DNA from: Vicinamibacterales bacterium | Lineage (GTDB): Bacteria; Acidobacteriota; Vicinamibacteria; Vicinamibacterales; JAMQPK01 | Direction: 5' to 3' | NCBI GenBank assembly: GCA_963784045.1 | Contig: CAWAPZ010000017.1 | Coordinates: 67,816-131,815 of the forward strand | Length of the DNA: 64,000 nucleotides | Part shown: positions 1 to 64,000 of the stretch, piece by piece | Layout of the letters: each line of letters starts with the position of its first letter | How positions within the stretch are numbered: position 1 is the stretch's first letter | Translations under genes and position numbers: made by a program | The notes under the pieces: generated by a model | The model's input: only the letters and a program-made list of their open reading frames with translations | What the model was told of the DNA's origin: nothing | Databases searched by the model: none

Positions 1-602
1 AGCATCCCCTGCCGGTCGGTGTACTGCACCTGACTCTTGATGCTCAACTCCGGGGTCGCGATGTACTCGAAGCCGCCGAGGCCGATGTATCGCCTGGAAT
101 CGGTGGTGAACACAACGGCGTTGGAATGGAAAACCGGCGCGATGACACCCGGCGCGGCCTGCACTTGCAACTGCAGCGCATCCTGAATGGTCAGCACACC
201 CTGCGGGCCCTCGAGATCCTCCGTGAAGAGCGTCTGCGTTGTCTGGCTCATCAGCATCGGAATCTGATCCCACAGCGCGTAGCCCCTGAACTTACCGGGT
301 CTCACGAACAGGCCATCGAAACGCTGATCGCGGCGACCGATGTTGTCGGCGCCCAGATCCATGACCCAGCCTTTCGTCTCGCGGTTCAGCTGGAGCTTGC
401 CAAAGTACGGACCGCTCCGAAGATCGCGATAGCGTTCGTAGCGCGCCCCATCGCCGTCGACGGTTGTCCCAAGGAACCCGAAATCGATCAACCCGGCATT
501 CGGGCCCAGGCCGACCGTCTCGCTGGTGGCCGTGCCTTGCGCGCTTGCGAGAACCGGAACGAGAGCAAGGGCAGCGACTGAAAGACTGTGTGAGATCCAC
601 AT
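1..602 (-). CDS. MtrB/PioB-family outer-membrane beta-barrel (porin partner of a decahaem cytochrome). N-terminal part only; the gene runs off the window edge.
   Basis: Own translation of the minus strand from ATG 602..600. It is absent from the ORF track because there is no stop inside the window. Sequence: MWISHSLSVAALALVPVLASAQG (signal peptide), then ...GFLGTTVDGDGARYERYRDLRSGPYFGKLQLNRETKGW..., open to base 1. AAGGGA lies in the 16-nt spacer after the decahaem gene stop. Confidence 0.7.
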   Translation of the reverse strand, partial: MWISHSLSVAALALVPVLASAQGTATSETVGLGPNAGLIDFGFLGTTVDGDGARYERYRDLRSGPYFGKLQLNRETKGWVMDLGADNIGRRDQRFDGLFVRPGKFRGYALWDQIPMLMSQTTQTLFTEDLEGPQGVLTIQDALQLQVQAAPGVIAPVFHSNAVVFTTDSRRYIGLGGFEYIATPELSIKSQVQYTDRQGM

Positions 603-618
603 ACCGGGCTGATCCCTT

Positions 619-1647
619 TCACCGAACGAACCGTTGACCACTGGGATGGTTCGACCCATGGATCGCAGAGTGACAGGTGACGCACGACCTGGCCATGATC
701 CGGATGCTCGGGTTCGCCGCGGATCCGATGAGCGCCGCGTCGTAGATGGTGCTCGGATGGCGCGTCGCAACATGGCACCGCTGACAGAGGATCGGCGGCT
801 TGGCGACGAGCATGCGATCGTTCGCCGAGCCGTGCGGGTCGTGGCAGGTCACGCAGCCATCCCGGCTGGGCGCGTGCTCCCAGAGGAACGGGCCGCGCTT
901 CTCGGGATGGCACGAGGTGCACGACTCGGCGATGGAATCACCCGTTCTCAGCAGACGCACATTGGTTGCGCCGTGCACGTTGTGACAGGTGGTGCACTGG
1001 AGCTTGCCCTCGCGCACCGGCATGTGGCCTGAGCGATCCAGCTTGGCTATCTTTTCGCGGTGGCACGTCGTGCACACCGCCGCCTGCGTTTTCTCCTTCA
1101 GCTGCTTTGTCTCCGATTTGTAGTCGTGCACGCTATGGCATGTCGTACACGACAGCTTTCGCGTGTCGTGCTGGCTGCCGTCCCACAATGCGTGCTCGCC
1201 GCGGTCGTGGCAGGTGGCGCAGGTCGCACTGACTTCCGCAGGCGGGAGTTTGCTGATGCTCTTGACAGGAAACGTGCCCGGATCGTCGACATGCTTGCTC
1301 CCGGGACCATGGCAGCTTTCGCAGCCCTGCTTGGCAACGGGCGAACGCGGATCGGCCACTCGATGGTGTGGGCTGCCTTCGTAGCCTTTGATTTGTTCGG
1401 AGTGGCACTCAAGACACTTCGCCTCGCCTACGTAGCTTTGCCCTTCGGCGCCGGCGCCGGGCACGGCCTTGGAGACCGTTGCGGGTTTCTGGCTCTGGGG
1501 CGGCGACGCCGGTTGCGGCGCGGCGCTGCCGAGAGCCGTTGCGACAGCCATGACCCACAGAGCCAACCCCATCACCAGCCACGTTCCTGGGGTCAATTTC
1601 CGGATACGTGCGGTCATGCGCGCATCGACTGGCAACCGCTGTACCAC
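619..1647 (-). CDS. Periplasmic decahaem c-type cytochrome, DmsE/MtrA/PioA/MtoA family
   Basis: Ten CXXCH motifs (CLECH, CESCH, CATCH, CTTCH x3, CTSCH, CVTCH x2, CQRCH) in about 300 aa after a hydrophobic leader. It lies immediately upstream of the MtrB/PioB-like gene. Start is GTG 1647 or ATG 1617. Confidence 0.85.
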   Translation of the reverse strand: MVQRLPVDARMTARIRKLTPGTWLVMGLALWVMAVATALGSAAPQPASPPQSQKPATVSKAVPGAGAEGQSYVGEAKCLECHSEQIKGYEGSPHHRVADPRSPVAKQGCESCHGPGSKHVDDPGTFPVKSISKLPPAEVSATCATCHDRGEHALWDGSQHDTRKLSCTTCHSVHDYKSETKQLKEKTQAAVCTTCHREKIAKLDRSGHMPVREGKLQCTTCHNVHGATNVRLLRTGDSIAESCTSCHPEKRGPFLWEHAPSRDGCVTCHDPHGSANDRMLVAKPPILCQRCHVATRHPSTIYDAALIGSAANPSIRIMARSCVTCHSAIHGSNHPSGQRFVR

Positions 1648-1827
1648 ATCGAATGGTCAGCCGAAGGCCGGAATCATCAGACCTTCAGCGTCATAATCAA
1701 GCTGGCGGAGAAGCAACGCAAACATTTCCGCAGCACCTGAGTGAAAACCGCGTGCAGCAGTCACCGACGGCAGTCAGGCTTCACAGCATCTTGAGATCGA
1801 ACTCGGGTTGTTGATGTGATGCGTCCG

Positions 1828-2169
1828 TCATTTCTTCATCATCGACATCTTTGTAGCGCAGTGCTCACCCATCGCGGCGCGCTCTTCGAGAAGAACATTG
1901 ATGACGTCGGCCATCGCCGCGACCTTCGCTTCACCGGTCGAGCTCTTGACCTGAGCCATCAGTGCCGCGATGCGCTCCGTGTTGGCTTTCTTCTTCGCCG
2001 CCATCTCATCCATCATACCGGCGCCCATCTTCATACCGCCCACGGCAGCTCCCTGTTGAGCCTGTTGCCCGTGGTCGTGCTGATCGGCCTGCGCGAGGAC
2101 GGGGGCAGGCATCACCCCGAGCATCGCCGCGAGAACCGTCGACACACATGCAAGAGTCAATTTCTTCAT
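1828..2169 (-). CDS. Small secreted Met/His-rich helical protein, function unknown
   Basis: ORF 1828..2262 trimmed to MKKLTLACVSTVLAAMLGVMPAPVLAQA (signal peptide). The mature part contains HDHGQQ and MKMGAGMMDEM tracts. Confidence 0.5.
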   Translation of the reverse strand: MKKLTLACVSTVLAAMLGVMPAPVLAQADQHDHGQQAQQGAAVGGMKMGAGMMDEMAAKKKANTERIAALMAQVKSSTGEAKVAAMADVINVLLEERAAMGEHCATKMSMMKK

Positions 2170-2324
2170 CGCACTACTCCTTCTGACAGCCGCTTCCCGT
2201 GTAAACGGCATCACGAGCCCAAAGTGCAATTCTCTTGCTGGACGTAAGTCGTTGATTCGCAACGGGAGTGGGCGGGAGTAGAGGGAGTTTTTCCGGCGTT
2301 GCGGGGAAAATTTCCGCGACGAGA

Positions 2325-3695
<1,371 letters not shown>

Positions 3696-3708
3696 GGCGC
3701 AACTTATC

Positions 3709-4107
3709 TTAGACGGATTTTCCGACGCTGTCGCGCAGAGCCTGACCGACCAACGCCGCAAGGCTCTCGACTTCGAACGGCTTGCTGATCACTTGATAGG
3801 CCCCCAGGGCAGCGGCGCCTTGTGCCAGTTCGGGGCTGTTGTGCGCCGTAATCATGATGACACTGGACGTCGGTGCGAGGCGCCTCACCTGTTCGAGTAG
3901 CCGCAAATCAGCCGAATCCGGCAGACGGTAATCGAGCAGCACGACGTCGAAAGGCTCCGCCGCGCTTTCGATAGCGGCCACCGCCATGCGCCCGTCACCG
4001 GCCTGGGTCACCATATATCCGCGTTCCCCCAGAGTCTCGGACAGCGACCAGCGAATCAATGCCTCGTCGTCGACTACGAGAACCGAGGGTGCGAATTTTT
4101 TCTGCAT
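3709..4107 (-). CDS. Stand-alone receiver-domain response regulator
   Basis: [20 protein letters not shown]...[10 protein letters not shown]...ISKPF, a CheY-like fold with no output domain. It lies 13 nt upstream of the NtrC-like gene. Confidence 0.8.
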
Positions 4108-4219
4108 ACGGGGAATATTCCTCATCTCGGATTTCACGTCGCCCTCGAAAGGCGGCTTTGCGGGCAAATACGTTAACATCGCGGTCTCCGACCACTCGGT
4201 TCTTCAATTCTCGGGCCAT

Positions 4220-5641
4220 ATGGAACCTGTCCTCCAGTCAATTTTCGACTCTGCGGTCGACGGCATCATCGTCATCGACGGCCAAGGGATCGTGAAGGCC
4301 TTTAATCCAGCCGCAGAGCGGCTCTTCGGGTATGCCGCAGAGGAAGTGCTCGGCCAGAACGTCAAGCTCTTGATGCCGAGCCCCGACCGCGAGGAGCACG
4401 ACGGGTACATCAGCACGTATATCCAGACTGGGATCCCGAAGGTCATCGGAACCGGGCGCGAGGTGCGCGGACGCCGCAAGGACGGCAGCACGTTTCCCGT
4501 CCATCTATCGGTAGGACGGATGGACATCGACGGCGAACCGGCGTTTACCGGGATTCTTCACGACTTGAGCCGGCGCGTGGAAATCGAGGACGCCCTTCGA
4601 AAGAGTGAGGAACACCTGCGCTCCATCGTCGAATCAGCCGTTGACGCGATTATCGTCATCGACGATCGTGGCCTTGTACAGGCGTTCAACCCCTCAGCGG
4701 AGCGCTTGTTCGGATACGCCCTCGACGAGGCCCTCGGACGCAACGTCAGCATGCTGATGCCGAGTCCCGACCGCGAACAGCACGACGGCTACCTGCAGCG
4801 CTACCTGAAGACCGGCGAGCAGAAGATCATCGGGATCGGCCGCGAAGTGACCTGCCTCAAGAAAGACGGCTCGCGCTTTCCGGTGCACCTCTCTGTCGGC
4901 GAGATGGTGAGCGAGGGGAAGCGCAGCTTTACGGGCATCCTTCACGATCTCAGCGATCGCGTCGCGCTCGAACAACGACTGGCCGAGCAAAAATCGCTCG
5001 CCAAGCTCGGCGAGATGGCGGCGGTCGTCGCGCATGAAGTGAAGAACCCGATTGCCGGCATTCGCGGTGCGCTTCAGGTCATCACGTCGCGCATGCCCGC
5101 AGACCAGCGCGATCGCGCGATCCTGCTCGACATCATCACGCGTCTCGACGCCCTGAACCGTATCGTGCAGGACATGCTGATGTTCGCGCGGCCGCGCGCG
5201 CTGCGTCAGGAGCCGGTTCCCCTCGGTTCGCTGCTGCGCGAGACGGCGGCGCTCATCGAACGGGATCCCGGGATGCTCAATCTCGAGATCGACGTCAGCG
5301 GCTCGGCCGACATCATCGGCGATCGCGAGATGCTGCAGGTCGTCTTTCAGAACATCCTGATGAACGCGGCGCAGGCGATGCAGGGCGAGGGACGAATCGA
5401 CGTCACGATCGCCGTTGCGAACAGGCGCTGCCGTGTCGCCGTCGCCGATCGCGGCCCGGGCATGCCCGGCGACGTGCGCGAGAAGGCATTCGACGCGTTC
5501 TTCACGACGAAGCACCGCGGAACCGGTCTTGGTCTGCCCATTGCGAAGCGGGTGGTCGACGCCCACGGTGGTGCGATGCACATCGACGTCCCGCCGCAGG
5601 GCGGCACCACTATTTCGGTCGACCTCCCGCTGCGCCAGTAG
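4220..5641 (+). CDS. Soluble histidine kinase with two tandem FixL-type haem-PAS domains
   Basis: Start trimmed to MEPVLQS (ATG 4220). Two paralogous PAS modules carry LMPSPDREEHDGYISTY...IGTGREVRGRRKDGSTFPVHLSVG and LMPSPDREQHDGYLQRYLKTGEQKIIGIGREV...KDGSRFPVHLSVGEM. These closely resemble the rhizobial FixL haem pocket (as I recall it, HEHDGYLQRY...RIIGIDR...KDGSTFPM.L). H-box is AHEVKNPIAG, and the HATPase domain has N, G1 and G2 boxes. Confidence 0.85.
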   Translation: MEPVLQSIFDSAVDGIIVIDGQGIVKAFNPAAERLFGYAAEEVLGQNVKLLMPSPDREEHDGYISTYIQTGIPKVIGTGREVRGRRKDGSTFPVHLSVGRMDIDGEPAFTGILHDLSRRVEIEDALRKSEEHLRSIVESAVDAIIVIDDRGLVQAFNPSAERLFGYALDEALGRNVSMLMPSPDREQHDGYLQRYLKTGEQKIIGIGREVTCLKKDGSRFPVHLSVGEMVSEGKRSFTGILHDLSDRVALEQRLAEQKSLAKLGEMAAVVAHEVKNPIAGIRGALQVITSRMPADQRDRAILLDIITRLDALNRIVQDMLMFARPRALRQEPVPLGSLLRETAALIERDPGMLNLEIDVSGSADIIGDREMLQVVFQNILMNAAQAMQGEGRIDVTIAVANRRCRVAVADRGPGMPGDVREKAFDAFFTTKHRGTGLGLPIAKRVVDAHGGAMHIDVPPQGGTTISVDLPLRQ

Positions 5642-7022
5642 GCGTCGCACCGGAGTTCACGCCGCTTCGCGGAAGCGCTGCCTGTCCGCGACGCGTTTCG
5701 TCTATCGACAAGGCCAGCACGCGCACCGATTCCTGATCGGCGTGAAAACCCATCGAGTTTTCCGCCTCGATGAAATCCAACAGGAATTGGCCGCGGCGTT
5801 GATGCCGCCGTGCCGCCTCCAGCGCGGCATCGTCTGCACCGCCGGCTTTGGCTGCTTTGATGTCGCCAATGAGCGCCATCAGCGCGTCCATCGCGACGTT
5901 TCGCACCTCGAACGTGCGGTCCTGAATCGTCTCGACGCGCGAGCGCAACTCCTCCTCTGACCAGCGATGGCACGTCTGGCACGCCCGGTTGATGTTCAAC
6001 AGAGGGCTGCGCACGTGATGGTCGCTGATCTTCATGGCGCCGACACGCTGATACGGCATGTGGCAATCGGCGCAGGCGACGCCCGACCGAGCGTGAATGC
6101 CTTGATTCCACATCTCGAACTCGGGGTGCTGTGCCTTCAACGTCGGCGCGCCCGTTTCGGCGTGCGTCCAATCCTTGAAACCGGTCTCCTCGTAGTAGGA
6201 CAGAATCTGATCGGCGCGCAGCCCGTTGTCCCACGGGTAAGTCAACCGCTTCTCCGGCCCCTTGAAGTAATACTCGACGTGGCACTGCCCGCATACATAC
6301 GCGCGCATTTCCTGCCGGGTCGCGTCTCGATTGACGTCGTAATTCGAAATGCCTTGCGCAGCCTTGATCTTCTGGATGCCTTCCAGGAACCCGGGACGGG
6401 TGACACGCAGCTGCATCGACGCCGGATCGTGGCAGTCGATGCACGCCACCGGATGCGACACGAGCGTGCGCGCCTCCTGATAGGTCATCCGGTTCATCGC
6501 CTCGAAGCCTTTCATCAGATCGCCGCCGCCGAGTTTTTTGTATGGAGCGTAGACCGACCCGTGACAGTGCATGCACGTACCCGGCTGTTGCACGACGGCC
6601 TGACGTTCTGTGAACGTTTGATCGTCGAGCATGTACGCGTGCCCACGCTCCTCCCGAAAGTCCTTTGCGAATGCATATCCCGCCCATAGCGTCTTGAGCC
6701 GCGGATCCTCCTCGAGCCGCGACTGCGCGACGACCGACCGCGGATCGACGCTGGTCGGCGTCCGCGGAATCGCTTCGCTGCCGCCGTAGCGCGTTCGCAC
6801 CTGATCGACCGTGCGCTTGTAGCCGTCGTATTGCAGTGGAAAATTCTTTCCCCACGCTGCCGGATCGACGATCTCGTCGTTCAATTCGACGACGCGATAG
6901 AACGGGTTCCGGGCCTCCTGCTGGCGTTGAAAGATATTTACGAGCATCGCGGTCGCGCCCAGTGCCAATACCGCGGCGAGAACCGCGATCAAGACCGGTG
7001 AGGTGAATCGGCGTGTGCTCAT
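5610..7022 (-). CDS. nrfA: Pentahaem cytochrome c nitrite reductase (ammonia-forming), variant with CXXCH at the catalytic haem
   Basis: 470 aa with an N-terminal anchor. Five haem motifs: CMHCH, CIDCH, CGQCH, CADCH, CQTCH. NrfA-like blocks YPWDNG and EMWNQGIHARSGVACADCHMPY. Start overlaps the nrfH stop by 4 nt. Confidence 0.85.
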   Translation of the reverse strand: MSTRRFTSPVLIAVLAAVLALGATAMLVNIFQRQQEARNPFYRVVELNDEIVDPAAWGKNFPLQYDGYKRTVDQVRTRYGGSEAIPRTPTSVDPRSVVAQSRLEEDPRLKTLWAGYAFAKDFREERGHAYMLDDQTFTERQAVVQQPGTCMHCHGSVYAPYKKLGGGDLMKGFEAMNRMTYQEARTLVSHPVACIDCHDPASMQLRVTRPGFLEGIQKIKAAQGISNYDVNRDATRQEMRAYVCGQCHVEYYFKGPEKRLTYPWDNGLRADQILSYYEETGFKDWTHAETGAPTLKAQHPEFEMWNQGIHARSGVACADCHMPYQRVGAMKISDHHVRSPLLNINRACQTCHRWSEEELRSRVETIQDRTFEVRNVAMDALMALIGDIKAAKAGGADDAALEAARRHQRRGQFLLDFIEAENSMGFHADQESVRVLALSIDETRRGQAALPRSGVNSGATPTGAAGGRPK

Positions 7023-7474
7023 TCGATATGCCCTACCTCATTGTGACAGCTGGTACACGTCAGGCCGCCCCGGCCACCGTCGGCGTGCGCGGGATCGATT
7101 GCGAGCGTCAATTCCTCATGACACTTGCGGCAGGCGCGCTCGGTCACCTCGTGATTGCGCGACGTGATCCGCAAGGGATCCGGGTACCGTCCTGTTGTGA
7201 AGTAGAACGAGTGCCAGAATCCATTCTGGGCTTTCGTCAGATATTTCGGAACGAGGCCAGGCGGGGTATGGCAGTCGTTGCAAACGGCTACGGCGCGATG
7301 ACTCGAGCGCGTCCACGCATCGAAATGATCCTGCATGACGTGGCAGTTGGCACACGCCTGGGGATCGTTGGTGAGATACGAGTAGCCCTTGGCGTAGACG
7401 AAGGTGTAAGACCCTACGCCAACCAGCACGCCAACAAACACACCCGCCAGGAGAATTGCGCGATTACCCGCCAT
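7019..7474 (-). CDS. nrfH: Tetrahaem NapC/NirT/NrfH-family quinol dehydrogenase
   Basis: 151 aa with an N-terminal TM helix. Motifs CANCH, CNDCH, CRKCH, CTSCH. Directly upstream of and overlapping nrfA. Confidence 0.85.
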   Translation of the reverse strand: MAGNRAILLAGVFVGVLVGVGSYTFVYAKGYSYLTNDPQACANCHVMQDHFDAWTRSSHRAVAVCNDCHTPPGLVPKYLTKAQNGFWHSFYFTTGRYPDPLRITSRNHEVTERACRKCHEELTLAIDPAHADGGRGGLTCTSCHNEVGHIE

Positions 7475-8192
7475 TGCCCCCTGATTGTGCTACAACCTGG
7501 GCGCGCCGCTCCGCTTCTTTCTTCACGAGCCGCATCGACACCTCGCGGATCAGGACGATGCCCACTGAGAAGCGCGCCCAGTACCAGCGAAACTTTCGAC
7601 TTGCCGACGCGTCGGTCGCAACCACACGCGTCTCGGAACGCGCAATCGAGCTGAACGGGCTGATCGCATCGGCGCGCAGCGTCCATACGATCTTCACGTA
7701 GTCGGGTTCGTTGAATGCCGTGAACTCTTCGGGCGGAACGCCCCGGAAGACGACGTTCGCCTGCCAGGGCCGCGTCACCGCGCCCATGACGATCTCATGC
7801 CCGGGGACATCGGCCAGCACGACCCAGCCCAGCTGTTTCGTCAAGGCGACAAGGCCCTTTGTCCCTGATGATTCGTCCGCCTCGGCGCCGAGCAGTATCT
7901 TCCTGCCCTTGAAGATCGCGCGAATCAGCAGAGAGTCCTCGAGGTTCAAGTCCATCAAGCTCTCGAATGTGACGGTAGCGGGCGCGCCAACGCCGACATG
8001 ATGCCGCTCGGCTACGTCGTATCTCGGCATGAAGACGTCGAGCAGTGAATCGGCCTCACCGGACGCCGGCGGGTCGGCATGCCCATAGCGCAGCCATGCC
8101 CACCCGACGATTCCTGCGTACGACACAGCAGCGAGTCCGACGAGCGCTGCCGCACCTCCCAGCCCCCGCTCAACCCGATGCCTGATGTCCAT
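7464..8192 (-). CDS. Membrane-anchored SRPBCC-like (START/polyketide-cyclase fold) protein
   Basis: ORF 7464..8231. Likely start is MDIRH (8192). It has an N-terminal TM helix and a C-terminal amphipathic helix similar to the two upstream paralogs. Its stop overlaps the nrfH start by 11 nt. Confidence 0.5.
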   Translation of the reverse strand: MDIRHRVERGLGGAAALVGLAAVSYAGIVGWAWLRYGHADPPASGEADSLLDVFMPRYDVAERHHVGVGAPATVTFESLMDLNLEDSLLIRAIFKGRKILLGAEADESSGTKGLVALTKQLGWVVLADVPGHEIVMGAVTRPWQANVVFRGVPPEEFTAFNEPDYVKIVWTLRADAISPFSSIARSETRVVATDASASRKFRWYWARFSVGIVLIREVSMRLVKKEAERRAQVVAQSGGNGG

Positions 8193-8763
8193 CGGTTGCT
8201 CTCTGAGCGTGCTGCTCGGCGCGGCGCGCAATCTCGAGCAGCTGCTTCCGCTCCATCACGAAGTGCACAATTTTCACCAGAAACAATCCCATCGCCTTCG
8301 GGAGCCCATGAAATCTGTAGTCATCGCTGGCGCGGGCGCGCACGATCAATCGCGTCGTGTCCTGATCGATTTCGACGAGCATGAACGACCATGTGACGAC
8401 CAGATCGCCGTCGGGAGTCGGCCAGCCCAGTACAAGCCACTGCGCCGGCTCGCTTTCGAGGAGAACGAAGCCGTCCCGGCGCCCCGGCAACGCTGGAAAC
8501 ACAGCGCCGACGCCCGGGTGCTGCAGCTCCTGGAGGATGCGCTCGGCGCTGTGCCTTCCGCCGTTGTCCAAGGTGTCGTAGCTGTACCACCCGGCGCGAT
8601 CGGCGCCCATCTGGATCAACCAGGGCCACAGCTCCTTGCGACTGCACTTCACCGTGATGGCGTGCGTCAGGCTGCCCACGGCATGTCGAATCAGCTCGTC
8701 GCCAGGCATTGCGAGCAGGTGTTCGCGGGGGGTCGCGCGCGTGCGATCTAGTGGAAGGGTCAT
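8170..8763 (-). CDS. SRPBCC family protein
   Basis: C-terminal 198 aa of track ORF 8170..10077, starting at MTLPLDRTRATPREHLLAMPGDELI. Contains ELWPWLIQMGADRAGWYSYD. Its ATG overlaps the stop of the upstream paralog (ATGA). Confidence 0.6.
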   Translation of the reverse strand: MTLPLDRTRATPREHLLAMPGDELIRHAVGSLTHAITVKCSRKELWPWLIQMGADRAGWYSYDTLDNGGRHSAERILQELQHPGVGAVFPALPGRRDGFVLLESEPAQWLVLGWPTPDGDLVVTWSFMLVEIDQDTTRLIVRARASDDYRFHGLPKAMGLFLVKIVHFVMERKQLLEIARRAEQHAQRATDGHQASG

Positions 8764-9357
8764 GCGGCTCTCCTTTCGGCGTGTGCCATCTCGGCCTGTG
8801 CCGTCGCCTCGGCGCGTCGCTTGATACCCAGGAGCATCTTGCGGATCATCACGAACGCCGCGGACTCGATCACGTGCAGGGTAAGACGCGACCGAACGTT
8901 GCCGGGCGTCCGCACGCGATTGCGTGAGATCAGGCGCGTGCTCTGAATGCCGGCTGGAACGAGGGCGAGCTCCCAGCTCCATTCGGCGCCCTGTGCCTGG
9001 CCTGCAGAGTACCAGGGATCGGAATGGCTCGATCGCCTTCACCGGAAATCCGCCGGCGCGCCCGACTGGAATTTCGTCGCCGACCGCAAGCTGCTGCCAC
9101 TGGGGCAGAATACGGTTGGCGCTTGGCGCGTCGAGATAACCGAAAAGACGATCGAGCCAGTCATAGCTGTATAGACCTCCGCGCCGGTAGCCCATCTGCA
9201 TCAGCCAGGGCCAGATGGCCATCGGCGACGTGTTGACCGTCACGCCGAGCGTCGTGTCGTAAGTCGGCAGCGTCACGTAGCGATCGCCGGACATCGGCCG
9301 GCCGAGCTCTTCGTTTGTCGCTCCCCACGTCTTCCACCACCGGCTCGTCCTTCTCAT
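8760..9357 (-). pseudogene. SRPBCC paralog interrupted by a +1 frame disruption (pseudogene or assembly indel)
   Basis: N-terminal part MRRTSRWW...AIWPWLMQMGYRRGGLYSYD...PVKAIEPFRSLVL is in one frame. The paralog-matching C-terminal part AQGAEWSWELALVPAGIQSTRLISRNRV...FVMIRKMLLGIKRRAEA, ending at TGA 8762..8760, is in the next frame. The switch lies near 8990..9020. Confidence 0.6.
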
Positions 9358-9521
9358 GCTCGCGTTAAACGCATACTTTGTACCTACGGCCCACCGCCGA
9401 AAAATGCTTGTCTCGCACGTCATCGGCAGAGCACAATCCCGGCGCGGCGAACAATTCCGCAGTGGTGCGAAAAAATCAGGCGATGTCGCCGTCCAATCTC
9501 GTGGAGTGAGGCGCTCGCGAT

Positions 9522-9537
9522 TGGCACATCCTGTGCT
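9522..9537 (+). promoter_or_regulatory. Candidate sigma-54 (-24/-12) promoter
   Basis: TGGCACATCCTGTGCT has GG-N10-GC spacing and one mismatch to TGGCAC-N5-TTGC. It lies about 25 nt upstream of the USP ATG, in an intergenic region. Confidence 0.45.
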
Positions 9538-9561
9538 CATTCCGGGGTAAAGGTGGTGCAT

Positions 9562-10062
9562 ATGATCAAAATCAACAAGGTCCTCGTCGCCACGGATTTC
9601 AGCGACGCGTCGGAACCCGCTCTCATCTACGGCCGTGAGTTCGCGCGCACGTTCGGCGCCTCCCTTCACGTGCTTCACGTCATCGAGAATACCCTCGCGT
9701 TCACGGGCCCGGACTCGGTCGGCGTCGATTTCGTGCGCGTGCGGGCCGACCTCGAGGAGGGCGCGGAGAACGCGCTGAACCGGATCGTCACCGCAGAGGA
9801 TCGCGCGCAACTCAAGGCAAAAACGGCGGTTCTTACGGGCAGTTCGCCCGCGTTCGAGATCGCGGACTATGCCGAGCGCGAGGGGATCGACATCATCCTG
9901 GTGGGTACGCATGGAAGAGGGATGGTGCGACATCTGCTGATGGGCAGCGTTGCCGAGAAGGTCGTGCGGATTGCGCCGTGCCCTGTGCTGACGGTTCGTC
10001 ACCCCGAACACGAGTTCATCGTTCCGGATGCGCTGGAGATGGTCGGCGCGGTGAAGCGTTGA
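9562..10062 (+). CDS. Universal stress protein (UspA family)
   Basis: MIKINKVLVATDFSDASEPAL...ILVGTHGRGMVRHLLMGSVAEKVVRIAPCPVLTV. AAGGTGG Shine-Dalgarno lies 8 nt upstream of ATG 9562. Confidence 0.85.
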   Translation: MIKINKVLVATDFSDASEPALIYGREFARTFGASLHVLHVIENTLAFTGPDSVGVDFVRVRADLEEGAENALNRIVTAEDRAQLKAKTAVLTGSSPAFEIADYAEREGIDIILVGTHGRGMVRHLLMGSVAEKVVRIAPCPVLTVRHPEHEFIVPDALEMVGAVKR

Positions 10063-12728
10063 CGACGTCACCCGCAACGCCGGCCGCCGCCCCTGTTACG
10101 ACATCGCGCCTCGTGTTGCGCGACGGCTCGACGGCCGGCGTGCGGCCGGCGACGGCAGCCGATCGCGGTGCGCTGCGACGTTTTTTTGACGAGTTGTCGC
10201 CGGCGTCGCGGCGCCTTCGATTTCTCGCCACCGCCAATCTGTCGGACGAATTGCTGACGACATTCTGCGACAACGGCGATCCCCGCAAATCACTGACGCT
10301 CATCGTGTGCCGGCGAGCCGCCGATGGCACGCACATCATAGGCGTCGGTTCGTACTTTGCCGACTCGGAGGCGAGCGCAGAGGTGGCGTTTGCGGTCGGG
10401 GACGAATTTCATGGGCGCGGCATTGCCACTGCGCTGCTCGAACGTCTCGCTGTGTACGGAAGGGACCAGAACTTCGAATATTTCTCCGCCAGCGTACTAC
10501 CCGAAAACTACGAAATGCTCGACGTGTTCCAGGACTCCGGCTTCGACGTGCACTCGACCACCGAGTCCGGCACTGTCGAAGTGCGCTTGTCGCTGCAGCC
10601 GTCGAGCGCGAGCATCGCCGCCGCAGACGAGCGCGAGCGCCTGGCGACCATCGCCTCGCTGCTGGCCATTCTGAAGCCGCGCTCTGTCGCAGTCATCGGC
10701 GCGTCCCGCCAAGATTCCAATCTCGGCCGGCGTGTGTTCGAGTCGTTGCTCGCGTCCGGCTTCAAAGGACCGGTCTATGCCGTGAATCCGTCAGTGACGG
10801 AACTGCATGGCCAGCGCTGCTACGCCTCGCCACGAGATCTTCCAGCCGGCGTCGATCTCGCCGTCATCGCGGTTCCGCGCGAGGCGGTGCTCACGGCAGT
10901 AGACGACTGCGCGGCCGTCGGCGTGAAAGGGTTGGTCGTCATATCAGCAGGTTTCGCCGAAGCCGACGGGCGTGGCCGCGAACTGCAGGCCGAGCTCGTC
11001 GAGCGGGTGCGCGGTTACGGCATGCGCATGGTCGGACCCAACTGCATGGGGGTGCTCAACACCGACCCGACGATCGGGCTGAATGCCTCGTTCGCGGAGC
11101 GTCTGCCGCCCTCCGGGCGCATCGCGCTAGCTTCGCAGAGCGGGGGTCTCGGGCTCGCGGTGCTGAATCTCGCCGCCACAAGGCAAATTGGCCTGTCGAC
11201 ATTTGCGAGCCTCGGCAACAAGGCGGATATCTCCGGCAACGATATCCTTCAATATGCCGAGCACGACCCCTCGACGTCTGTCGTGCTGCTCTATCTCGAG
11301 TCGTTCGGAAATCCGCGGCGCTTCGGGCAACTCGCAAGGCGCGTGTCGCGCGTGAAGCCGATTGTGGTTGTCAAATCCGGCCGCACGGCTGCCGGGCTGC
11401 GCGCCGCCACAAGCCACACGGCCGGGCTCGCCGCGAGCGAGCTGGCAGTCGACGGTCTCTTTCAGCAGGCGGGCGTGATTCGTGCCGACACGATCGACGA
11501 GATGTTCGACGTGGCCGCATGCCTGGATTCGCAGCCCTTGCCACCGGGACGGCGCGTCGCAATCGTGACCAACGCTGGAGGCCCCGGCATCCTCGCGGCC
11601 GATGCGTGCGTCGGCGGAGGACTCGAGGTGCCACCGACGGCCGCGGGCATGGCCAATCCGATCGACCTCATTGCCTCGGCCGCCGCCAGCGCGTTCCAGG
11701 CGACAATCGCTGCCCTCCTTGCCGCAGATGATGTCGATGCCGTTCTCGCTATCTATACGACGATAGAGACCGCGCGCACTCCCGAAATACTCGATGCGAT
11801 CACGACGGGCGTCGTCGAAGGGCGGAAGGGAGGCTTCACGAACAAGCCGGTCGTCGTCTGCACCATGGCAGCGCCGATCACTGCCCAGCTGAACGCGGAC
11901 AGGGAGCTTGTGCCGGTATATGAGTTCCCGGAACAAGCTGCGAGGGCACTTGCAAAAGCCGCAGCGTATGCTCAGTGGCGTCGGGTCGCTCCTGGGTCGC
12001 TGGTATCGTTCGGCGACGCCCGGTTGCGCGAAGCGCGAGCGTTGTGCCGCGACATCGCCAGAACGCGCGGCAGTTCGTGGTTGACGCCGCAGGAACTGCA
12101 GCAGCTGCTTCACGCCGCCGATCTCCACATGGCGCCGTCGGTGACCGCGCGGTCTGCCGACGAAGCGGCAGCCCTGGCGCGCGTTTTCGGCTACCCCGTC
12201 GTCGCCAAGCTCGTGTCGCCCAAAACGGTCCACAAGACCGAAGTCGGTGGTGTCCGGCTGCATCTCGGCAACGAGTACGCGGTGCGCACGGCGTACGCCG
12301 AACTGTGCGCCGTCGGAGCTGCGGAGCTCGGCAGCGACATCGAAGGCGTGCTCATTCAGCCAATGGTGACCACCGCAACCGAAACGCTCATCGGCCTCAC
12401 GCAAGACTCGATGTTCGGGCCGCTGGTGGCGTTCGGCATCGGCGGTACGCACGTCGAACTATTCCGGGACGTTGCGTTCCGTATCGCTCCGCTGACCGAT
12501 CGGGACGCGGACGAGATGATCCGTGGCGTGCGCGGTTCTCCGCTGCTGCAGGGGTATCGGAACCAACCCCCCGCCGACGTCGACGCGCTGCGGGATGTGC
12601 TGTTGAAGGTATCGAGCCTGGGTGCGTATATTCCGGAGCTGGCTGAGCTCGAGTTCAACCCGGTTATGGCGATGCCCGCAGGTCAGGGGTGCCAGATTGT
12701 GGACGCCAGAGCTAGGCTTCGGAATTGA
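10059..12728 (+). CDS. Pat-like protein acetyltransferase: N-terminal GNAT fused to an NDP-forming acyl-CoA synthetase module (CoA-binding, ligase-CoA and ATP-grasp domains)
   Basis: GNAT block LRDGSTAGVRPATAADRGALRRFFDELSPASRRLRF...HGRGIATALLERL. Then KPRSVAVIGASR, MVGPNCMGV, SQSGG, and a C-terminal ATP-grasp (GYPVVAKLVSPKTVHKTEVGGVRL). The start is uncertain: TTG 10059 overlaps the USP stop (TTGA), and GTG near 10113 is the alternative. Confidence 0.8.
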   Translation: MTTSPATPAAAPVTTSRLVLRDGSTAGVRPATAADRGALRRFFDELSPASRRLRFLATANLSDELLTTFCDNGDPRKSLTLIVCRRAADGTHIIGVGSYFADSEASAEVAFAVGDEFHGRGIATALLERLAVYGRDQNFEYFSASVLPENYEMLDVFQDSGFDVHSTTESGTVEVRLSLQPSSASIAAADERERLATIASLLAILKPRSVAVIGASRQDSNLGRRVFESLLASGFKGPVYAVNPSVTELHGQRCYASPRDLPAGVDLAVIAVPREAVLTAVDDCAAVGVKGLVVISAGFAEADGRGRELQAELVERVRGYGMRMVGPNCMGVLNTDPTIGLNASFAERLPPSGRIALASQSGGLGLAVLNLAATRQIGLSTFASLGNKADISGNDILQYAEHDPSTSVVLLYLESFGNPRRFGQLARRVSRVKPIVVVKSGRTAAGLRAATSHTAGLAASELAVDGLFQQAGVIRADTIDEMFDVAACLDSQPLPPGRRVAIVTNAGGPGILAADACVGGGLEVPPTAAGMANPIDLIASAAASAFQATIAALLAADDVDAVLAIYTTIETARTPEILDAITTGVVEGRKGGFTNKPVVVCTMAAPITAQLNADRELVPVYEFPEQAARALAKAAAYAQWRRVAPGSLVSFGDARLREARALCRDIARTRGSSWLTPQELQQLLHAADLHMAPSVTARSADEAAALARVFGYPVVAKLVSPKTVHKTEVGGVRLHLGNEYAVRTAYAELCAVGAAELGSDIEGVLIQPMVTTATETLIGLTQDSMFGPLVAFGIGGTHVELFRDVAFRIAPLTDRDADEMIRGVRGSPLLQGYRNQPPADVDALRDVLLKVSSLGAYIPELAELEFNPVMAMPAGQGCQIVDARARLRN

Positions 12729-12730
12729 TC

Positions 12731-12761
12731 TAGATTGGAAGATTGGTGGATTGGTAGATTC
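12731..12761 (+). repeat. ATTGGNRG 8-nt tandem array, starting 3 nt after the Pat-like stop codon
   Basis: tag ATTGGAAG ATTGGTGG ATTGGTAG ATTC. AT-richer than the surrounding sequence. Same unit as the array at 31996..32045. Confidence 0.7.
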
Positions 12762-12905
12762 AAACACAGTCAGACGCAATTCCGGAGCTGGCTGGCCGCT
12801 GCCACCGGCGACGACGGCGAATGCCAGGCCGATCAAGAGCCACAGAACCCCCATCAGTCGAATGCTGATGGGAGGGGTGCAGTCCAGAGTCGATAGTCGA
12901 AGTGT

Positions 12906-12942
12906 CGGTTGGCAGCCGGTCACAAGGACCGACTACCAACCG
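12906..12942. terminator. Hairpin between convergent genes, built from GGTTGG/CCAACC arms
   Basis: CGGTTGG-cagc-CGGTC-acaag-GACCG-acta-CCAACCG. On the minus strand it reads GGTTGGTAG just downstream of the multicopper oxidase stop. Confidence 0.45.
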
Positions 12943-12954
12943 GCCAAGGGGGCG

Positions 12955-14385
12955 CTAGTGTGAATGTGAGTGCTCGCCGTGTTTGCCGGCAACATCGCCG
13001 ACGTCGACAGTGCTCATCAAGCCGGCTTCCGCATGATCGAGGATGTGGCAGTGGAACATCCACGAACCCGGTCGATCGAACTTGACGAGAAACCGTTTGG
13101 TCCCATCCACCGCAACGTGAATCGTGTCCTTCCAGGCGCGCGGACTCACAGGCACGCCCTTCTCATCCACTTCCTGAAAGAAGAACCCGTGCAGGTGAAT
13201 GGGATGTGCCCAGATAGCTTTGTTGGTGATGGTCCACAGCTGCGTCTCGCCGACCTCGGCCCGAAGGGATGACTTCCGCCAGAATGGCCCGCCCTCGAGC
13301 GCAAATCCTGTGAGGCCTTGTTCCTTTATCATCACCAGGTCGAGTTTGATCGGCGTCGCGCCCGCCGCTGACATTGGCGGAATATCGCGCGTCACCTTCG
13401 GCAGTTCCGCCGTGGCTACGGCCGGCAGGTCCGCGGGTTCGAAGACGAGGAGGTCTTCCGCCGATCGGAATTCAGTGCTGCCGAACCCGCGATTGAAAGG
13501 GGTGCTGATTAACGTGAGGCTTTTCCCGTCGAGCTTCGGCGCGACGAGCACATCGGCACGCTCTCCCGGTCCGAGGACGATCGTGAACTTCTTCTGGGAG
13601 TACTCCATAAGCCCGCCGTCCACGCCAATGAGCTCGAACGGCTGGCCATCGCCGAGCACGAGCTCGAAATAGCGGCTCTTCGCGGTATTGACGATGCGCC
13701 ATCGTTGCAATGCGCCGTCCCGAATGGTCAACGTCGGGCGAACCTTGCCGTTGACGAGCACATGGCTGCCCTCCCGGCCGAGCAACGCGCCGAGTATGCC
13801 GCCGCTGTCGGCGGACTGCATCGCGCCGTCGTCGTTGAGTGCGATGTCACTGAGCACCAGTACAAGCTCGTCGGGACTCTTGACAGGGTCGTCCGGATCA
13901 TCCACCAGCAGCGGACCGTAGAGACCATATCCGACCTGCGCGGCCGACATAACGTGCGGGTGATACCAGAACAGTCCAGCGTCGGGCACGATGAAGTCAT
14001 AGGTGAACGACCCGCCTGGCTCGACCGGCGCTTGTGATGCGCCCGGCACGCCGTCCATCTCGATCGGCACCTGCACGCCGTGCCAGTGGACGGTCGACGA
14101 CTCGGGAAGCCGGTTGGTGAAATGCACGATGACGCGGTCGCCACGTCGCGCGTGAATCAGCGGCCCGGGAAGCCCGCCGTTGTATGTCCAGACGTCTGTC
14201 CGCAGACCTGGCGCTATCTCGAGTGGCGCGACGCGCGCCTCGAGCGCGATTTCCACGATTGCCGGATCCGGATTGGTATCGACGGCCTCCGGGAGCTTCA
14301 CGTTTTTGTCCCAGCCGGCGGGCTGGAGCGTCTGCGCGTCAGCAGCGGCAGCAACCAGTACGAGAGCGCTAATCAGCAGTTTCAT
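12955..14385 (-). CDS. Multicopper oxidase (three-domain, CueO/CotA-like)
   Basis: Signal peptide. Copper motifs HWHG, HPH, HPIHLHG and HCHILDHAEAGLM. His-rich C-terminus GKHGEHSHSH. Confidence 0.85.
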   Translation of the reverse strand: MKLLISALVLVAAAADAQTLQPAGWDKNVKLPEAVDTNPDPAIVEIALEARVAPLEIAPGLRTDVWTYNGGLPGPLIHARRGDRVIVHFTNRLPESSTVHWHGVQVPIEMDGVPGASQAPVEPGGSFTYDFIVPDAGLFWYHPHVMSAAQVGYGLYGPLLVDDPDDPVKSPDELVLVLSDIALNDDGAMQSADSGGILGALLGREGSHVLVNGKVRPTLTIRDGALQRWRIVNTAKSRYFELVLGDGQPFELIGVDGGLMEYSQKKFTIVLGPGERADVLVAPKLDGKSLTLISTPFNRGFGSTEFRSAEDLLVFEPADLPAVATAELPKVTRDIPPMSAAGATPIKLDLVMIKEQGLTGFALEGGPFWRKSSLRAEVGETQLWTITNKAIWAHPIHLHGFFFQEVDEKGVPVSPRAWKDTIHVAVDGTKRFLVKFDRPGSWMFHCHILDHAEAGLMSTVDVGDVAGKHGEHSHSH

Positions 14386-14397
14386 GAATCCTCTATT

Positions 14398-15333
14398 TTA
14401 ACCTACGCGCTTCCATGATTGAAGTATTTGCAGATACTCCCGCCGCTCGGCCACGCGCCGATTCGGTGAGTGACCAAGGCCCATGCTGTCGCGGATCTGA
14501 TCGATCGACTCGTACCCGTGCTCATCGCCCCAGCGGGCGACCCCGTCACGCACGGCGGTCAGCTGCTCCACACCGTTTTGCAAGAGCGCAGAGACCATTT
14601 GCACGACGTCCGCACCGGCCATGATCGCTTTGACGGCGTGGATCGGGTGATGCACGCCGCCGGTAACTGCCAGCGATCCGCCATATGTCGGTGACAAAAT
14701 CGCCAGCCAGCGAAGCCGCAGCAGTAGCTCATCGGGCGTCGACAAATGCAGTAACGGCACTGTCGCGAGCTCGTCTGGATCGATGTCTGCCTGATAAAAA
14801 CGGTTGAACAGAACGATACCCTCCGCACCAATCGCCTCCAGACGCATGGCAAGATGGGGCAGCGACGAGTGGAAGGGCGAGAGCTTCACGGCAAGAGGGA
14901 TCGAGATTGATTCCTTCACGACGGCGACGATGTCGAGCAGGCGGCCTTCGACCGACGCCGCGTTTTCGGCGGGATCCGTAGCGAGGTGATAGAAATTGAG
15001 CTCGACCGCGTCAGCGCCTGCCCTCTGTAACAGCCGCGCGTACTTCAGCCATCCCTCCGTCGTCGTGCCGTTAATCGACGCGATGACCGGTATCGCCACA
15101 CGCGCTTTGATTCGCCGGAGCTGCTCCAGGTAGGAGTCCGGGCCGAACGTAAATCCCGAGGCCCCGAAGCGTTCCTGAAGGATCTGCTCCTCGAAGAGCG
15201 AGCGCATGACAATTGCGGATGCACCGGCATCCTCGAGTCGCCGAACCGAGTCGAGCGTGTCGGCAAGCGGAGAGGCGCCGGGCATGAAAGGGTGCTCGAG
15301 CTCGAGTCCCAGATAGCGTGTTGTGAGCTTCAT
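14398..15333 (-). CDS. Dihydroorotate dehydrogenase-like flavoprotein (class 1 DHOD fold)
   Basis: MKLTTRYLGLELEHPFMPGASPL...AVELNFYH...TGGVHHPIHAVKAIMAGADVVQM, a TIM-barrel FMN protein pattern. Confidence 0.65.
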   Translation of the reverse strand: MKLTTRYLGLELEHPFMPGASPLADTLDSVRRLEDAGASAIVMRSLFEEQILQERFGASGFTFGPDSYLEQLRRIKARVAIPVIASINGTTTEGWLKYARLLQRAGADAVELNFYHLATDPAENAASVEGRLLDIVAVVKESISIPLAVKLSPFHSSLPHLAMRLEAIGAEGIVLFNRFYQADIDPDELATVPLLHLSTPDELLLRLRWLAILSPTYGGSLAVTGGVHHPIHAVKAIMAGADVVQMVSALLQNGVEQLTAVRDGVARWGDEHGYESIDQIRDSMGLGHSPNRRVAERREYLQILQSWKRVG

Positions 15334-15556
15334 TGTGGTTCGGAATTTAATGCGCCAGCGCTTCGACGGCGTGCGACCGCGGGTGCGTCAGCGCCCTCCT
15401 TTGTGCCTTCGGCACGCGGTGACTGATGGCAACGGTCGTGCCGGGTCCGGCCCGTCGAATTTCCGTCTAAAACCCTGCGGAAAAACCGATTACGGAGACA
15501 CTGCCGGCCGGCAGCGTGGGAATTTTTCCGCAGGTAAGCGAGAAAACTCCCGCTCT

Positions 15557-16237
15557 CTAGAGATCGGCTGTGATGCGGGAGAGAACGCCAGCCACGACAC
15601 GGTCGCAACGTGGCCTGTAGAAGCGGAAGACTTCCAACGCCGAGGAGCCGCTCCGCGCGATGAGGTCGTGGCGAATGGCGGCGCGCGCGCGAGACAACCG
15701 TGTCTTGACCACGTCTTCGGACACGTCCAACGCGGCTGCTACTTCGGCGGTGCTCATGCCTTCGACGTCGCGTAGTACGAACACTTCGCGCGCGCCGTCC
15801 GCGAGCCGATCGATCGCCGTCTCGAGCACCACGCGCAACTCACCGGCTGCGGCCTGCCGCTCTGGGTCTGGGAGTGCCGCGTCACTCATGCTCGACTCCA
15901 TGTCCATGGTGTCATCGTCGACAGACTGATAGTTTCGCTTGCGGCGTACGCGCGCCAGGGCCTCGTTGATCGCAATTCGTGTCAACCATGTCGAGAATTG
16001 CGCGCGCCCGTGGAACTGACGCAGGTGGGCGTACGCATTCACGTACGCCTGTTGCATCACGTCTTCCGCTTCCGTGTCATCCCTGAGAATGGCGCGCGCC
16101 GCTCGATAGATGCGCTCGTTATGACGGCGCATCAGTATTTCGAACAGCGCCGTATGTCCCTCGAGCACGCTGGCGACAACCTCTTCGTCGGTCAGCTTGC
16201 CCCATCGCTCGAGAATGGGCGCATTCACGATATGCAT
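15557..16237 (-). CDS. ECF-type sigma-70 family factor with a C-terminal extension of about 40 aa
   Basis: Region 2 (DVMQQAYVNAYAHLRQF...FSTWLTRIAINEA) and region 4 (MSTAEVAAALDVSEDVVKTRLSRAR), followed by ...SALEVFRFYRPRCDRVVAGVLSRITADL. Confidence 0.8.
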   Translation of the reverse strand: MHIVNAPILERWGKLTDEEVVASVLEGHTALFEILMRRHNERIYRAARAILRDDTEAEDVMQQAYVNAYAHLRQFHGRAQFSTWLTRIAINEALARVRRKRNYQSVDDDTMDMESSMSDAALPDPERQAAAGELRVVLETAIDRLADGAREVFVLRDVEGMSTAEVAAALDVSEDVVKTRLSRARAAIRHDLIARSGSSALEVFRFYRPRCDRVVAGVLSRITADL

Positions 16238-16264
16238 CGGGCGTCTCCCATTCTATAGAGTCGC

Positions 16265-16287
16265 GAACGTACAAAAGGTGACACGTC
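16265..16287 (+). promoter_or_regulatory. Candidate ECF-type promoter (GAAC-N15-CGTC) facing the dihaem gene; overlaps palindrome GTGAC-AC-GTCAC
   Basis: gcGAACgtacaaaaggtgacaCGTCac lies in the divergent intergenic region, about 65 nt upstream of ATG 16352. The spacing is 1-2 nt shorter than typical ECF promoters. Confidence 0.3.
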
Positions 16288-16351
16288 ACGTATTCAGGGT
16301 CAGCTCACTCTAATCAGAAGAAGGAATCGAGGAAATTTGAAGGAGAGTGAG

Positions 16352-17584
16352 ATGAAACGTATCAGCATACGAACGATCGGTGGACTTCTCGTCGTGTTCG
16401 TACTCTTTCTGACATACGCCCTATCTCAATTCCCTCCACGAGCGACAGCGCAGCCCATGGACGGCAAGGCGATTTTCCGCTTCGACACGTTCGGTGACGA
16501 ACAACTCTGGACGGATTTCCTTCGCATGCACGAGGCCATCGACGATGTCGATCCGAAGACGGCACTTTCCGTAGGGCTCAAGGTCGACGTCGAGGCGCTG
16601 CCTTCGGAACTCATCGCCGCGTTAAGAGCGAAAGACGTGGATTTGTCGAGTCCGGCGGTGACGATCGAGCTGCTTCGGCTCAACGCCATTGTCGGCGTCA
16701 AAGGGAACGTCAACAGCGCCGGTCGGCTCACCAGCATTGGAATCACCTGCGCGTTATGCCATTCGTCGGTCGATGATTCTTTGATGCCTGGAATCGGCAA
16801 GCGCCTCGACGGATGGGCGAATACCGATTTGAACGTCGGCGCTATCGTCGCGCTGTCTCCGGCGCCGGAGATTGACGACGCGCTCAAGGCCGAGTTGAAT
16901 ACCTGGGGCCCCGGTAAATACGATCCGCGACACCATGCGTTCGATGGCACCGACCTCCGAATATTGCATAAGGGATCAAAATCACTTCCCGTCGTGATTC
17001 CGCCCATCTATGGGCTGAAACACGTCGGTTTCGAAACATATACGGGCGACGGACCGATCTCGTACTGGAACAGTTACGTCGGGGTATCGCAAATGGGCGG
17101 GCAAGGCAACTTCAACGACGACCGTATCGACCTGTTCATCGAGCAATCGCCGGACCTGGTCACACCGAAGCTGGGAGCCTTGTTCGACTATCAAGTGGGA
17201 TTGCACACTCCCAAACCTCCCGAAGGCAGCTTCAATCGGCAGGCTGCGAACCGCGGCCGGCAACTGTTCCAAAAACAGGCTCGATGCGCCTCCTGCCACT
17301 CGGATGCGACGACGTACACCGATGTCTTGAGCAGTCCCCACGCCACCGTGCCGGTTCTCCACGAGCCGACCGAGATCGGAACTGAACCGGTGTATGCCAC
17401 CCGGAGCGCCACAGGAAAATATCGGGCGACTCCGCTTCGCGCCCTCTGGCAGCATGCACCCTACTTCCACGACGGGAGCGCCGCCGATCTGTCGGCCGTT
17501 GTCGAGCACTACAACACGCAGTTCAAGCTGAACTTGACCCCTGCGCAGAAAGCCGACCTTGTCGAGTTCTTGAAGACGCTGTAG
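16352..17584 (+). CDS. Secreted dihaem c-type cytochrome-like protein, function unknown
   Basis: AAGGAG Shine-Dalgarno before ATG 16352. Signal/anchor helix. Two CXXCH motifs (CALCH, CASCH). C-terminal block PLRALWQHAPYFHDGSAADL resembles dihaem peroxidase-like families. Confidence 0.65.
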   Translation: MKRISIRTIGGLLVVFVLFLTYALSQFPPRATAQPMDGKAIFRFDTFGDEQLWTDFLRMHEAIDDVDPKTALSVGLKVDVEALPSELIAALRAKDVDLSSPAVTIELLRLNAIVGVKGNVNSAGRLTSIGITCALCHSSVDDSLMPGIGKRLDGWANTDLNVGAIVALSPAPEIDDALKAELNTWGPGKYDPRHHAFDGTDLRILHKGSKSLPVVIPPIYGLKHVGFETYTGDGPISYWNSYVGVSQMGGQGNFNDDRIDLFIEQSPDLVTPKLGALFDYQVGLHTPKPPEGSFNRQAANRGRQLFQKQARCASCHSDATTYTDVLSSPHATVPVLHEPTEIGTEPVYATRSATGKYRATPLRALWQHAPYFHDGSAADLSAVVEHYNTQFKLNLTPAQKADLVEFLKTL

Positions 17585-17652
17585 TTGGTGGGTGGTTAGT
17601 GGTTAGTGGTTGGTAGTAAGAACTTCGACTGACTAACCACCAACCACTGACC
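17585..17652 (+). repeat. GGTTRGT short-period array plus an inverted arm, starting directly after the stop codon
   Basis: tag TTGGTGGGTGGTTAGTGGTTAGTGGTTGGTAGTAAG ...24-nt loop... TAACCACCAACCACTGACC. AGTGGTTGGT (17605..17614) pairs with ACCAACCACT (17639..17648). Confidence 0.7.
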
Positions 17653-17808
17653 GCTAGCACTCATAAGGAGCTTGTTGACCGCATGGATTCATTCCATGGC
17701 AGATCTCGTTCCAATCAGTTTGCGGGTATTTTCATGCATGAGGGCCTAGACTTCGCAGCATCTGCGCTGTTATGAGTCGAGAGCGCGCGAAGATTTCGCA
17801 GCAGGCTG

Positions 17809-17852
17809 CCAACCGCGACCACTAACCACACCACTACCAACCACCAATCAGC
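17809..17852 (-). repeat. GGTTRGT/GGTTGGTAG array directly after the ZIP transporter stop codon
   Basis: Minus strand reads tag GCTGATTGGTGGTTGGTAGTGGTGTGGTTAGTGGTCGCGGTTGG. Confidence 0.7.
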
Positions 17853-18596
17853 CTACAGCCCAATAGCGGCAATGAACCCCAACATGCCGACGAGGCCGAT
17901 GGTCACGCCCCATGCAGTCTCGGTGGGAGACGAATGCGCGAAGCTCTCGGGCAGGAGCTCTTGCACGACCAGGAAGATCATGGCGCCGCCGGCGAATCCG
18001 AGGCTTGCCGGCAGCAGCGGCTGAAAAACCGACACGAGGAGAAATGCGGGCACGGCGACGATGGGCTGCGGCAGGCTCGTGAGGATCGAGTAGTAGACGC
18101 AGCGCCAGACCGACGCGCCGTTGGCGCGCAACGGGAGCGAAACGGCTGTGCCTTCAGGAATGTTGTGAACTGCAATGGCGACGGCGAGCAACCAGCCGAA
18201 CTTGATTTCGCCGGTGGCGTAGCCGACGCCAATCGCCGCTCCTTCAGGGATGCTATGAATGAACAACGTCAGCAGCAGCAACATCGCCTGCCGCGAACTC
18301 CGTTGATTCAGGCCATGGATGGTCCAGCCGCGCTCCTCGATAATCCGCGACGTATAAGAGAAGAACAGCGCGCCGGCGAGCATGCCGCCTACCACCTGGG
18401 TGGCGCCGCCGCGGCCGAGCGCTTCATCGGCAAGCGCGAACACGGACGCCGACAGCATCATGCCGCTCGCGGTCGCAGCCGCGATGCCGCGCCATCGCGG
18501 CTCGCTGTTCTTGAGGAACAGGAGGGGCAGCGCGCCAAGCCCTGTCGCCAGGGCCGTGAACAGCGCTACCCAGAAGACTTGTGCTGTGCTGATCAA
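17853..18596 (-). CDS. ZIP-family divalent metal transporter (ZupT-like)
   Basis: 247 aa, multi-TM, with conserved HSIPEGAAIG and HNIPEGTAV motifs. Confidence 0.85.
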   Translation of the reverse strand: MISTAQVFWVALFTALATGLGALPLLFLKNSEPRWRGIAAATASGMMLSASVFALADEALGRGGATQVVGGMLAGALFFSYTSRIIEERGWTIHGLNQRSSRQAMLLLLTLFIHSIPEGAAIGVGYATGEIKFGWLLAVAIAVHNIPEGTAVSLPLRANGASVWRCVYYSILTSLPQPIVAVPAFLLVSVFQPLLPASLGFAGGAMIFLVVQELLPESFAHSSPTETAWGVTIGLVGMLGFIAAIGL

Positions 18597-18614
18597 GTGA
18601 ATTGGTCAGAGTGT

Positions 18615-18652
18615 CGATTGGCGGGGGGAAGAAAGAGTCACGCTGCCAATCG
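18615..18652. promoter_or_regulatory. Perfect 8-bp inverted repeat in the ZIP-gene leader
   Basis: CGATTGGC-N22-GCCAATCG lies 19-56 nt upstream of the ZIP start (18596). Function unknown; it could be a leader hairpin or an operator. Confidence 0.3.
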
Positions 18653-18897
18653 CAAGTCTACAGTCTGGCGATAATCCGTTCTCTGGGATTTTTCCACGGT
18701 GCTGGGGAATTTCCCGCGCCGCTGGCACATTCACCGTATTGCGAGAAGCCTTGCGGGCGGCGGGAGCATCGATCTAGACGGCCGCAAAATTGCACACTCA
18801 CATCCGCTTGGAAGTTGCCAACGGTGAGGTTGGCGTGTGAAGAGTCGGAAGGCGGCGTCGCTGCGGCAGCTGATAAAATGGTGTGCGACGAGTGAAA

Positions 18898-20214
18898 ATG
18901 GCTGAGAAACTAACTCCCAGGCTCTTGACGCTGGGGCTGTCGTTACTCGTGGGAACGGCAGCTTTTGCTCAGGCGATCACCAGTCTCGAAGGTTCCTACA
19001 TTCTGCCGGGCGGTGATCGCGCCATCCGCTATCGTGAGCTTGGGAACAGGAACGCCGTCGCACGTCTACAGGAGCAACTCGCGGCGGGCACGCTCCGGCT
19101 CAGCTACGACAGAACATCCGGTTATCTACCGGCGATCCTGAAAGCGCTCGACGTCCCCGTCTCATCGCAGGTTCTCGTTTTTTCGAAAACGAGCTTCCAG
19201 GCGGCCCGCATTTACCCGCACAGTCCGCGCGCCATCTACTTCAGCGACTCAGTCGCGGTCGGTCACGTGCGCGGTTCCGATCTCCTCGAGATTGCGGCCA
19301 CCGACCCGGATGCCGGCGTCGTATTTTTCACGCTCAATCAAACCGAGGACTCGTCTCCAACGATGACCCGGCACGCCGACGAATGCCTGCAGTGCCACGC
19401 GAGTCCACGTACGCTGGGCGTTCCCGGACTGGTGGTGCGCTCGGTCTTTCCCGATCGCAGCGGGATGCCCGTGGGCACGGCTGGGTCGTTTTTCACCGAT
19501 CACCGCAGCCCTCTCGAACAGCGCTGGGGCGGGTGGTACATGACCGGCACACATGGTGCCGCGCGTCACATGGGCAACCAGATGGCGACCGATCGGGCAG
19601 GCACGCTCGACGCCGAGGCTGGCGCGAACGTGACCGACCTGAGCCGGTTCCTGAATCCCGGCACGCAGCTCACGCCTCACAGCGACCTGGTGGCACTGAT
19701 GGTGCTCGAGCATCAGGTGCGCATCACCAATCTCATCACGAGGGTCGGGTGGGAAACGCGGCTCGCGCTCGCCGATCATGCCAGCCTCATCAGCCCGAAT
19801 GAGCCCGCACTCGAATGGAGTGCGTCGGTCCGCCGGCGCATCGAGCGTCCAGCTGAGGTCCTCGTGCGTTCACTCTTCATGCTTGACGAGCATGCACTGG
19901 CGGCGCCCGTCGCCGGCACGTCCGGATTCGCCGACGCCTATTCGGCGCGGGGCCCGCACGACGCGCGTCACCGCTCTCTCTACGAGCTCGATCTGAAGGC
20001 GCGGCTGTATCGCTACCGATTCAGCCCGCTCATCTATTCCGAGCAATTCGCCGGTCTGCCACTGGAAGTGCGCGACTACATTTATCGACGTCTTCAGGCC
20101 GTGTTGACGGGGCGCGATCGCTCACCCGACTTCGCAACGGTCAGCGACGCCGAGCGCGCTGCGATTCTCGAGATCCTTCGCGAGACGCTTCCCGGCGTGG
20201 CACATCACCTCTGA
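18898..20214 (+). CDS. Secreted monohaem (single CXXCH) protein, function unknown
   Basis: MAEKLTPRLLTLGLSLLVGTAAFAQA signal peptide. One CLQCH motif. Long uninterrupted ORF in a high-GC reading frame. Confidence 0.6.
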   Translation: MAEKLTPRLLTLGLSLLVGTAAFAQAITSLEGSYILPGGDRAIRYRELGNRNAVARLQEQLAAGTLRLSYDRTSGYLPAILKALDVPVSSQVLVFSKTSFQAARIYPHSPRAIYFSDSVAVGHVRGSDLLEIAATDPDAGVVFFTLNQTEDSSPTMTRHADECLQCHASPRTLGVPGLVVRSVFPDRSGMPVGTAGSFFTDHRSPLEQRWGGWYMTGTHGAARHMGNQMATDRAGTLDAEAGANVTDLSRFLNPGTQLTPHSDLVALMVLEHQVRITNLITRVGWETRLALADHASLISPNEPALEWSASVRRRIERPAEVLVRSLFMLDEHALAAPVAGTSGFADAYSARGPHDARHRSLYELDLKARLYRYRFSPLIYSEQFAGLPLEVRDYIYRRLQAVLTGRDRSPDFATVSDAERAAILEILRETLPGVAHHL

Positions 20215-20322
20215 CGTATGTCGCCACCTGAGCTGACAGGCAGTTGGGACGACAGGATGCCCTTGAGAACGCGATGGCCGGCAGGGATCTAGCGGGCCTG
20301 GTGCCTCATTGTGCCGCTGACG

Positions 20323-20514
20323 TTATGTGGACAGCTGTTTGAGAATCCGTTCGCGCTGTTCGGCTGGAATCGCGTACTCCTGGCCGCCACAATGAGGGCA
20401 ACGCGCTGTTAACCTGCCAGCCACGAGCTGATCTTTAAGCTCGGCCTTGGGTAACGAATCGTCAACATTGTGTCCCTTTGGACATCGCCAGGAGAAGGCG
20501 ATCTTCATGCTCAT
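20323..20514 (-). CDS. Small zinc-ribbon protein (63 aa)
   Basis: CPKGH...CPHCG cysteine pairs. Isolated ORF at the edge of the lower-GC patch. Confidence 0.4.
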   Translation of the reverse strand: MSMKIAFSWRCPKGHNVDDSLPKAELKDQLVAGRLTARCPHCGGQEYAIPAEQRERILKQLST

Positions 20515-20659
20515 AAGTTGCCTCTCCCCTATGCTCTGGTTTCCACATTTTCTGATGTCGGAGGCCCTGACGGTACGCCGTTCCCACGCGTGCTCATGGC
20601 ATCGATGTTAACGCCAGATGATTCATCGGCCGAGCACGACGTCAATCCCCGCCAAGATC

Positions 20660-20978
20660 AGCGCGAGCTTCGCCGGGGAGAGTTTACTGATGCGTTCCTG
20701 CAGGAGCGTCCGATCGATCGCTCCAAGCGGGTAAAGATCGGGTCAGGAATCGAGACGGCCGTCTTCATACCGTAGAATAGCGCGGTTATACCCGTGGTTA
20801 TACCGGTTGGGACCGCGGTAGCGAGGTCGGCGAGCGCGTCTGGCTCGTGACCTTCCTCGACTACCACTTAGGCTATCTTGATGATGAAGTCGGCAGGCTG
20901 GAGCGATCGCGAATCTCTCCGGCCCGACAGTGTACTTGTGTGCTCGGCGGAATCGTCTGTCACCCATCTGCCCGGTAG
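20660..20978 (+). mobile_element. Decayed C-terminal relic of an rve/IS481-like transposase
   Basis: Own translation: ...GWDRGSEVGERVWLVTFLDYHLGYLDDEVGRLE... It resembles, as I recall it, the conserved transposase tail (V.DGIWLVSFM.YDLGY.D.E...L.P). It is preceded by in-frame stops, a frame change and a 12-nt tandem duplication (ggttatacccgt/ggttataccggt). GC is locally lower. Confidence 0.45.
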
Positions 20979-21371
20979 ACCATGCGTCCGCGTCATGTGG
21001 TCGTCCTCCCAGGACGGGTCGTCAGGATCGGTCGTGCGGGCTTGATGACCGTGGCGAAGTTCCGGCGAGCCGGCTCGCCGACCGTGATGCGCTGTACGTC
21101 GGTGACACATGGATAGACTGCAGCACGGCCTTAGAGAGTCTCAGCGCGAGCGCGTCAAACGCCGGCGGCGGCAACAATTCGTCACGGACCCAGCGCTCGT
21201 CGTATTGGTCGTGGTTGAGATCGATGCGGACCGTTAAGGTGACGTTCATCGGCTCCCGTCGTGCTCGCTTCGCCATCGTAACCTCCGCTGAGCATGCTGA
21301 CAGAACGCGTTAGGCGGGCCGGAGATCGACGTATTTTCGAGTTACCCCGGTGTTACCCCAGAAATCAAAAG

Positions 21372-21448
<77 letters not shown>

Positions 21449-21514
21449 ACGTCGCAATTGTACAGCGAATCGCGGCTTCCGTCCGCGCCGTGCGTCTGCC
21501 GCCAATACGCAAAA

Positions 21515-22528
21515 CTAGAATTTCGCCGCCTTCCACTCGTCAGACAGCGTGTTGACGAGGGCCGCCGGCGTGGCACCGTCGTGCACGATCACGCGGTAGC
21601 GCAAGGTCAGCGGCGCATCGGGCTTGATGGTGTACGGCCCGACCGCGGCCATATTGGGATTCAACATCCACAGTCCACGCGAGCCGTGCCATGTCGTCGG
21701 CGGGTTCGAGGGATGGTCCAGCACCGCCGCGCCGACGGTCTTTCCGTTTGCGAGCTTCACGACGTAACCGTACCAGGGCGCTCCCGGCCAATTCGTTTCG
21801 GGCGCCGAATAGTGCGCGTCAGGAAATGTCACTGTGCCCCCGGGGTAGGTGTAGTACGACTCGCCGTCCTTTCGAGCCTGGAAGTTGAACCCCGAAAAGC
21901 TCTGCTTGTTCAGCTGGTAGTCCACCAGCACAGCCAGCCGGAACACCACGTCGATCACGTAAACGCCGCTCCGTTCGACGACGGTCGTCAGCGTGGTTTC
22001 CTCGGCCATCTTGCGCTTGTTGACGCTCCAGTCGTTGTGAATCTCGATCGTGGCGCTCGACGCATCGGCGGCTTTCAGCTTCACCTCGCGCGTCTCAATG
22101 ACTCGGCCATCTCGCGGTGCGTACACCCCCCAACCCCAGAAGTCGGCTTTGGTCACATTCCAGCCCCACAATGGACTCGTTGGCGAAGTCCGCGTGATCG
22201 GCTGACGAAACTCGGAGTCGTGCCACGCGATGTACATGCCGCGATGGTGCAGATGATCGTCGGGCGCGAGAGCAGTCACCCGCTCTCCCGTCGGCGTGTT
22301 GATGGGATGAAAGCACGCCGTATTGGGTCCCGTCAGCGGTACGCCGGCCGGCTTGCTCGTGACGTATTCGAGCACGACACGGCCGTCAGGGGTCTTGAGC
22401 TGCATGCCATTGGCGACCGGCGCCAGCGTGTAACTCGCGGCAGCGCTTCCTTGTCCCGTCACCGGCTGCTCCCACAGCGCCAGTGTCAGCGCACACGCTG
22501 CAAACGCAGCGACCAGTGTCGTTCTCAT
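21515..22528 (-). CDS. PmoA-like (DUF6807-type) secreted protein
   Basis: Signal peptide. CFHPINTPTGERVTALAPDDHLHHRGMYIAWHD block. Start overlaps the upstream stop (ATGA). Confidence 0.55.
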   Translation of the reverse strand: MRTTLVAAFAACALTLALWEQPVTGQGSAAASYTLAPVANGMQLKTPDGRVVLEYVTSKPAGVPLTGPNTACFHPINTPTGERVTALAPDDHLHHRGMYIAWHDSEFRQPITRTSPTSPLWGWNVTKADFWGWGVYAPRDGRVIETREVKLKAADASSATIEIHNDWSVNKRKMAEETTLTTVVERSGVYVIDVVFRLAVLVDYQLNKQSFSGFNFQARKDGESYYTYPGGTVTFPDAHYSAPETNWPGAPWYGYVVKLANGKTVGAAVLDHPSNPPTTWHGSRGLWMLNPNMAAVGPYTIKPDAPLTLRYRVIVHDGATPAALVNTLSDEWKAAKF

Positions 22529-24450
22529 TGCGTCCTCCGCGGTGCTTCACTCTTGAGGTTGTTCCAGAAGATGAACGTGCCGAACCTGGTGGCGGTCACC
22601 ACGTCGAGCCGGCCGTCCTTATCGAGATCGACGGGGAACACGTCCGACCCAGTGCCCGAGCGGTTGTGAATCAGCTCCGGAACAAACTCCGCACCTCCAG
22701 GTGCTTTCGGATTGCGGACTGTCTTGTACAAGTAGAGCACCGCCGGCCCGTACGGATCAGGATCTAGATACGTGTCGCGATGCGACCAGTAGCGCTTTCC
22801 TACGACGAAGTCGGTGATGCCATCACCGTCGATGTCGCCGAAGTTTGCGCCGTGCGGTTGCGAGAACGTTACGCCGCCGGCGTTCTTTGTCGAAAGGTCG
22901 TCCATGATCATGTGCTGCTCGAACGAAATCGTGCCCGAGGTGGTGCGCTTCTGCTCAAACCACGCCAGGCCCCATCCGTGCGCGGCAAGTACCGTGACGA
23001 CGTCATTCAGCTTGTCGCCGTTCACGTCGTAGACGGCCATCACGCTGCCGCCAAACCCGCGCTTGTAGCGGCCGAACGCCTGCGGATGATAGTCCCAGGG
23101 CTCCTTGTTGCTGCCGGCGGGTGGCTGTTCCCACCAACCATACGGATTGACGATGTCTGCGCGCCCATCGCCGTTGATGTCGCCGGCGCCGACGCCATGA
23201 GCCGTCACGTAACCGCGTTCGGAGACGTTGTAGATCTTCCACATCGCCGTCGGATCCGCCGGATCGGGCTGCGCGTACCGCATCTGCCCCTCTGCGCCGT
23301 ACACGATCTCGGGCTTGCCGTCGCCGTCGATGTCGTGCAGGACGCCAATTTCCGTCTGATACGCACGCACCACGAGATGCTTGTCCCATCGGCGCGGCTC
23401 ACCTTTCGGATTGACATATAAGAAACAGCCGGAATTGACGGCGAAGCTGCAGTTCAGCGCGTCGCCCCAGCCGTCGCCGGTGAAGTCGCTGACGAACTGC
23501 ATCCAGGCGTCCGTCGTGTAGTTATCGGATGGATTGGTCGTGAGTTGAAGGTAGATCTCACTGCGTCTGGTGTAGTCCGGCCCGTAGAACACGTGCGGTC
23601 CGGAAATGACGTCCTGCACGTTGTCGTGATCGACGTCGGCGGCACCTGCTCCCCACGAGTAGTAGAAGTCGCTGAGCCGCTGCATCCTGAAGTTGCTCGA
23701 CACTTTCTCCGCCGGCCTCACCTGAACGGCCAGGTTCTTGTACGCGACATCCTTGAATCGCACCTCTCCGCTCCCGCCGGCGTACAGCGCGATCGGGCCA
23801 AAATTGCCCGCGTCGGGATCGGCGACACCGCCGCCGCGTTCGCCACCGTCGTTCAGCAGGGGCCGGAGAATATTGGCATCCAGATAGATCTCGATCGTGT
23901 TCCATTCTCCGGCCTTCAAGCTGGTATCAGGCGGCATCACTGGCAAGGTCACACTGGGCGCGGTAGCCGGTGCCCCACCGGCCGCCGGAGGGTTCGGGTC
24001 TGGTGGTGGGGCGATGCGCATTTGCCCGCCGCCGGGCCTCAACGCGTTTCGAGTAAGAATCCGACCCTGCACGTCGAGGGTTACGCGGTGGGAGGCGACC
24101 TGTCCACCCGTCAACGAGACGTAGATGCCCTTCATGCCGCCCGACGTCTTCTCCGCTCGGAGCAGCACGCCGGTCTCGCAGCCTTGCGCGCACTTGAACG
24201 ACGCGAAGAGTGCGACATCCTGCAGCGACCTGTCCAGGACAAGCCATCCGCCAGCGGGCTCCTTCGGATTCCCGACCAGTTCGCCGTTGTCGGCACGCCA
24301 GGTTGCCGGTCCCAATACGTGCCAGCCCGCCAGAGTGGACGTGCTGGACGTCGCATCAGGGACGAACGACGGCCCCGCTGTCTTCAGTTGAGTCGACAGG
24401 ACGGCGACGGACCAGAGTGCGACAAGTGCGGGAATGCGTGTGGCAGCCAT
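22525..24450 (-). CDS. Secreted DUF1080 (3-keto-disaccharide hydrolase-like) domain fused to an FG-GAP/VCBS repeat propeller
   Basis: Start trimmed to MAATRIPALVALWSV. N-terminal domain ends in GEVRFKDVAYKNL. It is followed by at least seven D-x-D/N-G-D repeats (DIDGDGKPEIVYG, DINGDGRADIV, DIDGDGITDFVVG, DLDKDGRLDVVT). Confidence 0.75.
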   Translation of the reverse strand: MAATRIPALVALWSVAVLSTQLKTAGPSFVPDATSSTSTLAGWHVLGPATWRADNGELVGNPKEPAGGWLVLDRSLQDVALFASFKCAQGCETGVLLRAEKTSGGMKGIYVSLTGGQVASHRVTLDVQGRILTRNALRPGGGQMRIAPPPDPNPPAAGGAPATAPSVTLPVMPPDTSLKAGEWNTIEIYLDANILRPLLNDGGERGGGVADPDAGNFGPIALYAGGSGEVRFKDVAYKNLAVQVRPAEKVSSNFRMQRLSDFYYSWGAGAADVDHDNVQDVISGPHVFYGPDYTRRSEIYLQLTTNPSDNYTTDAWMQFVSDFTGDGWGDALNCSFAVNSGCFLYVNPKGEPRRWDKHLVVRAYQTEIGVLHDIDGDGKPEIVYGAEGQMRYAQPDPADPTAMWKIYNVSERGYVTAHGVGAGDINGDGRADIVNPYGWWEQPPAGSNKEPWDYHPQAFGRYKRGFGGSVMAVYDVNGDKLNDVVTVLAAHGWGLAWFEQKRTTSGTISFEQHMIMDDLSTKNAGGVTFSQPHGANFGDIDGDGITDFVVGKRYWSHRDTYLDPDPYGPAVLYLYKTVRNPKAPGGAEFVPELIHNRSGTGSDVFPVDLDKDGRLDVVTATRFGTFIFWNNLKSEAPRRTQ

Positions 24451-24629
24451 CTTCGACCTCACTTGTGATGGGTAGATCGTCCAGCGCACGCTCAGATTCT
24501 GCTCGGAAACATTAACACCAGACATCGACACCAGAAAGCTGAAGCGGCAGACGGCGGGCCCCCCGAGGATGACCAATGCATATGATGCCCGTCATACCCG
24601 AACGCACTTCCGCGCTTTAGAGTTGAAAC

Positions 24630-25958
24630 ATGCAACAAGTACCACCGACACCACCGCGCGTCTTTGTCCGGTTCTTCATCGCGTCGCTCTTGCTCACGCT
24701 CACCTGGGGCGCCACGCTGGGAATGATCAACCTCGCTCGCCTCACGGCCGGGTGGGGTCTGGGCGTGCTGCCGAGACCCTCGGTCTGGGCCCACGGCTAC
24801 GTTCAGGTCTTCGGGTTCATGGCGCTCTTCATCATGGGCGTTGCGTATCACGTGCTGCCCCGTTTCGTCGGCGGCACGTTAAAAAGTGCCTGGCTCGTCC
24901 CCTGGTCGTTCTGGCTTCAGTTGTGCGGGGTCGTCGCGATCGCATGCGCGTTCTTCCACGACGGCGCAGTGACGCGGCCGCTATGGATTGCCGGCAGCAC
25001 GTCGCTGCTGGCCGCCGCGGCTATCTTCTGCACGGTCGTGATGCGGACGCTGCGCGCCGGCGACCCCGCACGCGAGGCGTTCATGCCATGGATCGCGGCC
25101 GGCGCGTCGTGGCTCGTCATCGCCTCTGCGCTGGCCCTCACAGCGGCGATCACCGGCGATGTGACCTGGCACCGCGTGCTATGGACGGCGGCGCTGTCCG
25201 GGTTCATCAGCTGCTGGATATTCGGCGTCGGCCGGCGGATTCTGCCGATTTTTCTGGGCTGCCAGCCGCGATGGCCGCATATCGAAACTCCTGTGTTCAT
25301 CCTCTATCAGATCGGCACCGCCGCGTGGGTCCTCGGCGCCTGCCAGGGGACAGATTCGCTCGTGCTCACCGTCGTGCGCACGGCAGGTGCGGTTCTGATG
25401 ATTGCGTCAGTTGCCGGTTACACGACGTGCCTCGGACTATTCACGTCAACCCGCCCTCTGCTTGGATGCGCGATTCGCAGCCCGCAGAGCGGGTGGGAGA
25501 AGTACGTGTTCGCCGCGTGGGGTTGGCTGGTCGTAAGTCTCATCCTTGGACCGGGCGCAGCGATCGTCCGCGCATTCACCGGCGGTACCGAGTTGCTGCT
25601 CGTGTTCGACGTGGCCCGTCACGCGCTCGGATTCGGGTTTGCCGCGCAAATGGTGCTAGGCGTGGCAAGCCGCGTCGTCCCGAACTTCACCGGCAGACCG
25701 CTATGGAGCCCCCGCGCGCGCGACGCCGCGTTCTACCTGCTGAACGCCAGCATGGCCATCCGCACGCTCGAAGTGCCTGTCGGGCTTGGACTCTGGGTGC
25801 AGGCCTGGAATCTGATCGCATTGTCTGGACCGCTGGGCGTTGGCGCCATGCTGCTGTTCGCAACCAACATTTTCATGACGGTGCGGCGCCAGCCATCCCC
25901 GCTCGTCCAGGCCCACGTGCCGGTCCAAACTGTGCGCAGACTCGTTCTCGAGAAGTAA
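24630..25958 (+). CDS. NnrS-like polytopic membrane protein
   Basis: 442 aa with about 12 predicted TM helices. WAHGYVQVFGFMALFIMGVAYHVLPRF resembles the NnrS H-x-H...FGF signature. First gene of the Mo-enzyme operon. Confidence 0.5.
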   Translation: MQQVPPTPPRVFVRFFIASLLLTLTWGATLGMINLARLTAGWGLGVLPRPSVWAHGYVQVFGFMALFIMGVAYHVLPRFVGGTLKSAWLVPWSFWLQLCGVVAIACAFFHDGAVTRPLWIAGSTSLLAAAAIFCTVVMRTLRAGDPAREAFMPWIAAGASWLVIASALALTAAITGDVTWHRVLWTAALSGFISCWIFGVGRRILPIFLGCQPRWPHIETPVFILYQIGTAAWVLGACQGTDSLVLTVVRTAGAVLMIASVAGYTTCLGLFTSTRPLLGCAIRSPQSGWEKYVFAAWGWLVVSLILGPGAAIVRAFTGGTELLLVFDVARHALGFGFAAQMVLGVASRVVPNFTGRPLWSPRARDAAFYLLNASMAIRTLEVPVGLGLWVQAWNLIALSGPLGVGAMLLFATNIFMTVRRQPSPLVQAHVPVQTVRRLVLEK

Positions 25959-25982
25959 TACACTCAGCACAGGATTGACCTG

Positions 25983-27098
25983 ATGCAGGCGCGTAAACCA
26001 GAGGGGCCGCCGCACATCCCGGCTCATCGCGAAACATTCCGCGCCGCAGCATGGGGCGTGCTGTTCACCGCCGTGCTGGCGTCGCTCATCGTCGTCGGAT
26101 CTCGCGGTCTCGAGCATTTCGACGCCGCTCTCGTTGGCTACACGTTCGCGACGCTCTTCGCGATGTTCGGAATCACCTATCGCTACGCGATGTGGCTGCA
26201 GCGGCCGCCAACGCGCATGTACTGGCGGCGCGGCTGGCAGGTATTTCTCACGCCGCGCTCCCCAGGCCGAAAAGCGGTGCAGTTGTCACGCCGCCTGTTC
26301 GTCGAATTCGGCGCCAATCGTTTTATCTTCCGCCGAGGCGCGCTCCGCGGCGCCGCGCACTGGCTCATCATGTGGGGCTGCATCCTCGCGGGGGCCATCA
26401 CGTTCCCGCTCGTATGGGGATGGATCGAGTTCCGCACTGTTCCGAATCGATTCGACCAGTACCGCACGTTCGTCTTCGGCTTTCCCGCCACGGCATTCCG
26501 GATTGACTCGTGGATCGCCTTCGTGGTCTTTCACGGACTCGTGTGGGCCTCGCTCCTCGTCATGGCCGGCGTTATGATTGCGTTCCGCCGCCGGATGGTC
26601 GATCACGGAGCGATCGCGGTCCAGCAGATCGCCGACATCCTGCCGTTGGTGCTGTTGTTCGCGATCAGCGTCACAGGACTGCTGCTGACGGCGAGCTATA
26701 CGTGGATGAAGGGATACGCGTACGACTTTCTCGCGATCCTCCACGCCATTACCGTGATCTTCACGCTGTTATGGCTGCCGTTCGGAAAACTGTTTCACAT
26801 CTTCCAACGGCCTGCGCAACTTGGCGTCAGCTTTTACAAAGACGAGGGCCGCCGCGCCGAACAGGCGCAGTGCCGCCGCTGCGGCGTGGCGTTCGCGTCG
26901 AACATCATGGTCCGCGACCTCGCCGAGGTCGAGAGGCAGCTCGGCTTCAGCTACGACATGAAACCGGAGGAAGGCGCCGAGCACTATCAACAGATCTGCC
27001 CGCGATGCCGGCGCGCGTTGTTCGGCCTCGCACAAGGCGCGCTGTGGCGGCAAGCGCTGAACAACCGGCTGAGCGACGATGTCGACACGTCCCGTTGA
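25983..27098 (+). CDS. NarI/DsrM-like dihaem cytochrome b membrane subunit with a C-terminal CxxC...CxxC zinc-ribbon tail
   Basis: Five or six TM helices with four intramembrane His ([36 protein letters not shown]). The last block is typical of the nitrate-reductase-gamma superfamily. Cytoplasmic tail: CRRCGVAF...30 aa...CPRCRR. Confidence 0.6.
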
Positions 27099-29349
27099 CG
27101 AGCTGAAAATTATCGAGCGATTCGGGCCGCACCTTGCCCTGATGCGCGGCGAGCGGCTCTCGACAACCGTCGAGCCCGAGCGCCTCGTACGTACGCACTG
27201 CTGCTTCTGCGGTCAGCAGTGCGGCATTCAACTGAAGGTCAAGGACAACGAGGTGATCGGGTTCGAGCCGTGGGAAGAATTTCCGTTCAACCGCGGAATG
27301 TTGTGCCCGAAGGGCGTCAAGCGCTACCTGCAAGGATCACACCCTGATCGGCTCGTCACCGCGCTGGAGCGCGACGAGTCGTCGCCGGCCGGATTCCGCG
27401 ATGTCCCGTACGACCAGGCCATAGCGAAGGTCGCATCGGAGATTCAACGTCTTCAAAGCGCCTACGGCAACAGCTCCGTCGGCCTGCTGGGCGGTGCGAG
27501 CCTGACGACCGAGAAAACCTATCTGCTCGGAAAGTTCGCCCGAGTGTGTTTGAAGACGCCGTATATCGACTACAACGGACGGCTGTGCATGGTGAGCGCC
27601 GGCGCAGCCAACAAGAAAGCGTTCGGCATCGACCGGACGACAAACCCGTGGTCGGACATGATCGGCACAGACGTCATCTGGGTCGCCGGCTCCAACGTCG
27701 CCGAATGCTCTCCGATCACAACGAACTACATCTGGCAGGCGCGCGAGCAGGGCGCGAAGGTCATCGTGCAGGATCCGCGCATCACTCCGCTCGCGCGGAC
27801 ATGCGACTTGTTTCTCCCCGTGAAGCCTGGCCGCGACGCGGCGTTGTTCGCCGGCGTGCTCAACGTCATGATCGATCGCGGCTGGATCGACCGCGACTTC
27901 ATCGAGGCGCAGACCGTTGGCTTCGAGCAGGTCGCCGAGTACTGCCGTCAATGGACGCCGGAACGCACCGCCGAGGTCACCGGCGTGCCTGCGCGATCGC
28001 TGCTGCAGGCGGCCGAATGGTGGGGGACGGCGAACACGAGCTTCCTCTTCCACGCGCGCGGTATCGAGCACCATTCCAACGGCGTGCAGAACGCGCTCGG
28101 GACGATCAACCTCGTGCTGGCGACCGGGCGCATCGGCAAGCCCAAGAGCGGCTACGGCACGATCGTCGGTCAGGCCAATGGGCAAGGCGGCCGCGAACAC
28201 GGGCAGAAATGCGATCAGCTGCCTGGCTGGCGCGACATCACGAATCCGGATCATCGCAAATACATCGCCGGCGTGTGGGGCATCGAGGAATCTGCAATGC
28301 CCGGCCCCGGAGTCGACGCGTACGAGATGTTCCGGAAGATCGACGCTGGAGAAATCAAAGGCCTGGTGGCGATCTGCTTCAACCCGACGGTCTCGCTGCC
28401 GGATTCAGGCTTCATCGAGCGGTGTCTCGACAAGCTCGAGTTCTTCGTGTCGATCGACTTCTTCCTCAACGACACCGCGCGTCATGCCGACGTCGTGCTG
28501 CCCGGGAGCTTGCAGGAAGAGGACGAAGGCGTCGTGACGCAAGTCGAGGGGCGTGTCATCAAGATCAACAAGGCCGTCGACTGCCCGGGCGAGGCGCGGC
28601 AGGATTGGATCATCATTCAGGACATCGCAAAAGCGCTGGGCCGCCCGCACGGGTTCACATTCACTACGCCGCGCGAGATTTTCGACGAGCTCCGGCGGGC
28701 CAGCAAAGGCGGTGTCGCCGATTACTCCGGCATTACATACGAAAAAGTCGAGCGTGAGATGGGCGTCTTCTGGCCGTGCTACAGCGAGGATCCGAAAACG
28801 GGCGTCGCAGTCGACCATCCCGGCACGCCGCGCCTGTTCGAACGCGACAGCTACAACCCGATCGCGAAAGGCTCGGGTCCGTTCTATTTCCCCGACGGAA
28901 AAGCGCGGTTCAACGTGGCCGACTACCGCGTACCCGTCGACGACGTCAGCGCCGACTTCCCGATCTTCCTCACGACCGGCCGTGTCATCAGCCAGTTCCT
29001 CTCGGGTACACAGACGCGGCGCATCGGTCCGCTCGTCGCGCAATACCCGGAACCCCGGATCGAAATACATCCACGCCTTGCCGACAAACTCGGTGTTGTC
29101 GACGGCGCGTGGACGGTCGTCGAAACGCGGCGCGGCGCGTTGACGCTGCGCGCGATGGTCGTCACGACCATCAGGCCGGACACGGTGTTCGTGCCGTACC
29201 ACTGGCCGGGCGAGAAGAGCGCCAACCGGCTCACAGTCGCCGCCCAGGATCCCATCAGCAAGATCCCGCAGTACAAGGTGTGCGGATGCCGAGTCCGAAA
29301 AGCAGACGCGGCGCCGGCGTACGCCGCGGTACTCGAGCCGCAACAGTAA
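27079..29349 (+). CDS. Mo-bisPGD oxidoreductase catalytic subunit, Nas/NarB/Nap-like, no Tat signal
   Basis: 756 aa. N-terminal [4Fe-4S] motif [10 protein letters not shown]...MLCPKG. Putative Mo-ligand context [17 protein letters not shown] (Cys codon 27586..27588). No RR leader. ATG overlaps the upstream gene by 20 nt. Confidence 0.85.
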
Positions 29350-29380
29350 CCACGAAGACACGAAAACACGAAGACGAGAG
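29350..29380 (+). repeat. CACGAAGA 8-nt tandem array filling the spacer between the Mo and FeS subunit genes
   Basis: taa C CACGAAGA CACGAAAA CACGAAGA CGAGAGAT C atg. The 13-mer CACGAAGACACGA recurs at 42432. Confidence 0.65.
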
Positions 29381-29383
29381 ATC

Positions 29384-30118
29384 ATGCCTAAACCGGCCCA
29401 CCTGAACTTCTACATCGATCCCAACCGATGCATCGGATGCCAGGCGTGCGTGCAAGCCTGCACCGAATGCGACACGCATCGCGGCGAGTCGATGATTCAC
29501 CTCGAGTTCATCAACCGCGCGGCGAGCGTGCAGACGGTGCCGGTCGTCTGCATGCACTGCGAGCAGCCCACGTGCGCCGAGGTGTGCCCCGCCGACGCCA
29601 TCAAGCGGTCTGGTGACGGCGTCGTGCAATCGGCGTTGAAACCGCGGTGCATCGCGTGCGGCAACTGCGTCCTCGCATGTCCCTTCGGTGTTCCCGAGGT
29701 GTACGAGGATCGGCAGATCATGATGAAGTGCGACATGTGCTACGACCGCACCAGCACAGGCAAGCGGCCGATGTGCGCGACGGTCTGCCCGAGTCAGGCG
29801 CTCTTCTTCGGCAGCGCGGAGCAGATCGCGCAGCTTCGGCCGATGTCCGAGCCTGTAAACAGATTCCAGTTCGGAAGACAAACCATCTCGACGCGTGTCT
29901 CCCTGATGGTGCCGAAACAGATCGCGAGGCCGCAACCCCTGGTCGATGTCACCGCGGCGATGCAGGAGGCGCCGAGCAACCGCGCAATCACATTCAAGGT
30001 TGTTGCCGACCTGAAGGTCGGCACTACGACACGGGTGGCCGACCTCCAGGTCGGCACGACAGCCGATCGCAACGTCGGCACGACCACAGATGACCCATTC
30101 GATGAGGTGGACATTTGA
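29384..30118 (+). CDS. Four-cluster [4Fe-4S] ferredoxin subunit (DmsB/NrfC/PsrB-like), no Tat signal; its C-terminal tail is built from REP-like hairpins
   Basis: [44 protein letters not shown]...CATVCP. Tail: [32 protein letters not shown]. Confidence 0.85.
30004..30084. repeat. REP-like palindromic hairpins inside the FeS-subunit coding sequence
   Basis: GCCGACC-TGAA-GGTCGGC (30005..30022), GCCGACC-TCCA-GGTCGGC (30038..30055) and a half copy CGTCGGCACGAC. A 25-mer is identical to 45421..45445. Confidence 0.8.
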
Positions 30119-30759
30119 GCGCCGAACAGGACCCTCGACACCGAATCGACGCGCGCGTCGATACGCCACAACGCGAAGGGCTCACCGGAACGGCACCCAC
30201 CAGCCTGTATCGGCCCATTGTGGACGCCGATGAGATTACGCGGGCGCCGGACGGAAAGCCGCTCGTCGAGCAGCCGAAATGGCGGCGCGATTTTCCCATC
30301 GACACGCCGCAAGATCTCTACGTCGCGCGCCGCGACTTCATGAAGTTCATGGTCCTGACGAGTCTTGCGTTCACCGTTGGACAGTTCTGGATCGCCGCCC
30401 AGAACTGGCTCAGGCGCCGCCGGGGAGCGCCAGAGTTGAAAAAGATTGCGAGCCTCGCGGAGATTCCTGTCGGCGGGGCGATCACGTTTCTCTATCCCGA
30501 GCCCGCCGATCGCTGCATTCTGGTTCGTCCAGCCCCGGATGTCGTCGTCGCGTTCAGCCAGCAGTGCACACATTTGTCCTGCGCGGTGATCCCTCAGCCC
30601 GAGCAGAACCGCCTTTTCTGCCCCTGCCATGAAGGCGCGTTCGATCTGCAATCGGGCCGCCCCATCGCAGGCCCTCCGAACCGTCCGCTCACGCGTGTGC
30701 TTCTCGACGTGCGCGGCAACGATGTCTACGCATCAGGCATCGAATTGAGGACGGTGTAG
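30115..30759 (+). CDS. Membrane-anchored Rieske [2Fe-2S] protein (bc-complex type)
   Basis: Cluster boxes CTHLSC and CPCHEGAF. Single TM helix preceded by ARRDFMKF (twin-arginine-like). About 65-aa hydrophilic N-terminal extension if the TTG 30115 start (TTGA overlap with the upstream stop) is correct. Confidence 0.75.
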
Positions 30760-30761
30760 CC

Positions 30762-30998
30762 ATGCCCCTCACCCGCCCGTACTCGCGCGACCAGCGAGCC
30801 ACAATCGTGTACGGCATGCTTGCGTTCGTGCTGATGCTCGTCTTTCTGCAGTTGTGGCTGCTCACCGCGACCATGAATGCGTATCTCGGGGGCGACGAGT
30901 CGGTCATCTGGCCTGCGGCGGCGGCCAGCCTGGTGTGCCTGCTTCTCAATGCCGGTCTTTGGCGATATCTCATCCGGATGGAACAGGCGCGTTCGTGA
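30762..30998 (+). CDS. Small two-TM membrane protein (78 aa)
   Basis: Starts 2 nt after the Rieske stop, and its stop overlaps the next start (GTGA). Two hydrophobic helices (IVYGMLAFVLMLVFLQLWLL and AAAASLVCLLLNAGLW). Confidence 0.5.
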   Translation: MPLTRPYSRDQRATIVYGMLAFVLMLVFLQLWLLTATMNAYLGGDESVIWPAAAASLVCLLLNAGLWRYLIRMEQARS

Positions 30999-32008
30999 AC
31001 CTCGCCGCCATGCACCCGGCGTACTTCGCGCTGGTGATGGCCACCGGCATCGTCTCCATCGCCGCACACCTGACCGGACTGCCGCGGGTCGCTTACAGCC
31101 TGTTCTGGTTGAATATCGCTTTTTACGCCGGCCTGTGGGCGATGACAGCCGCCCGCGTGATTCGGCACCGCCAGCACGTGATCGACGACCTGATGGATCA
31201 CGGCCGATCGGTCGGTTTCTTCACGACGGTCGCAGCGACATGCGTGCTCGGCAGTCAGTTCGTGCTTCTCGGTGGAATGTGGCGAGCCGGCGCGGCGCTC
31301 TGGTTTGCCGGTATCGCGTTGTGGGCGCTGATCACGTACTCGGTGCTTACGATCCTTACAGTCAAACCGGTCAAGCCGCCGCTCGCGCAAGGCATCAGCG
31401 GCGGGTGGCTGCTGCCGGTCGTCGCCGCGCAGTCCGTGTCGGTGCTGGGAACGCAGCTCGCGCCGGGATTCGATGCGCCCGAAAAGATATTGTTCTTCTC
31501 CCTTGCGATGTGGCTTGGCGGGGGGATGCTCTACATCTGGATCATCTCGATCATCTTCTACCGCTATACCTTCTTTCCGCTGCTGCCGTCGGAGCTCGCG
31601 CCGCCCTACTGGATCAACATGGGCGCGGTCGCAATCTCGACGCTCGCCGGTGCGCTGCTCGTCCTGGCCGCTCCGGCCTCGCCGCTGCTGACTGGCCTCC
31701 TGCCGTTTCTGAAGGGCCTGGCGTTGTTGTTCTGGTCGACCGCCACCTGGTGGATTCCAATGCTGCTCGTTCTCGGCACGTGGCGGCACGTGGTCCAGAG
31801 GTTTCCGTTCAAGTACGACCCGCTTTACTGGGGCGCGGTGTTTCCGCTCGGGATGTACACCGTCTGCACCATTCGCCTCTCGCAGGCGCTCGATGTGCCC
31901 TTCCTCACAACGCTGGCGGGTGTGTTCGTGTTCGTAGCGCTCTTCGCATGGCTGGTCGTCGCCGCCGGCTGGGTCGTGTCGATCTTGAAACTAAAATCTA
32001 CAATCTGA
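30995..32008 (+). CDS. TDT-family (TehA/Mae1/SSU1/SLAC1-type) anion channel or transporter
   Basis: Start set to in-frame GTG 30995 (VNLAAMHPAYFALVMATGIVSIAAHL). About 10 TM helices. Typical TehA-like N-terminus and length. Confidence 0.7.
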   Translation: MNLAAMHPAYFALVMATGIVSIAAHLTGLPRVAYSLFWLNIAFYAGLWAMTAARVIRHRQHVIDDLMDHGRSVGFFTTVAATCVLGSQFVLLGGMWRAGAALWFAGIALWALITYSVLTILTVKPVKPPLAQGISGGWLLPVVAAQSVSVLGTQLAPGFDAPEKILFFSLAMWLGGGMLYIWIISIIFYRYTFFPLLPSELAPPYWINMGAVAISTLAGALLVLAAPASPLLTGLLPFLKGLALLFWSTATWWIPMLLVLGTWRHVVQRFPFKYDPLYWGAVFPLGMYTVCTIRLSQALDVPFLTTLAGVFVFVALFAWLVVAAGWVVSILKLKSTI

Positions 32009-32045
32009 CAACAATCCACCAATCTACCAATCTTCAATCTACCAA
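31996..32045 (-). repeat. ATTGGTRG 8-nt tandem array directly after the HhH-protein stop; overlaps the last codons of the TDT gene
   Basis: Minus strand: taa TTGGTAG ATTGAAG ATTGGTAG ATTGGTGG ATTGTTGTCAG ATTGTAG ATTTT. Confidence 0.7.
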
Positions 32046-32678
32046 TTACTGGATCACCACATACCTGGCGAGGCGACGGACTTCCTTGTCGTCGACGTAT
32101 TTGCCGATTTCCTTGTGGAAGTGCTCGATCGATTTCCAGGGGCGGTATTCCTTGAATTCATGCAGCATCCTCGCGCCGACGCCGGGGATTGTCTGAATGT
32201 CGGCGTCGCTCGCCGTGTTGATGTTGATCGGAATGAAGGTGTACTGCGCGAGCCGCGCGACTTCGTCCTGATTGACGTACTTGCCGATTTCTTTCTGGAA
32301 GTGGGCCCAGTTGCGCCACGGGCGGTACTCGTCGAATTCGTGCGCCATGCGCTTGCCGGCGCCGGGTATCAGCATGATCTCCTCCGTAGTTCCAGTATTC
32401 AAATTGACGTGCACGAACGCTTTCCCGTAAAACTGGCTCGCCTGTTCCTGTGTGAGTTTCTGGCTCAGCAGAAACTTGTTCAAATCGACGATGCTGTTGA
32501 AGGGCCGCGCCGCGATGAGCGCCTTGACGATAGGCGCGGTCATGTTGGGCGCCGCTGCGAGCACCTGTTCGGTGGCCGTATTCGCGTCGACGACGCCAAG
32601 CGATTTTCCCACCTGCGCAGATGCAAATGAGGCCGCGAGCAGCATCGCACCTATTGCACCCATCACACCCGTTTTCAT
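32046..32678 (-). CDS. Secreted protein with repeated helix-hairpin-helix (ComEA-like) modules
   Basis: GGAGGG Shine-Dalgarno before ATG 32678. Signal peptide MKTGVMGAIGAMLLAASFASAQ. Internal repeats ...IPGAGKRMAHEFDEYRPWRNWAHFQKEIGKYV / IPGVGARMLHEFKEYRPWKSIEHFHKEIGKYV. Confidence 0.65.
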   Translation of the reverse strand: MKTGVMGAIGAMLLAASFASAQVGKSLGVVDANTATEQVLAAAPNMTAPIVKALIAARPFNSIVDLNKFLLSQKLTQEQASQFYGKAFVHVNLNTGTTEEIMLIPGAGKRMAHEFDEYRPWRNWAHFQKEIGKYVNQDEVARLAQYTFIPININTASDADIQTIPGVGARMLHEFKEYRPWKSIEHFHKEIGKYVDDKEVRRLARYVVIQ

Positions 32679-33091
32679 GTCACCCTCCTCAGATACGCAT
32701 AGCCGAGACCGAGGATGCCCAATTGCACCATCGAGCCCGGCGCCAATGTGGGCGGCGACTTCGCCCGCAGCACATGCCACATCAGGGCGGTGCCACCCAT
32801 CTGGGGATCCATCTCCAGCTGAAATTCCCGGCTTCCCTGAAAATGAAAGTATACGCCCAGCAATCCAGCGGCCACGAGCAGGACCATCGTCAGTTGCATG
32901 ATCAGCTGCGTCCATCGCCGCGCGAGTGCGAGGTCGAGAATGACAATGACGAGGCCAACGGACAGCAACACGAGCGGCAGCCACTGGGCTGAATCCTCGT
33001 AGTGCGCGATGAGCGCCAACTCAGCGAAGAGTCCGCCCATGCCCAGGATCAGCACACCAAGGATGACGCGCCGGATGGCAACGAGTTCCAC
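32675..33091 (-). CDS. Four-TM membrane protein, function unknown
   Basis: 138 aa and hydrophobic. Its stop overlaps the downstream start (ATGA). Confidence 0.5.
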   Translation of the reverse strand: MELVAIRRVILGVLILGMGGLFAELALIAHYEDSAQWLPLVLLSVGLVIVILDLALARRWTQLIMQLTMVLLVAAGLLGVYFHFQGSREFQLEMDPQMGGTALMWHVLRAKSPPTLAPGSMVQLGILGLGYAYLRRVT

Positions 33092-33122
33092 GCATCAAGA
33101 ATACGGTAAACGTGTCTGGATA

Positions 33123-33644
33123 TTACCGGCGGCCGGAGCGCTTCTTCGCTGGTCGCGCGGCGGGTTTCGCAGGGCGCGATCCGTTCTTGCGCTTCGCTGG
33201 GGAGACGGCGCGCGCCGTTGCCGGTGGCGCGTAAACGCGCGCGTCGCCGGGACGTGCGTTGAGCATCTCGAGAATCCCCATCAGTCCGCGCTTTACTTCC
33301 GAGAGCCGTTCTTTCGCATTGCGACCCAGCAGTGCCTTGATCGGAGCGGCTTCGGCTTCTTCGAGCACCGGCGGCGCCTCTTCTTCGATGCGGCGCCGTA
33401 CGCCGGCCAGCGTGAGGCCGTCGGAAAAGACCAATTGCTTGATCCGCAGGACGCGCTGGACGTCGGCGCGCCTGTAAATGCGCGGCCCGCCCGCCGATTT
33501 TGACACACCGAGATCTGGAAACTCAGACTCCCAGGATCGCAAGACGTACGGCTGTACGCTGGCGATTTCGCACACTTCGGATGCCTTGAAGAGGGCACGG
33601 TTGGGTATCTCGACGTCGGCCACAAACAGTCCTGTTTGCTGCAA
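33123..33644 (-). CDS. MerR-family transcriptional regulator with a basic C-terminal tail
   Basis: FKASEVCEIASVQPYVLRSWESEF...PRIYRRADVQRVLRIKQLV is a MerR-type HTH. Lys/Arg/Pro-rich tail. Confidence 0.7.
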   Translation of the reverse strand: MQQTGLFVADVEIPNRALFKASEVCEIASVQPYVLRSWESEFPDLGVSKSAGGPRIYRRADVQRVLRIKQLVFSDGLTLAGVRRRIEEEAPPVLEEAEAAPIKALLGRNAKERLSEVKRGLMGILEMLNARPGDARVYAPPATARAVSPAKRKNGSRPAKPAARPAKKRSGRR

Positions 33645-33662
33645 CTTGCGCGAATTATAACA

Positions 33663-33679
33663 GGGTTGATGGTTGGTGG
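33663..33679 (+). repeat. Short GGTTGRTGG-type repeat abutting the der stop codon
   Basis: GGGTTGATGGTTGGTGG, followed by tta (the der stop on the minus strand). Here the G-rich strand is antisense to der. Confidence 0.4.
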
Positions 33680-35020
33680 TTACCGCTTTCTCTTCCGTAC
33701 CTGCAGGCGTATCGGCGTACCCGAGAACCCGTACTGCTCGCGAAGGCGGTTCTTCAGGAACCGCTCGTAAGAAAAGTGCAGTTCAGTAGATACGTTGGTG
33801 AACAGCGCGAAGGTCGGCGGCGCCACTCCTACTTGCGCAGCATAGAGAATTCTCACAGCCTTCTTTCCCGGACTCGGCATCGGATGGGCGGACGTCACCT
33901 CCTGCAGAAAGCGATTGAGCTCCGGGGTCGGAATGCGACGCGTCCGTTCTTCCATCACTTTATCTACAACGTCGAGTAGTTTTGGCGTGCGCTCGCCGGT
34001 CAGTGCGGAGATGTGGACGATCGGCGCGTAGTCGAGAAACTTCAGATTGAAACGCAGCTTGTCATCGAACGTCTTTGCAAAGTCCTGCCCCTGGCCTTTC
34101 ACGAGGTCCCATTTGTTCACCGCGATAATCACGCTGCGCCCAGCCCGCTCCGCTTCGCCTGCGATGGCGCCGTCCTGATCGGCGGCCCCAAGCGTCGCGT
34201 CAATCACCAGGACGATGAGATCGGCATCTGCAATCGCCCGTCTGGCCAGCAGAACGCTCACCGATTCGACTGCTCCCGAGCGCGCCACGCGGCCTGGCTT
34301 GCGGATTCCCGCCGTGTCGACGATGCGGAACTGGCGCTGATGCCAGCGAAACCTGGTGTCGACGGCATCTCGTGTCGTGCCCGCAATTTCGCTGACCAGC
34401 ATGCGCTCTTCGCGGAGGACACGATTGACGAGCGACGACTTTCCCACATTCGGGCGGCCCACGATCGCAATTCGCGGCTCGGGCTCCTCTGCCTTCTGCT
34501 CTTCTGATTTGCTCTCCGGCAACCGCTCGATCACTTCGTCGAGCAGATCCCCAATGCCTTGCCCGTGCTCCGCAGAAATCTCCATGACCGGCTCGAACCC
34601 GAGCTCATAAAAGTCGAGCGCTCCGGCCTTCGCACGTTTGTCATCAGCCTTGTTGATGGCGACAATCACCGGCCTTCCCTTCGCGCGGACGGCTTCCGCG
34701 ATCTCGAGATCGGCGGGGACCAGGCCCTGCCGGCCGTCGACGACAAACACAAACAGCGACGCATGTTCCAACGCTCGCCACCCGTGCTCCAGCACCTGCT
34801 TCTGAAGCGGATCTTCGCTGCGCCCGAACATGCCGGCGGTGTCAGTCAGGAGAAACGGCACATTTCTCCAGTCCGCAGGCTGCTGGATGACGTCGCGGGT
34901 CGTCCCGGCCGTCGGGTCGACGATGGCGCGGCGGGTGCCGGCAACGCGGTTGAAAAGTGTCGATTTCCCGACATTCGGGCGACCGACCAAAACGACGGCA
35001 GGAAGCTGTTTTGAGGCCAT
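33680..35020 (-). CDS. der: Ribosome-associated GTPase Der (EngA), double G-domain
   Basis: Two GRPNVGKS P-loops, DTAG motifs, NKxD motifs and a KH-like C-terminus. Confidence 0.95.
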   Translation of the reverse strand: MASKQLPAVVLVGRPNVGKSTLFNRVAGTRRAIVDPTAGTTRDVIQQPADWRNVPFLLTDTAGMFGRSEDPLQKQVLEHGWRALEHASLFVFVVDGRQGLVPADLEIAEAVRAKGRPVIVAINKADDKRAKAGALDFYELGFEPVMEISAEHGQGIGDLLDEVIERLPESKSEEQKAEEPEPRIAIVGRPNVGKSSLVNRVLREERMLVSEIAGTTRDAVDTRFRWHQRQFRIVDTAGIRKPGRVARSGAVESVSVLLARRAIADADLIVLVIDATLGAADQDGAIAGEAERAGRSVIIAVNKWDLVKGQGQDFAKTFDDKLRFNLKFLDYAPIVHISALTGERTPKLLDVVDKVMEERTRRIPTPELNRFLQEVTSAHPMPSPGKKAVRILYAAQVGVAPPTFALFTNVSTELHFSYERFLKNRLREQYGFSGTPIRLQVRKRKR

Positions 35021-35052
35021 CTATGAAGTCAAAAGCTCACTTAGCCGATACC

Positions 35053-35082
35053 TTGACAGCGTAAGTGGTTGTTTCTTAATAT
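35053..35082 (+). promoter_or_regulatory. Near-consensus sigma-70 promoter for the HU/IHF gene
   Basis: TTGACA-N17-TTAATA(T) lies about 30 nt upstream of the AGGAGA Shine-Dalgarno and ATG 35111, in an AT-rich intergenic patch. Confidence 0.55.
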
Positions 35083-35110
35083 ATTTATAACCACGCAGGA
35101 GAGCCTAAGC

Positions 35111-35380
35111 ATGATCAAGGTCGACATCGTCAACGAGGTTTCGAAGATCGCTGACATCACCAAGGTGAAGGCCGAGGTGGCAGTCGACGCGGTGTTCGAC
35201 GCGATGCGCCTGTCCATGCAGCGGGGCGAGCGGATCGAGCTGCGCGGCTTCGGAGTGTTCCAGGTGAAGCCTCGCAAACGGGGCATCGGACGTAACCCGC
35301 GGACCGGCAAGGAAGTACGCATCCCGCCCGGTCGGACGATCCGCTTCAAGCCCGGCAAAGACCTCCAGAATATCAGCTAG
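35111..35380 (+). CDS. HU/IHF-family DNA-bending protein
   Basis: MIKVDIVNEVSKIADITKVKAEVAVDAVFDAM...GFGVFQVKPRKRGIGRNPRTGKEVRIPPGRTIRFKPG. Confidence 0.9.
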   Translation: MIKVDIVNEVSKIADITKVKAEVAVDAVFDAMRLSMQRGERIELRGFGVFQVKPRKRGIGRNPRTGKEVRIPPGRTIRFKPGKDLQNIS

Positions 35381-35394
35381 CCGAAAGCTCGCGT

Positions 35395-36360
35395 GTGCAC
35401 GAACCGTTTCCGCCTGACATGAGTTCGGCCGGGGGAGAGCCGCCGCTCCCCGTTACATTTGCGCCTCGGCGTAAGTTCAGCGATCGCCGCTGGTTGCATT
35501 TCCTGCTCTTCGTGCTGACGTGCCTGACCACGACGTTGGTGGGGGCCGAACACTACGCGACGTACGTCTCCGACTTCGGCCGCCATCCGGTGACCGTCAG
35601 CATCTCTTTGATCCTCCACGGCCTTTGGTATAGCGCGACGATTCTGCTCATTCTGGGCGCGCATGAGCTTGGGCACTATCTTGCCTGCCGATACTATCAG
35701 GTAGACGCCTCGCTGCCCTTCTTCATCCCGATGCCGGTGGTGCTCACGGGCACGCTGGGCGCATTCATCCGCATTCGCGAGCCCATTCCGACCAAGCGCA
35801 TGTTATTCGACATCGGCATCGCCGGACCGCTGGCGGGCTTCGTGTTCGTGGTGCCGGCACTCTTCATCGGCGTCGCGATGTCCCCGGTGGTGAGCGTGCC
35901 GCCGAATCTCGTCGGGTTCAATCTCGGTGAGCCGTTGCTGTTCCGTGCGGCGACGTGGCTGACTTGGGGGCCCATTGCGAATGGCTATTCAGTCAACCTG
36001 CACCCAATGGCCTTTGCCGCATGGTTCGGACTGCTCGCGACCGCATTGAATCTCTTTCCGATCGGGCAGCTCGATGGCGGCCATATTTCGTACGCGGTAC
36101 TCGGCCGGCGATCGACGACGGTCACGCTTGCTGCGATCGGCGCGGCTATCGGGCTCACATTTTTTTCGAGGAGCTGGCTCGTCTGGACATTCCTGCTCGT
36201 GTCTATGACGCTGGCGATGGGTCCGCGACATCCGCGCACAATCGACGAGGACATCCCGCTTGATCGGCGGCGTGTGTGGCTGGCTGTCCTCGCCGCGGTC
36301 ATTCTGGTGCTGTGCTTCACGCCAAGCCCGATCGAACCCACTGAACTACTGACCCGGTAG
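35395..36360 (+). CDS. Site-2 protease family (M50) membrane metalloprotease
   Basis: HELGHY zinc motif inside a TM helix. Polytopic. LFPIGQLDGGH second motif. Start is GTG 35395 or ATG 35419. Confidence 0.8.
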   Translation: MHEPFPPDMSSAGGEPPLPVTFAPRRKFSDRRWLHFLLFVLTCLTTTLVGAEHYATYVSDFGRHPVTVSISLILHGLWYSATILLILGAHELGHYLACRYYQVDASLPFFIPMPVVLTGTLGAFIRIREPIPTKRMLFDIGIAGPLAGFVFVVPALFIGVAMSPVVSVPPNLVGFNLGEPLLFRAATWLTWGPIANGYSVNLHPMAFAAWFGLLATALNLFPIGQLDGGHISYAVLGRRSTTVTLAAIGAAIGLTFFSRSWLVWTFLLVSMTLAMGPRHPRTIDEDIPLDRRRVWLAVLAAVILVLCFTPSPIEPTELLTR

Positions 36361-36482
36361 CCGATGTCGGCCGTGCGTCCTCACGTCGAAGTTATGGTAG
36401 ACTCCCGCCGTTTGCACAATTTGTCGCTTCAGGCCTTATTCCTAGAAAAAGTGTGCGTTCCCGCAAGTTTCTCTGAAGGAGG

Positions 36483-37148
36483 ATGTTAATGATTCGTGGG
36501 TCCAGAGCTTTCCTCGCCGCGGCGATCCTGTTCGCTGGATGCTCGGCCGCGTCCGCCCAGGATGCAACGATCGGCGCAGGAAAGGTCGAGATTGGCGGCT
36601 TTCCCGGGGGCGGCACGTTCTTCGTCGGCGGCGACGACAACAAGGAAGTGAATTTCAATGTCTACACCGCCGGCGGCGGTGTGACGTACTACTTTAGTAA
36701 CGCGGTGGCCGTCGAGGGAGAGTTCACGGGCAGTGTGGGCTGGGCGCAGGATGTCATGTTCAACAATGCCAAGCTGATTCACAATCAGATGCCGACCGTG
36801 TGGAGCTACTCGGGCAACCTGGTGTTTTTTCCGGGCGGCACGACTGGCAAGCGCGCACCGATTTACGTCACCGGCGGCATCGGAGCGATCGCACTGGCGC
36901 CGCGCGTGCCGACGAAGGTATTCGGCTACGACGTGGACACCATCGGCACACAGATGTTCATGGCCGAAAACATCGGCGGAGGCATCAAGCTGTTTCGCGG
37001 CGCCGAGGCGCCGAACTGGGGCTTCCGCGTCGACTATCGCTATCTGTTCATCAACTCTAACGAGGACGCGCCGGCGTTCTTCGCAAAGACGATGAGCCGC
37101 GGCGCCCACCGCATTTACGCGGGGATGCTCTACACCTGGAAACGATAA
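36483..37148 (+). CDS. Outer-membrane beta-barrel protein (small porin / OmpW-like)
   Basis: GAAGGAGG Shine-Dalgarno. Signal peptide ending AASAQ. Alternating beta-strand pattern. Aromatic C-terminus (YAGMLYTWKR). Confidence 0.65.
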   Translation: MLMIRGSRAFLAAAILFAGCSAASAQDATIGAGKVEIGGFPGGGTFFVGGDDNKEVNFNVYTAGGGVTYYFSNAVAVEGEFTGSVGWAQDVMFNNAKLIHNQMPTVWSYSGNLVFFPGGTTGKRAPIYVTGGIGAIALAPRVPTKVFGYDVDTIGTQMFMAENIGGGIKLFRGAEAPNWGFRVDYRYLFINSNEDAPAFFAKTMSRGAHRIYAGMLYTWKR

Positions 37149-37170
37149 AGACCTGATTAAGGAGCAAGAG

Positions 37171-38016
37171 TTGGGCCGCCTCCTTCTCGCGCTCGCGATC
37201 GCTGTCTCGGCCGCTGCGACACTCGAGGCTCAGGCCGACGAGCGCGTCATCTACACAAGCGTCGTCGACAGGGACGGCGCCCCGGTCCTCGATCTCGGCA
37301 TCAAAGACTTCATCGTTCGCGAAGACGGACAGGCGCGAGAGATTCTCAGCGTCGTGCGCGACAACGACCCGTTGCAAATCGCGCTGCTCGTCGACAACAG
37401 CGTCGCCATGCGTCCACGACTCTCGCAGCTGCGCAAGGCGGTCTCGGCGTTCATCGAATCGACGCGTGACGACGTCCAACTGGCGCTCATCACGCTCGCG
37501 GAACGGCCGACGATTCTCGTCGGCTACACCACGGATCGCACGGCCCTGCGCAAAGCGGCAGAAAGCATGTTCGCGTACGAGGCAGCCAATTACCTGCTCG
37601 ACGGCATCTCGGAGACCTCGCAGGGGCTCGCCAAGCGGACGATGTGGCGCTCGGCCATTGCCGTCATCACCGGCATCGGACCTGAAATGAGCTACCGGCA
37701 GTACACGGAGGTGCTCCGCTTCTTTCGCGAGGGTGGCGCCTCGCTTCACGTCCTGCAGGTCGGCAGCGGCATCGGCGCGCAGGGACGAGAGATAGTCATC
37801 AGTAAAGGAACGTCCGAGACCGGCGGGCGCTTCGAGGAAGTGCTGATACCGGCGAGAATCGAGCTCAAATCCCAGCAGCTGGCGACAGAGCTATCGAATC
37901 AGTATCGCGTGACCTACGCAAGACCCAGCCGCCTGGTGCCTCCGTCGAAAACGGAAGTCAGCACGCGGAAACCGGACCTTCGCGCACGCGGCATGTTAAT
38001 GAAGACCGACAAGTAA
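37171..38016 (+). CDS. Secreted VWA-like domain protein (Acidobacteria-type VWFA-related domain)
   Basis: TTG start with an AAGGAG Shine-Dalgarno. Signal peptide. DFIVREDGQAREI...IALLVDNS pattern typical of that family. Confidence 0.6.
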   Translation: MGRLLLALAIAVSAAATLEAQADERVIYTSVVDRDGAPVLDLGIKDFIVREDGQAREILSVVRDNDPLQIALLVDNSVAMRPRLSQLRKAVSAFIESTRDDVQLALITLAERPTILVGYTTDRTALRKAAESMFAYEAANYLLDGISETSQGLAKRTMWRSAIAVITGIGPEMSYRQYTEVLRFFREGGASLHVLQVGSGIGAQGREIVISKGTSETGGRFEEVLIPARIELKSQQLATELSNQYRVTYARPSRLVPPSKTEVSTRKPDLRARGMLMKTDK

Positions 38017-38086
38017 TTGCACGTCCACTGCCACGGCGCCAAGATCCTCCCGGGATCGCTGCGTCGCGGCGTCGGCGCGGTGGAGC

Positions 38087-39820
38087 TTAATACTGTCGCA
38101 ACTCCGTTCCCCAATTTCTCACGACCCTCAACTCGCGCGGCTGCAGCACGCTTTTCAGCATGACAAAGAACCGTCCGTGCTGATCCGCGTCGTAGGACGC
38201 GAGATTCGCACCAGAATCGCGTTCGAAGTGCCCTTCGAACAGCACCCGCGGTTCTCCCAGGGTGCGATCCCGACGCGCGCGCAGCACAAGATTCTCGCCC
38301 TGCCGATACAGCAGTCCTTCCTGAGTCCAGACGGGCTCGGTCGCCCCGCCGCGTGTCAATTGCATCGCTTCGCCCGCGCGATCGAGCGGCGCCACATATA
38401 CTTCATCGCGGCCTGACCCGTCGGAAACGTAGGAGATCCACCGACCGTCCGCAGAAACGGCCGGCGAGCGCTCGTTTGCAGCTGTTGCCGCTACTGGCGC
38501 TATCGATTCTCCGGTGCGGTACACCAGTACGTCGCGCCCGCGGGCCGGCTCGATCTCGTAGAGGCCCAACACACGCGGCGGCCGCGACCAGCTTGCAGGG
38601 TTACGCGCGGCAGTTGCATTCGCCGTGAACAGCGGCGCTGGAGGCCTTTTTCCATCCACTGATACAACGTAGATTTTCTGAAGTCCATCGCGATTCGAGC
38701 CGAAGGTCAGGCGACGGTTGTCCATCCACGCAGGCGACTGGTTGTCGCCGCCCTGAATCGTCGAGATGATGCGATCGGGCCGCGCCGCATCCAGCACACG
38801 AATTTCACGCGTCATAATCCCCGACCGGACCACGACCGCGAGTCGCCGGCCGTCGGGAGACAGGCGCGGAGTCTGCAGAACGTCCTGGAGCGCCGACAGC
38901 GGCGAAACCTTTCCGTCTCGCTCGACGCGCACGAGCCGGTTGCCTGCATCCTGTGCGCCGGCGCGCAGCCACACGAGCGTGCCTGTTCGCGAGACCGAGA
39001 ACCCCGATCGGCCCAGCGCACCGAATCCGCCGAACGTCTGCATGCCCTTCGCCACCACCATCGGTACCCCATCGATGGCGCGTTCCTCGGCGTTAAACCT
39101 GACAGCCATCAGATTGCCGAGGAAGCTGTAAACGAGGTGGCCGGTTTGCACGTACTGAGCGTGTCCAACGATGGGCACGCGCAGTCGCGTCCGCTGCTTT
39201 TCGGGGGTGAGCACTTCGATATGCGCATCTCTCCCGCGCTCCGATACCGTAAACAGAGTCGAGCCATCGGAAAGCGCATGAGGCCACCCGTGCTCGAGCT
39301 CGCCGTCGGCGCCATTCACCTCGGTCAGAGCTGTGGCGCCGCCACCTGCTGCCGGCACTGCCATCAATCCGGACGTTCCGAGCGGCGCAAACACGATGCG
39401 ATCGTCCGCGGTCCAGGTACCACCGGCGGACTCGACGGGCGCGTCCGCGACGCGCACGGGCTCACGGTCCTCTGTCACGGCCACGCGCCAAATCGCGCCA
39501 CGCGAGAAGTAGGCCAACGACGAGCCGTCGGGCGAGAAAAACGGCCAGCTTGCGCCTATCGTGCCAGGCAGCTCTCGCTCGGTCGCGGGGTCACTCGTCT
39601 CGACGACGTAGATGCGCCGCCGGCCGTCTGCGACGCCTTCTGCCGAATATGCGATCCGGGCGCCATCGGCCGACGCCGCAAACGAGCTCAACACGCGATC
39701 CTCCGGAACGGGCACAGTGACACGAATCGCGGGCAGTGGCGGCGGAGATGGCTCGCACGCCGCGAGCACACCGAGCGACAACGCGAGAGCACAATGCCAC
39801 CGGGTTATGATGGGCGCCAC
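38087..39820 (-). CDS. PD40/TolB-like beta-propeller repeat lipoprotein
   Basis: GTG 39820 gives VAPIITRWHCALALSLGVLAAC (lipobox). Repeated ...SPDG..LA/SADG..I.Y motifs. The upstream part of track ORF 38087..40114 is antisense to the aminopeptidase gene. Confidence 0.65.
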   Translation of the reverse strand: MAPIITRWHCALALSLGVLAACEPSPPPLPAIRVTVPVPEDRVLSSFAASADGARIAYSAEGVADGRRRIYVVETSDPATERELPGTIGASWPFFSPDGSSLAYFSRGAIWRVAVTEDREPVRVADAPVESAGGTWTADDRIVFAPLGTSGLMAVPAAGGGATALTEVNGADGELEHGWPHALSDGSTLFTVSERGRDAHIEVLTPEKQRTRLRVPIVGHAQYVQTGHLVYSFLGNLMAVRFNAEERAIDGVPMVVAKGMQTFGGFGALGRSGFSVSRTGTLVWLRAGAQDAGNRLVRVERDGKVSPLSALQDVLQTPRLSPDGRRLAVVVRSGIMTREIRVLDAARPDRIISTIQGGDNQSPAWMDNRRLTFGSNRDGLQKIYVVSVDGKRPPAPLFTANATAARNPASWSRPPRVLGLYEIEPARGRDVLVYRTGESIAPVAATAANERSPAVSADGRWISYVSDGSGRDEVYVAPLDRAGEAMQLTRGGATEPVWTQEGLLYRQGENLVLRARRDRTLGEPRVLFEGHFERDSGANLASYDADQHGRFFVMLKSVLQPRELRVVRNWGTELRQY

Positions 39821-39826
39821 GGACTC

Positions 39827-42418
39827 ATGTCGCGCAAATGGTTTGTCGTGGCGGTGGTGGCATTCTGCGTTCCCGCCGCGTGGTGGCTCGCTCAGCGTAT
39901 GGGTTCTCGAATTGTAACCGTGACGCCGCCGACCGAAGGAATTTCCCGCACCCTGGCGTCCGAGCGGGCGGCCAACATCAGCTCGGTCAGATACGCGTTG
40001 ACACTGCGGATTCCATCGCAGAGGAATGAGCTCGTTCGCGGCACAGCGACAATGCGTCTCGTGCTTGCCGACCGCAGTCCATTGATACTGGACTTTTCGC
40101 AGCCCGCAGACCACGTGTCATCGATCGCCGCCAACGGTCAGCCAATCGCCGTCCGTTCGGAGCACGGCCACCTGGTGATTCCTGCAGAGGCCCTCATCCG
40201 CGGCGAGAACACGGTCGACATTGCATTCACCGCGGGCGACCAGGCGCTGAACCGTAACGACGAGTTCCTGTACTCACTGTTCGTGCCCGCGCGGGCGTCA
40301 CAGGCGTTCCCATGTTTCGATCAGCCTGACATCAAGGGCTCCTTGACGCTCACGCTCGAGATTCCCGCCGCCTGGGCAGCCGTCTCGAACGCGCCCGAAA
40401 TCGGCCACGACATCTCCGGCGATCGCGCGACGGTGCGCTTCGGAGAAACGGCGGCCCTTCCGACCTACCTGTTCGGGTTCGCCGCCGGACAATTCTCGGT
40501 CGAGCGCGGCGAACGAAACGGCCGAGCCTACCGAATGTATCACCGCGAAACCGACGCGGAAAAGGTGGCCGCGAACCGCGAGACGATTTTCGATCTGCAT
40601 CACCAGGCCGTCGAGTGGCTCGAAACCTATACGGACCGCAAGCTTCCCTTTCCGAAACTCGACTTCGTGCTGCTGCCGGCGTTTCAGTTCGGCGGCATGG
40701 AGCACGCGGGGGCGATCTTCTATAACGCGCCGTTTCTGTTCCTCGACAAGACCGCGACCCAGAACCAGCACCTCTCGCGGGCGAGCCTGATCGCGCACGA
40801 GACAGCGCACATGTGGTTCGGGGACCTCGTCACGATGAAATGGTTCGACGACGTATGGCTGAAGGAAGTGTTCGCCAATTTCATGGCGGCGAAGATCGTC
40901 AACCCGACGTTTCCGGACATCGACCACGAGCTCCGCTTCTTCCTGCAGCACTATCCTCCCGCCTACGACGTCGACCGCACGGCGGGCGCCAACCCGATTC
41001 GTCAAAGGCTCGACAACCTCAAGGACGCGGGCAGCCTCTACGGGCCAATCATCTATCAGAAGGCGCCGATCGTCATGCGGCAGCTCGAGCAGATTCTCGG
41101 CCCTGACGAACTGCGCGACGGGCTGCGAGAGTATCTCGCGCGCTTCGCGTTCTCGAACGCCACGTGGGCCGATCTCATCGGCATACTCGATCGGCGTACG
41201 GAAGAAGACCTCGCCGCATGGAGCCGGGTTTGGGTCGACGAGCCGGGCCGGCCAACTATAGCGACGCGCCTCGAAACTGCGAACGGCAAGGTGTCGCGGC
41301 TCGAGTTTATTCAGTCAGATCCGCGCGGCCGCTCGCTCCGCTGGGTCCAGCAGTTGAATGTCGCACTGGGTTATGAAAACGGCGCGCGGATTACTTCCCT
41401 GAAAATCGACGGTCCCTCCGCGGAAGTACCGCGCGTCCGGGATCTGCCGCTGCCCCACTACGTTCTCGCGAACGGAGACGGAACCGGCTACGGGCTGTTC
41501 GCGCTCGACGACAGGAGCCGGCAATATTTCCTTGGCCATTTGCATGAAATCGGAGACGGGCTGACGCGCGGCATCGCTTGGGTGACCCTGTGGGACGACA
41601 TGCTCGAAGGCCATACCGAGCCGGCGCGGCTTCTGGATGTGGCGCTGCGTGCACTGCCGGAAGAGCGCGACGAACTGAACGTGGAGCGCATGCTGGCGAA
41701 CACGAACGATGCGTTCTGGCGCTACCTCAGCGACGCCGAACGCGCGGCAATCGCGTCCCGCCTCGAACAGACATTGCGGGCCGGCATCATGAAAGCGCCA
41801 ACAACATCGCTGAAGTCGGCGTACTTTTCTGCGTTCCGCCGGACCGTGACCACCGATGCCGGCGTCGGCTTCCTCGAGCGGGTGTGGCGCCAGCAGGAAC
41901 CGATCGCGGGGCTCACGTTTGCGGAAAACGACTTCATCGATATGGCGCAGGAACTGGCGCTCCGTCACGTGACTGCCACACACGCGATCCTGACCGCGCA
42001 ACACGGCCGTATCGTCAATCCAGATCGAAAAGCGCGCTTTACGTTCGTCATGCCGGCCTTGTCGCCGGATGCTGCGACGCGCGACGCTTTTTTTAGCGGC
42101 CTCGCGCGCGTCGAGAACCGCGAGCACGAGCGGTGGGTGTCGGATAGCTTGAGATTTTTGAATCACCCTCTCCGCCGCCGCCATGCCGAGCAGTACGTGC
42201 TGCCAACCCTGGAGCTGCTGCGTGAGATCCAGCGGACCGGCGATATTTTCTTTCCGCTCGATTGGACGGGTGCGGTTCTGTCCGGCCACAACTCCCGCGC
42301 TGCCGCAGACACCGTGGCTGCCTTTCTAGGCGCGCAAAAGGACTATCCGCCGCGCCTGCGCCAGGTCATAGAACAGAATGCCGACCAACTGACCCGAGCG
42401 GCGCGAATTGTGAAATAG
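39827..42418 (+). CDS. M1-family zinc aminopeptidase (aminopeptidase N-like)
   Basis: Start set to MSRKWFVVAVVAFCV. GGMEH(A) exopeptidase motif and HETAHMWFGDLVTMKWFDDVWLKE (HExxH-18-E). Confidence 0.85.
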   Translation: MSRKWFVVAVVAFCVPAAWWLAQRMGSRIVTVTPPTEGISRTLASERAANISSVRYALTLRIPSQRNELVRGTATMRLVLADRSPLILDFSQPADHVSSIAANGQPIAVRSEHGHLVIPAEALIRGENTVDIAFTAGDQALNRNDEFLYSLFVPARASQAFPCFDQPDIKGSLTLTLEIPAAWAAVSNAPEIGHDISGDRATVRFGETAALPTYLFGFAAGQFSVERGERNGRAYRMYHRETDAEKVAANRETIFDLHHQAVEWLETYTDRKLPFPKLDFVLLPAFQFGGMEHAGAIFYNAPFLFLDKTATQNQHLSRASLIAHETAHMWFGDLVTMKWFDDVWLKEVFANFMAAKIVNPTFPDIDHELRFFLQHYPPAYDVDRTAGANPIRQRLDNLKDAGSLYGPIIYQKAPIVMRQLEQILGPDELRDGLREYLARFAFSNATWADLIGILDRRTEEDLAAWSRVWVDEPGRPTIATRLETANGKVSRLEFIQSDPRGRSLRWVQQLNVALGYENGARITSLKIDGPSAEVPRVRDLPLPHYVLANGDGTGYGLFALDDRSRQYFLGHLHEIGDGLTRGIAWVTLWDDMLEGHTEPARLLDVALRALPEERDELNVERMLANTNDAFWRYLSDAERAAIASRLEQTLRAGIMKAPTTSLKSAYFSAFRRTVTTDAGVGFLERVWRQQEPIAGLTFAENDFIDMAQELALRHVTATHAILTAQHGRIVNPDRKARFTFVMPALSPDAATRDAFFSGLARVENREHERWVSDSLRFLNHPLRRRHAEQYVLPTLELLREIQRTGDIFFPLDWTGAVLSGHNSRAAADTVAAFLGAQKDYPPRLRQVIEQNADQLTRAARIVK

Positions 42419-42429
42419 CGATACGTCCT

Positions 42430-42475
42430 TACACGAAGACACGATGACATACAACGCGATGCACGGAGATACGGG
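42430..42475 (+). repeat. Degenerating CACGAAGA-type 8-nt periodic array between convergent genes
   Basis: TA CACGAAGA CACGATGA CATACAAC GCGATGCA CGGAGATA CGGG. Confidence 0.5.
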
Positions 42476-42518
42476 CGCCACGTCGAGGTGACGCCGACGG
42501 CGTCCCGCAAGATCGTGG

Positions 42519-44837
42519 TCACAGAATCGAGACCGGATCTACATCGACCGAAACTCGGCGGCGCAAATCGGGCTCTGCGGCAAGCGCTGCAAGCACGGCC
42601 TGGCGCATATGCGCCCGATGGCTGCCTTTCAAAAAGATCTGCGCCCGATACTCACCGCGCAACTTCGACACGGGGGCCGGCGCAGGCCCGAGCACATCGA
42701 ATCGTCCGGCGCTCGCGTTGCTGCGTAGATGCTGCGCGAGCGTGGTCGCATCGGCGAGGGCGGCACGCGCATCGGAGCCCCTGATGACGATGTTCACCAT
42801 CGCGGTCAGCGGCGGATACCGCATGGCCTGGCGATATCCCAGCTCCTTTGCGAAAAACGCGCTGTAGTCCTGCCGGCAGGCGTGTTCGATGCTGTAGTGA
42901 TGCGGGTAGATCGTCTGAACAATCGCTTCGCCCCGCTCTGTCCCGCGCCCCGCGCGGCCTGCCACCTGCGTCAGAAGTTGGAATGTGCGCTCCGCGGCTC
43001 GGAAATCGGCAAGCCCAAGGCCGACATCGGCCGACACGACACCGACGAGCGTGACGCGGGGAAAGTCGTGCCCCTTGGCGATCATCTGCGTCCCGACGAG
43101 CACGTCGATCGCCCCGGCGGCCATCGAACGGAGAATGTCGGCGGCGGCGCCTTTGCGGCGGACCGTATCGCGGTCGAGCCGTGCCACCTTTGCTAACGGC
43201 CACTCCGTCTCAATCACTCCCGCGACCTTCTCGGTCCCAAAGCCGCGGCGCTCGAGGTACGGCCCCTTGCACGCCGGGCAGGCCTTGGGCACCAGCATCC
43301 CGTAGTTGCAGTAGTGGCATCGGGCTCGATGGCGATCGCGCCCGTCCGCCTCGGCGCGGCTAGACGCGCTACGGCGAGACTCGCCGTCGCCGTGCCCGTC
43401 GACAAGGCGCACGGCATCCCGAGGGTGAGTCGAGGGATGGCGAACGCGGTCAGAATGCACGATGAGCGAGACGCTGCAGTTCGGGCACTCAATCGTGCCG
43501 CCGCACTGCCGGCAAAATACCGCCGTCGCCAGGCCGCGGCGGTTCAAGAGAATCAGCGACTGCTGCCCCCCCTCCAACCGCTTCGAAATGGCATTCTTCA
43601 ATGCACCGCTGAGAATGACATCGGGCCCATGCTCCGCGTATTCCTGGCGCATGTCGACGATGGAAACGGACGCGAGCGGCCGATCCTGCACCCGGCGCTC
43701 CATGATCAGGCGTGTGTACCGCGCGCTAGAGGCGTTGTGGCTGCTTTCGAGCGACGGCGTGGCCGAACCCAATACGACAAGCGCGCCCGCGTTTCGGCCT
43801 CGAACCACCGCCACGTCACGCCCGTGGTAGCGCGGAGTTTCCTCCTGCTTGAACGAGCTATCGTGCTCTTCGTCGACGATGATCAGCCCAAGCTGGTGCA
43901 GAGGCGCAAACACAGCCGAGCGCGTGCCGACTACGACCGACACGTCGCCGCGCCGGATGCGAAACCACTGATCTGAGCGCTCACCGTCGGACAGTCCGCT
44001 ATGCTGCACCGCAACCCGATCGCCAAACGCCTCGCGAAACGCCCCGGCAACAGCGGGCGTGAGGGCGATCTCGGGGACGAGCACGAGCACCGATCTGCCG
44101 TTGCGCAACACGCGATCGGCGAGTCGAAGATACACCTCTGTCTTGCCGGAGCCAGTGACTCCCTGCAGCAGAAATACCGAGAATCCACCGGTCGACGCCG
44201 CCGCCCCAAGCGCATCGAGCGCTCGTGCCTGCTCCTCGGTCAAAACTCGATCGTCCGAAACCGCCGCCATCGAAATGGTCGCGCCGCTCGTAAACGGATC
44301 GCGCTCAATACGCTGATGATGGAATGCGATTAATCCTTTCGCCGCCAGCCGGTGCAACACCTCGGTAGAGATGCCCCTGACATTCAGATCAGGAACTGGC
44401 ATTCCGCCAGGCGAGCCGCGCAGCAATTCGACGGCGTCCTTCTGGCGGCCCTTCGTGGCGATGTTCTGGTCATGACCTTGCGCGGTGAGTACGGCGATGC
44501 GGATCGTCTTGTGCGCCTGGGTCGACGGCACGGCCGCGGCAAGAGCATCGCCGGCGCCGCACGCGTAATACTCTGCGACCCACAGTGCAAGATCCACCAC
44601 GTCGCCGGGCAAGAACGCCTCGTCATCGAGTATGTCGAGGATGCTTTTGATTTTATCGGGCGGCGTCTGTCCCGTTTCGAGGCTGCCATTTGGATCAACG
44701 ACGATACCGGTGACACTTCGATTGCCGAGCGGCACCACGACGCGCGCCCCGCGCGCAGGGAGTGGGACGCCGTCGGGCGTCCGATACGTCAGAATGTCGA
44801 GAAAAGGAACGGGAACCGCGACAGAAACCAACCGCAC
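42519..44837 (-). CDS. priA: Primosomal replication-restart helicase PriA (protein N')
   Basis: Walker A GVTGSGKTEVY, DEEH box, and a Cys-rich zinc region CRQCGGTIECPNC...CHYCN...CPACKG carrying an extra loop of about 40 aa. Confidence 0.9.
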   Translation of the reverse strand: MRLVSVAVPVPFLDILTYRTPDGVPLPARGARVVVPLGNRSVTGIVVDPNGSLETGQTPPDKIKSILDILDDEAFLPGDVVDLALWVAEYYACGAGDALAAAVPSTQAHKTIRIAVLTAQGHDQNIATKGRQKDAVELLRGSPGGMPVPDLNVRGISTEVLHRLAAKGLIAFHHQRIERDPFTSGATISMAAVSDDRVLTEEQARALDALGAAASTGGFSVFLLQGVTGSGKTEVYLRLADRVLRNGRSVLVLVPEIALTPAVAGAFREAFGDRVAVQHSGLSDGERSDQWFRIRRGDVSVVVGTRSAVFAPLHQLGLIIVDEEHDSSFKQEETPRYHGRDVAVVRGRNAGALVVLGSATPSLESSHNASSARYTRLIMERRVQDRPLASVSIVDMRQEYAEHGPDVILSGALKNAISKRLEGGQQSLILLNRRGLATAVFCRQCGGTIECPNCSVSLIVHSDRVRHPSTHPRDAVRLVDGHGDGESRRSASSRAEADGRDRHRARCHYCNYGMLVPKACPACKGPYLERRGFGTEKVAGVIETEWPLAKVARLDRDTVRRKGAAADILRSMAAGAIDVLVGTQMIAKGHDFPRVTLVGVVSADVGLGLADFRAAERTFQLLTQVAGRAGRGTERGEAIVQTIYPHHYSIEHACRQDYSAFFAKELGYRQAMRYPPLTAMVNIVIRGSDARAALADATTLAQHLRSNASAGRFDVLGPAPAPVSKLRGEYRAQIFLKGSHRAHMRQAVLAALAAEPDLRRRVSVDVDPVSIL

Positions 44838-44841
44838 CGGA

Positions 44842-45630
44842 TCAGGCCACGTCTTCGCCGTTGAGAAGTGCCCGCACCTTCTTCATGTCCTCCCACACTT
44901 CGCGCCGGCAGCTTGGATTGCGCAGGAGAAATGCGGGATGAAAAGTGGGCACGAGCTTCGCGTTGCGATAGTCGTACACACGGCCACGCAAACGCGAGAT
45001 GGAGTCGGTCGATTTCAGCAGCGACTTCGCCGCGAAGGTCCCAAGCGCCACGATCACTTTTGGCTTGATGGTGTCGATCTGGCGGAACAGGAACGGCTCG
45101 CACTGCTCCACCTCGTCGGGCTCGGGATTGCGGTTTTCCGGCGGACGGCACTTGATGACATTCGCGATGTATACGTCGTCGCGCGTCAAACCGATCGCTT
45201 CGATGATCTGCGTCAGCTTCTGACCAGCGCGTCCGACGAACGGGATGCCCTGAATATCTTCGTCGCGGCCCGGTGCCTCGCCCACGAACATGAGATCGGC
45301 GTTCGGATTGCCGACGCCGAACACGATCTGCTTACGCCCCAGCCGGCACAGCTTGCACCGCACACAGTCGCCGATGTCCTCGCGGATCGCGGCGAGCTGA
45401 GCGGCGGTGTCGGCCGTCGGGCCGACCTGAAGGTCGGCACTACGAGTGTCGGGCGCCGGCGTCGTTAAGCTGGCCGCATCTGTCGTAGTGCTGCCCTTCA
45501 GGTCAGCCATCTTCAGGTCAGTCCCACCGTCGGCTCGCGCAGACCACACGGGATCCTTCCGGAATCCCGCCACGCCAAGCTCACCGAAGAACTTGAGGTG
45601 TTCTGCTAACTGCTCGCGATGATCCGGCAT
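44842..45630 (-). CDS. Family-4 uracil-DNA glycosylase; its N-terminal linker contains REP-like hairpins
   Basis: CVRCKLC...[23 protein letters not shown]...HPAFLLRNP. Linker: [39 protein letters not shown]. Confidence 0.85.
45415..45521. repeat. REP-like palindromic hairpin plus inverted degenerate copies, inside the UDG coding sequence
   Basis: GCCGACC-TGAA-GGTCGGCACTACGA (45421..45445), the inverted degenerate copy CGTAGTGCTGCCCTTCAGGTCAGC (45484..45507), and the partial copy CTTCAGGTCAG (45511..45521). Confidence 0.8.
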
Positions 45631-46844
45631 TACGTTCGAACGGGAGGATGAGAATGTGAGAGCAGCGCCTCGACGCGCTGAATGACCTGCGCCGCAATAG
45701 CCGACTTCGGCTGCAGCGGAAGCGTGTCCTCGCTGTCAGCAGAGACCAGCGTCACTTCGTTGGTGTCGGCCTCGAACCCGGCGTCGGATCGCGAAACGTC
45801 ATTCGCCACCACGAGATCGACGCCCTTTTCGCGGCGCTTGCTTCGCGCACTCGCCACGACATCCATCGTCTCGGCGGCAAAGCCGACCAGCAAGGGTCTG
45901 TCGCCGCCGGCACGCTGCCTTCCGAGCTCGGCCAGAATATCTGGTGTTCGAACGAGCGATAGCGTAAGCGTGTCCGAGCTCTTATGGATCTTTTGCGCCG
46001 CCCTTTCAGCCGGAGCGTAATCGGCGACCGCCGCCGCCATTATCACGACGTCGCACTGCCGCGCGCGGGGGATCACTGCGTCGCGCATTTCGGCAGCGGT
46101 CGTCACCCGAATCAGCTCGACGCCGGCCGGAGGCTGCAGATCGGTTGGTCCACTAACGAGTACCACATTGGCGCCGCGGCTCCGCGCGGCGCCCGCGATC
46201 GCATACCCCATCTTTCCGCTCGATCGATTGCCGATAAATCTCACAGGGTCAATTGCCTCGTGGGTGGGCCCAGCCGTGACGATGACCGTCTTGCCGCGGA
46301 GCGGACCCGCAGGAGTCAACAACTGCTCCGCTGCGCGCACGATATCGGCAGGTTCTGCAAGCCGCCCCTTACCGATCCAACCGCATGCAAGATATCCCGC
46401 ACCAGGCTCGACGAAGAACGTCCCCCGTGCCGCCAGCACTTCGAGGTTCCGCTGGACAGCCGCGTGCTCCAGCATGTTGGTGTTCATCGCCGGCGCAACG
46501 AGCACGGGTGCCCTGGTCGCCAGGTACAACGACGTCAGGAAATCATCGGCGATGCCATTGGCGAATTTGCCGATCACGTTCGCCGTCGCCGGTGCCACAA
46601 TCAGCAGATCGATACTCGAGGCGAGAGCAATATGTTCGATGTCGGCGTTCGCGCCGGGCTCGAATTGGCTCTTCAGCACCCTGTGGCGGGTAATCGCCTC
46701 GAAAGTGAGTTCGCCGACAAAGCGCCGGGCCGATCGGGTCATGACGGCGACGACGTCATGTCCCATTTTCTGCAAGCCTCGGACGACTTCGACCGACTTG
46801 TAGGCTCCGATTCCGCCGCACACGCCGACAGCGATCATCGCCAT
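45630..46844 (-). CDS. coaBC: Bifunctional phosphopantothenoylcysteine decarboxylase / phosphopantothenate-cysteine ligase
   Basis: 404 aa. N-terminal flavoprotein domain (GVCGGIGAYKS...PAMN) and C-terminal CoaB domain (VTAGPT.E.IDPVRFI.N.SSGKMG). Confidence 0.9.
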   Translation of the reverse strand: MAMIAVGVCGGIGAYKSVEVVRGLQKMGHDVVAVMTRSARRFVGELTFEAITRHRVLKSQFEPGANADIEHIALASSIDLLIVAPATANVIGKFANGIADDFLTSLYLATRAPVLVAPAMNTNMLEHAAVQRNLEVLAARGTFFVEPGAGYLACGWIGKGRLAEPADIVRAAEQLLTPAGPLRGKTVIVTAGPTHEAIDPVRFIGNRSSGKMGYAIAGAARSRGANVVLVSGPTDLQPPAGVELIRVTTAAEMRDAVIPRARQCDVVIMAAAVADYAPAERAAQKIHKSSDTLTLSLVRTPDILAELGRQRAGGDRPLLVGFAAETMDVVASARSKRREKGVDLVVANDVSRSDAGFEADTNEVTLVSADSEDTLPLQPKSAIAAQVIQRVEALLSHSHPPVRT

Positions 46845-46858
46845 GGGATGCCTTTCGC

Positions 46859-46893
46859 GGTCTGACCCCCATGAGCGTTGCGCGGGTCAGACC
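46859..46893. other. 9-bp-stem hairpin spanning the gmk stop codon
   Basis: GGTCTGACC-N17-GGTCAGACC lies between gmk and coaBC. Confidence 0.35.
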
Positions 46894-47500
46894 CCATTTA
46901 CGTTAAAGCTCCGTAGAATTTTCAGCGCCTCTGGCCGCATACACTGGAGCTTGGCCCGCTCCGCCAGCACGATCGATCTGATGCGTTCGACGCAAGACTC
47001 GAGCTGGTCGTTGATCACGACGTAATCGGTACTCGTCGAAGGCCGACACCTCGTCGCGCGCGACTTCGAGCCGCTTGCGGATGGCCTCATCACTGTCCTT
47101 GCTGCGCCCGCGAAGCCGCTTCTCCAGCGCTTCGTACCGATGGCGGCAGCACGAACACGGCCACGTGCGGCAACCCGGTGGCGCGAACCTTTCGTGCACC
47201 CTGCACGTCGATGACCAGCACCACATCGTCACCACTCTCGAGACAACGCGCCGTGTCTGCCGCGAGCGTGCCGTACAGGTTGCCGAACACGTCGGCGTGC
47301 TCGAGAAACTCGCCGTTCGTGATCATGCGCTCGAACACAGTGCGGCTGACAAAATTATAGTCCACGCCATCCGCCTCATCGCCGCGCGGCGCGCGCGATG
47401 TGTAGGAGCGCGAGAGTTTCAGCCGCCCGGTCACCCTGACGAGCCGCTCGACGACTGTTGTTTTACCCGTGCCCGATGGCGCCGACACAATGAACAGCAA
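46887..47500 (-). pseudogene. gmk: Guanylate kinase split over three frames by two single-base insertions (assembly indels or pseudogene)
   Basis: Frame a: (TTG)LFIVSAPSGTGKTT...VAVFVLPPS. Frame b: YEALEKRLRGRSKDSDEAIRKRLEVARDEVSAFDEY. Frame c: DYVVINDQLESCVERIRSIVLAERAKL. Removing one base at about 47137/8 (tcg-G-tac) and one at about 47028/9 (tac-C-gat) restores a colinear Gmk. Confidence 0.8.
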
Positions 47501-47510
47501 CGTTCACGCC

Positions 47511-48404
47511 TTATTCGACATTCTGAACTTGTTCGCGCATCTTTTCGAGCTCGGCTTTCGCCGAGATCACCAGGTTCGAGACGCGCAGCCCGTCGGCCTT
47601 CGATCCGATGGTATTGACCTCGCGGTTCATTTCCTGGAGAAGAAAATCCAGCTTCCGGCCACAGGGCTCCGGCGAGTCCGCCAGTGAGCGCCAATGCGCA
47701 AGGTGCGCGCGGAACCGCGCCATCTCCTCGCTGATGTCCGAGCGGGAGGCGACGCGCACGATTTCCTGCGCGATGAGGTTCGCGTCGGACGCAACCTCCA
47801 CCGCGAGCTCCTGCACGCGAGCCGCCAGGCGCGCCTGCAGCTCGAGGCGGCCCTGATCGGCCGCATTGGCTATCTCCTCGAGCATACCGCCGAGCAGCGC
47901 GCGGCGGACTTCCAAATCGGCGTTCAGGTGATCGCCTTCCGTGGATCGCATCGCGTCCAGCTGCGTGAGGGCTTCGTCGACGGCACCCTCGACCATCTCG
48001 ATGAGCTGCGCCACCATCGCGGCGTCGCGCTCAACAGGCCGCTCTCGCACGGCGAAGGCCTGCGGCAATCGCAGCAGGTCTCCTGGTGTCAGGGCGCCCT
48101 CGACGATGCCGCGGCTCCGTGCTATCTCGAGCGCGGCCGATAACGCCACCGCCAGCGACTCGTTGAAGTCCACTTCTACGCTTACGGTGTGCCTGTATTG
48201 CACGTTGACCGCCAGTTCTACTCGGCCGCGGCCGATGCGCCGCTGCACGCTCGCGCGGATGCGACCTTCGGCCTCGGCCAGCGTCTGCGGCACGCGAAGC
48301 TGCAGGTCGAGATGGCGATGGTTGACCGCCCGAATCGTCACCGAGATGGTGGCCGCGTCCGATTCCCTCGTCGCGGAGGCAAAGCCGGTCATGCTTTTGA
48401 TCAT
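47511..48404 (-). CDS. yicC: YicC/YloC-family stress-induced protein
   Basis: MIKSMTGFASA...RAVNHRHLDL...EMNREVNTIGSKA. Conserved position upstream of gmk. Confidence 0.85.
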   Translation of the reverse strand: MIKSMTGFASATRESDAATISVTIRAVNHRHLDLQLRVPQTLAEAEGRIRASVQRRIGRGRVELAVNVQYRHTVSVEVDFNESLAVALSAALEIARSRGIVEGALTPGDLLRLPQAFAVRERPVERDAAMVAQLIEMVEGAVDEALTQLDAMRSTEGDHLNADLEVRRALLGGMLEEIANAADQGRLELQARLAARVQELAVEVASDANLIAQEIVRVASRSDISEEMARFRAHLAHWRSLADSPEPCGRKLDFLLQEMNREVNTIGSKADGLRVSNLVISAKAELEKMREQVQNVE

Positions 48405-48405
48405 G

Positions 48406-50253
48406 CTATTCGCGGGGGGCCCTCGCCCCACTTCTCGCCGCCTGCGGACCGGTCGCGCGCGCTTGATCGGTCAGCTGGGGAGGCGTCTCACCACGCTCCT
48501 CGCCGTTCGCTTGCGTGGTCTCCAACCGCTTCGGTTCGAGCAATTGCATCTTATACAGAGCCGCATATACGCCGTCCCGGCTCAACAGATGCTCGTGCTC
48601 TCCGACCTCGACAATGCGCCCGCGCTCGAGCACGACAATCGCATCCGCTCGCATGATCGTCGACAGCCGGTGCGCGATGACGAACGACGTGCGATTCAGC
48701 ATCAACGTCGCGAGCGCGTCCTGAACCAGAAGCTCTGCTTCGGCATCCAAAGCCGACGTCGCCTCGTCGAGGATCAGGATAGGCGCGTTCTTCAAAAGCG
48801 CCCGCGCGATCGCCAAACGCTGCCGCTGCCCGCCCGACAGCTTCTGTCCTCGCTCGCCGATACGCGTCTGATATTTCTCGGGCAAGGCTGAGATGAATTC
48901 ATGAGCGTGCGCGGCCCTGGCCGCAGCCTCGACCTGCTCCGCCGTGGCGGTGGCGGCGCCATATGCGATGTTATTGGCGATCGTATCGTCGAAGAGCACG
49001 GTTTCCTGGGTGACGATGCCCACCTGTGCGCGCAGCGACTTCAACGTCACCTCGCGAACGTCGTGTCCGTCGATGGTAATCGTGCCGCCGGTAACGTCGT
49101 AAAACCGTGGAATCAGGTTGACGAGCGTCGTCTTGCCGGCGCCGCTCCGTCCGACGATGGCCACCATCTGCCCAGCCGGCACCGTGAGCGTCAGGTTGCG
49201 AAGAATGCGCCGCGAACGCGCTTCCTCGTAAGCGAAGGTGACGTCGTGAAACTCAATCGCCCGCGAAAACTGCGGAAGCGGCTCGGCGTTCGGCCGCTCC
49301 TCGACCTCTGTATGTGTGTCGAGCATCTCGAAGATTCGCTCGGCGGCGGCAATCGCCTGCTGCAGGTTGGCGTTGACACGGCTCAACTTCTTGGCCGGCG
49401 CGTACATCATGAGCATGGCGGCCAAAAACGTCGTGAAATCGCCTGGCGTCAACCGGCCACTGGCGATTTCTTTGCTGCCATACCACAGTGCCCCGGCCAT
49501 GCCAATGCCGCCGAGTAATTCCATGGCCGGCGGCATCAGCGACAATGCGCGAACCACGCGCATGTTCGTGCGGTAGAGATACCGCAGCGCGTTCCGAAAG
49601 CGGCTGGCCTCGCGCTCTTCCGCTCCGAAGGCTTTGACGATGCGGTGAGCGGCGAACGTCTCCGCGCCCACGTGCGTCATGTACTCCTGCGCCTCCTGGC
49701 TTCGACGCGCGGTGCGGCGGATGCGATGTCCGAGCCGAACCAGCGGATACACGACAATCGGTGCGCCCGTCAGGCACACGAGCGCGAGCCGCGGGTCGAT
49801 ATAAAACAGAATGACGGCGTACCCGACAAGCGCCAGCGTTTCGCGCGCGAGATCGCCGGCGGTCTCCGATATCGCGCGCTGTAACTGCCCGACGTCGTTC
49901 GACACGCGCGACAACAACTGGCCGACGGCGTTCCGCCCGAAGAAACTGGCCGACTGCCCGAGGATATGCCCGTAGAGCTGACCGCGCACGTCCATCACGA
50001 CGCGCTGCCCCAGGTCTTCCATCAGGTAACCGGAGAAATACGACCCGACGCCCTTGAAAAAGTAAAGGCCGATCAGCGAAAACGCGATTGTCCGGAGCCC
50101 TTGCTGATTGGGCAGCAGTTCATCCAGGATCGGTCTGATGAGATAGATGACCAGCGCCGACGCGACGGCATAGATCGCCATCGCCAGCACCGCCCAGGCC
50201 AGGCGGCCTCTGTATGGCTTTGCGTAGCGAAGAAGCCGGAAGAACGAGTTCAC
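48406..50253 (-). CDS. ABC exporter, fused TMD-NBD half transporter (MsbA/lipid-flippase-like)
   Basis: Six-TM domain, Walker A GRSGAGKTT, signature LSGGQRQR, Walker B ILILDEATSALD. Start set to GTG 50253 (GTGA overlap with the upstream stop). The track start is 50283. Confidence 0.85.
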   Translation of the reverse strand: MNSFFRLLRYAKPYRGRLAWAVLAMAIYAVASALVIYLIRPILDELLPNQQGLRTIAFSLIGLYFFKGVGSYFSGYLMEDLGQRVVMDVRGQLYGHILGQSASFFGRNAVGQLLSRVSNDVGQLQRAISETAGDLARETLALVGYAVILFYIDPRLALVCLTGAPIVVYPLVRLGHRIRRTARRSQEAQEYMTHVGAETFAAHRIVKAFGAEEREASRFRNALRYLYRTNMRVVRALSLMPPAMELLGGIGMAGALWYGSKEIASGRLTPGDFTTFLAAMLMMYAPAKKLSRVNANLQQAIAAAERIFEMLDTHTEVEERPNAEPLPQFSRAIEFHDVTFAYEEARSRRILRNLTLTVPAGQMVAIVGRSGAGKTTLVNLIPRFYDVTGGTITIDGHDVREVTLKSLRAQVGIVTQETVLFDDTIANNIAYGAATATAEQVEAAARAAHAHEFISALPEKYQTRIGERGQKLSGGQRQRLAIARALLKNAPILILDEATSALDAEAELLVQDALATLMLNRTSFVIAHRLSTIMRADAIVVLERGRIVEVGEHEHLLSRDGVYAALYKMQLLEPKRLETTQANGEERGETPPQLTDQARATGPQAARSGARAPRE

Positions 50254-50960
50254 TCGGTAAAGCGATATTTCAGCAGCACCCACAACGCGACGACTCCGTC
50301 GCGCCAGGTAATCTTCTTGCCCTCTTCGTACCCTCGGCCGTCGTAGGTAATCGGCACTTCATACACCCGGTATCCGCGCTTGAAGATCTTCGCGGTCAGC
50401 TCCGGCTCGATGCCGAAACCGTTGCTTTCGAGCGCAAACGATCGCAGCACCTCGATCCGCATGGCTTTGTAGCACGTCTCCATGTCGGTCAGCATCGTGT
50501 TATAGAGGACGTTCGTCAGAAACGTGAGAAAGAGATTGCCGAGGTAGTGGGTAAAGAGAAACACGCGGTGCCGGCCGAGAAACCGCGATCCGTAGACGAC
50601 GTCAGCCCGTCCCTGGCAGATGAGCTCGATGAGCTCCGGCAATTCCTCCGGCGAGTACTCGGTATCCGCATCCTGAATGACGACCAGGTCGCCGGTGATT
50701 TCCTTGAAGCCGAGGCGAAGCGCGGATCCCTTGCCGCCGTTGGGTTTCTGACACAGCTTGAAGGGATATTTACCCTGAAGCCCGCGCAGGATGTCGGATG
50801 TGCCATCCTTCGACCCGTCATCGACTACGACCAGCTCAATCCGGAGATTCGGGACGGCGAGCACGCGTGCGATCATGGACTCGATCGTGTCGCGCTCGTT
50901 GTAAACCGGCATCACGACTGACAGGAGCGGATCGGTGAGCTTCCCTTTTATGCCGGCCAC
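50250..50960 (-). CDS. Family-2 glycosyltransferase (polyprenol-phosphate glycosyltransferase-like)
   Basis: SVVMPVYNERDTI...VVVDDGSKDGT...IQDADTEY. Start set to GTG 50960, which overlaps the ugd stop by 1 nt. Confidence 0.8.
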   Translation of the reverse strand: MAGIKGKLTDPLLSVVMPVYNERDTIESMIARVLAVPNLRIELVVVDDGSKDGTSDILRGLQGKYPFKLCQKPNGGKGSALRLGFKEITGDLVVIQDADTEYSPEELPELIELICQGRADVVYGSRFLGRHRVFLFTHYLGNLFLTFLTNVLYNTMLTDMETCYKAMRIEVLRSFALESNGFGIEPELTAKIFKRGYRVYEVPITYDGRGYEEGKKITWRDGVVALWVLLKYRFTE

Positions 50961-52255
50961 TACCGGCCCACCGAGTAGTACGTGAATCCCTGGGCCTTCA
51001 TCTGATCCGGATTGTAGATGTTGCGGCCGTCGAAGATGACGGGCGTCTTCATGAGCTTGCGCATCCGCGCGAAGTCGGGCTCCCGAAACTCGCTCCATTC
51101 GGTCGCGATGACAAGCGCATCTGCGCCTTTGAGCGCACTGTAGCTCTTATCGGCCAACGTGATTTTGCCGCCGAAAATCTGCTTCGCCACGGGCTTTGCC
51201 TGTGGGTCGAACGCCTGCACTTTTGCGTGCGCGTGCAGCAGCTTGTGAATCAGCGAAATCGCCGGCGCTTCGCGCATGTCGTCGGTCCGCGGCTTGAACG
51301 ACAGGCCCCACACGGCGATTGTCCGGTTCTTGAGCGAGCCGAAGTGCGATTCGAGCTTCGACACGAAGCGGATTTTCTGCGCGGCGTTGACCCGCTCGAC
51401 CGCCTTGAGGGTCTGGAAATCGTAGCCCTTGTCGCCCGAGAACCTGATGAGCGCCTTGATGTCCTTCGGAAAGCAGCTGCCGCCGAAACCGATACCGGGG
51501 AAGAGGAATGACGGCCCGATGCGGCGATCCGCGCCAATCGCCTTGCGCACCTGATCGACGTCGGCGCCGAACGCTTCACAGACATTCGCGATCTCGTTCA
51601 TGAACGAGATACGCGTGGCCAGAATCGCATTCGCCGCATATTTGCACAGCTCCGCGCTGGCGAGATCCATCACCATGATCGGCGCGCCCGTCCGCGTGAA
51701 CGGCGCATAGAGCTCGACCATCAGCGCCCGCGCGCGATCGTCGTCAACACCGATGACGACGCGATCGGGCTTGAGGAAGTCTTCAACCGCCGCACCCTGC
51801 TTGAGAAATTCCGGGTTGCTGACGACGCTGAAGGAATGCGAGGTGTGGCCGGCGATCAACTCGCGCACACGCGCGGCCGTACCGACTGGAACCGTGCTCT
51901 TGTCGACGATCACCTTGTAGCCGTTCATCGACTTCGCAATCTCGCGCGCGACACCGAGCACATGCGACAAATCGGCCGACCCATCTTCGTGCTGAGGCGT
52001 ACCGACAGCGATGAACACGATGCTGGCGGCGCGGACGGCGCGCGGCAGGTCGGTCGTGAACTCGAGCCGCTTCTCGGCGCGGTTGCGCTTGACGACCTCC
52101 TCGAGCCCGGGCTCGTAGATGGGCATGACCCCGCGTCGAAGTCTGCGGACCTTCGACGCGTCCTTGTCGATGCAGGTCACGTCGTTTCCGTTTTCCGCGA
52201 GACAGGCTCCCAGTACCAGGCCGACGTAGCCTGATCCGACGACCGCAATTTTCAT
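50960..52255 (-). CDS. ugd: UDP-glucose 6-dehydrogenase
   Basis: MKIAVVGSGYVGLV Rossmann motif, catalytic GFGGSCFPKD block. Start trimmed to ATG 52255. Confidence 0.9.
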   Translation of the reverse strand: MKIAVVGSGYVGLVLGACLAENGNDVTCIDKDASKVRRLRRGVMPIYEPGLEEVVKRNRAEKRLEFTTDLPRAVRAASIVFIAVGTPQHEDGSADLSHVLGVAREIAKSMNGYKVIVDKSTVPVGTAARVRELIAGHTSHSFSVVSNPEFLKQGAAVEDFLKPDRVVIGVDDDRARALMVELYAPFTRTGAPIMVMDLASAELCKYAANAILATRISFMNEIANVCEAFGADVDQVRKAIGADRRIGPSFLFPGIGFGGSCFPKDIKALIRFSGDKGYDFQTLKAVERVNAAQKIRFVSKLESHFGSLKNRTIAVWGLSFKPRTDDMREAPAISLIHKLLHAHAKVQAFDPQAKPVAKQIFGGKITLADKSYSALKGADALVIATEWSEFREPDFARMRKLMKTPVIFDGRNIYNPDQMKAQGFTYYSVGR

Positions 52256-52383
52256 TCGTGATGGCTCCCTCGACTCGGTGTGCTCGCCCGGGGCAAGCGC
52301 GAGCATCGGCCAAAGGGTGAGAGTATATCCTTCCAACCCGTTGAGCAGCAAGGATATGGTCCGGTTATGATAGGCTCGGCCGC

Positions 52384-53556
52384 GTGCGGATCGTCATCGA
52401 TTATCGTCCGGCCCTCCGCGCCCGCACCGGCGTCGGCGAACACATCCATCAAATGACACGTGCGCTCGCGGACTCCCGCGACGACGACGTGACCGTGTTT
52501 TCGAGCTCGTGGAAGGATCGCGTGCCGCCGGGGGTCGTCACCGAGCTGCCGAATGTCCGAATCGTCGACAGGCAGATCCCGGTTGGCGTACTCAACCTTG
52601 CCTGGCATCGGCTGCGCTGGCCACCGATCGAAACGTTGACCGGTGGCGAGTACGACATCGCGCATTCTCCGCATCCACTGTTGCTGCCGTCACGGTCGGC
52701 GGCGCAGGTCGTCACGATTCACGATCTGCATTTCCTGACGAATCCGGAGCGCTCGTCCGCGGAAATTCGCCGCGACTATCCCGCGCTCGTCCGCACGCAC
52801 GCCACGCAGGCAGATCGCGTCATCGTCGTGTCGCGCTTCGTGGCCGGCGAAGTCCAGCGGCTGCTCAACATCCCGGCAGACCGCATTTCTGTCTGTCCGA
52901 ACGGCGCGCCGGACTGGAAGGGGCCTCCGGCGGAGGTGAGCGCTGGCGGGTACGTGCTTTTCGTGGGAACGATCGAACCCCGCAAGAACGTCAGCGGCCT
53001 GCTGAATGCCTACGCGCGGCTGCTCGCGCGGCGTCCGAACGCTCCACGTCTGGTGATCGCCGGGCGGCTCGACGCGTCCATCCCGGATGCGCTGGCCGCG
53101 ATTGAGCGTCCGCCCCTCGCCGGGCATGTCGAGTATCGCGGCTACATTTCGAGCAATGACCGCGAATCCCTGTACAAGGGCGCTCAGGTGTTCGTGCTGC
53201 CGTCGTTCGACGAAGGGTTCGGAATACCCGCGCTGGAGGCGATGGCTGCGGGTGTTCCGGTGGTCGTCTCGAACCGTGGCGCGCTGCCCGAAGTCGTTGG
53301 CGACGCGGGACTGCTCGTCGATCCAGACGACCCGGACACTCTGGCAGCCGCGCTCGAGCGGCTGACAGGCGATACCGATCTGCGAGCCGCCAATGCGCGA
53401 CGTGGACTCGAACGCGCGCGTCACTTCACGTGGGCACAAACGGCGCGTGACGTGCGACGTGCCTACGAAGACGCCCTGACCGCGCGCCGGCATCGTGCGC
53501 CCGTACTCGCCGGAGCACGGTCGAGCGTTCACAGTCGAAATGCGCATCGGCATTGA
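52384..53556 (+). CDS. Family-4 (GT-B) glycosyltransferase
   Basis: C-terminal E-x7-E type block: VFVLPSFDEGFGIPALEAMAAGVPVVVSNRGALPEV. Confidence 0.8.
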   Translation: MRIVIDYRPALRARTGVGEHIHQMTRALADSRDDDVTVFSSSWKDRVPPGVVTELPNVRIVDRQIPVGVLNLAWHRLRWPPIETLTGGEYDIAHSPHPLLLPSRSAAQVVTIHDLHFLTNPERSSAEIRRDYPALVRTHATQADRVIVVSRFVAGEVQRLLNIPADRISVCPNGAPDWKGPPAEVSAGGYVLFVGTIEPRKNVSGLLNAYARLLARRPNAPRLVIAGRLDASIPDALAAIERPPLAGHVEYRGYISSNDRESLYKGAQVFVLPSFDEGFGIPALEAMAAGVPVVVSNRGALPEVVGDAGLLVDPDDPDTLAAALERLTGDTDLRAANARRGLERARHFTWAQTARDVRRAYEDALTARRHRAPVLAGARSSVHSRNAHRH

Positions 53557-54610
53557 CGCCCGCGAGCTTTGCGGCAAACCAACCGGGGTAGGTCGCCATT
53601 TGTCGGGGCTGCTCGGTGCATGGGCGTCCGATGCGGCGGCATCGCGCCATACCTTCGTGCTCTACGCGCATCAGGACATCACGCCTACGCTTCCGAATTC
53701 GGAGATACGCAGGCTTGCGGGTTCGAACGGGACCGCGTGGGAGCAATTCGCGCTTCCCCAGGCGGCGAACGCGGATCGCCTGGATGTCTTCTTCGCGCCT
53801 GGATACACTGCGCCGTTGCTGCTGAAAGCACCCATCGTCGTACTCATCCACGACGTGTCCTTTGCCGCGCATCCGGAGTGGTTCCGGTGGAAGGAAGGGC
53901 TGCGCCGGCGGTGGCTGACGCGATGGTCCTCTGAGCAAGCGAAGGTTGTGCTGACGGTGTCCGACTCGGCTCGGCGCGAGATCCTTTCGCAGTTCGGCCT
54001 TCCAGAGAATCGCGTCCGCCGCGTATATCCCGGCATCGCTCTGATCACCGGCAACAATCCTTCCGCCGCACGCGAACCGCTCGTCTTGTTCGCCGGTTCT
54101 GTCTTCAATCGCCGTCACATCCCTGATCTCATCAGAGCGTTCACGCCGATTGCAAAGAGCCATCCAGACGCTCGCCTCGAGCTCGTCGGCGACAACCGTA
54201 CGCATCCGCACGAGGATCTTCCGGCAATCGCCGCGGCGGCAGGCATCGCACCGCAGGTATCCGTTCGGGCGTATGTGGCCGACGCCGAGTTGGGCGCACT
54301 ATATGGACGAGCGCGCGCATTCGCGCTGCTCTCGGAGTATGAAGGGTTTGGGCATCCTCCGCTCGAGGCGCTTGCCGCCGGCGTGCCGCCACTATTGCTC
54401 GACACTGAAGTGGCGCGCGAAGTCTGCGGCGACGCCGCCCTGTACGTCGCCAGGGACGACATCGCAGGGACCACAACTGCCTTGATCCGGCTGCTGTTCG
54501 ACCAGGACAGCCGCGAGCGTGTGCTGCGCGCAGCACCTGGTGTGCTCGCGCGGTACTCATGGAGGCGTGCTGCTGCTGAGACGCTTGCGGTGCTGGAGTC
54601 GGCGGCGTGA
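53540..54610 (+). CDS. Family-4 (GT-B) glycosyltransferase
   Basis: MRIGIDAREL...FALLSEYEGFGHPPLEALAAGVPPLL. Start trimmed to ATG 53540. Confidence 0.8.
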   Translation: MRIGIDARELCGKPTGVGRHLSGLLGAWASDAAASRHTFVLYAHQDITPTLPNSEIRRLAGSNGTAWEQFALPQAANADRLDVFFAPGYTAPLLLKAPIVVLIHDVSFAAHPEWFRWKEGLRRRWLTRWSSEQAKVVLTVSDSARREILSQFGLPENRVRRVYPGIALITGNNPSAAREPLVLFAGSVFNRRHIPDLIRAFTPIAKSHPDARLELVGDNRTHPHEDLPAIAAAAGIAPQVSVRAYVADAELGALYGRARAFALLSEYEGFGHPPLEALAAGVPPLLLDTEVAREVCGDAALYVARDDIAGTTTALIRLLFDQDSRERVLRAAPGVLARYSWRRAAAETLAVLESAA

Positions 54611-55407
54611 ACGCGCTCGTCATCGTGATCGTCAGCCACAACACCAGGAGCGATCTGGAAAACTGCCTTCAGTCGCTGCACGAGCACCCGCCTCACGTCC
54701 CGCACGAGATCGTCGTGGTCGACAACGCGTCCCGTGACGGCAGCGTCGATGCCGTGCGTTCGCGATGGCCAGGAGTTCGCGTCATCCCTCTCAACTCGAA
54801 CGTCGGCTTCGCGGCGGCAAACAACGAAGGCATACGGCGTACGGAGAGCGAGCTTATCTTGCTGCTCAACAGCGACACCATCGTGCCCGAAGGGAGTCTC
54901 GATCGGCTGATTGCCGCGCTGCGCGAACTGCCGAACGCGTCGATTGTCGGACCAAAGATCGTCGACGGCACAGGTCGCACGGAGCTGTCGTACGGCCGCA
55001 TGATGACGCCGCTGACCGAGCTGCGGCAGAAGTGGCTTCTCCGCTATGCGTCACCGGCCCGCCTGGCAGCGATGACCTCGAAAACCCTCCGCGTAGACTG
55101 GGTTACGGCTGCATGCCTGCTCGTTCGCCGACGCGACGCCGAGGCAGCTGGACTGCTTGACGAGCGGTATTTCATGTATTGCGAAGATGTGGATTTTTGT
55201 GCAGCCGTGCGCGCCAACGGCGGCACGGTGTACTTCACGCCGCTCGCACAAATCGTCCACTTCCGCGGCCGCTCGTGGGGAACTCGCTCCGCCGCGTCGG
55301 CTGAAAGCTACGGCCGGAGCCAGTTTGCGTTCTATCGGAAACACCACCCCCGATGGGCGCCGTTTTTGAGGGTGTACCAGGGCCTTCGCGGAAAGCCGAC
55401 GAGCTAG
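54607..55407 (+). CDS. Family-2 glycosyltransferase
   Basis: VIVSHNTRSDLENCLQSL...VVVDNASRDGS...LNSDT. GTGA overlap with the upstream stop. Confidence 0.8.
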   Translation: MNALVIVIVSHNTRSDLENCLQSLHEHPPHVPHEIVVVDNASRDGSVDAVRSRWPGVRVIPLNSNVGFAAANNEGIRRTESELILLLNSDTIVPEGSLDRLIAALRELPNASIVGPKIVDGTGRTELSYGRMMTPLTELRQKWLLRYASPARLAAMTSKTLRVDWVTAACLLVRRRDAEAAGLLDERYFMYCEDVDFCAAVRANGGTVYFTPLAQIVHFRGRSWGTRSAASAESYGRSQFAFYRKHHPRWAPFLRVYQGLRGKPTS

Positions 55408-55451
55408 GCAACCGCTCAGGAGGACGCAGGTCGTCGAATAGAATTGACGGC

Positions 55452-56561
55452 GTGCGAATCGGCATAGACGCGCGGAAACTGCACGATTTCGGCATCGGCA
55501 CCTACATCCGGAATCTTCTGCATGAGCTCGCGAAAATCGATCGGCAGACGGAGTACGTCCTGCTGACGAGACCAGAAGACACGGCCGTCGCGGCGTCGCT
55601 TGGGGAAAACTTCCGTGCTGTGGCCGATCGCTCTGGACACTACTCGCTGGGCGAGCAGGTCTCAATTCCGCTGGCGGCGCGGCGCGAGCGGCTCGACCTA
55701 TTCCATGCGCCGCACTACGTGCTGCCTGCCCTGACGCCGTCGCGCTCGGTGGTGACGATTCACGACTGCATCCATCTCATGTTTCCGGAGTACCTCCGTC
55801 ACCGCCTCGGCTACGCGTTTGCGCGAGCGTTGTTGTATACCGCCGCGCACAAGTCCGATCGGATTTTTACGGTGTCCGAGCAGTCCAAGCGCGACATCCT
55901 GAAGTTCTTCGATGTGCCGCCTGAAAAAATTGTCGTCACACCGAATGCCATTGACGATCGGTTCAGCGTGCCGCCGAGCGAGGAGCACGTCGTCAACACG
56001 CGCGAACGCTACCAGTTGAGCCACTCGTACCTGCTCTACGTGGGCAACATCAAGCCCCACAAGAATCTCGAGCGGCTCATCGAAGCGTTTCACCTGGTGC
56101 GCCTGCAGGGGCGATCGGAGCTCGAGCTCATCATCATCGGCGATGAGATCTCGAAGCTGCAGTCGCTGCGCCGCGCGGTCCACAAGTACGACATCCACCG
56201 CAACGTCCGATTTCTCGGCTACGTGCCAGACAAGACACTCGCGGTGCTCTACCGTCTTGCGTCGGTTTTTGTGTTTCCGTCGCTCTACGAGGGCTTCGGG
56301 TTGCCTCCGCTCGAAGCCATGGCGAGCGGCACACCGGTTGTGACGTCGAACGTCTCGTCGCTGCCGGAGGTCGTCGGCGACGCTGCCGTACTCGTAAACC
56401 CATATGAGGCCGAGGCGATCGCGGACGGGATTCTCACCGTGCTTCGAAGCACCCACATCCGCGAGGACCTCCGCAAGCGTGGGCTGGCGCGCGTGAAGGA
56501 ATACTCGTGGGCCAGGTCGGTCCGACGCGTCCGCGATATCTACGGTGAGGTGCTGTCGTGA
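55452..56561 (+). CDS. Family-4 (GT-B) glycosyltransferase
   Basis: VRIGIDARKL...VFVFPSLYEGFGLPPLEAMASGTPVVTSNVSSLPEV. Start set to GTG 55452. Confidence 0.75.
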   Translation: MRIGIDARKLHDFGIGTYIRNLLHELAKIDRQTEYVLLTRPEDTAVAASLGENFRAVADRSGHYSLGEQVSIPLAARRERLDLFHAPHYVLPALTPSRSVVTIHDCIHLMFPEYLRHRLGYAFARALLYTAAHKSDRIFTVSEQSKRDILKFFDVPPEKIVVTPNAIDDRFSVPPSEEHVVNTRERYQLSHSYLLYVGNIKPHKNLERLIEAFHLVRLQGRSELELIIIGDEISKLQSLRRAVHKYDIHRNVRFLGYVPDKTLAVLYRLASVFVFPSLYEGFGLPPLEAMASGTPVVTSNVSSLPEVVGDAAVLVNPYEAEAIADGILTVLRSTHIREDLRKRGLARVKEYSWARSVRRVRDIYGEVLS

Positions 56562-57700
56562 GCCGTGAAGCGGCTCGGGGCGAAGGGTCCCCCGCGACGA
56601 AAATCGCTCTGGTGCACGACTGGCTGACCGGCATGCGCGGCGGCGAGAAAGTGCTGGAAGTTCTCTGCGAGACCTATCCGACGGCGGATCTGCTCACGTT
56701 GTTCCACGTGCCCGGGAGCGTGTCACCGGCGATAGAGCGAATGCGGCCGCGCACGTCCGTGCTCCAGAACGTCCCCGGCATCCGGCACTTCTATCGCTAT
56801 TGTCTACCGCTCTTTCCCACCGCCATCGAGCAATTCGACCTCGACGCGTACGATCTCATCATCAGCACCAGCCACTGCGCGGCCAAATCCGTCGTCAAGA
56901 CGGGACGCGCGCGGCATTTGTGCTACTGCTTCACGCCCATGCGCTACGCGTGGGATCAGTTTGACGCGTATTTCGGTGAGGGGCGTATCGGCTCGATGAA
57001 GAGCCGATTGCTGCGCCCTGTGCTGAACGCGCTCAGCCGTTGGGACGCCTCAACAGCGGGGCGGGTTGACCGCTATGTGGCGATCTCTCAGCACGTTGCC
57101 AGCAGGATCAGGCGGTACTATAATCGTGATGCCGGCGTCATCTACCCTCCCGTCGATACAGGCTTTTATTCACCGGATGACTCGGTCGCGCCGGAAAACT
57201 TTGTGCTGATTGTGTCGGCCCTCGTCCCCTATAAACGAATCGACGTGGCGATCGATGCGAGTCGCCTCTCGGGTACGCCCCTCCGGATCGTGGGCGATGG
57301 TCCGGAGCGCGGCACGCTCGCCGGGCGCGCCGCCGCCGCAGGCGCTGACATCCAGCTGCTTGGATCCATCAACGACGAGCAGGTGCGCGATCTCTACCGG
57401 CGCGCCTCCGCTGTGCTGCTTCCCGGCGAGGAAGATTTCGGCATCGCGCCAGTCGAGGCGCAGGCCTGCGGCACTCCCGTGATTGCACTGGCGCGGGGCG
57501 GCGCACTCGAAACGGTCATCGACGGTGTGACCGGGGTGCTCGTCGCAGAGCCCACCGGCGAAGCCTTTGCGGCCGGTATCGCGCGTGCGGCACAATCATC
57601 CTTCGATCGGTCGACGATTCGAGCCCATGCCGTGACGTTCGACCGCGCGGTGTTCGCACGCGCCATTCAATCCAGCATAGAGAGCCTCGTGCATGCTTAG
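56558..57700 (+). CDS. Family-4 (GT-B) glycosyltransferase
   Basis: KIALVHDWLTGMRGGEKVL...LLPGEEDFGIAPVEAQACGTPVIALARGGALE. Confidence 0.8.
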   Translation: MSREAARGEGSPATKIALVHDWLTGMRGGEKVLEVLCETYPTADLLTLFHVPGSVSPAIERMRPRTSVLQNVPGIRHFYRYCLPLFPTAIEQFDLDAYDLIISTSHCAAKSVVKTGRARHLCYCFTPMRYAWDQFDAYFGEGRIGSMKSRLLRPVLNALSRWDASTAGRVDRYVAISQHVASRIRRYYNRDAGVIYPPVDTGFYSPDDSVAPENFVLIVSALVPYKRIDVAIDASRLSGTPLRIVGDGPERGTLAGRAAAAGADIQLLGSINDEQVRDLYRRASAVLLPGEEDFGIAPVEAQACGTPVIALARGGALETVIDGVTGVLVAEPTGEAFAAGIARAAQSSFDRSTIRAHAVTFDRAVFARAIQSSIESLVHA

Positions 57701-59123
57701 GCGGTACGGACGCCTCCTGGTGGGCGTTTACGTTGTCTCTGACGCAACGCTCGGGATCGTCGCCTTCGGGCTCGCATACCTGCTGCGCTTCTCGAGCGGC
57801 CTCATCCCAGTGACGCGCGGCTACCCGCCGTTCCAACAGTACGTCGCCGTCATGCCCTTCGTCGCCGTGCTGGTCCCGCTGGCGTACTACTTCCAGGGGG
57901 TCTATCGCCTACGGCGCGGACAATCACGGGTCGACGACTTCTTTCTGGTCTTCATCGGCACTGTCGTAGCGGTCATTCTCGGCGTCGTCACCACGCTCTA
58001 CGTGGATGCGTACCACGCATCGCCGGAAGAACAGGCCGTGGGAGCCTACCAGGTTTCGCGCATCGTCTGGGCGATGTTCCTGGTCATCAACATCGCGCTG
58101 ACGTTCGGCTCGCGCGAGCTCGTGCGCGAACTGCTCGAACGCCGCTGGAAGGCCGGGCTGGGGCTGAAGCGCATTCTGATTGCCGGCGCCGGCGATCTTG
58201 GCAGGGTCGTGGCTGAGAAAATCCTTCAGCACGGGGAGCTCGGCTACCAGGTGATTGGCTTCGTCGACGATCGCGCCGGCGGCGATCACTTGGGTTATCG
58301 CGGTCTGCCGCTGCTCGGCACGTTGTCCGATGCGCCCGAGATCATCCGACAAGAGAACATCGACCACCTCTATGTGGCGCTGCCGCTCGACGAGCACGTG
58401 AAGATGCTCGACCTGATCGAAAGCACGAGCCGCGAGATGGTCGACGTCAAGGTCGTGCCGGATCTGGTGCAGTTTCTGGCGCTGCGCGCGCGCCTCGAAG
58501 ATCTTGACGGCGTTCCCATCATCAACATCCACGACGTCCCGCTGCAGGGTCTCAACGCGGTCATCAAGCGGACGATCGACCTCGGCATCAGCGGCGTGGG
58601 CGCGCTGTTGTTGTCGATTCCCGTTGGGCTCATCGCGGCCGCCATCAAATACACATCGCCGGGGCCGGTGTTCTACCGACAGGAGCGCATGGGACTCGAC
58701 GGCCGGCCATTCTGGGTTTACAAGTTCCGATCGATGCGGGTGGACGCGGAAGACGTCACCGGGCCGATCTGGGCGCGCGAGGACGACCCGCGGTGCACCC
58801 CCGTCGGACGCTTCCTGCGCCAGTGGGACCTGGACGAGCTGCCGCAAATCTGGAACGTGCTCAAGGGAGACATGTCGATTGTCGGCCCACGCCCCGAGCG
58901 CCCGTTCTTTGTCGACCAGTTCAAGCATCGATTCCCGCAGTACATGCTGCGCCACAAAGTGAAGGCCGGCATCACCGGCTGGGCCCAGGTCAACGGATGG
59001 CGCGGCAACACGTCACTCGAGAAGCGGATCGAATTCGATTTGTACTACATCGAGAACTGGTCGGTCTCGCTCGACCTCAAGATCATGTGGATGACGCTCT
59101 TCCGCGGCGTTCTCACACGCTGA
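57693..59123 (+). CDS. Polyprenyl-phosphate hexose-1-phosphate transferase (WcaJ/WbaP-type priming sugar transferase)
   Basis: N-terminal TM helices, a central Rossmann-like domain, and the C-terminal bacterial sugar-transferase block KFRSM...DELPQ..NVLKGDMS.VGPRP. Confidence 0.85.
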   Translation: MLRRYGRLLVGVYVVSDATLGIVAFGLAYLLRFSSGLIPVTRGYPPFQQYVAVMPFVAVLVPLAYYFQGVYRLRRGQSRVDDFFLVFIGTVVAVILGVVTTLYVDAYHASPEEQAVGAYQVSRIVWAMFLVINIALTFGSRELVRELLERRWKAGLGLKRILIAGAGDLGRVVAEKILQHGELGYQVIGFVDDRAGGDHLGYRGLPLLGTLSDAPEIIRQENIDHLYVALPLDEHVKMLDLIESTSREMVDVKVVPDLVQFLALRARLEDLDGVPIINIHDVPLQGLNAVIKRTIDLGISGVGALLLSIPVGLIAAAIKYTSPGPVFYRQERMGLDGRPFWVYKFRSMRVDAEDVTGPIWAREDDPRCTPVGRFLRQWDLDELPQIWNVLKGDMSIVGPRPERPFFVDQFKHRFPQYMLRHKVKAGITGWAQVNGWRGNTSLEKRIEFDLYYIENWSVSLDLKIMWMTLFRGVLTR

Positions 59124-59165
59124 CAGTCTGAATCGCGAGCGACGCGGGCGAGGGCCTGGACGATC

Positions 59166-60110
59166 ATGAACGACAAACGCCGCATAGTCATCACGGGAGC
59201 CGCCGGCTTCATCGGTTCTCATCTCGCCGAAGAACTGCTCAACCGCGAGTGCTCTGTCGTCGGCATCGACAACCTCCTGACGGGCGCGCTCGCCAACATC
59301 GCCCACCTCGCAGGCCGCGATTTCGTGTTCATCAAACACGATGTCACCAACTACATCAATGTGGATGGGCCGGTCGACGTGGTGCTGCACTGGGCAAGCC
59401 CTGCGAGCCCGATCGACTACCTCGAGCTGCCGATCCCGACCCTCAAGGTCGGTGCACTCGGCACGCACAAGGCGCTCGGGCTTGCAAAAGCCAAGGGCGC
59501 GCGTTTCGTCATCGCGTCGACATCGGAGGTGTACGGCGACCCGCTCGAGCATCCCCAGAAAGAGACCTACTGGGGCAACGTCAACCCAATCGGCCCGCGC
59601 GGCGTCTACGACGAAGCGAAGCGATTCGCGGAAGCGATGACGATGGCGTATCACCGCTATCACGGGGTCGACGCGAAGATCGTCCGCATCTTCAACACCT
59701 ATGGCCCGCGCATGCGCATCAAGGACGGCCGCGCAGTGCCGGCGTTCATCTCGCAGGCGCTGCTCAACGAGGATGTGACGGTATTCGGAGACGGCAAACA
59801 GACCCGCAGCTTCTGCTATGTGGACGATCTTGTCGCGGGCATTCTGAAATTGATGGACTCGAACTTGAATGAGCCCGTCAACATCGGCAACCCGCACGAA
59901 ATGACGATCGAGGGGATCGCGAAGACCATCATCCAGATGACAGGCTCGAAAAGCAAAATTATCTACCAGGATTTGCCGATCGACGATCCCAAAGTACGTC
60001 AGCCCGACATCACCAAAGCTCGCACACTGCTCGGCTGGGAGCCGAAGGTGAAGCTCGAACAGGGACTGGTCAAGACGATCGAATACTTCAAACGGAAGGT
60101 GGGCCTCTAA
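59166..60110 (+). CDS. UDP-glucuronate decarboxylase (UDP-xylose synthase), SDR family
   Basis: [27 protein letters not shown] catalytic motif, and strong overall UXS-like sequence ([10 protein letters not shown]). Confidence 0.85.
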
Positions 60111-60177
60111 CAGGAGAGTAGGAGGCCAGGAGCGATCCTTCGCAAGAAGAAAACTCCTGGTCTCTCATTCTCCTGTT
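60109..60177. terminator. Long imperfect hairpin between convergent genes (probable bidirectional terminator), followed by a direct repeat of about 15 nt
   Basis: AACAGGAGAG-ta-GGAGGCCAGGAG-21-nt loop-CTCCTGGTCTC-ca-TTCTCCTGTT, about 22 bp of stem including G-U pairs. Then CTGTTCAGAT occurs twice. Confidence 0.55.
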
Positions 60178-60196
60178 CAGATTCGTTCTGTTCAGA

Positions 60197-60751
60197 TCAG
60201 TTCTGATTGATGATCTTGGTGATATTGAAGACGTAGTGAAATCCCGACACCAGCGTGATGGCCGCTGACGCGTAGATTCCAAACGTGACGATCGGCGAGG
60301 TGCGTGCCAGGTAGTTGAAGTACATGATCGTGACGCACGTCATGATGTACGTCGCCGTCGCAATCTTGCCGTAGATTGACGGCCTGAACTCGCGCCGGCC
60401 AATGGCAAGGTTGATGACAGCCACGGTCAGCACAATTAACAGATCCCTCGTGATAATCAGAATCGTCAACCAGACAGGGAGCTTGTTGACCAGGCCCAGG
60501 CCCGGCAGCGTCAGCACGCTCACCGTCGCCACGATGAGCAGCTTGTCGGCCATCGGATCGAGCCACGCGCCGAGGCTGGTACGCCGGCTGAAGGTCCGCG
60601 CGATGAGACCATCCAGGAGATCGGTGAGGCCGGCTATGGCAAACACGATCAACGCCCAGCCGAAATGTCCGTACACCGTCAGGATGACGAACGCCGGCGC
60701 GAGCAACACCCGTGTCAGGGTGAGCTGATTCGCAGGCGTGAGGACGCTCAT
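60197..60751 (-). CDS. pgsA: CDP-alcohol phosphatidyltransferase (PgsA-like)
   Basis: ANQLTLTRV...AGLTDLLDGLIAR...LDPMADKLL, the D-G-x2-A-R...D-x3-D motif. Confidence 0.75.
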   Translation of the reverse strand: MSVLTPANQLTLTRVLLAPAFVILTVYGHFGWALIVFAIAGLTDLLDGLIARTFSRRTSLGAWLDPMADKLLIVATVSVLTLPGLGLVNKLPVWLTILIITRDLLIVLTVAVINLAIGRREFRPSIYGKIATATYIMTCVTIMYFNYLARTSPIVTFGIYASAAITLVSGFHYVFNITKIINQN

Positions 60752-62109
60752 TTGGAAGAGCTGTAGAGACGCTCGATGCGCGTGACGGCGTCGATCGCCT
60801 CAGCCCCGCTCACCGGGCGCGACAACTGGAACAGCCCGCCGTCAGCGAGGGGAAGGATACCCGCAGCAACCGACAGCGACGCATCCACAAAGTGCAGATT
60901 GCTGACGCCGACGTCGCCCATCTTCTGGGCACGGCTCTGCCAGTCCTTCAACAGCTGAGGCCTGCCCGCGGCGATGACCTTCAGCATGCGCGCGACCGCC
61001 TGCGCGAGGTCGCTGCGCTGAATGGCATTGCGCGGTTGGAACGTGTGATTCCCGTAGGGCTCCATCACGCCGGCGCTTGCGGTCGCCATTATCCAGTCGG
61101 CCGCCCAGTGATTGCGGGCATCGGTGATGACGACGGGCTGCGCGGGCGCGCGCTCGATCAACGGCGCCAACCTGATGCCGATGAGCGACGCGAGATCTCC
61201 GCGCGTAATAGACGCCGCGTTCGGAATCGCCCGATAGTCCGGCGGGAGCTTCAAATACGCAAGGCGTGCCTCAATCGCCGTGATGCGCCGGCGCAGTTCG
61301 GCGGTCGGCTCGAGGTTATTCGCGTCGCTATACATCTTCAGCGCGCCGCCAAAGTCGCCCCGCGCGTCGAGTATCTCGCCGATCCGCATCCTCGACGTCG
61401 CATCCGTCGGGTCCATGTCGATGACGCGCTGGTACCGCGCCAGCGCCTCGTCGGTTTTGCCCTGTTTCGCTTCGACCTCGGCGAGATCGCGTACGAGAAA
61501 CGCACTGTCCGGAGACGCGGCAATCGCCTGTGCGTACAAGCGCGCCGCTTCTTCCAAGCGGTTCGCCTGCGCAGCCTTGCGGGCGTTGGCCACGTTCTCC
61601 TGCTGCGCCCGGGCCCGCAGAACCTCTACCCGTCGCGCGATGCCCTGAAGCTGCGGATCGAGCTTGACCGCCGATTCGAATGAGGCGAGCGCCGCATCTT
61701 CGCGCGAAAGCGCCAGCAGCGCTTCCCCGCGACCCACGAGGGCCGGCACATAGCTCACATTCGACTGCAGTACGCGGTCGAAACGCTGCCCAGCCGACTC
61801 GAAGTCCTTGCGCGCCAGATCGAGGTATCCCATGGCGGTGTCGCTCGGATAGAACTGAGGCGAGCGCTTCAGCACCGCAGCAAACCCTGTTTCGGCGCGC
61901 GCGAGATCCCCCGCCTGGAACCAGCGCCACGCTGCGTCATGGTCGCGCAGCAGGTCGGCCTGTTTCGGATCGGGTTGTGACAGGCCCGGAAAGATGTAAT
62001 CGGGGTACCTGGGAGTGGTGACAACTGGAGGCGCGACCGTACGGGCACACCCGGCGGCTGCGGCCCCAAGTGTCAGCGACAGCACGAGGGCCCTGGGCCA
62101 CCAGGTCAT
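60748..62109 (-). CDS. TPR-repeat lipoprotein with C-terminal SLH-like domains
   Basis: Lipobox LGAAAAGC. Several TPR units. C-terminal ITRGDLASLI...HWAADWI...TFQPRNAIQRSDLAQAV resembles S-layer-homology repeats. Confidence 0.6.
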   Translation of the reverse strand: MTWWPRALVLSLTLGAAAAGCARTVAPPVVTTPRYPDYIFPGLSQPDPKQADLLRDHDAAWRWFQAGDLARAETGFAAVLKRSPQFYPSDTAMGYLDLARKDFESAGQRFDRVLQSNVSYVPALVGRGEALLALSREDAALASFESAVKLDPQLQGIARRVEVLRARAQQENVANARKAAQANRLEEAARLYAQAIAASPDSAFLVRDLAEVEAKQGKTDEALARYQRVIDMDPTDATSRMRIGEILDARGDFGGALKMYSDANNLEPTAELRRRITAIEARLAYLKLPPDYRAIPNAASITRGDLASLIGIRLAPLIERAPAQPVVITDARNHWAADWIMATASAGVMEPYGNHTFQPRNAIQRSDLAQAVARMLKVIAAGRPQLLKDWQSRAQKMGDVGVSNLHFVDASLSVAAGILPLADGGLFQLSRPVSGAEAIDAVTRIERLYSSSK

Positions 62110-63368
62110 CGTCCACCTGCCGTCTTGACGCGCTCGAGCACACGGCGCGGCACGTCGGCTTCGATCTCGATCCGGCCGTCGTTCATGACATGACTAACGA
62201 CCCGCGCGTGCCGATACACGCGCGCGATTTTCTCGCGGTCTTCAGCGCTGGCTTCGTCGAACTCGAGCACCACGCGACGGGTATCCAACTCGAGTTTTTC
62301 CGCGACGGCGCCGATCATCTCCGTGCGGCCGGTCTTCCTGAGCGCCGAAATGCACAGCGCATCCGGGTACAGCCGGCGAAGCCGGTCGACGTCCCCAGGC
62401 TCAATGAGGTCGCACTTGTTAAAAACGCTCATGGTGGCCACATTGGCGGCGCCCACTTCTTCCAGCACGCGCCGCACCGCTTCCATGTGCCGTTCCCGCT
62501 CGGGGCTCGCCGCGTCGATGACGTGCAGCACGAGATCTGCCTCGGCGACCTGCTCGAGCGTCGCGCGAAACGCGGCGACGAGCGTATGCGGCAACCTTTC
62601 AATGAACCCGACCGTGTCGGACAAGAGCAGCCGCCTCTTGTCCGGCAGGCTGACCTGGCGAACCAGTGGGTCGAGCGTGACGAACAGTGCGTCCGACGCT
62701 TCCGCCGACTCCTTCGTCAACAGGTTGAACAACGTCGTCTTCCCTGCGTTCGTGTAGCCGACCAGGGCCACCACTGGCACCGACACCTTCTGCCGGCGCG
62801 CCCTCGAGTGGCGCCGCCGTTGTCGAATCGAGTCAATCTCTGCCGAGATGGCGTGGATTCTCTGACGAATACGCCGGCGGTCGGTTTCGAGTTTTGTTTC
62901 GCCAGGTCCGCGGGTGCCGATGCCGCCGCCCAGGCGTGATAGCGCGGTTCCCGAGCCGACCAGGCGCGGGAGCAGATATTTCAGCTGCGCCAGCTCAACC
63001 TGCCACTTTCCTTCACGTGTCCGCGCGCGCCGCGCGAAGATATCCAGAATCAGCTGCGTGCGATCGACGACCTTCCGCTCAACCCGCTCTTCGATGTGCC
63101 TGAGCTGCGCAGGCGTCAGCTCGTTGTCGAAGATGACGACGTCCGCTCCGACGCGGGCGCATTCCGCCGCAAGCTCGCCGAGTTTGCCGCTACCGATGAA
63201 CGTCGCGGGATCGGGTGTCGGCCGTTCCTGAATCATCTTGAGCACGACCGTCGCTCCGGCGGCGTCGGCGAGCGCAGCAAGCTCATCGATCGAGTGCTCC
63301 GCGTCGAGCTTGTTCGTGCGCCTGACGATTAAGCCGACGAGCGCGGCGCGCTCACGAGAAGATGTCAT
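62106..63368 (-). CDS. hflX: GTPase HflX
   Basis: HflX N-terminal domain (ELAALADAAGA...), LAQLKYLLPRL, G-domain GYTNAGKTTLFN, DTVGF, NKCD. Confidence 0.9.
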   Translation of the reverse strand: MTSSRERAALVGLIVRRTNKLDAEHSIDELAALADAAGATVVLKMIQERPTPDPATFIGSGKLGELAAECARVGADVVIFDNELTPAQLRHIEERVERKVVDRTQLILDIFARRARTREGKWQVELAQLKYLLPRLVGSGTALSRLGGGIGTRGPGETKLETDRRRIRQRIHAISAEIDSIRQRRRHSRARRQKVSVPVVALVGYTNAGKTTLFNLLTKESAEASDALFVTLDPLVRQVSLPDKRRLLLSDTVGFIERLPHTLVAAFRATLEQVAEADLVLHVIDAASPERERHMEAVRRVLEEVGAANVATMSVFNKCDLIEPGDVDRLRRLYPDALCISALRKTGRTEMIGAVAEKLELDTRRVVLEFDEASAEDREKIARVYRHARVVSHVMNDGRIEIEADVPRRVLERVKTAGGR

Positions 63369-63995
63369 TTACTTCGAAAATTCTAGCACGCGGTCCCACG
63401 AAACGACGCCGCTGCGCAACAGTATCGGCGCGTCGCCGGTCGCATCGACGATGGTCGATGCCAACCCGGCTGGCGTGGCGCCCGCGTCGATCAACACATC
63501 GATGCTGGCGCCGAGCGATGCCGCGACCTGTTCCGGCGTAGACGCGGGTGATTCACCGGAGATATTCGCACTGGTGGACGTGATGGCGTGGCCGGCACTG
63601 TGCGCGAGCAGCCGGGCCACGCGATTGCCCGGCACGCGAACGGCGATTCGTCCCGTCGACAGGTGTACATCGTCGCACAAGCGCGGAGATACCGGGATGA
63701 CCAGCGTCAGCGGCCCTGGCCATCCGCGTGACGCCAGCCGACGGGCAAGGGGCGTCATGATGCCGACATGATCGACAACCTGATCGACGTCACTCGCGAT
63801 CAACGGCAGCGGATGATCGGGAGGGCGTTGCTTCATCTCGAATACCCGCTTCACCGCCATCGCCGATCGCGGATCGACCGCGACGCCGTAGAACGTCTCG
63901 GTTGGAAAGACGACGACCCCTCCGTCGTGCAGCGCACTGACCGCGGGCGCGAGCGCAGCCGCGCCGGAGTCCGGAGTAATGCGGAGATGAATCAT
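63369..63995 (-). CDS. tsaC: L-threonylcarbamoyladenylate synthase (TsaC/YwlC/Sua5 family, short form)
   Basis: VVFPTETFYGVAVDP...KQRPPDHPLPL...TSTSANISGE. 208 aa. Confidence 0.85.
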   Translation of the reverse strand: MIHLRITPDSGAAALAPAVSALHDGGVVVFPTETFYGVAVDPRSAMAVKRVFEMKQRPPDHPLPLIASDVDQVVDHVGIMTPLARRLASRGWPGPLTLVIPVSPRLCDDVHLSTGRIAVRVPGNRVARLLAHSAGHAITSTSANISGESPASTPEQVAASLGASIDVLIDAGATPAGLASTIVDATGDAPILLRSGVVSWDRVLEFSK

Positions 63996-64000
63996 CGACT

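Follow-up and report, generated by a model that had tools for sequence, protein, structure and literature searches.

What does the pair of genes at the edge of this stretch of DNA encode, and in which direction would its products carry electrons? The window (the whole stretch analysed, 64,000 nt) comes from a Vicinamibacterales bacterium with a genome that is 86% complete (GCA_963784045.1, contig CAWAPZ010000017.1, positions 67,816 to 131,815 of the forward strand). An initial annotation, made from the window, saw a decahaem cytochrome followed after 16 nt by a protein with a signal peptide, and took the two for a porin-cytochrome pair of the MtrAB/PioAB type. Our reading of the open reading frames confirms this order and spacing. 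The window edge holds the first two genes of an operon; the remainder lies past base 1 and was read from the contig itself (G000:C17 coordinates). Extending the contig, as had been proposed, recovered the full barrel gene, an ImcH-type cytochrome and a monohaem cytochrome c.

On the contig, the operon runs from an mtrA-like decahaem gene through an mtrB-like gene for a 26-strand barrel to an imcH-like gene for an inner-membrane cytochrome, with spacers of 16 nt and 0 nt, respectively. The gene for a monohaem class-I cytochrome c is convergent and adjoins the imcH-like gene. All four proteins belong to these families, their genes are tightly linked, and the arrangement recurs across Vicinamibacterales (Acidobacteriota). 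We are highly confident that an MtrAB-type conduit with an ImcH-type partner is real. As an outer-membrane electron wire of a soil-type Acidobacterium, the module is genuine but ordinary; the barrel is already named by public pipelines and the architecture is already present in a 2026 survey (PMC13264449). The gain for the window lies in its annotation: the operon partners and a likely O2-dependent regulator are named, and a methionine-rich neighbour is taken out of the pathway. The features within the window are collected in Table 1.

Table 1. Operon genes and neighbouring features, in window positions
Feature	Position	Strand	Remarks
MtrB/PioB-family barrel, first 200 codons	3..602	-	Full gene G000:C17:66198-68417; PF11854
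Periplasmic decahaem c-type cytochrome, DmsE/MtrA family	619..1617	-	10 CXXCH; TIGR03508; 6r2q_A match
Candidate sigma-54 (-24/-12) element TGGTACAGCGGTTGCC	1631..1646	-	Directly upstream of decahaem ATG; GG-N10-GC; putative
Small secreted Met-rich helical protein	1828..2169	-	113 amino acids; no Pfam/NCBIfam match
NtrC-type sigma-54-dependent response regulator	2325..3695	-	Pfam Response_reg, Sigma54_activat, AAA_lid_14, HTH_8
Single-domain response regulator	3709..4179	-	PF00072, 83.6 bits
Soluble histidine kinase with two FixL-type haem-PAS domains	4220..5641	+	PDB FixL matches

Decahaem cytochrome and outer-membrane barrel

The decahaem open reading frame spans 619-1647 on the reverse strand, with its stop codon at 619-621. 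Translation probably starts at the ATG at 1617, which gives a protein of 332 amino acids; a GTG at 1647 is the alternative (342 amino acids). The product has exactly ten CXXCH motifs and an N-terminal signal peptide, scores 249.4 bits against TIGR03508 (cut-off 192.2), and matches S. baltica MtrA (6r2q_A) end to end (E 1.7e-62, residues 14-339, 37% identity). It has the same length as the ten-haem cytochrome of Shewanella MtrCAB (6R2Q), where the cytochrome gene likewise precedes that of the barrel. PioA, in contrast, carries a long N-terminal extension, which is absent from this MtrA-sized protein. The spacer to the barrel gene, AAGGGATCAGCCCGGT, includes a Shine-Dalgarno-like AAGGGA, and the pairing of decahaem and barrel is present in 20 of the 20 related loci inspected.

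The barrel gene starts at the ATG at 602 and runs off the window; the whole protein has 739 amino acids. Its N-terminus consists of a signal peptide (MWISHSLSVAALALVPVLASA/QG) followed by DGDGARYERYRDLRSGPYFG, the stretch that the initial annotation had quoted in assigning the protein to the MtrB/PioB family. The 200 residues encoded in the window just miss the cut-off of 23 bits for PF11854, MtrB_PioB (22.5 bits, E 5e-5). The full protein scores 239.3 bits and matches this profile end to end (profile positions 3-635 of 635, protein residues 49-739). Despite this match, its score against the stricter TIGR03509 (194 bits) is under the trusted cut-off of 240, which marks it as a divergent member of the subfamily. 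An AF2 model of the barrel (pLDDT 69.6, pTM 0.63) has 26 strands of at least nine residues. With this model, a Foldseek search places Shewanella MtrB, a 26-strand barrel of the same fold, at the top (6r2q_B, E 1.9e-26, TM 0.70/0.78), 18 orders of magnitude ahead of the runners-up, which are 22-strand TonB receptors with a TM of about 0.4. Identity to Shewanella MtrB in the structural alignment is about 16%. The searches with both family models that the initial annotation had suggested, the structural match and a barrel no shorter than the 26-28-strand type it had named all agree with its reading of the pair. The modelled barrel is predicted to sheathe the decahaem and to conduct electrons across the outer membrane.

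The system differs from Shewanella MtrCAB in its host, an Acidobacterium, in its inner-membrane partner, which is CymA in Shewanella and of the ImcH type here, and in the missing MtrC/OmcA decahaem. The absence of an MtrC-like extracellular cytochrome, first noted within the window, holds beyond it: the 16 kb downstream on the contig contain no such gene, and in a count of CXXCH motifs over the assembled genome (86% complete) the only open reading frame with at least ten is the MtrA-like gene. Only 11 open reading frames in the genome have at least three.

Might the pair serve an enzyme outside the cell? TIGR03508 is a DmsE-family model that the decahaem satisfies, and MtrAB homologues serve DmsAB in Shewanella; a DmsEF-like conduit would feed an extracellular non-metal reductase (acting, e.g., on DMSO or iodate) encoded elsewhere. 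However, none of the inspected loci has a gene for a molybdopterin reductase or another secreted catalytic subunit next to the cassette, and the nearest molybdoenzyme gene, which is sulfite-oxidase-like, is about 8 kb off, beyond unrelated genes. We consider this role very improbable.

Inner-membrane cytochrome and monohaem cytochrome c

The gene directly after the barrel encodes an inner-membrane cytochrome of 456 amino acids, with transmembrane-like segments at residues 15-45, 45-75 and 101-121. A CX3CH motif at residue 134, right after the third segment, is followed by five CXXCH motifs at 159, 209, 316, 429 and 449. ImcH homologues have three transmembrane segments, an atypical CX3CH and 5-9 CXXCH motifs in a given spacing (Table S3, PMC6295460), with which the motif set and spacing of our protein agree. 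Among 16 diverse ImcH-like relatives, the five CXXCH are kept in all 16 and the CX3CH in 15 (the remaining one has CXXCH). Over residues 12-456 the protein is 46% identical (E 1e-132) to a 455 amino acid open reading frame of Acidobacteria bacterium RIFCSPLOWO2_12_FULL_66_21 (contig L035), which we tied to OFW24447.1 of Table S3 (PMC6295460) by equal length and haem positions; the ImcH assignment takes this listed homologue, and not GSU3259 itself, as its reference. The NCBIfam library contains no ImcH-specific match to the gene, with the NrfH, NapC and TorC models weakly matched. Judged by these sequence features, the third gene of the operon belongs to the ImcH family.

Geobacter sulfurreducens ImcH (GSU3259) also has three N-terminal transmembrane helices, a CX3CH haem 1 beside the third of them, and the same haem spacing. 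The residues proposed for its quinol site are E127, K173, Q179 and Y188. Mapped by the offset from the haem-1 His, and not by alignment to GSU3259, the first three, around haem 1, appear to have counterparts in E129, K175 and Q181, and F190 would stand in the place of Y188. GSU3259 has seven haem sites and our protein six; the C-terminal haem 7, a proposed partner-docking site, is missing. GSU3259 is tied to Geobacter-type Pcc/Omc systems, whereas the ImcH-like gene here is genetically coupled to MtrAB. The cassette thus joins a Shewanella-type outer-membrane module to a Geobacter-type inner-membrane module.

The convergent monohaem gene encodes a class-I cytochrome c (PF00034/PF13442). In its CXXCH...KPxM pattern, the Met is kept in 17 of the 18 copies that neighbour a cassette, the exception being a truncated sequence; this conservation implies His/Met ligation. 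The ligation suggests a positive midpoint potential, which would suit uptake to oxidases more than a low-potential multihaem relay. MtoD, in contrast, is bis-His ligated, and we detect no sequence relation between the two. A sequence search of the PDB does not support the cytochrome c as an MtoD homologue: no MtoD-named PDB chain is among its matches at E <= 1, and the likeness is one of size and position only.

Regulators and the methionine-rich neighbour

Both PAS domains of the histidine kinase are covered by matches to FixL structures (8js5, E 2e-42; 1dp6, E 4e-38; 1d06, E 5e-37), which make it a probable O2 sensor. Relatives of the sigma-54-dependent regulator, 68-94% identical, adjoin MtrAB cassettes in six loci (L003, L005, L014, L015, L025 and L050), and the single-domain response regulator is kept with the kinase in L014, L015 and L030. 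We know of no Mtr, Mto or Pio system described as controlled by a haem O2 sensor of the FixL type that acts via sigma-54.

L031 and L015 keep the candidate sigma-54 element, as TGGTACGGTGGTTGCC, upstream of their decahaem genes, while the flanks diverge. This promoter is a part of the scheme that we infer, because the sigma-54 pattern shows no enrichment in the window (24 occurrences, with 25.8 expected). An exact search for the pattern in the first loci gave no match; the conserved element came from a targeted comparison of upstream regions. Between the promoter-like element and the decahaem ATG, the Shine-Dalgarno-bearing leader of close relatives is missing here, so that expression of the cassette in this genome is not assured.

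The small methionine-rich protein had been placed by the initial annotation in the position of a PioC- or MtoD-type carrier, with the remark that it lacks a haem or Fe-S motif. The open reading frame is real (signal peptide, 14 Met, 3 His) and the remark stands: there is no CXXCH, Cys cluster or other cofactor motif, and Pfam and NCBIfam give no match. Its homologues (n = 110) have conserved QHDH, MKMGxMKM and EHC motifs. The gene adjoins MtrAB only in its own genome, G018 and L031, and it adjoins the kinase/response regulator/sigma-54 cassette without MtrAB in L030 and L032. The role of carrier falls away, since the protein has no cofactor motif, is absent from most MtrAB loci and tracks the regulator cassette whether or not MtrAB is there. 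It neighbours that cassette and is no conserved part of the conduit. Unlike PioABC, the locus has no PioC-type HiPIP or other Fe-S protein adjacent to the pair.

Direction of electron flow and spread in Vicinamibacterales

Which way would the conduit run? Of the functions considered, hypoxia-induced export of electrons from menaquinol to Fe(III), Mn(IV) or humics outside the cell is the likeliest; for the outward (reductive) direction as such, we put the chances at about even. The ImcH-like protein would oxidise menaquinol at the periplasmic face via its CX3CH haem 1 and send the electrons along its haems to carriers in the periplasm, of which the monohaem cytochrome c may be one; from there they would enter the MtrA-like decahaem threaded through the barrel. 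The outermost haem of the decahaem would then reduce acceptors of high potential that are extracellular or accessible at the surface, for example Fe(III) in chelated or poorly crystalline form, Mn(IV) and humic quinones, with no MtrC-type surface cytochrome involved. Low O2 would probably switch on expression via the adjacent FixL-like haem-PAS kinase and the sigma-54 activator, alongside nrfHA.

Export is favoured because ImcH has been implicated only in quinol oxidation, with acceptors above about -0.1 V (it is redox-active from -350 to -150 mV). It is also favoured because the genome has a menaquinone gene of the futalosine pathway (MqnA/D family; menA was not found) and no RuBisCO large subunit, the sole CO2-fixation marker covered by the search. 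The O2-sensor kinase and sigma-54 activator, which adjoin the cassette here and in several relatives, and the anaerobic-respiration genes nrfHA adjacent to the cassette region point the same way. The 2026 survey, which is descriptive and covers eight clusters, interprets such cassettes in MAGs of heterotrophs as exporting electrons (PMC13264449). Its 'Group 2' karst-MAG clusters likewise have a small decahaem beside a porin of 25-36 strands; most of them include an inner-membrane cytochrome that resembles ImcH or NapC/NirT, and some include petBC. Beyond that survey, we add the test of ImcH membership, an order-wide count of linkage, a monohaem cytochrome c as a further partner and the association with FixL-like/sigma-54 regulators. 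Export is disfavoured by the lack of an MtrC/OmcA-type surface cytochrome in the assembled genome, by the apparent His/Met ligation of the monohaem cytochrome c, and by the Rieske/cytochrome b (bc-type) complexes and FeoAB that adjoin the cassette in relatives L005 and L007. The phylogeny of MtrA and MtrB does not reveal the direction, because MtrA, MtoA and PioA form no function-specific clades (Baker et al. 2022).

The three observations that disfavour export speak for uptake of electrons from Fe(II), a serious rival. MtrAB pairs without MtrC are the hallmark of Mto and Pio, which oxidise Fe(II) (MtoAB-MtoD-CymA/MtoC of Sideroxydans/Gallionella; PioABC of Rhodopseudomonas). Clustered with such a pair are a small cytochrome c with one haem and a multihaem cytochrome of the inner membrane that acts on quinones, and our four genes mirror the logic of mtoA-mtoB-mtoD-cymA/mtoC. 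In such a conduit, extracellular Fe(II) or another reduced solid would be oxidised at the outer haem of the decahaem, and electrons would flow via the monohaem cytochrome c, downhill to either a terminal oxidase or a reductase of nitrogen oxides and possibly uphill via the ImcH-like protein acting as a quinone reductase. The nitrate and nitrite reductase genes in the window also speak for uptake. However, the inner-membrane protein of Mto is a tetrahaem CymA or a CbcL-like MtoC, not an ImcH-type cytochrome with three transmembrane segments, one CX3CH and five CXXCH. The ImcH homologues known from characterised organisms have so far all come from reducers, and with the haems of Geobacter ImcH in their low-potential range, Fe(II)-driven reduction of menaquinone would be steeply uphill. 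The missing RuBisCO sets the host apart from those of Mto and Pio, the cytochrome c has no PDB sequence match to MtoD at the threshold given above, and about half of the species of Vicinamibacterales carry the cassette, although the isolates described from this order are, to our knowledge, organoheterotrophs. We judge an uptake conduit less likely than not.

The conduit might also be assimilatory or protective instead of respiratory. At low O2, it would reduce Fe(III), or Mn or Cu species, outside the cell and so bring iron into solution for Feo-type uptake, or it would dump excess reducing power, without material energy conservation. In L007 the cassette is duplicated and followed immediately by FeoB/FeoA, and in L005 a VIT1 iron transporter is encoded nearby; in our genome, a TonB protein, a ZIP transporter and a multicopper oxidase are among the neighbours. 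Unlike dedicated metal respirers, our genome has a single copy of the cassette and few multihaem cytochromes. Against this, just one of the roughly 20 loci examined shows linkage to Feo, and a dedicated menaquinol-oxidising partner under O2-sensing sigma-54 control beside nrfHA resembles respiration. We regard a device of this kind as improbable.

How widespread is the cassette? Soils, aquifers and wastewater plants all harbour abundant Vicinamibacterales, and we know of no role in metal redox chemistry described for them. Among 151 species genomes of the order, 80 have MtrB, 83 have an ImcH-like protein and 69 have both; the two genes are within 6 kb of each other in 49. Three closed genomes of the order (G081, G103 and G150) carry all of the imcH-like, decahaem and mtrB-like genes. 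With an MtrB-like barrel in roughly half of the species of the order, and an ImcH-type partner within 6 kb in about a third, the cassette offers a testable route of extracellular electron exchange. It is tempting to speculate that the conduit is bidirectional and switched by hypoxia, with the ImcH-type cytochrome serving as a menaquinone reductase during oxidation of Fe(II) or an electrode and with the FixL-type sensor in control via sigma-54. We think this unlikely. If true, it would be the first ImcH to work in the uptake direction, and an abundant soil order, with the cassette in about half of its species, would be an unrecognised player in iron redox cycling.

The porin-cytochrome pair

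The initial annotation described a cytochrome with 10 CXXCH motifs followed after 16 nt by an ORF whose product bears a signal peptide; all of this is present as described in the source assembly (4.65 Mb, 20 contigs, 86% complete). Besides a signal peptide, the decahaem protein has exactly ten CXXCH. It scores 249 bits against the DmsE/MtrA model TIGR03508 (curated cut-off: 192) and can be aligned along its full length with MtrA of S. baltica (E 1.7e-62, 37% identity). The 16-nt spacer runs from its stop to the ATG (602) of the barrel ORF, which encodes a signal peptide and the stretch DGDGARYERYRDL... quoted at that time. This gene exceeds the window, and we read the contig beyond base 1 (C17:52000-71000; C17 is the window's own contig, of which the window spans 67816-131815). 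The full gene matches PF11854 (MtrB_PioB) with 239 bits over profile positions 3 to 635 of 635. It scores 194 bits against the narrower TIGR03509, under the trusted cut-off of 240, and its sequence match to MtrB of PDB 6R2Q reaches only E 1e-12, which on sequence marks it as a divergent member of the MtrB_PioB family. An AlphaFold2 model (36 homologues, pLDDT 69.6, pTM 0.63) shows 26 long beta-strands. The known structure that it matches best is 6r2q_B (E 1.9e-26, TM 0.70/0.78), followed by 22-strand TonB receptors at TM ~0.4. The full-length PF11854 match and a barrel not much shorter than 26-28 strands leave the proposed MtrAB/PioAB identity standing on both points at which it had been said to be open to refutation. 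No MtrC-like cytochrome had been visible in the window and none appears beyond it: there is no MtrC/OmcA-like gene near the cassette, and in a CXXCH count across the 86%-complete assembly at least ten motifs occur only in the MtrA-like gene (three or more: 11 ORFs only).

Genes and promoter element of the locus (window positions unless prefixed with C17)
Feature	Position	Strand	Length	Remarks
Class-I monohaem cytochrome c	C17:64434-64775		113 aa	convergent with operon
ImcH-like inner-membrane cytochrome	C17:64827-66197		456 aa	ATG abuts barrel stop codon
MtrB/PioB barrel, full gene	C17:66198-68417		739 aa	intact; PF11854
Decahaem cytochrome	619-1647	-	342 aa	332 aa from ATG at 1617
-24/-12-like element	1646-1631	-		TGGTACAGCGGTTGCC; just 5' of decahaem ATG
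Small secreted Met-rich protein	1828-2169	-	113 aa	14 Met, 3 His
NtrC-type sigma-54 activator	2325-3695	-		
Single-domain response regulator	3709-4179	-		
Soluble histidine kinase	4220-5641	+		two tandem FixL-type haem-PAS domains; PDB FixL matches

An ImcH-like partner and its linkage to the pair

The ORF adjoining the barrel gene encodes three hydrophobic segments near its N-terminus, with a CX3CH (CGQACH, residue 134) straight after the third and five CXXCH further on (at 159, 209, 316, 429 and 449). Family models give weak matches only (Pfam: NapC/NirT N-terminal; NCBIfam: NrfH, NapC, TorC). Its architecture is exactly that by which Zhong and Shi (2018; PMC6295460) define ImcH homologues, namely three TM helices, an atypical CX3CH beside the membrane domain and 5-9 CXXCH. 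The same authors tabulated the haem positions of ImcH homologues. A scan of the family alignment against named genomes gave at least 599 loci, among them a contig of Acidobacteria bacterium RIFCSPLOWO2_12_FULL_66_21 (L035) with a 455-aa ORF whose length and haem positions equal the OFW24447.1 entry of PMC6295460; our protein is 46% identical to this ORF over residues 12-456 (E 1e-132). Aligning 16 diverse relatives (32-45% identity to our protein) shows no variation in the five CXXCH, in a Met three residues past the histidine of haem 1 or in several histidines; the haem-1 site is CX3CH in all but one relative, which has CXXCH. Counting from the haem-1 histidine, the residues proposed for the quinol site of Geobacter, E127, K173 and Q179, correspond to E129, K175 and Q181, and Y188 to F190. 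On these grounds we file the third gene as a member of the six-haem subclass of the ImcH family, placed through the L035 homologue and the architecture rather than by alignment to GSU3259.

The barrel has hundreds of homologues, many already labelled "MtrB/PioB family" (JGI, NCBI); among the top 120, those with organism names are Acidobacteriota/Vicinamibacterales MAGs. We inspected 20 decahaem-barrel loci: that of our own genome, three on metagenome or MAG contigs, and 16 in sequence stretches of relatives. An ImcH-like gene lies within the locus in 11 and a monohaem cytochrome c in 14, with the recurrent orders decahaem-barrel-cytc-imcH and cytc-imcH-decahaem-barrel. In an even sample of 151 Vicinamibacterales species genomes, 80 have the barrel, 83 an ImcH-like gene and 69 both (odds ratio 25, Fisher p 5e-17, uncorrected for phylogeny). 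The two lie no more than 6 kb apart in 49 of the 151, usually with the decahaem or a small cytochrome alone between them. Of the best 80 ImcH-like loci across all named genomes, only 10 have a barrel no more than 8 kb away, mostly in Vicinamibacterales and other Acidobacteria, with one Gemmatimonadaceae and one Polarisedimenticolia. The trait is patchy at fine scale: orthologue-grade copies (at least 62% identity) occur in only 5 of 24 same-genus genomes.

In another genome of the genus (G016:C11:124919-126857), several TGA/TAA stops break the MtrB-like frame; it looks like a pseudogene, which would fit a trait that is gained and lost in patches. On a JGI metagenome contig (L007:3585-10175) the decahaem-barrel pair is duplicated in tandem (barrels 39% and 59% identical to ours), with feoB-feoA and a radical-SAM/SPASM gene immediately after it; the ImcH-like gene is separated from the first pair by a Ser/Thr kinase that bears WD40/PD40 repeats. 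Rieske, cytochrome b and multihaem cytochrome c genes (a bc-type complex) adjoin the cassette on this contig (L007:16022-18175) and at a relative's locus (L005:12231-14997), resembling the petBC-linked porin-cytochrome clusters of PMC13264449.

Regulators and the Met-rich protein

Each of the kinase's two PAS domains matches the oxygen-sensing haem-PAS of FixL (E 2e-42 to 5e-37). The kinase is paired here with a single-domain regulator and an NtrC-type sigma-54 activator instead of FixJ. At no fewer than six other loci, an MtrAB cassette has a relative of the activator (68-94% identical) next to it. The -24/-12-like element recurs as TGGTACGGTGGTTGCC in two close relatives (L031 and L015) with diverged flanks; good matches also lie 5' of cassettes with the activator nearby, and are absent in three loci without it. 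Since the window as a whole shows no enrichment of this pattern, sigma-54 control of the cassette is something we infer. Between element and decahaem ATG (1618-1646, minus strand), our genome lacks a ~27-nt segment (...CTAACCGAGACGGGTTCGGAGAGGTGACTG) that carries a Shine-Dalgarno sequence in the two relatives (L031:5460-5560, L015:8190-8260), so that the -12 GC and the ATG stand ~13 nt apart. Possible readings are a leaderless mRNA, impaired expression, or translation from the upstream GTG (1647).

The initial annotation rightly described the Met-rich protein as secreted and devoid of haem or Fe-S motifs; it set the gene where PioC or MtoD-type carriers occur in other systems, but the protein is no such carrier of the module. 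The protein belongs to a ~115-aa secreted helical family (110 homologues) with conserved QHDH, MKMGxMKM repeats and a C-terminal EHC, and has no Pfam or other family assignment. It adjoins MtrAB only in our genome, its closest relative and one metagenome contig, and always lies directly downstream of the PAS-kinase/response-regulator/sigma-54-activator cassette, even where MtrAB is absent (relatives' loci L030 and L032); it therefore goes with the regulators, not the conduit. Its composition is reminiscent of Met/His metal-binding proteins of the periplasm, SilE/PcoE or ZraP for instance.

Direction of electron flow and relation to known clusters

Our analysis establishes the parts list and gene linkage of the cassette. 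By analogy with characterised families, electrons would pass from menaquinol through the ImcH-like protein and a periplasmic carrier to the MtrA-like cytochrome in the barrel and so outside, or in reverse. We give export about an even chance: the only role known for ImcH, whose haems titrate from -350 to -150 mV, is that of a quinol oxidase for acceptors above about -0.1 V, the genome has a futalosine-pathway menaquinone gene and, in its 86%-complete assembly, no RuBisCO, and the cassette adjoins an O2 sensor (the FixL-like kinase) and nrfHA. Uptake, which we regard as possible and rather less probable, would fit the absence of MtrC, as in MtoAB and PioAB, a gene logic that copies mtoABD plus an inner-membrane cytochrome, the conserved Met ligand of the monohaem cytochrome c, typical of higher-potential carriers, and the bc-type complexes and FeoAB adjoining the cassette in some relatives. 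Assimilatory or other roles seem improbable. MtoA and PioA form no function-specific clades (Baker et al. 2022, PMC8805035), so the MtrA/PioA/MtoA tree proposed in the initial annotation would not decide the direction.

Other redox genes lie in the region. Further metal-redox functions may reside in a three-domain multicopper oxidase (window 12955-14385, minus strand) and a protein of 415 aa that has a RoxA-like cytochrome c domain (16337-17584, plus strand), both 11-16 kb from the conduit and adjoined by an ECF sigma factor and a ZIP transporter. Located 6-9 kb past the ImcH-like gene, a TAT-exported sulfite-oxidase-like molybdoenzyme and a SoxA/TsdA-type dihaem cytochrome c (L002:3731-6650 in the fetched stretch of our contig; C17:55730-58649) suggest periplasmic sulfur-compound oxidation.

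PioAB homologues have been noted in Acidobacteria (PMC10654088), and MtrCAB in Acidobacteriia without an inner-membrane partner (PMC8805035). As of 2018, no mtrAB or mtoAB had been found beside imcH (PMC6295460). A 2026 MAG survey described clusters of a small decahaem and a 25-36-strand porin, with ImcH- or NapC/NirT-like cytochromes in six of eight and petBC in some (PMC13264449). Given these reports and the existing automatic annotation, the decahaem-barrel cassette is of an already known type; what is new here is the test of ImcH membership, the linkage counts across the order, the partner cytochrome c and the association with FixL/sigma-54 regulators.

Follow-up and report, generated by a model that had tools for sequence, protein, structure and literature searches.

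The question raised by this locus is whether seven adjacent, co-directional genes of a Vicinamibacterales bacterium encode one enzyme, and what that enzyme would do. The DNA studied, hereafter the window, is a stretch of 64,000 nucleotides (GCA_963784045.1, contig CAWAPZ010000017.1, positions 67,816-131,815 of the forward strand). A first-pass annotation had proposed a seven-gene operon for a Mo-bisPGD oxidoreductase whose subunit set matched no described enzyme, and had considered it a quinol-linked, cytoplasm-facing reductase, with nitrate as the best guess. The reading that we prefer, with a probability of about 0.6, is a nitrate reductase that conserves energy and has its active site on the cytoplasmic side, to which electrons would pass across the membrane via two b haems. 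The features concerned are:

5610..7474, minus strand: nrfHA, periplasmic ammonifying nitrite reductase (NrfH 160 bits, above the 134.2 cut-off)
24451..24629, no strand: upstream intergenic region, 179 nt, divergent; presumed promoter
24630..25958, plus strand: NnrS-like polytopic membrane protein, 442 aa (PF05940, 41.4 bits against a gathering score of 28)
25983..27098, plus strand: NarI-like putative dihaem cytochrome b, six TM helices, cytoplasmic C-terminal Cys4 (CxxC...CxxC) domain
27079..29349, plus strand: catalytic Mo-bisPGD subunit, 756 aa, Nas/NarB type (Pfam, NCBIfam)
29384..30118, plus strand: four-[4Fe-4S] electron-transfer subunit, DmsB/FdnH/NrfC class (Fer4_11)
30115..30759, plus strand, TTG start: bc-type Rieske [2Fe-2S] protein (PF00355) with a conserved N-tail, an ARRDFMKF twin-arginine motif and one TM helix
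30762..30998, plus strand: DUF6755 small two-TM subunit, 78 aa (Pfam PF20540, 118.7 bits against a gathering score of 27)
30995..32008, plus strand: SLAC1/TehA (TDT) anion channel or transporter (PF03595, 183.5 bits)

The seven ORFs, their junctions (+24, -20, +34, -4, +2 and -4 nt) and the motifs quoted previously were all found in place. The first six frames are those of the ORF list; the seventh stops at 32008, and the start supported by homology is the GTG at 30995. Neither a sigma-70 consensus nor an FNR/Dnr box was found in the 179-nt upstream region. The 64-kb window holds no second MopB or FeS paralogue, in agreement with the earlier statement that narGHI and napAB are absent from it.

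It could be argued that these genes are chance neighbours that form no complex, and the only point in favour of this is that direct evidence for an assembled complex is lacking. However, the order cytochrome b, Mo subunit, FeS protein, Rieske protein, small TM ORF is retained in about 160 loci of two deep clades (80 genome loci and 80 metagenome loci, the latter being the deep clade, with identities of 45-50% for the Mo subunit and 31-41% for cytochrome b). Carriers include Acidobacteriota, Planctomycetota, Myxococcota (Sorangium cellulosum) and many cultured Bacillaceae. This recurrence in independent loci, which span several phyla and at least two deep clades, goes far beyond what chance would give; stops and starts overlap within the module, and the flanks outside the core are variable. 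The probability of a fortuitous neighbourhood is therefore negligible, and this reading is effectively refuted.

The conserved unit is nevertheless not the seven genes proposed, but a five-gene core (NarI-like cytochrome b, NasC-like Mo subunit, four-cluster FeS protein, Rieske protein and DUF6755 two-TM protein) plus one interchangeable nitrate/nitrite transporter. The partner set proposed by the first-pass annotation is thus real and conserved, and what did not hold is the membership of NnrS. The NnrS gene, 24 nt upstream of the cytochrome b gene, occupies this position only in the window and in one close relative, and a few other loci have distant NnrS-like genes near the module. It is a sporadic, lineage-specific accessory outside the conserved core.

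The catalytic subunit carries the Pfam domains Molybdopterin, Molydop_binding and Molybdop_Fe4S4, an FS0 [4Fe-4S] motif running to MLCPKG, and the pair Cys170-Met171. There is no RR/hydrophobic leader on this 756-aa protein; the missing leader and the motifs, on which the earlier description was built, were all confirmed in the translation. The Mo subunits of both clades lack a Tat leader. With its Cys-Met motif, the protein falls within the Nas/NarB group: NasC is its top NCBIfam model, but the score of 772 bits does not reach the cut-off of 1100, and it lies below every equivalog cut-off tried. Identity is 39% to one bona fide NasC equivalog and 39-44% to bona fide NasC sequences in general, which share with it the motifs GRxCM.SA and GGREHGQK; in an NJ tree, the module-linked sequences cluster apart from NasC. 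The FeS subunit has 16 conserved Cys in four groups, without signal or TM helix, in accordance with the four-cluster protein lacking a Tat signal that had been described. It scores 96.7 bits with the DmsB model, below the cut-off, and its nearest PDB match is FdnH. Among the loci, the Mo and FeS subunits never bear a signal or a TM helix, and we place both on the cytoplasmic side with moderate confidence.

The NasC/NarB/NasA enzymes are thus the closest catalytic clade. Moreover, in Paracoccus the cytoplasmic Rieske-type protein NasG is the donor to NasC in the NasC-NasG-NasB system (PMC3475470), a pairing omitted from the earlier list of Rieske proteins with Mo enzymes. In contrast to the Nas systems, whose NAD(P)H, ferredoxin or flavodoxin modules are soluble, the operon encodes membrane proteins as partners. 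Its Rieske protein, of bc type, has a Tat anchor and a disulfide and is not a soluble NirD-like protein, and no nitrite reductase genes are clustered with the operon.

The anchor is a putative dihaem protein of NarI-like fold, as had been proposed, on the basis of an AF2 model (pLDDT 87.6), invariant TM histidines and a similarity to NarI that is weak: NarI is the only PDB analogue at probability 0.99 (Foldseek; TM 0.47, E 0.1), and the Pfam NarI match is sub-threshold (17 bits against 22.9). No sequence homologue was found in the PDB, and the Pfam search gave no match to the bc1 family or to Pfam cytochrome b. Residues H126, H254, H272 and C297/C300/C339/C342 are invariant across both clades, and H184 and H45 covary as alternative fourth ligands. 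Since the C-terminus of NarK is translationally fused to the N-terminus of this protein in 40 of 43 loci, the latter is cytoplasmic; the Cys4 domain and the large basic loops, also cytoplasmic, are invariant.

This arrangement resembles NarGHI with NarK in its predicted cytoplasmic Mo-bisPGD and four-cluster FeS subunits on a NarI-fold dihaem cytochrome b, in transmembrane electron transfer, in dependence on a NarK-type transporter and in association with NO-stress genes. However, the subunits are not NarG (49.6 bits against 1084) or NarH (33 against 524), the Mo ligand is Cys and not Asp, NarJ is missing, the anchor has six helices plus the Cys4 domain, and there are two extra membrane subunits, the Tat-type Rieske protein and DUF6755. 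SoeABC can likewise be conceived as signal-less Mo and four-cluster FeS subunits facing the cytoplasm on a membrane anchor, but the anchor of Soe is a haem-free NrfD-type protein, Soe is not known to include a Rieske protein, and its catalytic clade and its substrate are others.

The Rieske protein complicates the topology. Its cluster boxes are CTHLSC...CPCH, and in 63 Rieske sequences the conservation of each of the motifs RRDFxKFxVLTS, CTHLSC, CPCH and AGPPxRPL is 90% or more. Two further traits of outer-face Rieske proteins, the disulfide cysteines and a Pro loop, are also conserved. The best PDB matches are the Thermus bc Rieske protein and AioB. The homologues of the deep clade have textbook Tat signals; in the clade of the window, a strongly basic flank follows the TM helix, which is unusual where a domain is exported. 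Because the twin-arginine signal-anchor, which the first-pass annotation had missed, is invariant, the cluster domain is predicted to lie most likely on the outer face of the membrane. The description of the enzyme as cytoplasm-facing consequently stands for the Mo and FeS subunits, without export signal, but the complex as a whole is not simply so. It should also be mentioned that no acceptor for an outer-face cluster is encoded, and that a Nar-like redox loop offers no obvious role for one.

As in bc1/b6f complexes, this Rieske protein has a Tat-inserted N-terminal anchor, cluster boxes with disulfide cysteines and a Pro loop, and lies beside a membrane dihaem b. This cytochrome b shows no sequence relationship to theirs, however, cytochromes c1 and f are absent from the operon, there is no evidence of a Qi site, and a nitrate reductase would be the terminus of the low-potential chain. 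The fifth core subunit, DUF6755, has a conserved outer loop (LQLWLLTATMNAxLGGD) and in 51 of 52 near-clade loci its gene comes after that of the Rieske protein; in 24 of 29 deep-clade loci this place is taken by a positional equivalent of 63 aa or 109 aa, the latter a weak DUF6755 match.

An outer Rieske domain also allows a fully outward enzyme, like haloarchaeal pNar or arsenite oxidase, in which the Mo and FeS subunits would be co-exported by Tat on the folded Rieske domain, nitrate would be reduced outside and the b haems would serve a Q-cycle-like branch. Such a site is possible by analogy, since a Tat-type signal on the Rieske subunit and none on the Mo subunit is the arrangement of AioAB (and IdrAB), and it would agree with the outer-face features just described. 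The resemblance stops there: the AioA and AioB scores are far below the cut-offs (117.7 against 359 and 35.9 against 95.65), and Aio is an oxidase without four-cluster subunit, cytochrome b or transporter. Haloarchaeal pNarGH with NarB/NarC also joins nitrate reductase, Rieske protein and b-type cytochrome in one gene cluster. In pNar, the NarG-type catalytic subunit bears the Tat signal, the enzyme is outward-facing and NarC is a bc1-type cytochrome b, whereas in the present operon the Mo subunit is signal-less and Nas-type, the cytochrome b is NarI-like and the transporter is obligatory. An outside site would need no transporter, yet one is present in 79 of 81 complete loci, NarK being mostly fused to the anchor. 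In addition, the invariant cytoplasmic Cys4 domain and loops of cytochrome b would be left without a partner, no TorD/NarJ/NapD-type chaperone is encoded within the module, and the Mo subunit is most closely related to the cytoplasmic Nas enzymes, not to Nap. A dihaem anchor, as in NarGHI, makes bioenergetic sense for a reductase only with an inside active site; the anchors of DmsABC and PsrABC are haem-free. Taken together, an outward enzyme appears rather improbable.

The transporter is NarK, SLAC1/TDT or HPP, and these are almost perfectly mutually exclusive among loci. In the near clade (n=56), 32 loci have NarK upstream, 21 SLAC1, 2 NarK downstream, 1 both and none neither (SLAC1 versus NarK, Fisher p = 1.6e-14); in 21 of the 56 loci SLAC1 is directly 3' of DUF6755. 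The deep clade (n=29) has 14 NarK, 13 HPP and 2 loci with none. The NarK of Bacillus sp. 1NLA3E clears its family cut-off (318.6 against 311.7). This exclusion upholds the earlier proposal that the SLAC1-type protein is the transporter of the enzyme, and we infer that it carries nitrate and/or nitrite for the predicted complex; plant SLAC/SLAH channels conduct nitrate (PMC3509319).

The neighbours agree with this assignment. Behind the Bacillus operon come genes for a GAF sensor kinase resembling NreA and for a NarL-type regulator. In 15 of 56 loci RIC/YtfE, which clears the equivalog cut-offs, is found nearby; other recurrent neighbours are Crp/Fnr regulators, hemerythrin, truncated globin and NorB-like genes. 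From the Nas-clade Cys-Met subunit, the NarK, HPP or SLAC1 transporters, the NreA-like kinase of Bacillaceae and the NO-stress neighbours, nitrate is strongly indicated as the substrate, as had been guessed. That another oxyanion (chlorate, selenate, tellurite or sulfite) is reduced or oxidised, with the SLAC1 protein handling that ion, is very improbable. The TDT family, whose model the window protein matches, includes TehA of tellurite resistance and, by the assignment in the first-pass annotation, also sulfite efflux pumps such as SSU1, and a catalytic subunit below all equivalog cut-offs would leave room for it. Nevertheless, in most loci NarK-family or HPP (nitrite) transporters take the place of SLAC1, the active-site motifs are those of NasC, and the nitrate sensor and NO-stress genes point elsewhere.

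A different matter is the physiological role. The same complex with the same topology could be assimilatory, quinol replacing NAD(P)H, ferredoxin or flavodoxin for a NasC-like subunit, and nitrite being kept for NirBD/NirA encoded elsewhere. Many hosts (Sorangium, Vicinamibacteria, Peribacillus) are aerobes and may simply assimilate nitrate. The catalytic subunit is nearest to NasC, the JGI label of its gene is assimilatory, and Heylen and Keltjens suggested that the Bacillus version is "an alternative assimilatory system" (PMC3475470). Furthermore, NasC systems are likewise reported to be linked to NO detoxification genes (PMC4724949). Against this, nas genes are usually clustered with nirA, nirB and nirD (PMC3475470), but across about 160 loci none of these three recurs within 8-10 kb. 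The regulators nearby are of Crp/Fnr and NreA/NarL type and not of nitrogen-status type, a transmembrane dihaem anchor with a Rieske protein is respiratory hardware, and B. bataviensis and 1NLA3E are denitrifiers, the latter an operon carrier that reduces nitrate to N2O (PMC3703601). We consider the assimilatory role unlikely, but the least so of the alternative readings.

In the energy-conserving, respiratory-type nitrate reductase that we favour, a dedicated transporter (here SLAC1/TDT; elsewhere anchor-fused NarK or an HPP protein) would bring nitrate in and let nitrite out. The NasC-like Mo and four-cluster FeS subunits would sit on the cytoplasmic face, docked to cytochrome b and its Cys4 domain. 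Electrons from membrane quinol or an outer-face donor would enter on the outer side, where the outer b haem would lie close to the Rieske domain inserted by Tat and to the conserved DUF6755 loop; the role given to the Rieske cluster, and quinol as the donor, are weak assignments. The two b haems would then carry electrons across the membrane and the FeS chain would pass them to Mo, an electrogenic route like the NarGHI redox loop. Nitrite would leave, and in the window organism NrfHA could reduce it to ammonium. nrfHA lies 17 kb from the operon on the opposite strand, the NrfA-like protein adjoining nrfH has 5 CxxCH motifs and 300 bits, below the cut-off, and no linkage to the module was seen in other loci; it is possibly a downstream pathway partner, outside the module.

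In the literature searched, with most subscription journals outside its scope, we found neither a description nor biochemistry of the full subunit set, in line with the earlier failure to match it to a described enzyme. A genome paper of 2012 noted the Mo-FeS-Rieske linkage for Bacillus bataviensis and Bacillus sp. 1NLA3E, and took it to be assimilatory (PMC3475470). Annotation pipelines name the catalytic gene "assimilatory nitrate reductase" and its partners "hypothetical". The predicted complex would be a widespread, membrane-anchored, biochemically undescribed nitrate reductase that travels with its own nitrate/nitrite transporter.

The operon consists of seven co-directional ORFs, whose positions and junctions (+24, -20, +34, -4, +2 and -4 nt) agree with those of the first-pass annotation. 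The ORFs and their profile matches are listed below.

Features of the operon (coordinates in the window, strand, assignment and profile scores)
24630-25958, +, NnrS ORF; PF05940, 41.4 bits against a gathering score of 28
25983-27098, +, cytochrome b anchor ORF; PF02665 (NarI), 17.2 bits against a gathering score of 22.9, with TcuB, TmcC and QmoC also below threshold
27079-29349, +, MopB catalytic ORF, 756 aa; best model NasC, 772.3 bits against a cut-off of 1100
29384-30118, +, four-cluster ferredoxin of the DmsB/FdnH class (Pfam/NCBIfam)
30115-30759, +, Rieske ORF with a TTG start (Pfam/NCBIfam)
30762-30998, +, DUF6755 ORF; PF20540, 118.7 bits against a gathering threshold of 27
30995-32008, +, SLAC1/TDT ORF with a homology-supported GTG start; PF03595, 183.5 bits against a gathering threshold of 27.9

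The motifs quoted earlier for the 756-aa protein, LCPKG among them, are present, and a twin-arginine leader is absent there. No second MopB or FeS paralogue occurs within the 64-kb window, the operon is flanked by unrelated genes, and neither a sigma-70 promoter nor an FNR box was found upstream of it. The observation made from the sequence is confirmed, and its interpretation is partly supported, with corrections that concern the extent of the unit, the orientation of the complex and a prior notice from 2012. The FeS subunit of the window presents, at residues about 207-234 (about 30002-30085), a lineage-specific repeat-like insertion ahead of the conserved C-terminal motif DPFxEVxI; most homologues do not have this insertion.

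With the cytochrome b as query, a search limited to one genome per species gave more than 468 relatives, and the best 80 (L001-L080, hereafter the near clade) share 67-81% identity. These 80 include MAGs labelled as Vicinamibacteria, Blastocatellia, Tepidisphaeraceae, Isosphaeraceae, Binatia and Acidimicrobiia, together with the isolate Sorangium cellulosum So ceGT47. All near-clade loci long enough for judgement have the order cytochrome b, Mo subunit, FeS subunit, Rieske protein and DUF6755, and the flanks outside this core vary between loci. The nearest full-length neighbour of the catalytic subunit outside the near clade is the protein P0242 (51% identity), and a metagenome scan with it yielded 80 loci, hereafter the deep clade, whose identity to the window is 45-50% for the Mo subunit, 31-41% for the cytochrome b and 30-45% for the Rieske protein. 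In the deep clade, a short ORF of 63 or 109 aa with two TM helices comes after the same four genes, and its 109-aa form has a weak DUF6755 match. The gene order, whose conservation had been proposed earlier as a check, is kept from the cytochrome b to the Rieske gene in both clades. The partner set of the presumed seven-gene unit is conserved across loci, but the unit itself is formed by five genes plus a transporter; NnrS is outside the core, and a close homologue is found directly upstream only in L001, a near-identical contig.

The module is very common in metagenomes, where at least 7,100 clusters of the anchor subunit and at least 8,000 of the catalytic subunit were counted at 90% identity. 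It is frequent in MAGs labelled Vicinamibacteria and present in many cultured Bacillaceae of the deep clade, among them Peribacillus, Cytobacillus, Niallia, Neobacillus and Bacillus sp. 1NLA3E. The anchor is annotated as "hypothetical" in every source, and the catalytic gene appears as "assimilatory nitrate reductase" at JGI. The contig of L001 (CAYHHH010000027.1) is labelled as an uncultured Bifidobacteriaceae MAG and shows 75-90% identity to the window over the whole operon, NnrS included; it is almost certainly mis-binned. More generally, MAGs of different phyla in the near clade carry unusually similar cytochrome b (about 70% identity) and Mo subunits (about 82%), a similarity that would imply recent horizontal spread among soil bacteria, contig mis-binning, or both. 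In Bacillaceae operons (L161 of Bacillus sp. 1NLA3E, 14322-15106; L109; L115), two extra small soluble ORFs of about 104 and 94 aa separate narK from the 63-aa membrane ORF. They are found again in 15 and 25 deep-clade loci, have no Pfam or NCBIfam match, and could be assembly factors.

The catalytic subunit falls below the cut-offs of all the characterized families with which it was compared in the profile placement. On the NasC equivalog model (NF047855) it remains well under the score of the bona fide NasC proteins P0249 (1171 bits) and P0250 (1114 bits). The scores were 49.6 bits for narG (TIGR01580, cut-off 1084), 241 and 229 bits for the NapA models (cut-offs 904 and 930), and 117.7 bits for the arsenite oxidase model AioA (TIGR02693, cut-off 359). 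The model of the other arsenite oxidase subunit, AioB (TIGR02694), gave 35.9 bits against a cut-off of 95.65. In a crude neighbour-joining tree with no bootstrap, the module-linked Mo subunits group together, beside the group with bona fide NasC. The Cys Mo-ligand followed by Met and the FS0 Cys motif of the window protein both align with the NasC motifs, and GRxCM(S/V)(S/A)A is common to all module-linked Mo subunits and the NasC group, while the formate-dehydrogenase-like outgroups have Cys-His. The partners reported as missing are indeed absent from the operon: the narH model TIGR01660 gives 33.4 bits against 524, there is no NarJ/TorD-family match, and neither NapB nor NapC is present, as the operon has no c-type cytochrome. 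A soluble reductant module (NasB/NirB, ferredoxin or flavodoxin) was found neither in the operon nor as a recurrent element of the flanks of about 160 loci, and no assimilatory nitrite reductase was recurrent in two samples of the flanks, one scanned for motifs and the other, of 103 ORFs, examined with Pfam. The complex lies outside the definitions of NarGHI, Nap, the NasC equivalog, AioAB and the bc1-type systems, and has borrowed parts or principles from each of them.

Concerning the substrate, the earlier proposal of nitrate is backed by four independent lines, namely the catalytic clade and its motifs, the transporters, the regulators and the NO-stress neighbours, and the complex is very probably a nitrate reductase. 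With regard to the regulators, genes for a NarL-type regulator and for a kinase whose GAF domain resembles the nitrate sensor NreA lie downstream of the Bacillus operon, and Crp/Fnr regulators recur near other loci. As for the neighbours, RIC/YtfE is found near 15 of 56 near-clade loci and passes the equivalog cut-offs; hemerythrin, truncated globin, a NorB-like oxidase and NnrS-like proteins are also recurrent near the module.

The companion transporters show a pattern of mutual exclusion. Among 56 near-clade loci with complete core and flanks, a NarK-family MFS protein is encoded immediately upstream in 32 and a SLAC1/TDT protein immediately downstream in 21; NarK is downstream in two, one locus carries both, and none lacks a transporter (Fisher p = 1.6e-14 for the exclusion). 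In 40 of the 43 loci where NarK lies upstream, it forms with the cytochrome b a single translational fusion of about 780 aa. The 29 complete deep-clade loci comprise 14 with NarK, 13 with an HPP-family protein (PF04982, 88.5 bits) and two with no transporter. NarK of the 1NLA3E operon exceeds the family cut-off (318.6 against 311.7 bits), and the fused versions reach 221-234. The window SLAC1 protein scores only 94.2 bits against the subfamily cut-off of 237 of TIGR00816 and is therefore a divergent TDT member; a PDB sequence search with a SLAC1 homologue gave no match. Plant SLAC/SLAH channels conduct nitrate (PMC3509319), and the passage of PMC7438415 that cites Maeda et al. 2014 describes HPP proteins as nitrite transporters. 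From this interchange we infer that the SLAC1/TDT protein of the window carries nitrate or nitrite. At one locus (L092, 10254-11759, minus strand), the NarK-type MFS adjacent to the module has a C-terminal PAS domain, forming a transporter-sensor fusion.

The fusion with NarK also serves to orient the anchor. NarK has 12 TM helices and both of its ends are cytoplasmic. Since NarK is fused to the cytochrome b, the N-terminus of the latter is placed in the cytoplasm; with six predicted helices, this brings H126 and H272 close to the inner side of the membrane, and the pair H254 and H184 close to the outer side. Of these four histidines, H126, H254 and H272 show no variation in either clade. Position 184 is Asn in 23 of the 52 sequences of the deep-clade alignment, the window included, and all 23 have His45; Trp, Tyr or Asp at position 45 always occurs with H184 (residues 45 and 184 correspond to 26115-26117 and 26532-26534 in the window). 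This covariation suggests a swapped axial ligand of the outer haem. The anchor has, in all, four conserved or covarying TM histidines. The C-terminal domain, which is cytoplasmic, contains four invariant Cys (CxxC...CxxC). No bc1-type cytochrome b family match was obtained for the anchor in Pfam or NCBIfam, no CxxCH protein is encoded in the operon, and the cytochrome b had no match in the PDB by sequence or by profile; PF02665 is a precomputed match in some Bacillaceae homologues. An AlphaFold model from a shallow alignment (71-87% identity to the window) reached a pLDDT of 64, at which the fold search was meaningless. When Bacillaceae homologues at about 30% identity were added, pLDDT rose to 87.6 and pTM to 0.79, and NarI was the only high-probability PDB analogue in Foldseek (probability 0.99, TM 0.44-0.48, E about 0.1), a predicted fold match that is supportive but not strong. 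The DUF6755 protein is an N-in/C-in hairpin with its most conserved residues in the outer loop.

The Rieske subunit carries a twin-arginine motif that the first-pass annotation had overlooked. The conservation of RRDFxKFxVLTS, CTHLSC, CPCH and AGPPxRPL is 90% or higher in each case, and the twin-arginine anchor, the cluster boxes with the disulfide cysteines and the Pro loop are found in both clades. Outer-face Rieske proteins of the bc type and AioB are characterized by the two extra cysteines and the Pro loop, and the best PDB matches are the Thermus bc Rieske protein and AioB. In deep-clade proteins the N-terminus has the form of a classical Tat signal, such as ERKLDRRGFMKTLVGAAGVFAVSSLPWG..AAKE, and the charges on its flanks are unremarkable. 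In the near clade an unusually basic stretch (+4.7/-0.5) follows the helix, which raised the option of a cytoplasmic Rieske domain (N-out/C-in). We rejected it on two grounds: the deep-clade proteins combine classical Tat signals with ordinary flanks, and translocation of a charged N-tail of about 70 aa is improbable. On these sequence grounds the subunit, with its invariant motif, is a putative Tat substrate, and we conclude that the Rieske cluster would face outward. Fusions between FeS and Rieske, Rieske and DUF6755, or Mo and FeS subunits were also sought as indicators of topology. Three isolated in-frame cases were found and discarded as probable assembly errors; long open frames in high-GC DNA proved misleading. 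At a single locus, in a Binatia MAG (L007, 7043-8248, minus strand), a dihaem cytochrome c (Cytochrome_CBB3/Cytochrom_C) is encoded about 2 kb upstream of the module, and could be an outer-face partner of the Rieske cluster.

The orientation of the whole complex has to be considered in the light of this putatively exported subunit. The earlier proposal of a cytoplasm-facing complex remains the likelier one for the Mo and FeS subunits, which have no TM helix or signal in either clade, but not for the Rieske protein, with its twin-arginine anchor and probably outward-facing cluster. A competing topology, in which Mo and FeS subunits would be co-exported on the Rieske signal in the manner of AioAB, is the main alternative and seems quite improbable to us. 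A cytoplasmic active site is indicated by the lack of signals in both subunits together with the conserved cytoplasmic features of the anchor, by the obligatory transporter, often fused to the anchor, by the Nas enzymes being the closest relatives, by the cytoplasmic Fe-S repair genes nearby, and by the dihaem anchor, which in a reductase is bioenergetically sensible only in this orientation. We therefore favour, with a probability of roughly 0.6 for the complete statement, a membrane-bound nitrate reductase with a cytoplasmic active site and a transmembrane electron feed. The Mo and FeS subunits would lie on the cytoplasmic face, docked to the invariant Cys4 domain and the basic loops of the anchor; electrons would enter at the outer face and move inward via two b haems, in a Nar-like redox loop that would generate membrane potential, and nitrate would be brought in, and nitrite carried out, by the dedicated transporter.

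The real puzzle of the complex is an outer-face Rieske cluster without an encoded acceptor. It could be an entry point for periplasmic donors or, together with the outer haem, make up a Qo-like site that might pass one electron to periplasmic acceptors. The latter idea can be extended to a complex that combines complex III with Nar, in which Rieske-dependent quinol oxidation would be coupled to a reductase on the cytoplasmic side; we regard this hybrid as doubtful. In such a complex, the Tat-exported bc-type Rieske protein, DUF6755 and a NarI-fold cytochrome b unrelated to bc1 would build the Qo-like quinol-oxidising site; one electron per quinol would pass via the Rieske protein to outer-face acceptors (cytochromes c, NrfA, Nir, Nos), and the second, via the two b haems, would serve cytoplasmic nitrate reduction, replacing the Qi site.

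A respiratory or dissimilatory role for the nitrate reductase is favoured over an assimilatory one by the regulators, the neighbours and the hardware. The operon host Bacillus sp. 1NLA3E reduces nitrate to N2O (PMC3703601). The assimilatory alternative draws on the many aerobes among the hosts of the module and on the sole published remark, which reads the Bacillus genes as an alternative assimilatory system (PMC3475470). In the window, nrfHA (5610..7474, minus strand) had been proposed to complete a pathway to ammonium; nrfH passes its equivalog cut-off in the profile search of the window and adjoins an NrfA-like gene, and the link with the operon, which rests only on the presence of both 17 kb apart, is plausible. 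Immediately beside nrfHA there are a sigma-54-dependent response regulator (2325-3761, minus strand) and a FixL-like PAS sensor kinase (3986-5641, plus strand), which as a pair may control nitrite ammonification in response to oxygen or redox state. A decahaem c-type cytochrome of the DmsE/MtrA family (619-1647, minus strand; 10 CxxCH; TIGR03508, cut-off 192, score 249 bits) hints that the organism may transfer electrons in the periplasm or outside the cell. An ECF sigma factor (15557-16237, minus strand) and a dihaem peroxidase/MauG-like protein (16337-17584, plus strand) were also observed, and homologues of both recur at 10 kb or less from the module in several other loci.

The subunit set had been regarded as having no described counterpart, and we found no published description of the full set in the full-text literature, mostly outside subscription journals. 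Three of the genes had been noted before: Heylen and Keltjens (2012, PMC3475470) linked nasC to FeS and Rieske proteins in B. bataviensis and Bacillus sp. 1NLA3E, with no mention of the cytochrome b, the small subunit or the transporter and no experiments reported. The Caldithrix nap cluster, which also has Rieske and cytochrome b genes, is different, since these belong to a bc1-type system and its NapA is Tat-exported. What is new is, in all probability, a nitrate reductase with a new architecture.

The combination of a Rieske protein, a non-bc1 cytochrome b and a cytoplasmic Mo enzyme offers a new test case for the evolution of quinol-oxidising sites. If the hybrid of complex III and Nar were true, Nar, Nap and Nas would be joined by a fourth architectural class of nitrate reductase in prokaryotes, and Rieske-dependent quinol oxidation would have been invented independently. 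The interchange of SLAC1/TDT, HPP and NarK proteins beside one enzyme gives bacterial SLAC1 homologues a testable function in nitrate or nitrite transport, and direct tests are possible in three cultured, completely sequenced hosts, Bacillus sp. 1NLA3E, Peribacillus simplex and Sorangium cellulosum So ceGT47. If the complex is energy-conserving, this source of nitrite, and hence of NO, N2O or ammonium, would be expected to escape surveys based on counts of narG and napA, and the nitrate-respiring potential of acidobacterial, planctomycete, myxobacterial and Bacillus carriers would be underestimated.

Follow-up and report, generated by a model that had tools for sequence, protein, structure and literature searches.

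A palindromic repeat in frame in an FeS-subunit gene of a Vicinamibacterales bacterium belongs to a GTAG-headed REP family with a putative cognate RAYT

The palindrome repeated in the C-terminal tail of a 4Fe-4S dicluster (FeS) subunit gene of an uncultured Vicinamibacterales bacterium is a copy of an ordinary GTAG-headed REP (repetitive extragenic palindrome) family, of which the source genome holds 125 to 237 copies. It is highly probable (about 0.9 in our estimate) that this is a GTAG REP family with a cognate REP-associated tyrosine transposase (RAYT), a minority of whose copies survives in permissive loops, linkers, and tails of genes. The family would have been spread by the RAYT of the genome, the gene of which is bracketed by inverted copies. 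The majority of the copies are intergenic, and a sizeable minority would have survived inside genes because four of the six reading frames of the element are free of stop codons and because the sites are permissive and variable in length. In the FeS gene, an in-frame insertion just 5' of a conserved C-terminal motif may have been followed by local amplification to give three direct copies, and in a gene for a family-4 uracil-DNA glycosylase (UDG) an inverted pair is situated in a hypervariable linker that leads from an N-terminal motif to the catalytic domain. The peptides encoded by these copies are probably neutral. The window studied here, i.e., the whole stretch of 64,000 nucleotides that was analysed, corresponds to C17:67816-131815 of a genome of 4.65 Mb in 20 contigs with 62.5% GC (G000). 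The findings record a REP-RAYT system in the Vicinamibacterales, an abundant uncultured soil lineage.

The repeat unit, its copies, and the RAYT gene

Alignment of genome-wide copies and the resulting position matrix give the oriented 24-mer consensus GCCGACCTGAAGGTCGGCACTACG, the reverse complement of which is a GTAG-headed REP, 5'-CGTAG-T-GCCGACC-TTCA-GGTCGGC-3'. The 24-nt unit contains a stem of 7 bp (GCCGACC/GGTCGGC) and a loop of 4 nt (TGAA), and a single unit is predicted to fold into a hairpin of -14.1 kcal/mol. Its ACTACG tail is the GTAG head read from the other strand, and in the position matrix CTAC at consensus positions 20-23 (GTAG on the opposite strand) is kept in 116 to 123 of 123 copies. 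Variants of the stem are paired across both arms (GCTGACC..GGTCAGC and GCCGGCC..GGCCGGC). A first-pass annotation of the window had described a dispersed REP-type hairpin repeat with a perfect 7-bp stem in the FeS gene, and both statements hold, the hairpin being GCCGACCTGAAGGTCGGC at 30005-30022. Within the 64-kb window, an 18-nt pattern has three exact matches where 0.02 are expected.

Genome-wide, the pattern GCCGACCTNNAGGTCGGC identifies 125 copies with a strict stem, which are present on 19 of the 20 contigs. If up to four mismatches are allowed, 237 non-overlapping copies are found, compared with 2 in a reversed-sequence control, so the motif extends far beyond the FeS and UDG loci at which it had been noticed. 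Genes were predicted with our own codon-usage gene caller (3777 genes, 85% coding density), for which copies near N-termini may lie in 5' leaders. With respect to these genes, 164 of the 237 copies are intergenic, 55 lie wholly within predicted genes, and 18 extend across a gene end. Among the intergenic copies, those in convergent spacers are enriched (46 observed versus 25.5 expected) and those in divergent spacers depleted (21 observed versus 42 expected). A neighbouring copy is situated at a distance of no more than 150 nt for 151 of the 237, and adjacent pairs comprise 43 that are inverted with their heads facing, 48 that are direct, and 6 with their heads outward. The TGA of the loop serves as the stop codon of ten genes. 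Placement, pairing, and use at gene ends are standard REP behaviour.

Other classes of element do not fit. A MITE can be rejected, as the unit has only 24 nt with an asymmetric tail and the position matrix is devoid of a consistent flanking duplication. MITEs measure 70 to 300 bp, have inverted repeats at their termini, and are accompanied by target-site duplications. A CRISPR array, in which spacers are unique and cas genes are found nearby, is rejected as well, since the spacers in tandem arrays, for example the one with a 36-nt period at C19:290 kb, are identical or nearly identical and since copies also occur as dispersed singletons and inverted pairs. No T-run was found 3' of the hairpin, which argues against an intrinsic terminator, and an Rfam scan of the whole window matched one tRNA alone and no known RNA family over the REP element.

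The distribution of the family hardly extends beyond a single genus of uncultured Vicinamibacterales (Acidobacteriota). At no more than two mismatches, the richer genomes contain 167, 91, 46, 39, 19, 18, 15, 14, and 10 copies and the remaining genomes of the same genus that were searched contain 0 to 6, whereas outside the genus there are none except for 2 hits in one genome.

A search for a RAYT, as the first-pass annotation had proposed, revealed that the source genome does possess such a gene and that inverted copies of the repeat flank it. Pfam Y1_Tnp (PF01797) matches two places in the genome, and an ORF of 166 amino acids (G000:C15:229589-230089) scores 86.4 bits with NCBIfam NF047646, "REP-associated tyrosine transposase", for which the cutoff is 80. 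This ORF contains the motifs HVH (..MPDHVHLLV..) and YILENP (..ARYILENPVRAGL..), which we take to be the catalytic motifs of a RAYT (HUH, tyrosine). An inverted REP pair of 32 nt that is 94% complementary brackets the gene, and more copies are found nearby. RAYT relatives in public genomes come essentially all from Vicinamibacterales/Acidobacteriota MAGs. Among the loci fetched, an orthologue with 89% identity in G016 is the sole one with the REP in its flanks, and there the copies bracket the gene in the same arrangement (the locus was fetched twice, as L035 and L050, and represents one place); for RAYT relatives of no more than 59% identity, the flanks fetched contain no copy of this REP family. 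The presence of the REP only at the close RAYT orthologue is the specificity that is expected of RAYT-REP pairs, and the REP family has presumably been spread by its cognate RAYT. In G009, which contains 91 copies and is a MAG of 82% completeness, no close RAYT was found.

Copies in the FeS tail and in the UDG linker

The FeS gene is located 3' of a molybdopterin oxidoreductase gene and 5' of a Rieske gene (Table 1). Its three REP copies are direct repeats, the starts of which lie 33 and 24 nt apart. They had been read at first as two full copies and one half copy. Two stem-perfect copies are indeed present, the core of the second being GCCGACCTCCAGGTCGGC at 30038-30055, but the supposed half copy is a degenerate 24-mer. 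The second copy had also been considered to be the inverted CTTCAG form. It is instead a direct copy, as it is followed by GGCACGACA and not preceded by a CGTAGT head, and the change from K to Q in its peptide results from the change in the loop.

Table 1. Positions of the REP copies and of the genes that surround them in the 64,000-nt window.
Feature	Position	Strand	Description
FeS gene, 4Fe-4S dicluster subunit (DmsB/FdhB-like), molybdopterin oxidoreductase operon	29384..30118	+	Hosts three REP copies
REP copy 1 (FeS)	30005..30028	+	Perfect match to the 24-mer GCCGACCTGAAGGTCGGCACTACG; read ADLKVGTT
REP copy 2 (FeS)	30038..30061	+	Direct; 4 mismatches; TCCA in place of TGAA in the loop; read ADLQVGTT
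REP copy 3 (FeS)	30062..30085	+	Degenerate, GCCGATCGCAACGTCGGCACGACC; 18/24 consensus positions (own comparison); abuts copy 2; read ADRNVGTT
Conserved C-terminal codons DPFDEVDI and stop	30092..30118	+	In orthologues with and without REPs; differences mainly at third positions
Rieske-domain gene	30115..30759	+	Start (predicted TTG) overlaps the stop of the FeS gene
Family-4 UDG gene	44842..45630	-	N-terminal linker holds a REP pair
REP copy (UDG), perfect	45421..45444	+	Antisense to UDG; read RSADLQVG in the UDG mRNA
REP copy (UDG), GCTGACCTGAAGGGCAGCACTACG	45484..45507	-	UDG sense; 3 mismatches; read ADLKGSTT
Partial REP copy (UDG), CTGACCTGAAGATG	45508..45521	-	Read (T)DLKM
Conserved UDG N-terminal motif	45538..45630	-	In orthologues across genus and order

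Orthologues of the FeS subunit were found in five other genomes, and their gene ends were read. The site is empty in G002 (84% protein identity), where the sequence reads KVV-A-DPFAEVDI*; this orthologue ends with KVVADPFAEVDI*, and its stop overlaps the start of the Rieske gene as in G000. One REP copy (+27 nt) occupies the site in G018 (95% protein identity), and three copies (+84 nt) are present in the source genome. In G010 (78% protein identity) a linker of 10 residues that is not a REP is found, and in G016 (83% protein identity) another GTAG-headed palindrome, GTAGGGCGGAGCTTCAGCCCCGCC, is present twice. This palindrome represents a second GTAG family of low copy number. With a degenerate pattern 7 copies were detected in G016, 9 in G006, and none in G000, and a stricter first pattern for the G016 insert gave 4.

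In every orthologue read, DPFxEV(D/E)(I/V)* is in frame, including the stop that overlaps the start of the Rieske gene, the insert lengths in the five independent MAGs are multiples of 3, and the codons of the tail differ for the most part in the third position (for example GAC/GAT, CCA/CCG/CCC, and TTC/TTT). Since the conserved tail is in frame with and without REPs, the FeS copies are in-frame insertions at a variable spot of a coding tail that existed before. That the REP had extended the FeS ORF into a former spacer, as had been suggested, is refuted by the empty site of G002, which already ends with the conserved tail and the overlap. Continuity of the ORF and conservation of frame in the downstream codons suggest that the FeS REPs are translated. 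The empty, single-copy, and multi-copy states of this site provide clean examples of in-frame REP insertion and amplification in a protein tail.

As a side observation, the empty site of G002 reads GCCGACC, which equals the left arm of the REP. This might result from the targeting of half-sites, from an old REP that has degenerated, or from chance, and one or two sites are concerned.

At the UDG locus, the stretch of 25 nt at 45421-45445 is identical to FeS copy 1. This identical copy and the inverted degenerate copies (one with three mismatches and one partial) had been recognized in the first reading, and all of them do lie within the UDG ORF. The copies at 45421-45444 and 45484-45507 form an inverted pair with heads facing. 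The N-terminal motif of UDG is conserved in the genus, and matches covering residues 1-7 onward are found across the order. In contrast, the segment that leads from this motif to the catalytic core is hypervariable, and presence or absence of REPs varies by species. G000 and G009 carry an inverted REP pair there, G006 has a single inverted copy, and G020 has a variant pair. The repeats present in G002 and G018 are unrelated and of the SPE type. Because the N-terminal motif is conserved across genus and order, the REP pair probably resides inside the translated UDG protein. The N-terminal motif and the core lie in different frames in G009 and G018, due to either indel errors in the MAGs or real decay. 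The idea that in-frame copies are tolerated in variable segments is thus borne out at both loci, by FeS orthologues that exist without the insert and by the hypervariability of the UDG linker.

In-gene copies across the genome and how they might persist

The copies that lie wholly inside predicted genes (55 of 237) make up 23% of the family. A robust subset, for which a strong coding signal upstream was required and in which UDG was counted on the support of its orthologues, consists of at least 30 copies in 19 genes, a conservative count that corresponds to ~13% of all copies. The 55 copies are read as ADLKVGTT in 24 cases, as VVPTFRS in 16, and as RSADLQVG in 13, whereas the fourth open frame, RPEGRHY, occurs in 2, both of them in doubtful N-terminal regions. 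The robust subset of 30 is divided over the frames as 14, 11, 5, and, for RPEGRHY, 0 (chi-square P ~0.001 per copy and ~0.008 per gene). The avoided frame consists of AT-ending codons of rare type, and its avoidance may reflect selection or a target preference.

The first-pass annotation had pointed out the stop-free reading of the palindrome. With four of six frames open, this is not special, given that ~80% of frames are expected to be open in a random 24-mer at 62.5% GC by our own arithmetic. The related statement that ADL(K/Q)VG is encoded on either strand is correct for part of the in-gene copies and accounts for no more than a part of the tolerance, as 16 of the 55 read VVPTFRS and ten genes stop on the TGA of the loop.

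Ten host genes were scanned against Pfam, and in most of them the copies are situated between domains. REPs were located between the N-terminal and C-terminal domains of MutL, between the Competence and Lactamase_B domains of ComEC, between the ligase and Prim-Pol domains of LigD, between the Proton_antipo_M and C-terminal regions of NuoL, and between the cytochrome c region and the propeller of a PQQ dehydrogenase. An AccC-like biotin carboxylase carries them between its ATP-grasp and C-terminal domains and also in its C-terminal tail. Copies within domain loops are found in GltB and in an AMP-binding enzyme, and SMC has copies in hinge and coiled coil. The site in the biotin carboxylase is a general hot spot for repeats, with several unrelated tandem repeats. 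Even the shortest orthologues of this enzyme read AGLK at the site.

The palindrome had been called domesticated, which goes too far: a function of the peptide is not evident, and the sole hint of maintenance is conservation of the ComEC copy at the DNA level. This copy, read as VVPTFRSA, occurs at one shared codon position in G000, G009, G002, and G001 and is absent in six other genomes of the same genus. Across the four species its 25-mer is identical at 24 to 25 of 25 positions, whereas 148 coding nucleotides of the flanks are ~59% identical between two species pairs (P 2e-6 to 4e-5 versus the REP). A purely neutral relic should diverge no more slowly than the DNA on either side of it, and conservation of the ComEC copy is not predicted by a purely neutral model of tolerated junk. 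As the REP is better conserved than its surroundings, selection on the hairpin, homogenization by the REP system, or re-insertion must be considered for this one site.

In-gene copies might more generally be kept for a function of the hairpin in DNA or RNA, such as stabilization of the mRNA, pausing of translation between domains, or binding of gyrase or nucleoid proteins, or they might be continually homogenized by the REP/RAYT system. We regard this as possible and rather unlikely. Besides the ComEC copy, the degree of degeneration is consistent with it, as in-gene copies have degenerated no further than those between genes (17 of 55 versus 45 of 164 are perfect), and so are the strong folds predicted for the mRNAs, in which the FeS REP cluster reaches -49.1 kcal/mol (z = -5.2) and the UDG pair forms one long hairpin of -56.6 kcal/mol (z = -4.3). 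However, ComEC is a single orthologous site tested quantitatively, and hot-spot re-insertion or gene conversion could mimic conservation there. Furthermore, FeS copies 2 and 3 and several copies in the UDG linkers of relatives are degenerate or contain indels, and the insertion sites are hypervariable and harbour unrelated repeats as well.

A still broader proposal is that protein-coding linkers are a regular and maintained habitat of REPs in this genus, rather than a place where they end up by accident. It would be based on the absence of RPEGRHY among the robust copies, the frames in use being codon-friendly, on the refilling of permissive sites by different REP families in different species, and on the near invariance of the ComEC copy, and we consider it tentative and on balance doubtful. 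If it were true, hairpins would be selected in mRNAs or REPs would be actively homogenized by the RAYT system, and REPs would systematically generate variation in the length of linkers of essential proteins. Conservation of the ComEC copy offers a small lead on REP maintenance and on the question of selection versus homogenization.

It is very improbable that the copies are not truly in genes, i.e., that ordinary extragenic REPs or terminator-like hairpins have been drawn into over-extended ORFs or misplaced by errors of MAG assembly. N-terminal cases are ambiguous, for instance C18:79318-80550, in which REPs precede a segment resembling a signal peptide, and the frameshifts in the UDG linkers of G009 and G018 point in the same direction. 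Against this, the FeS ORF has no stop before 30116, and its downstream codons keep their frame through inserts that are multiples of 3. The UDG protein is conserved on either side of the REP pair, in many other hosts the coding signal is strong both before and after the REP, several of them having Pfam domains on both sides as well, and the hairpin, as mentioned, has no T-run. For annotation, REPs explain odd low-complexity peptides in otherwise conserved enzymes of such MAGs, and REP sites flag where long-read indels or the choice of start codon can break gene models.

That ADLKVGTT is a selected protein motif and the DNA palindrome incidental is hardly credible, even though the core, in one frame, gives ADL(K/Q)VG from either strand with GC3-rich codons and this frame is the commonest among in-gene copies (24 of 55), for a peptide-level repeat is rejected by the intergenic majority (164 of 237) and by the use of three reading frames (VVPTFRS in 16 of 55), stem variants alter both arms such that pairing rather than peptide is preserved, and the host proteins are functionally unrelated.

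Comparison with known palindromic repeats

The preferred reading, a GTAG REP family with its RAYT and a minority of copies surviving inside genes, agrees with what has been described for GTAG REP families and RAYTs (Nunvar et al., 2010, PMC2817692; Bertels and Rainey, 2011, PMC3116915; Di Nocera, De Gregorio and Rocco, 2013, PMC3733652). Shared features are the short, GC-rich, imperfect palindrome (REPs measure 20 to 40 nt, and stems of GTAG REPs have 6 to 9 bp) with GTAG at one end, copies in the hundreds that form dimers and clusters and are enriched 3' of genes, subfamilies with compensatory changes in the stem, and a RAYT gene situated between inverted copies. Every testable defining feature of a GTAG REP-RAYT system is found, mobilization being putative. 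Differing from the GTAG REPs surveyed, the family in Vicinamibacterales has a new sequence. In the survey of Di Nocera et al. (2013), Acidobacteria had TIR-flanked transposases only (PMC3733652).

REPs contained entirely in ORFs, often those of DNA-repair genes, where they occupy linkers and termini, were reported in the same survey, together with a caution on N-terminal cases, and REP ends were described to supply stop codons (Di Nocera et al., 2013; PMC3733652). The share of DNA metabolism among the host proteins encountered here echoes that survey (PMC3733652). In contrast to the GTAG REPs described, the stop is mostly provided here by the TGA of the loop and not by the TAG of the head. The presence of REPs inside genes is therefore a documented phenomenon, and what is new is the sequence of the family, the host lineage, and the high in-gene share (23%, or ~13% conservatively).

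An older precedent for palindromic repeats in frame is given by the Rickettsia palindromic elements (RPE; Ogata et al., 2000, cited in PMC3733652). In both cases palindromic repeats are in frame in coding genes, and the products of RPE hosts are thought to be still functional. RPE-1 units have a length of ~100 to 150 bp and reside in an obligate intracellular alphaproteobacterium, and we know of no dedicated RAYT described for RPE, whereas the units studied here have 24 nt and are accompanied by a cognate RAYT.

REPINs are inverted REP doublets that constitute a mobile unit (Bertels and Rainey, PMC3116915, PMC3337134). Resembling them, 43 adjacent inverted pairs with short spacers exist in the source genome, and the UDG insert is such a doublet, which would fold into one long hairpin. 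Unlike the situation for REPINs, direct tandem pairs are about as common (48), and the copies of the FeS cluster are all direct.

Copies of the repeat within genes

The copy of the REP palindrome lying within ComEC, where it is read as VVPTFRSA, is identical among four species at 24 to 25 of 25 positions, and the coding DNA flanking it shows about 59% identity between the two species pairs. Conservation of the ComEC copy is far above that expected for a neutral insert.

In biotin carboxylase, the loop between QIEIARGAxL and GHAIEVRVYAENP is a genus-wide hot spot for repeats. The source genome (G000) carries a REP pair there, and tandem units, VGLSS and VGLDAT among them, occur in its place in other species. 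The length of the insert ranges from 0 to about 27 residues; the shortest orthologues possess AGLK at the REP site. At the empty FeS site of the related genome G002, the sequence GCCGACC corresponds exactly to the left arm of the REP. GCCGACC at this site and AGLK in the shortest biotin carboxylases may reflect targeting of a half-site or an old, degenerate REP.

In another relative, G016, the same site of the FeS tail is occupied by a second GTAG-headed REP family, GTAGGGCGGRRCTTNAGYYCCGCC, whose stem variants are compensatory. Seven copies of this family were found in G016 and nine in G006, and none in the whole source genome.

In the UDGs of G009 and G018 (loci L011 and L018), the catalytic core is out of frame with the conserved N-terminal motif, and the shift falls within the repeat-filled linker. 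Either a long-read indel error in these metagenome-assembled genomes (MAGs) or a true loss of the N-terminal segment could account for it.

Locations of features (G000, source genome; C-numbers, contigs; L-numbers, fetched loci)
Feature	Location	Loci or alignment
Tandem REP array	G000:C19:290021-290230	
Tandem REP array	G000:C15:189486-189575	
Tandem REP array	G000:C5:204396-204541	
In-gene REP of ComEC (outside window)	G000:C9:61471-61494	L041, L131-L133
Biotin carboxylase with REP pair	G000:C14:30664-32241	with orthologues, A5
FeS tail, G016		L006:1440-1530
Empty FeS site, G002		L005:2110-2130
Second Y1_Tnp-domain ORF	G000:C6:73632-74495	L001:1279-2142
Oxidoreductase gene set	window 25983-30759	

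Tandem arrays and transposase genes

The three tandem REP arrays have a fixed period of 36 or 33 nt. Their likeness to CRISPR arrays is superficial and this assignment was ruled out, as CRISPR arrays have unique spacers whereas those of the REP arrays are near-identical.

Besides the RAYT, the source genome encodes a second Y1_Tnp-domain ORF of 287 aa, which contains the HUH-like motif NHWHLL and is not close to the RAYT. Three RAYT genes (L052, L063, and L129) with 49-58% identity to that of the source genome are present in the public MAG record CAYHHH01, L052 being situated in the same place as the RAYT of G002. The label of this record, "uncultured Bifidobacteriaceae", looks taxonomically wrong.

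An unusual oxidoreductase gene set

The oxidoreductase gene set in the window is unusual. It encodes a molybdopterin oxidoreductase resembling NasC/FdhA together with an FeS subunit of the DmsB-like kind, a membrane-anchored Rieske protein, and a membrane protein that has no Pfam match and carries CxxC pairs at its C-terminal end.
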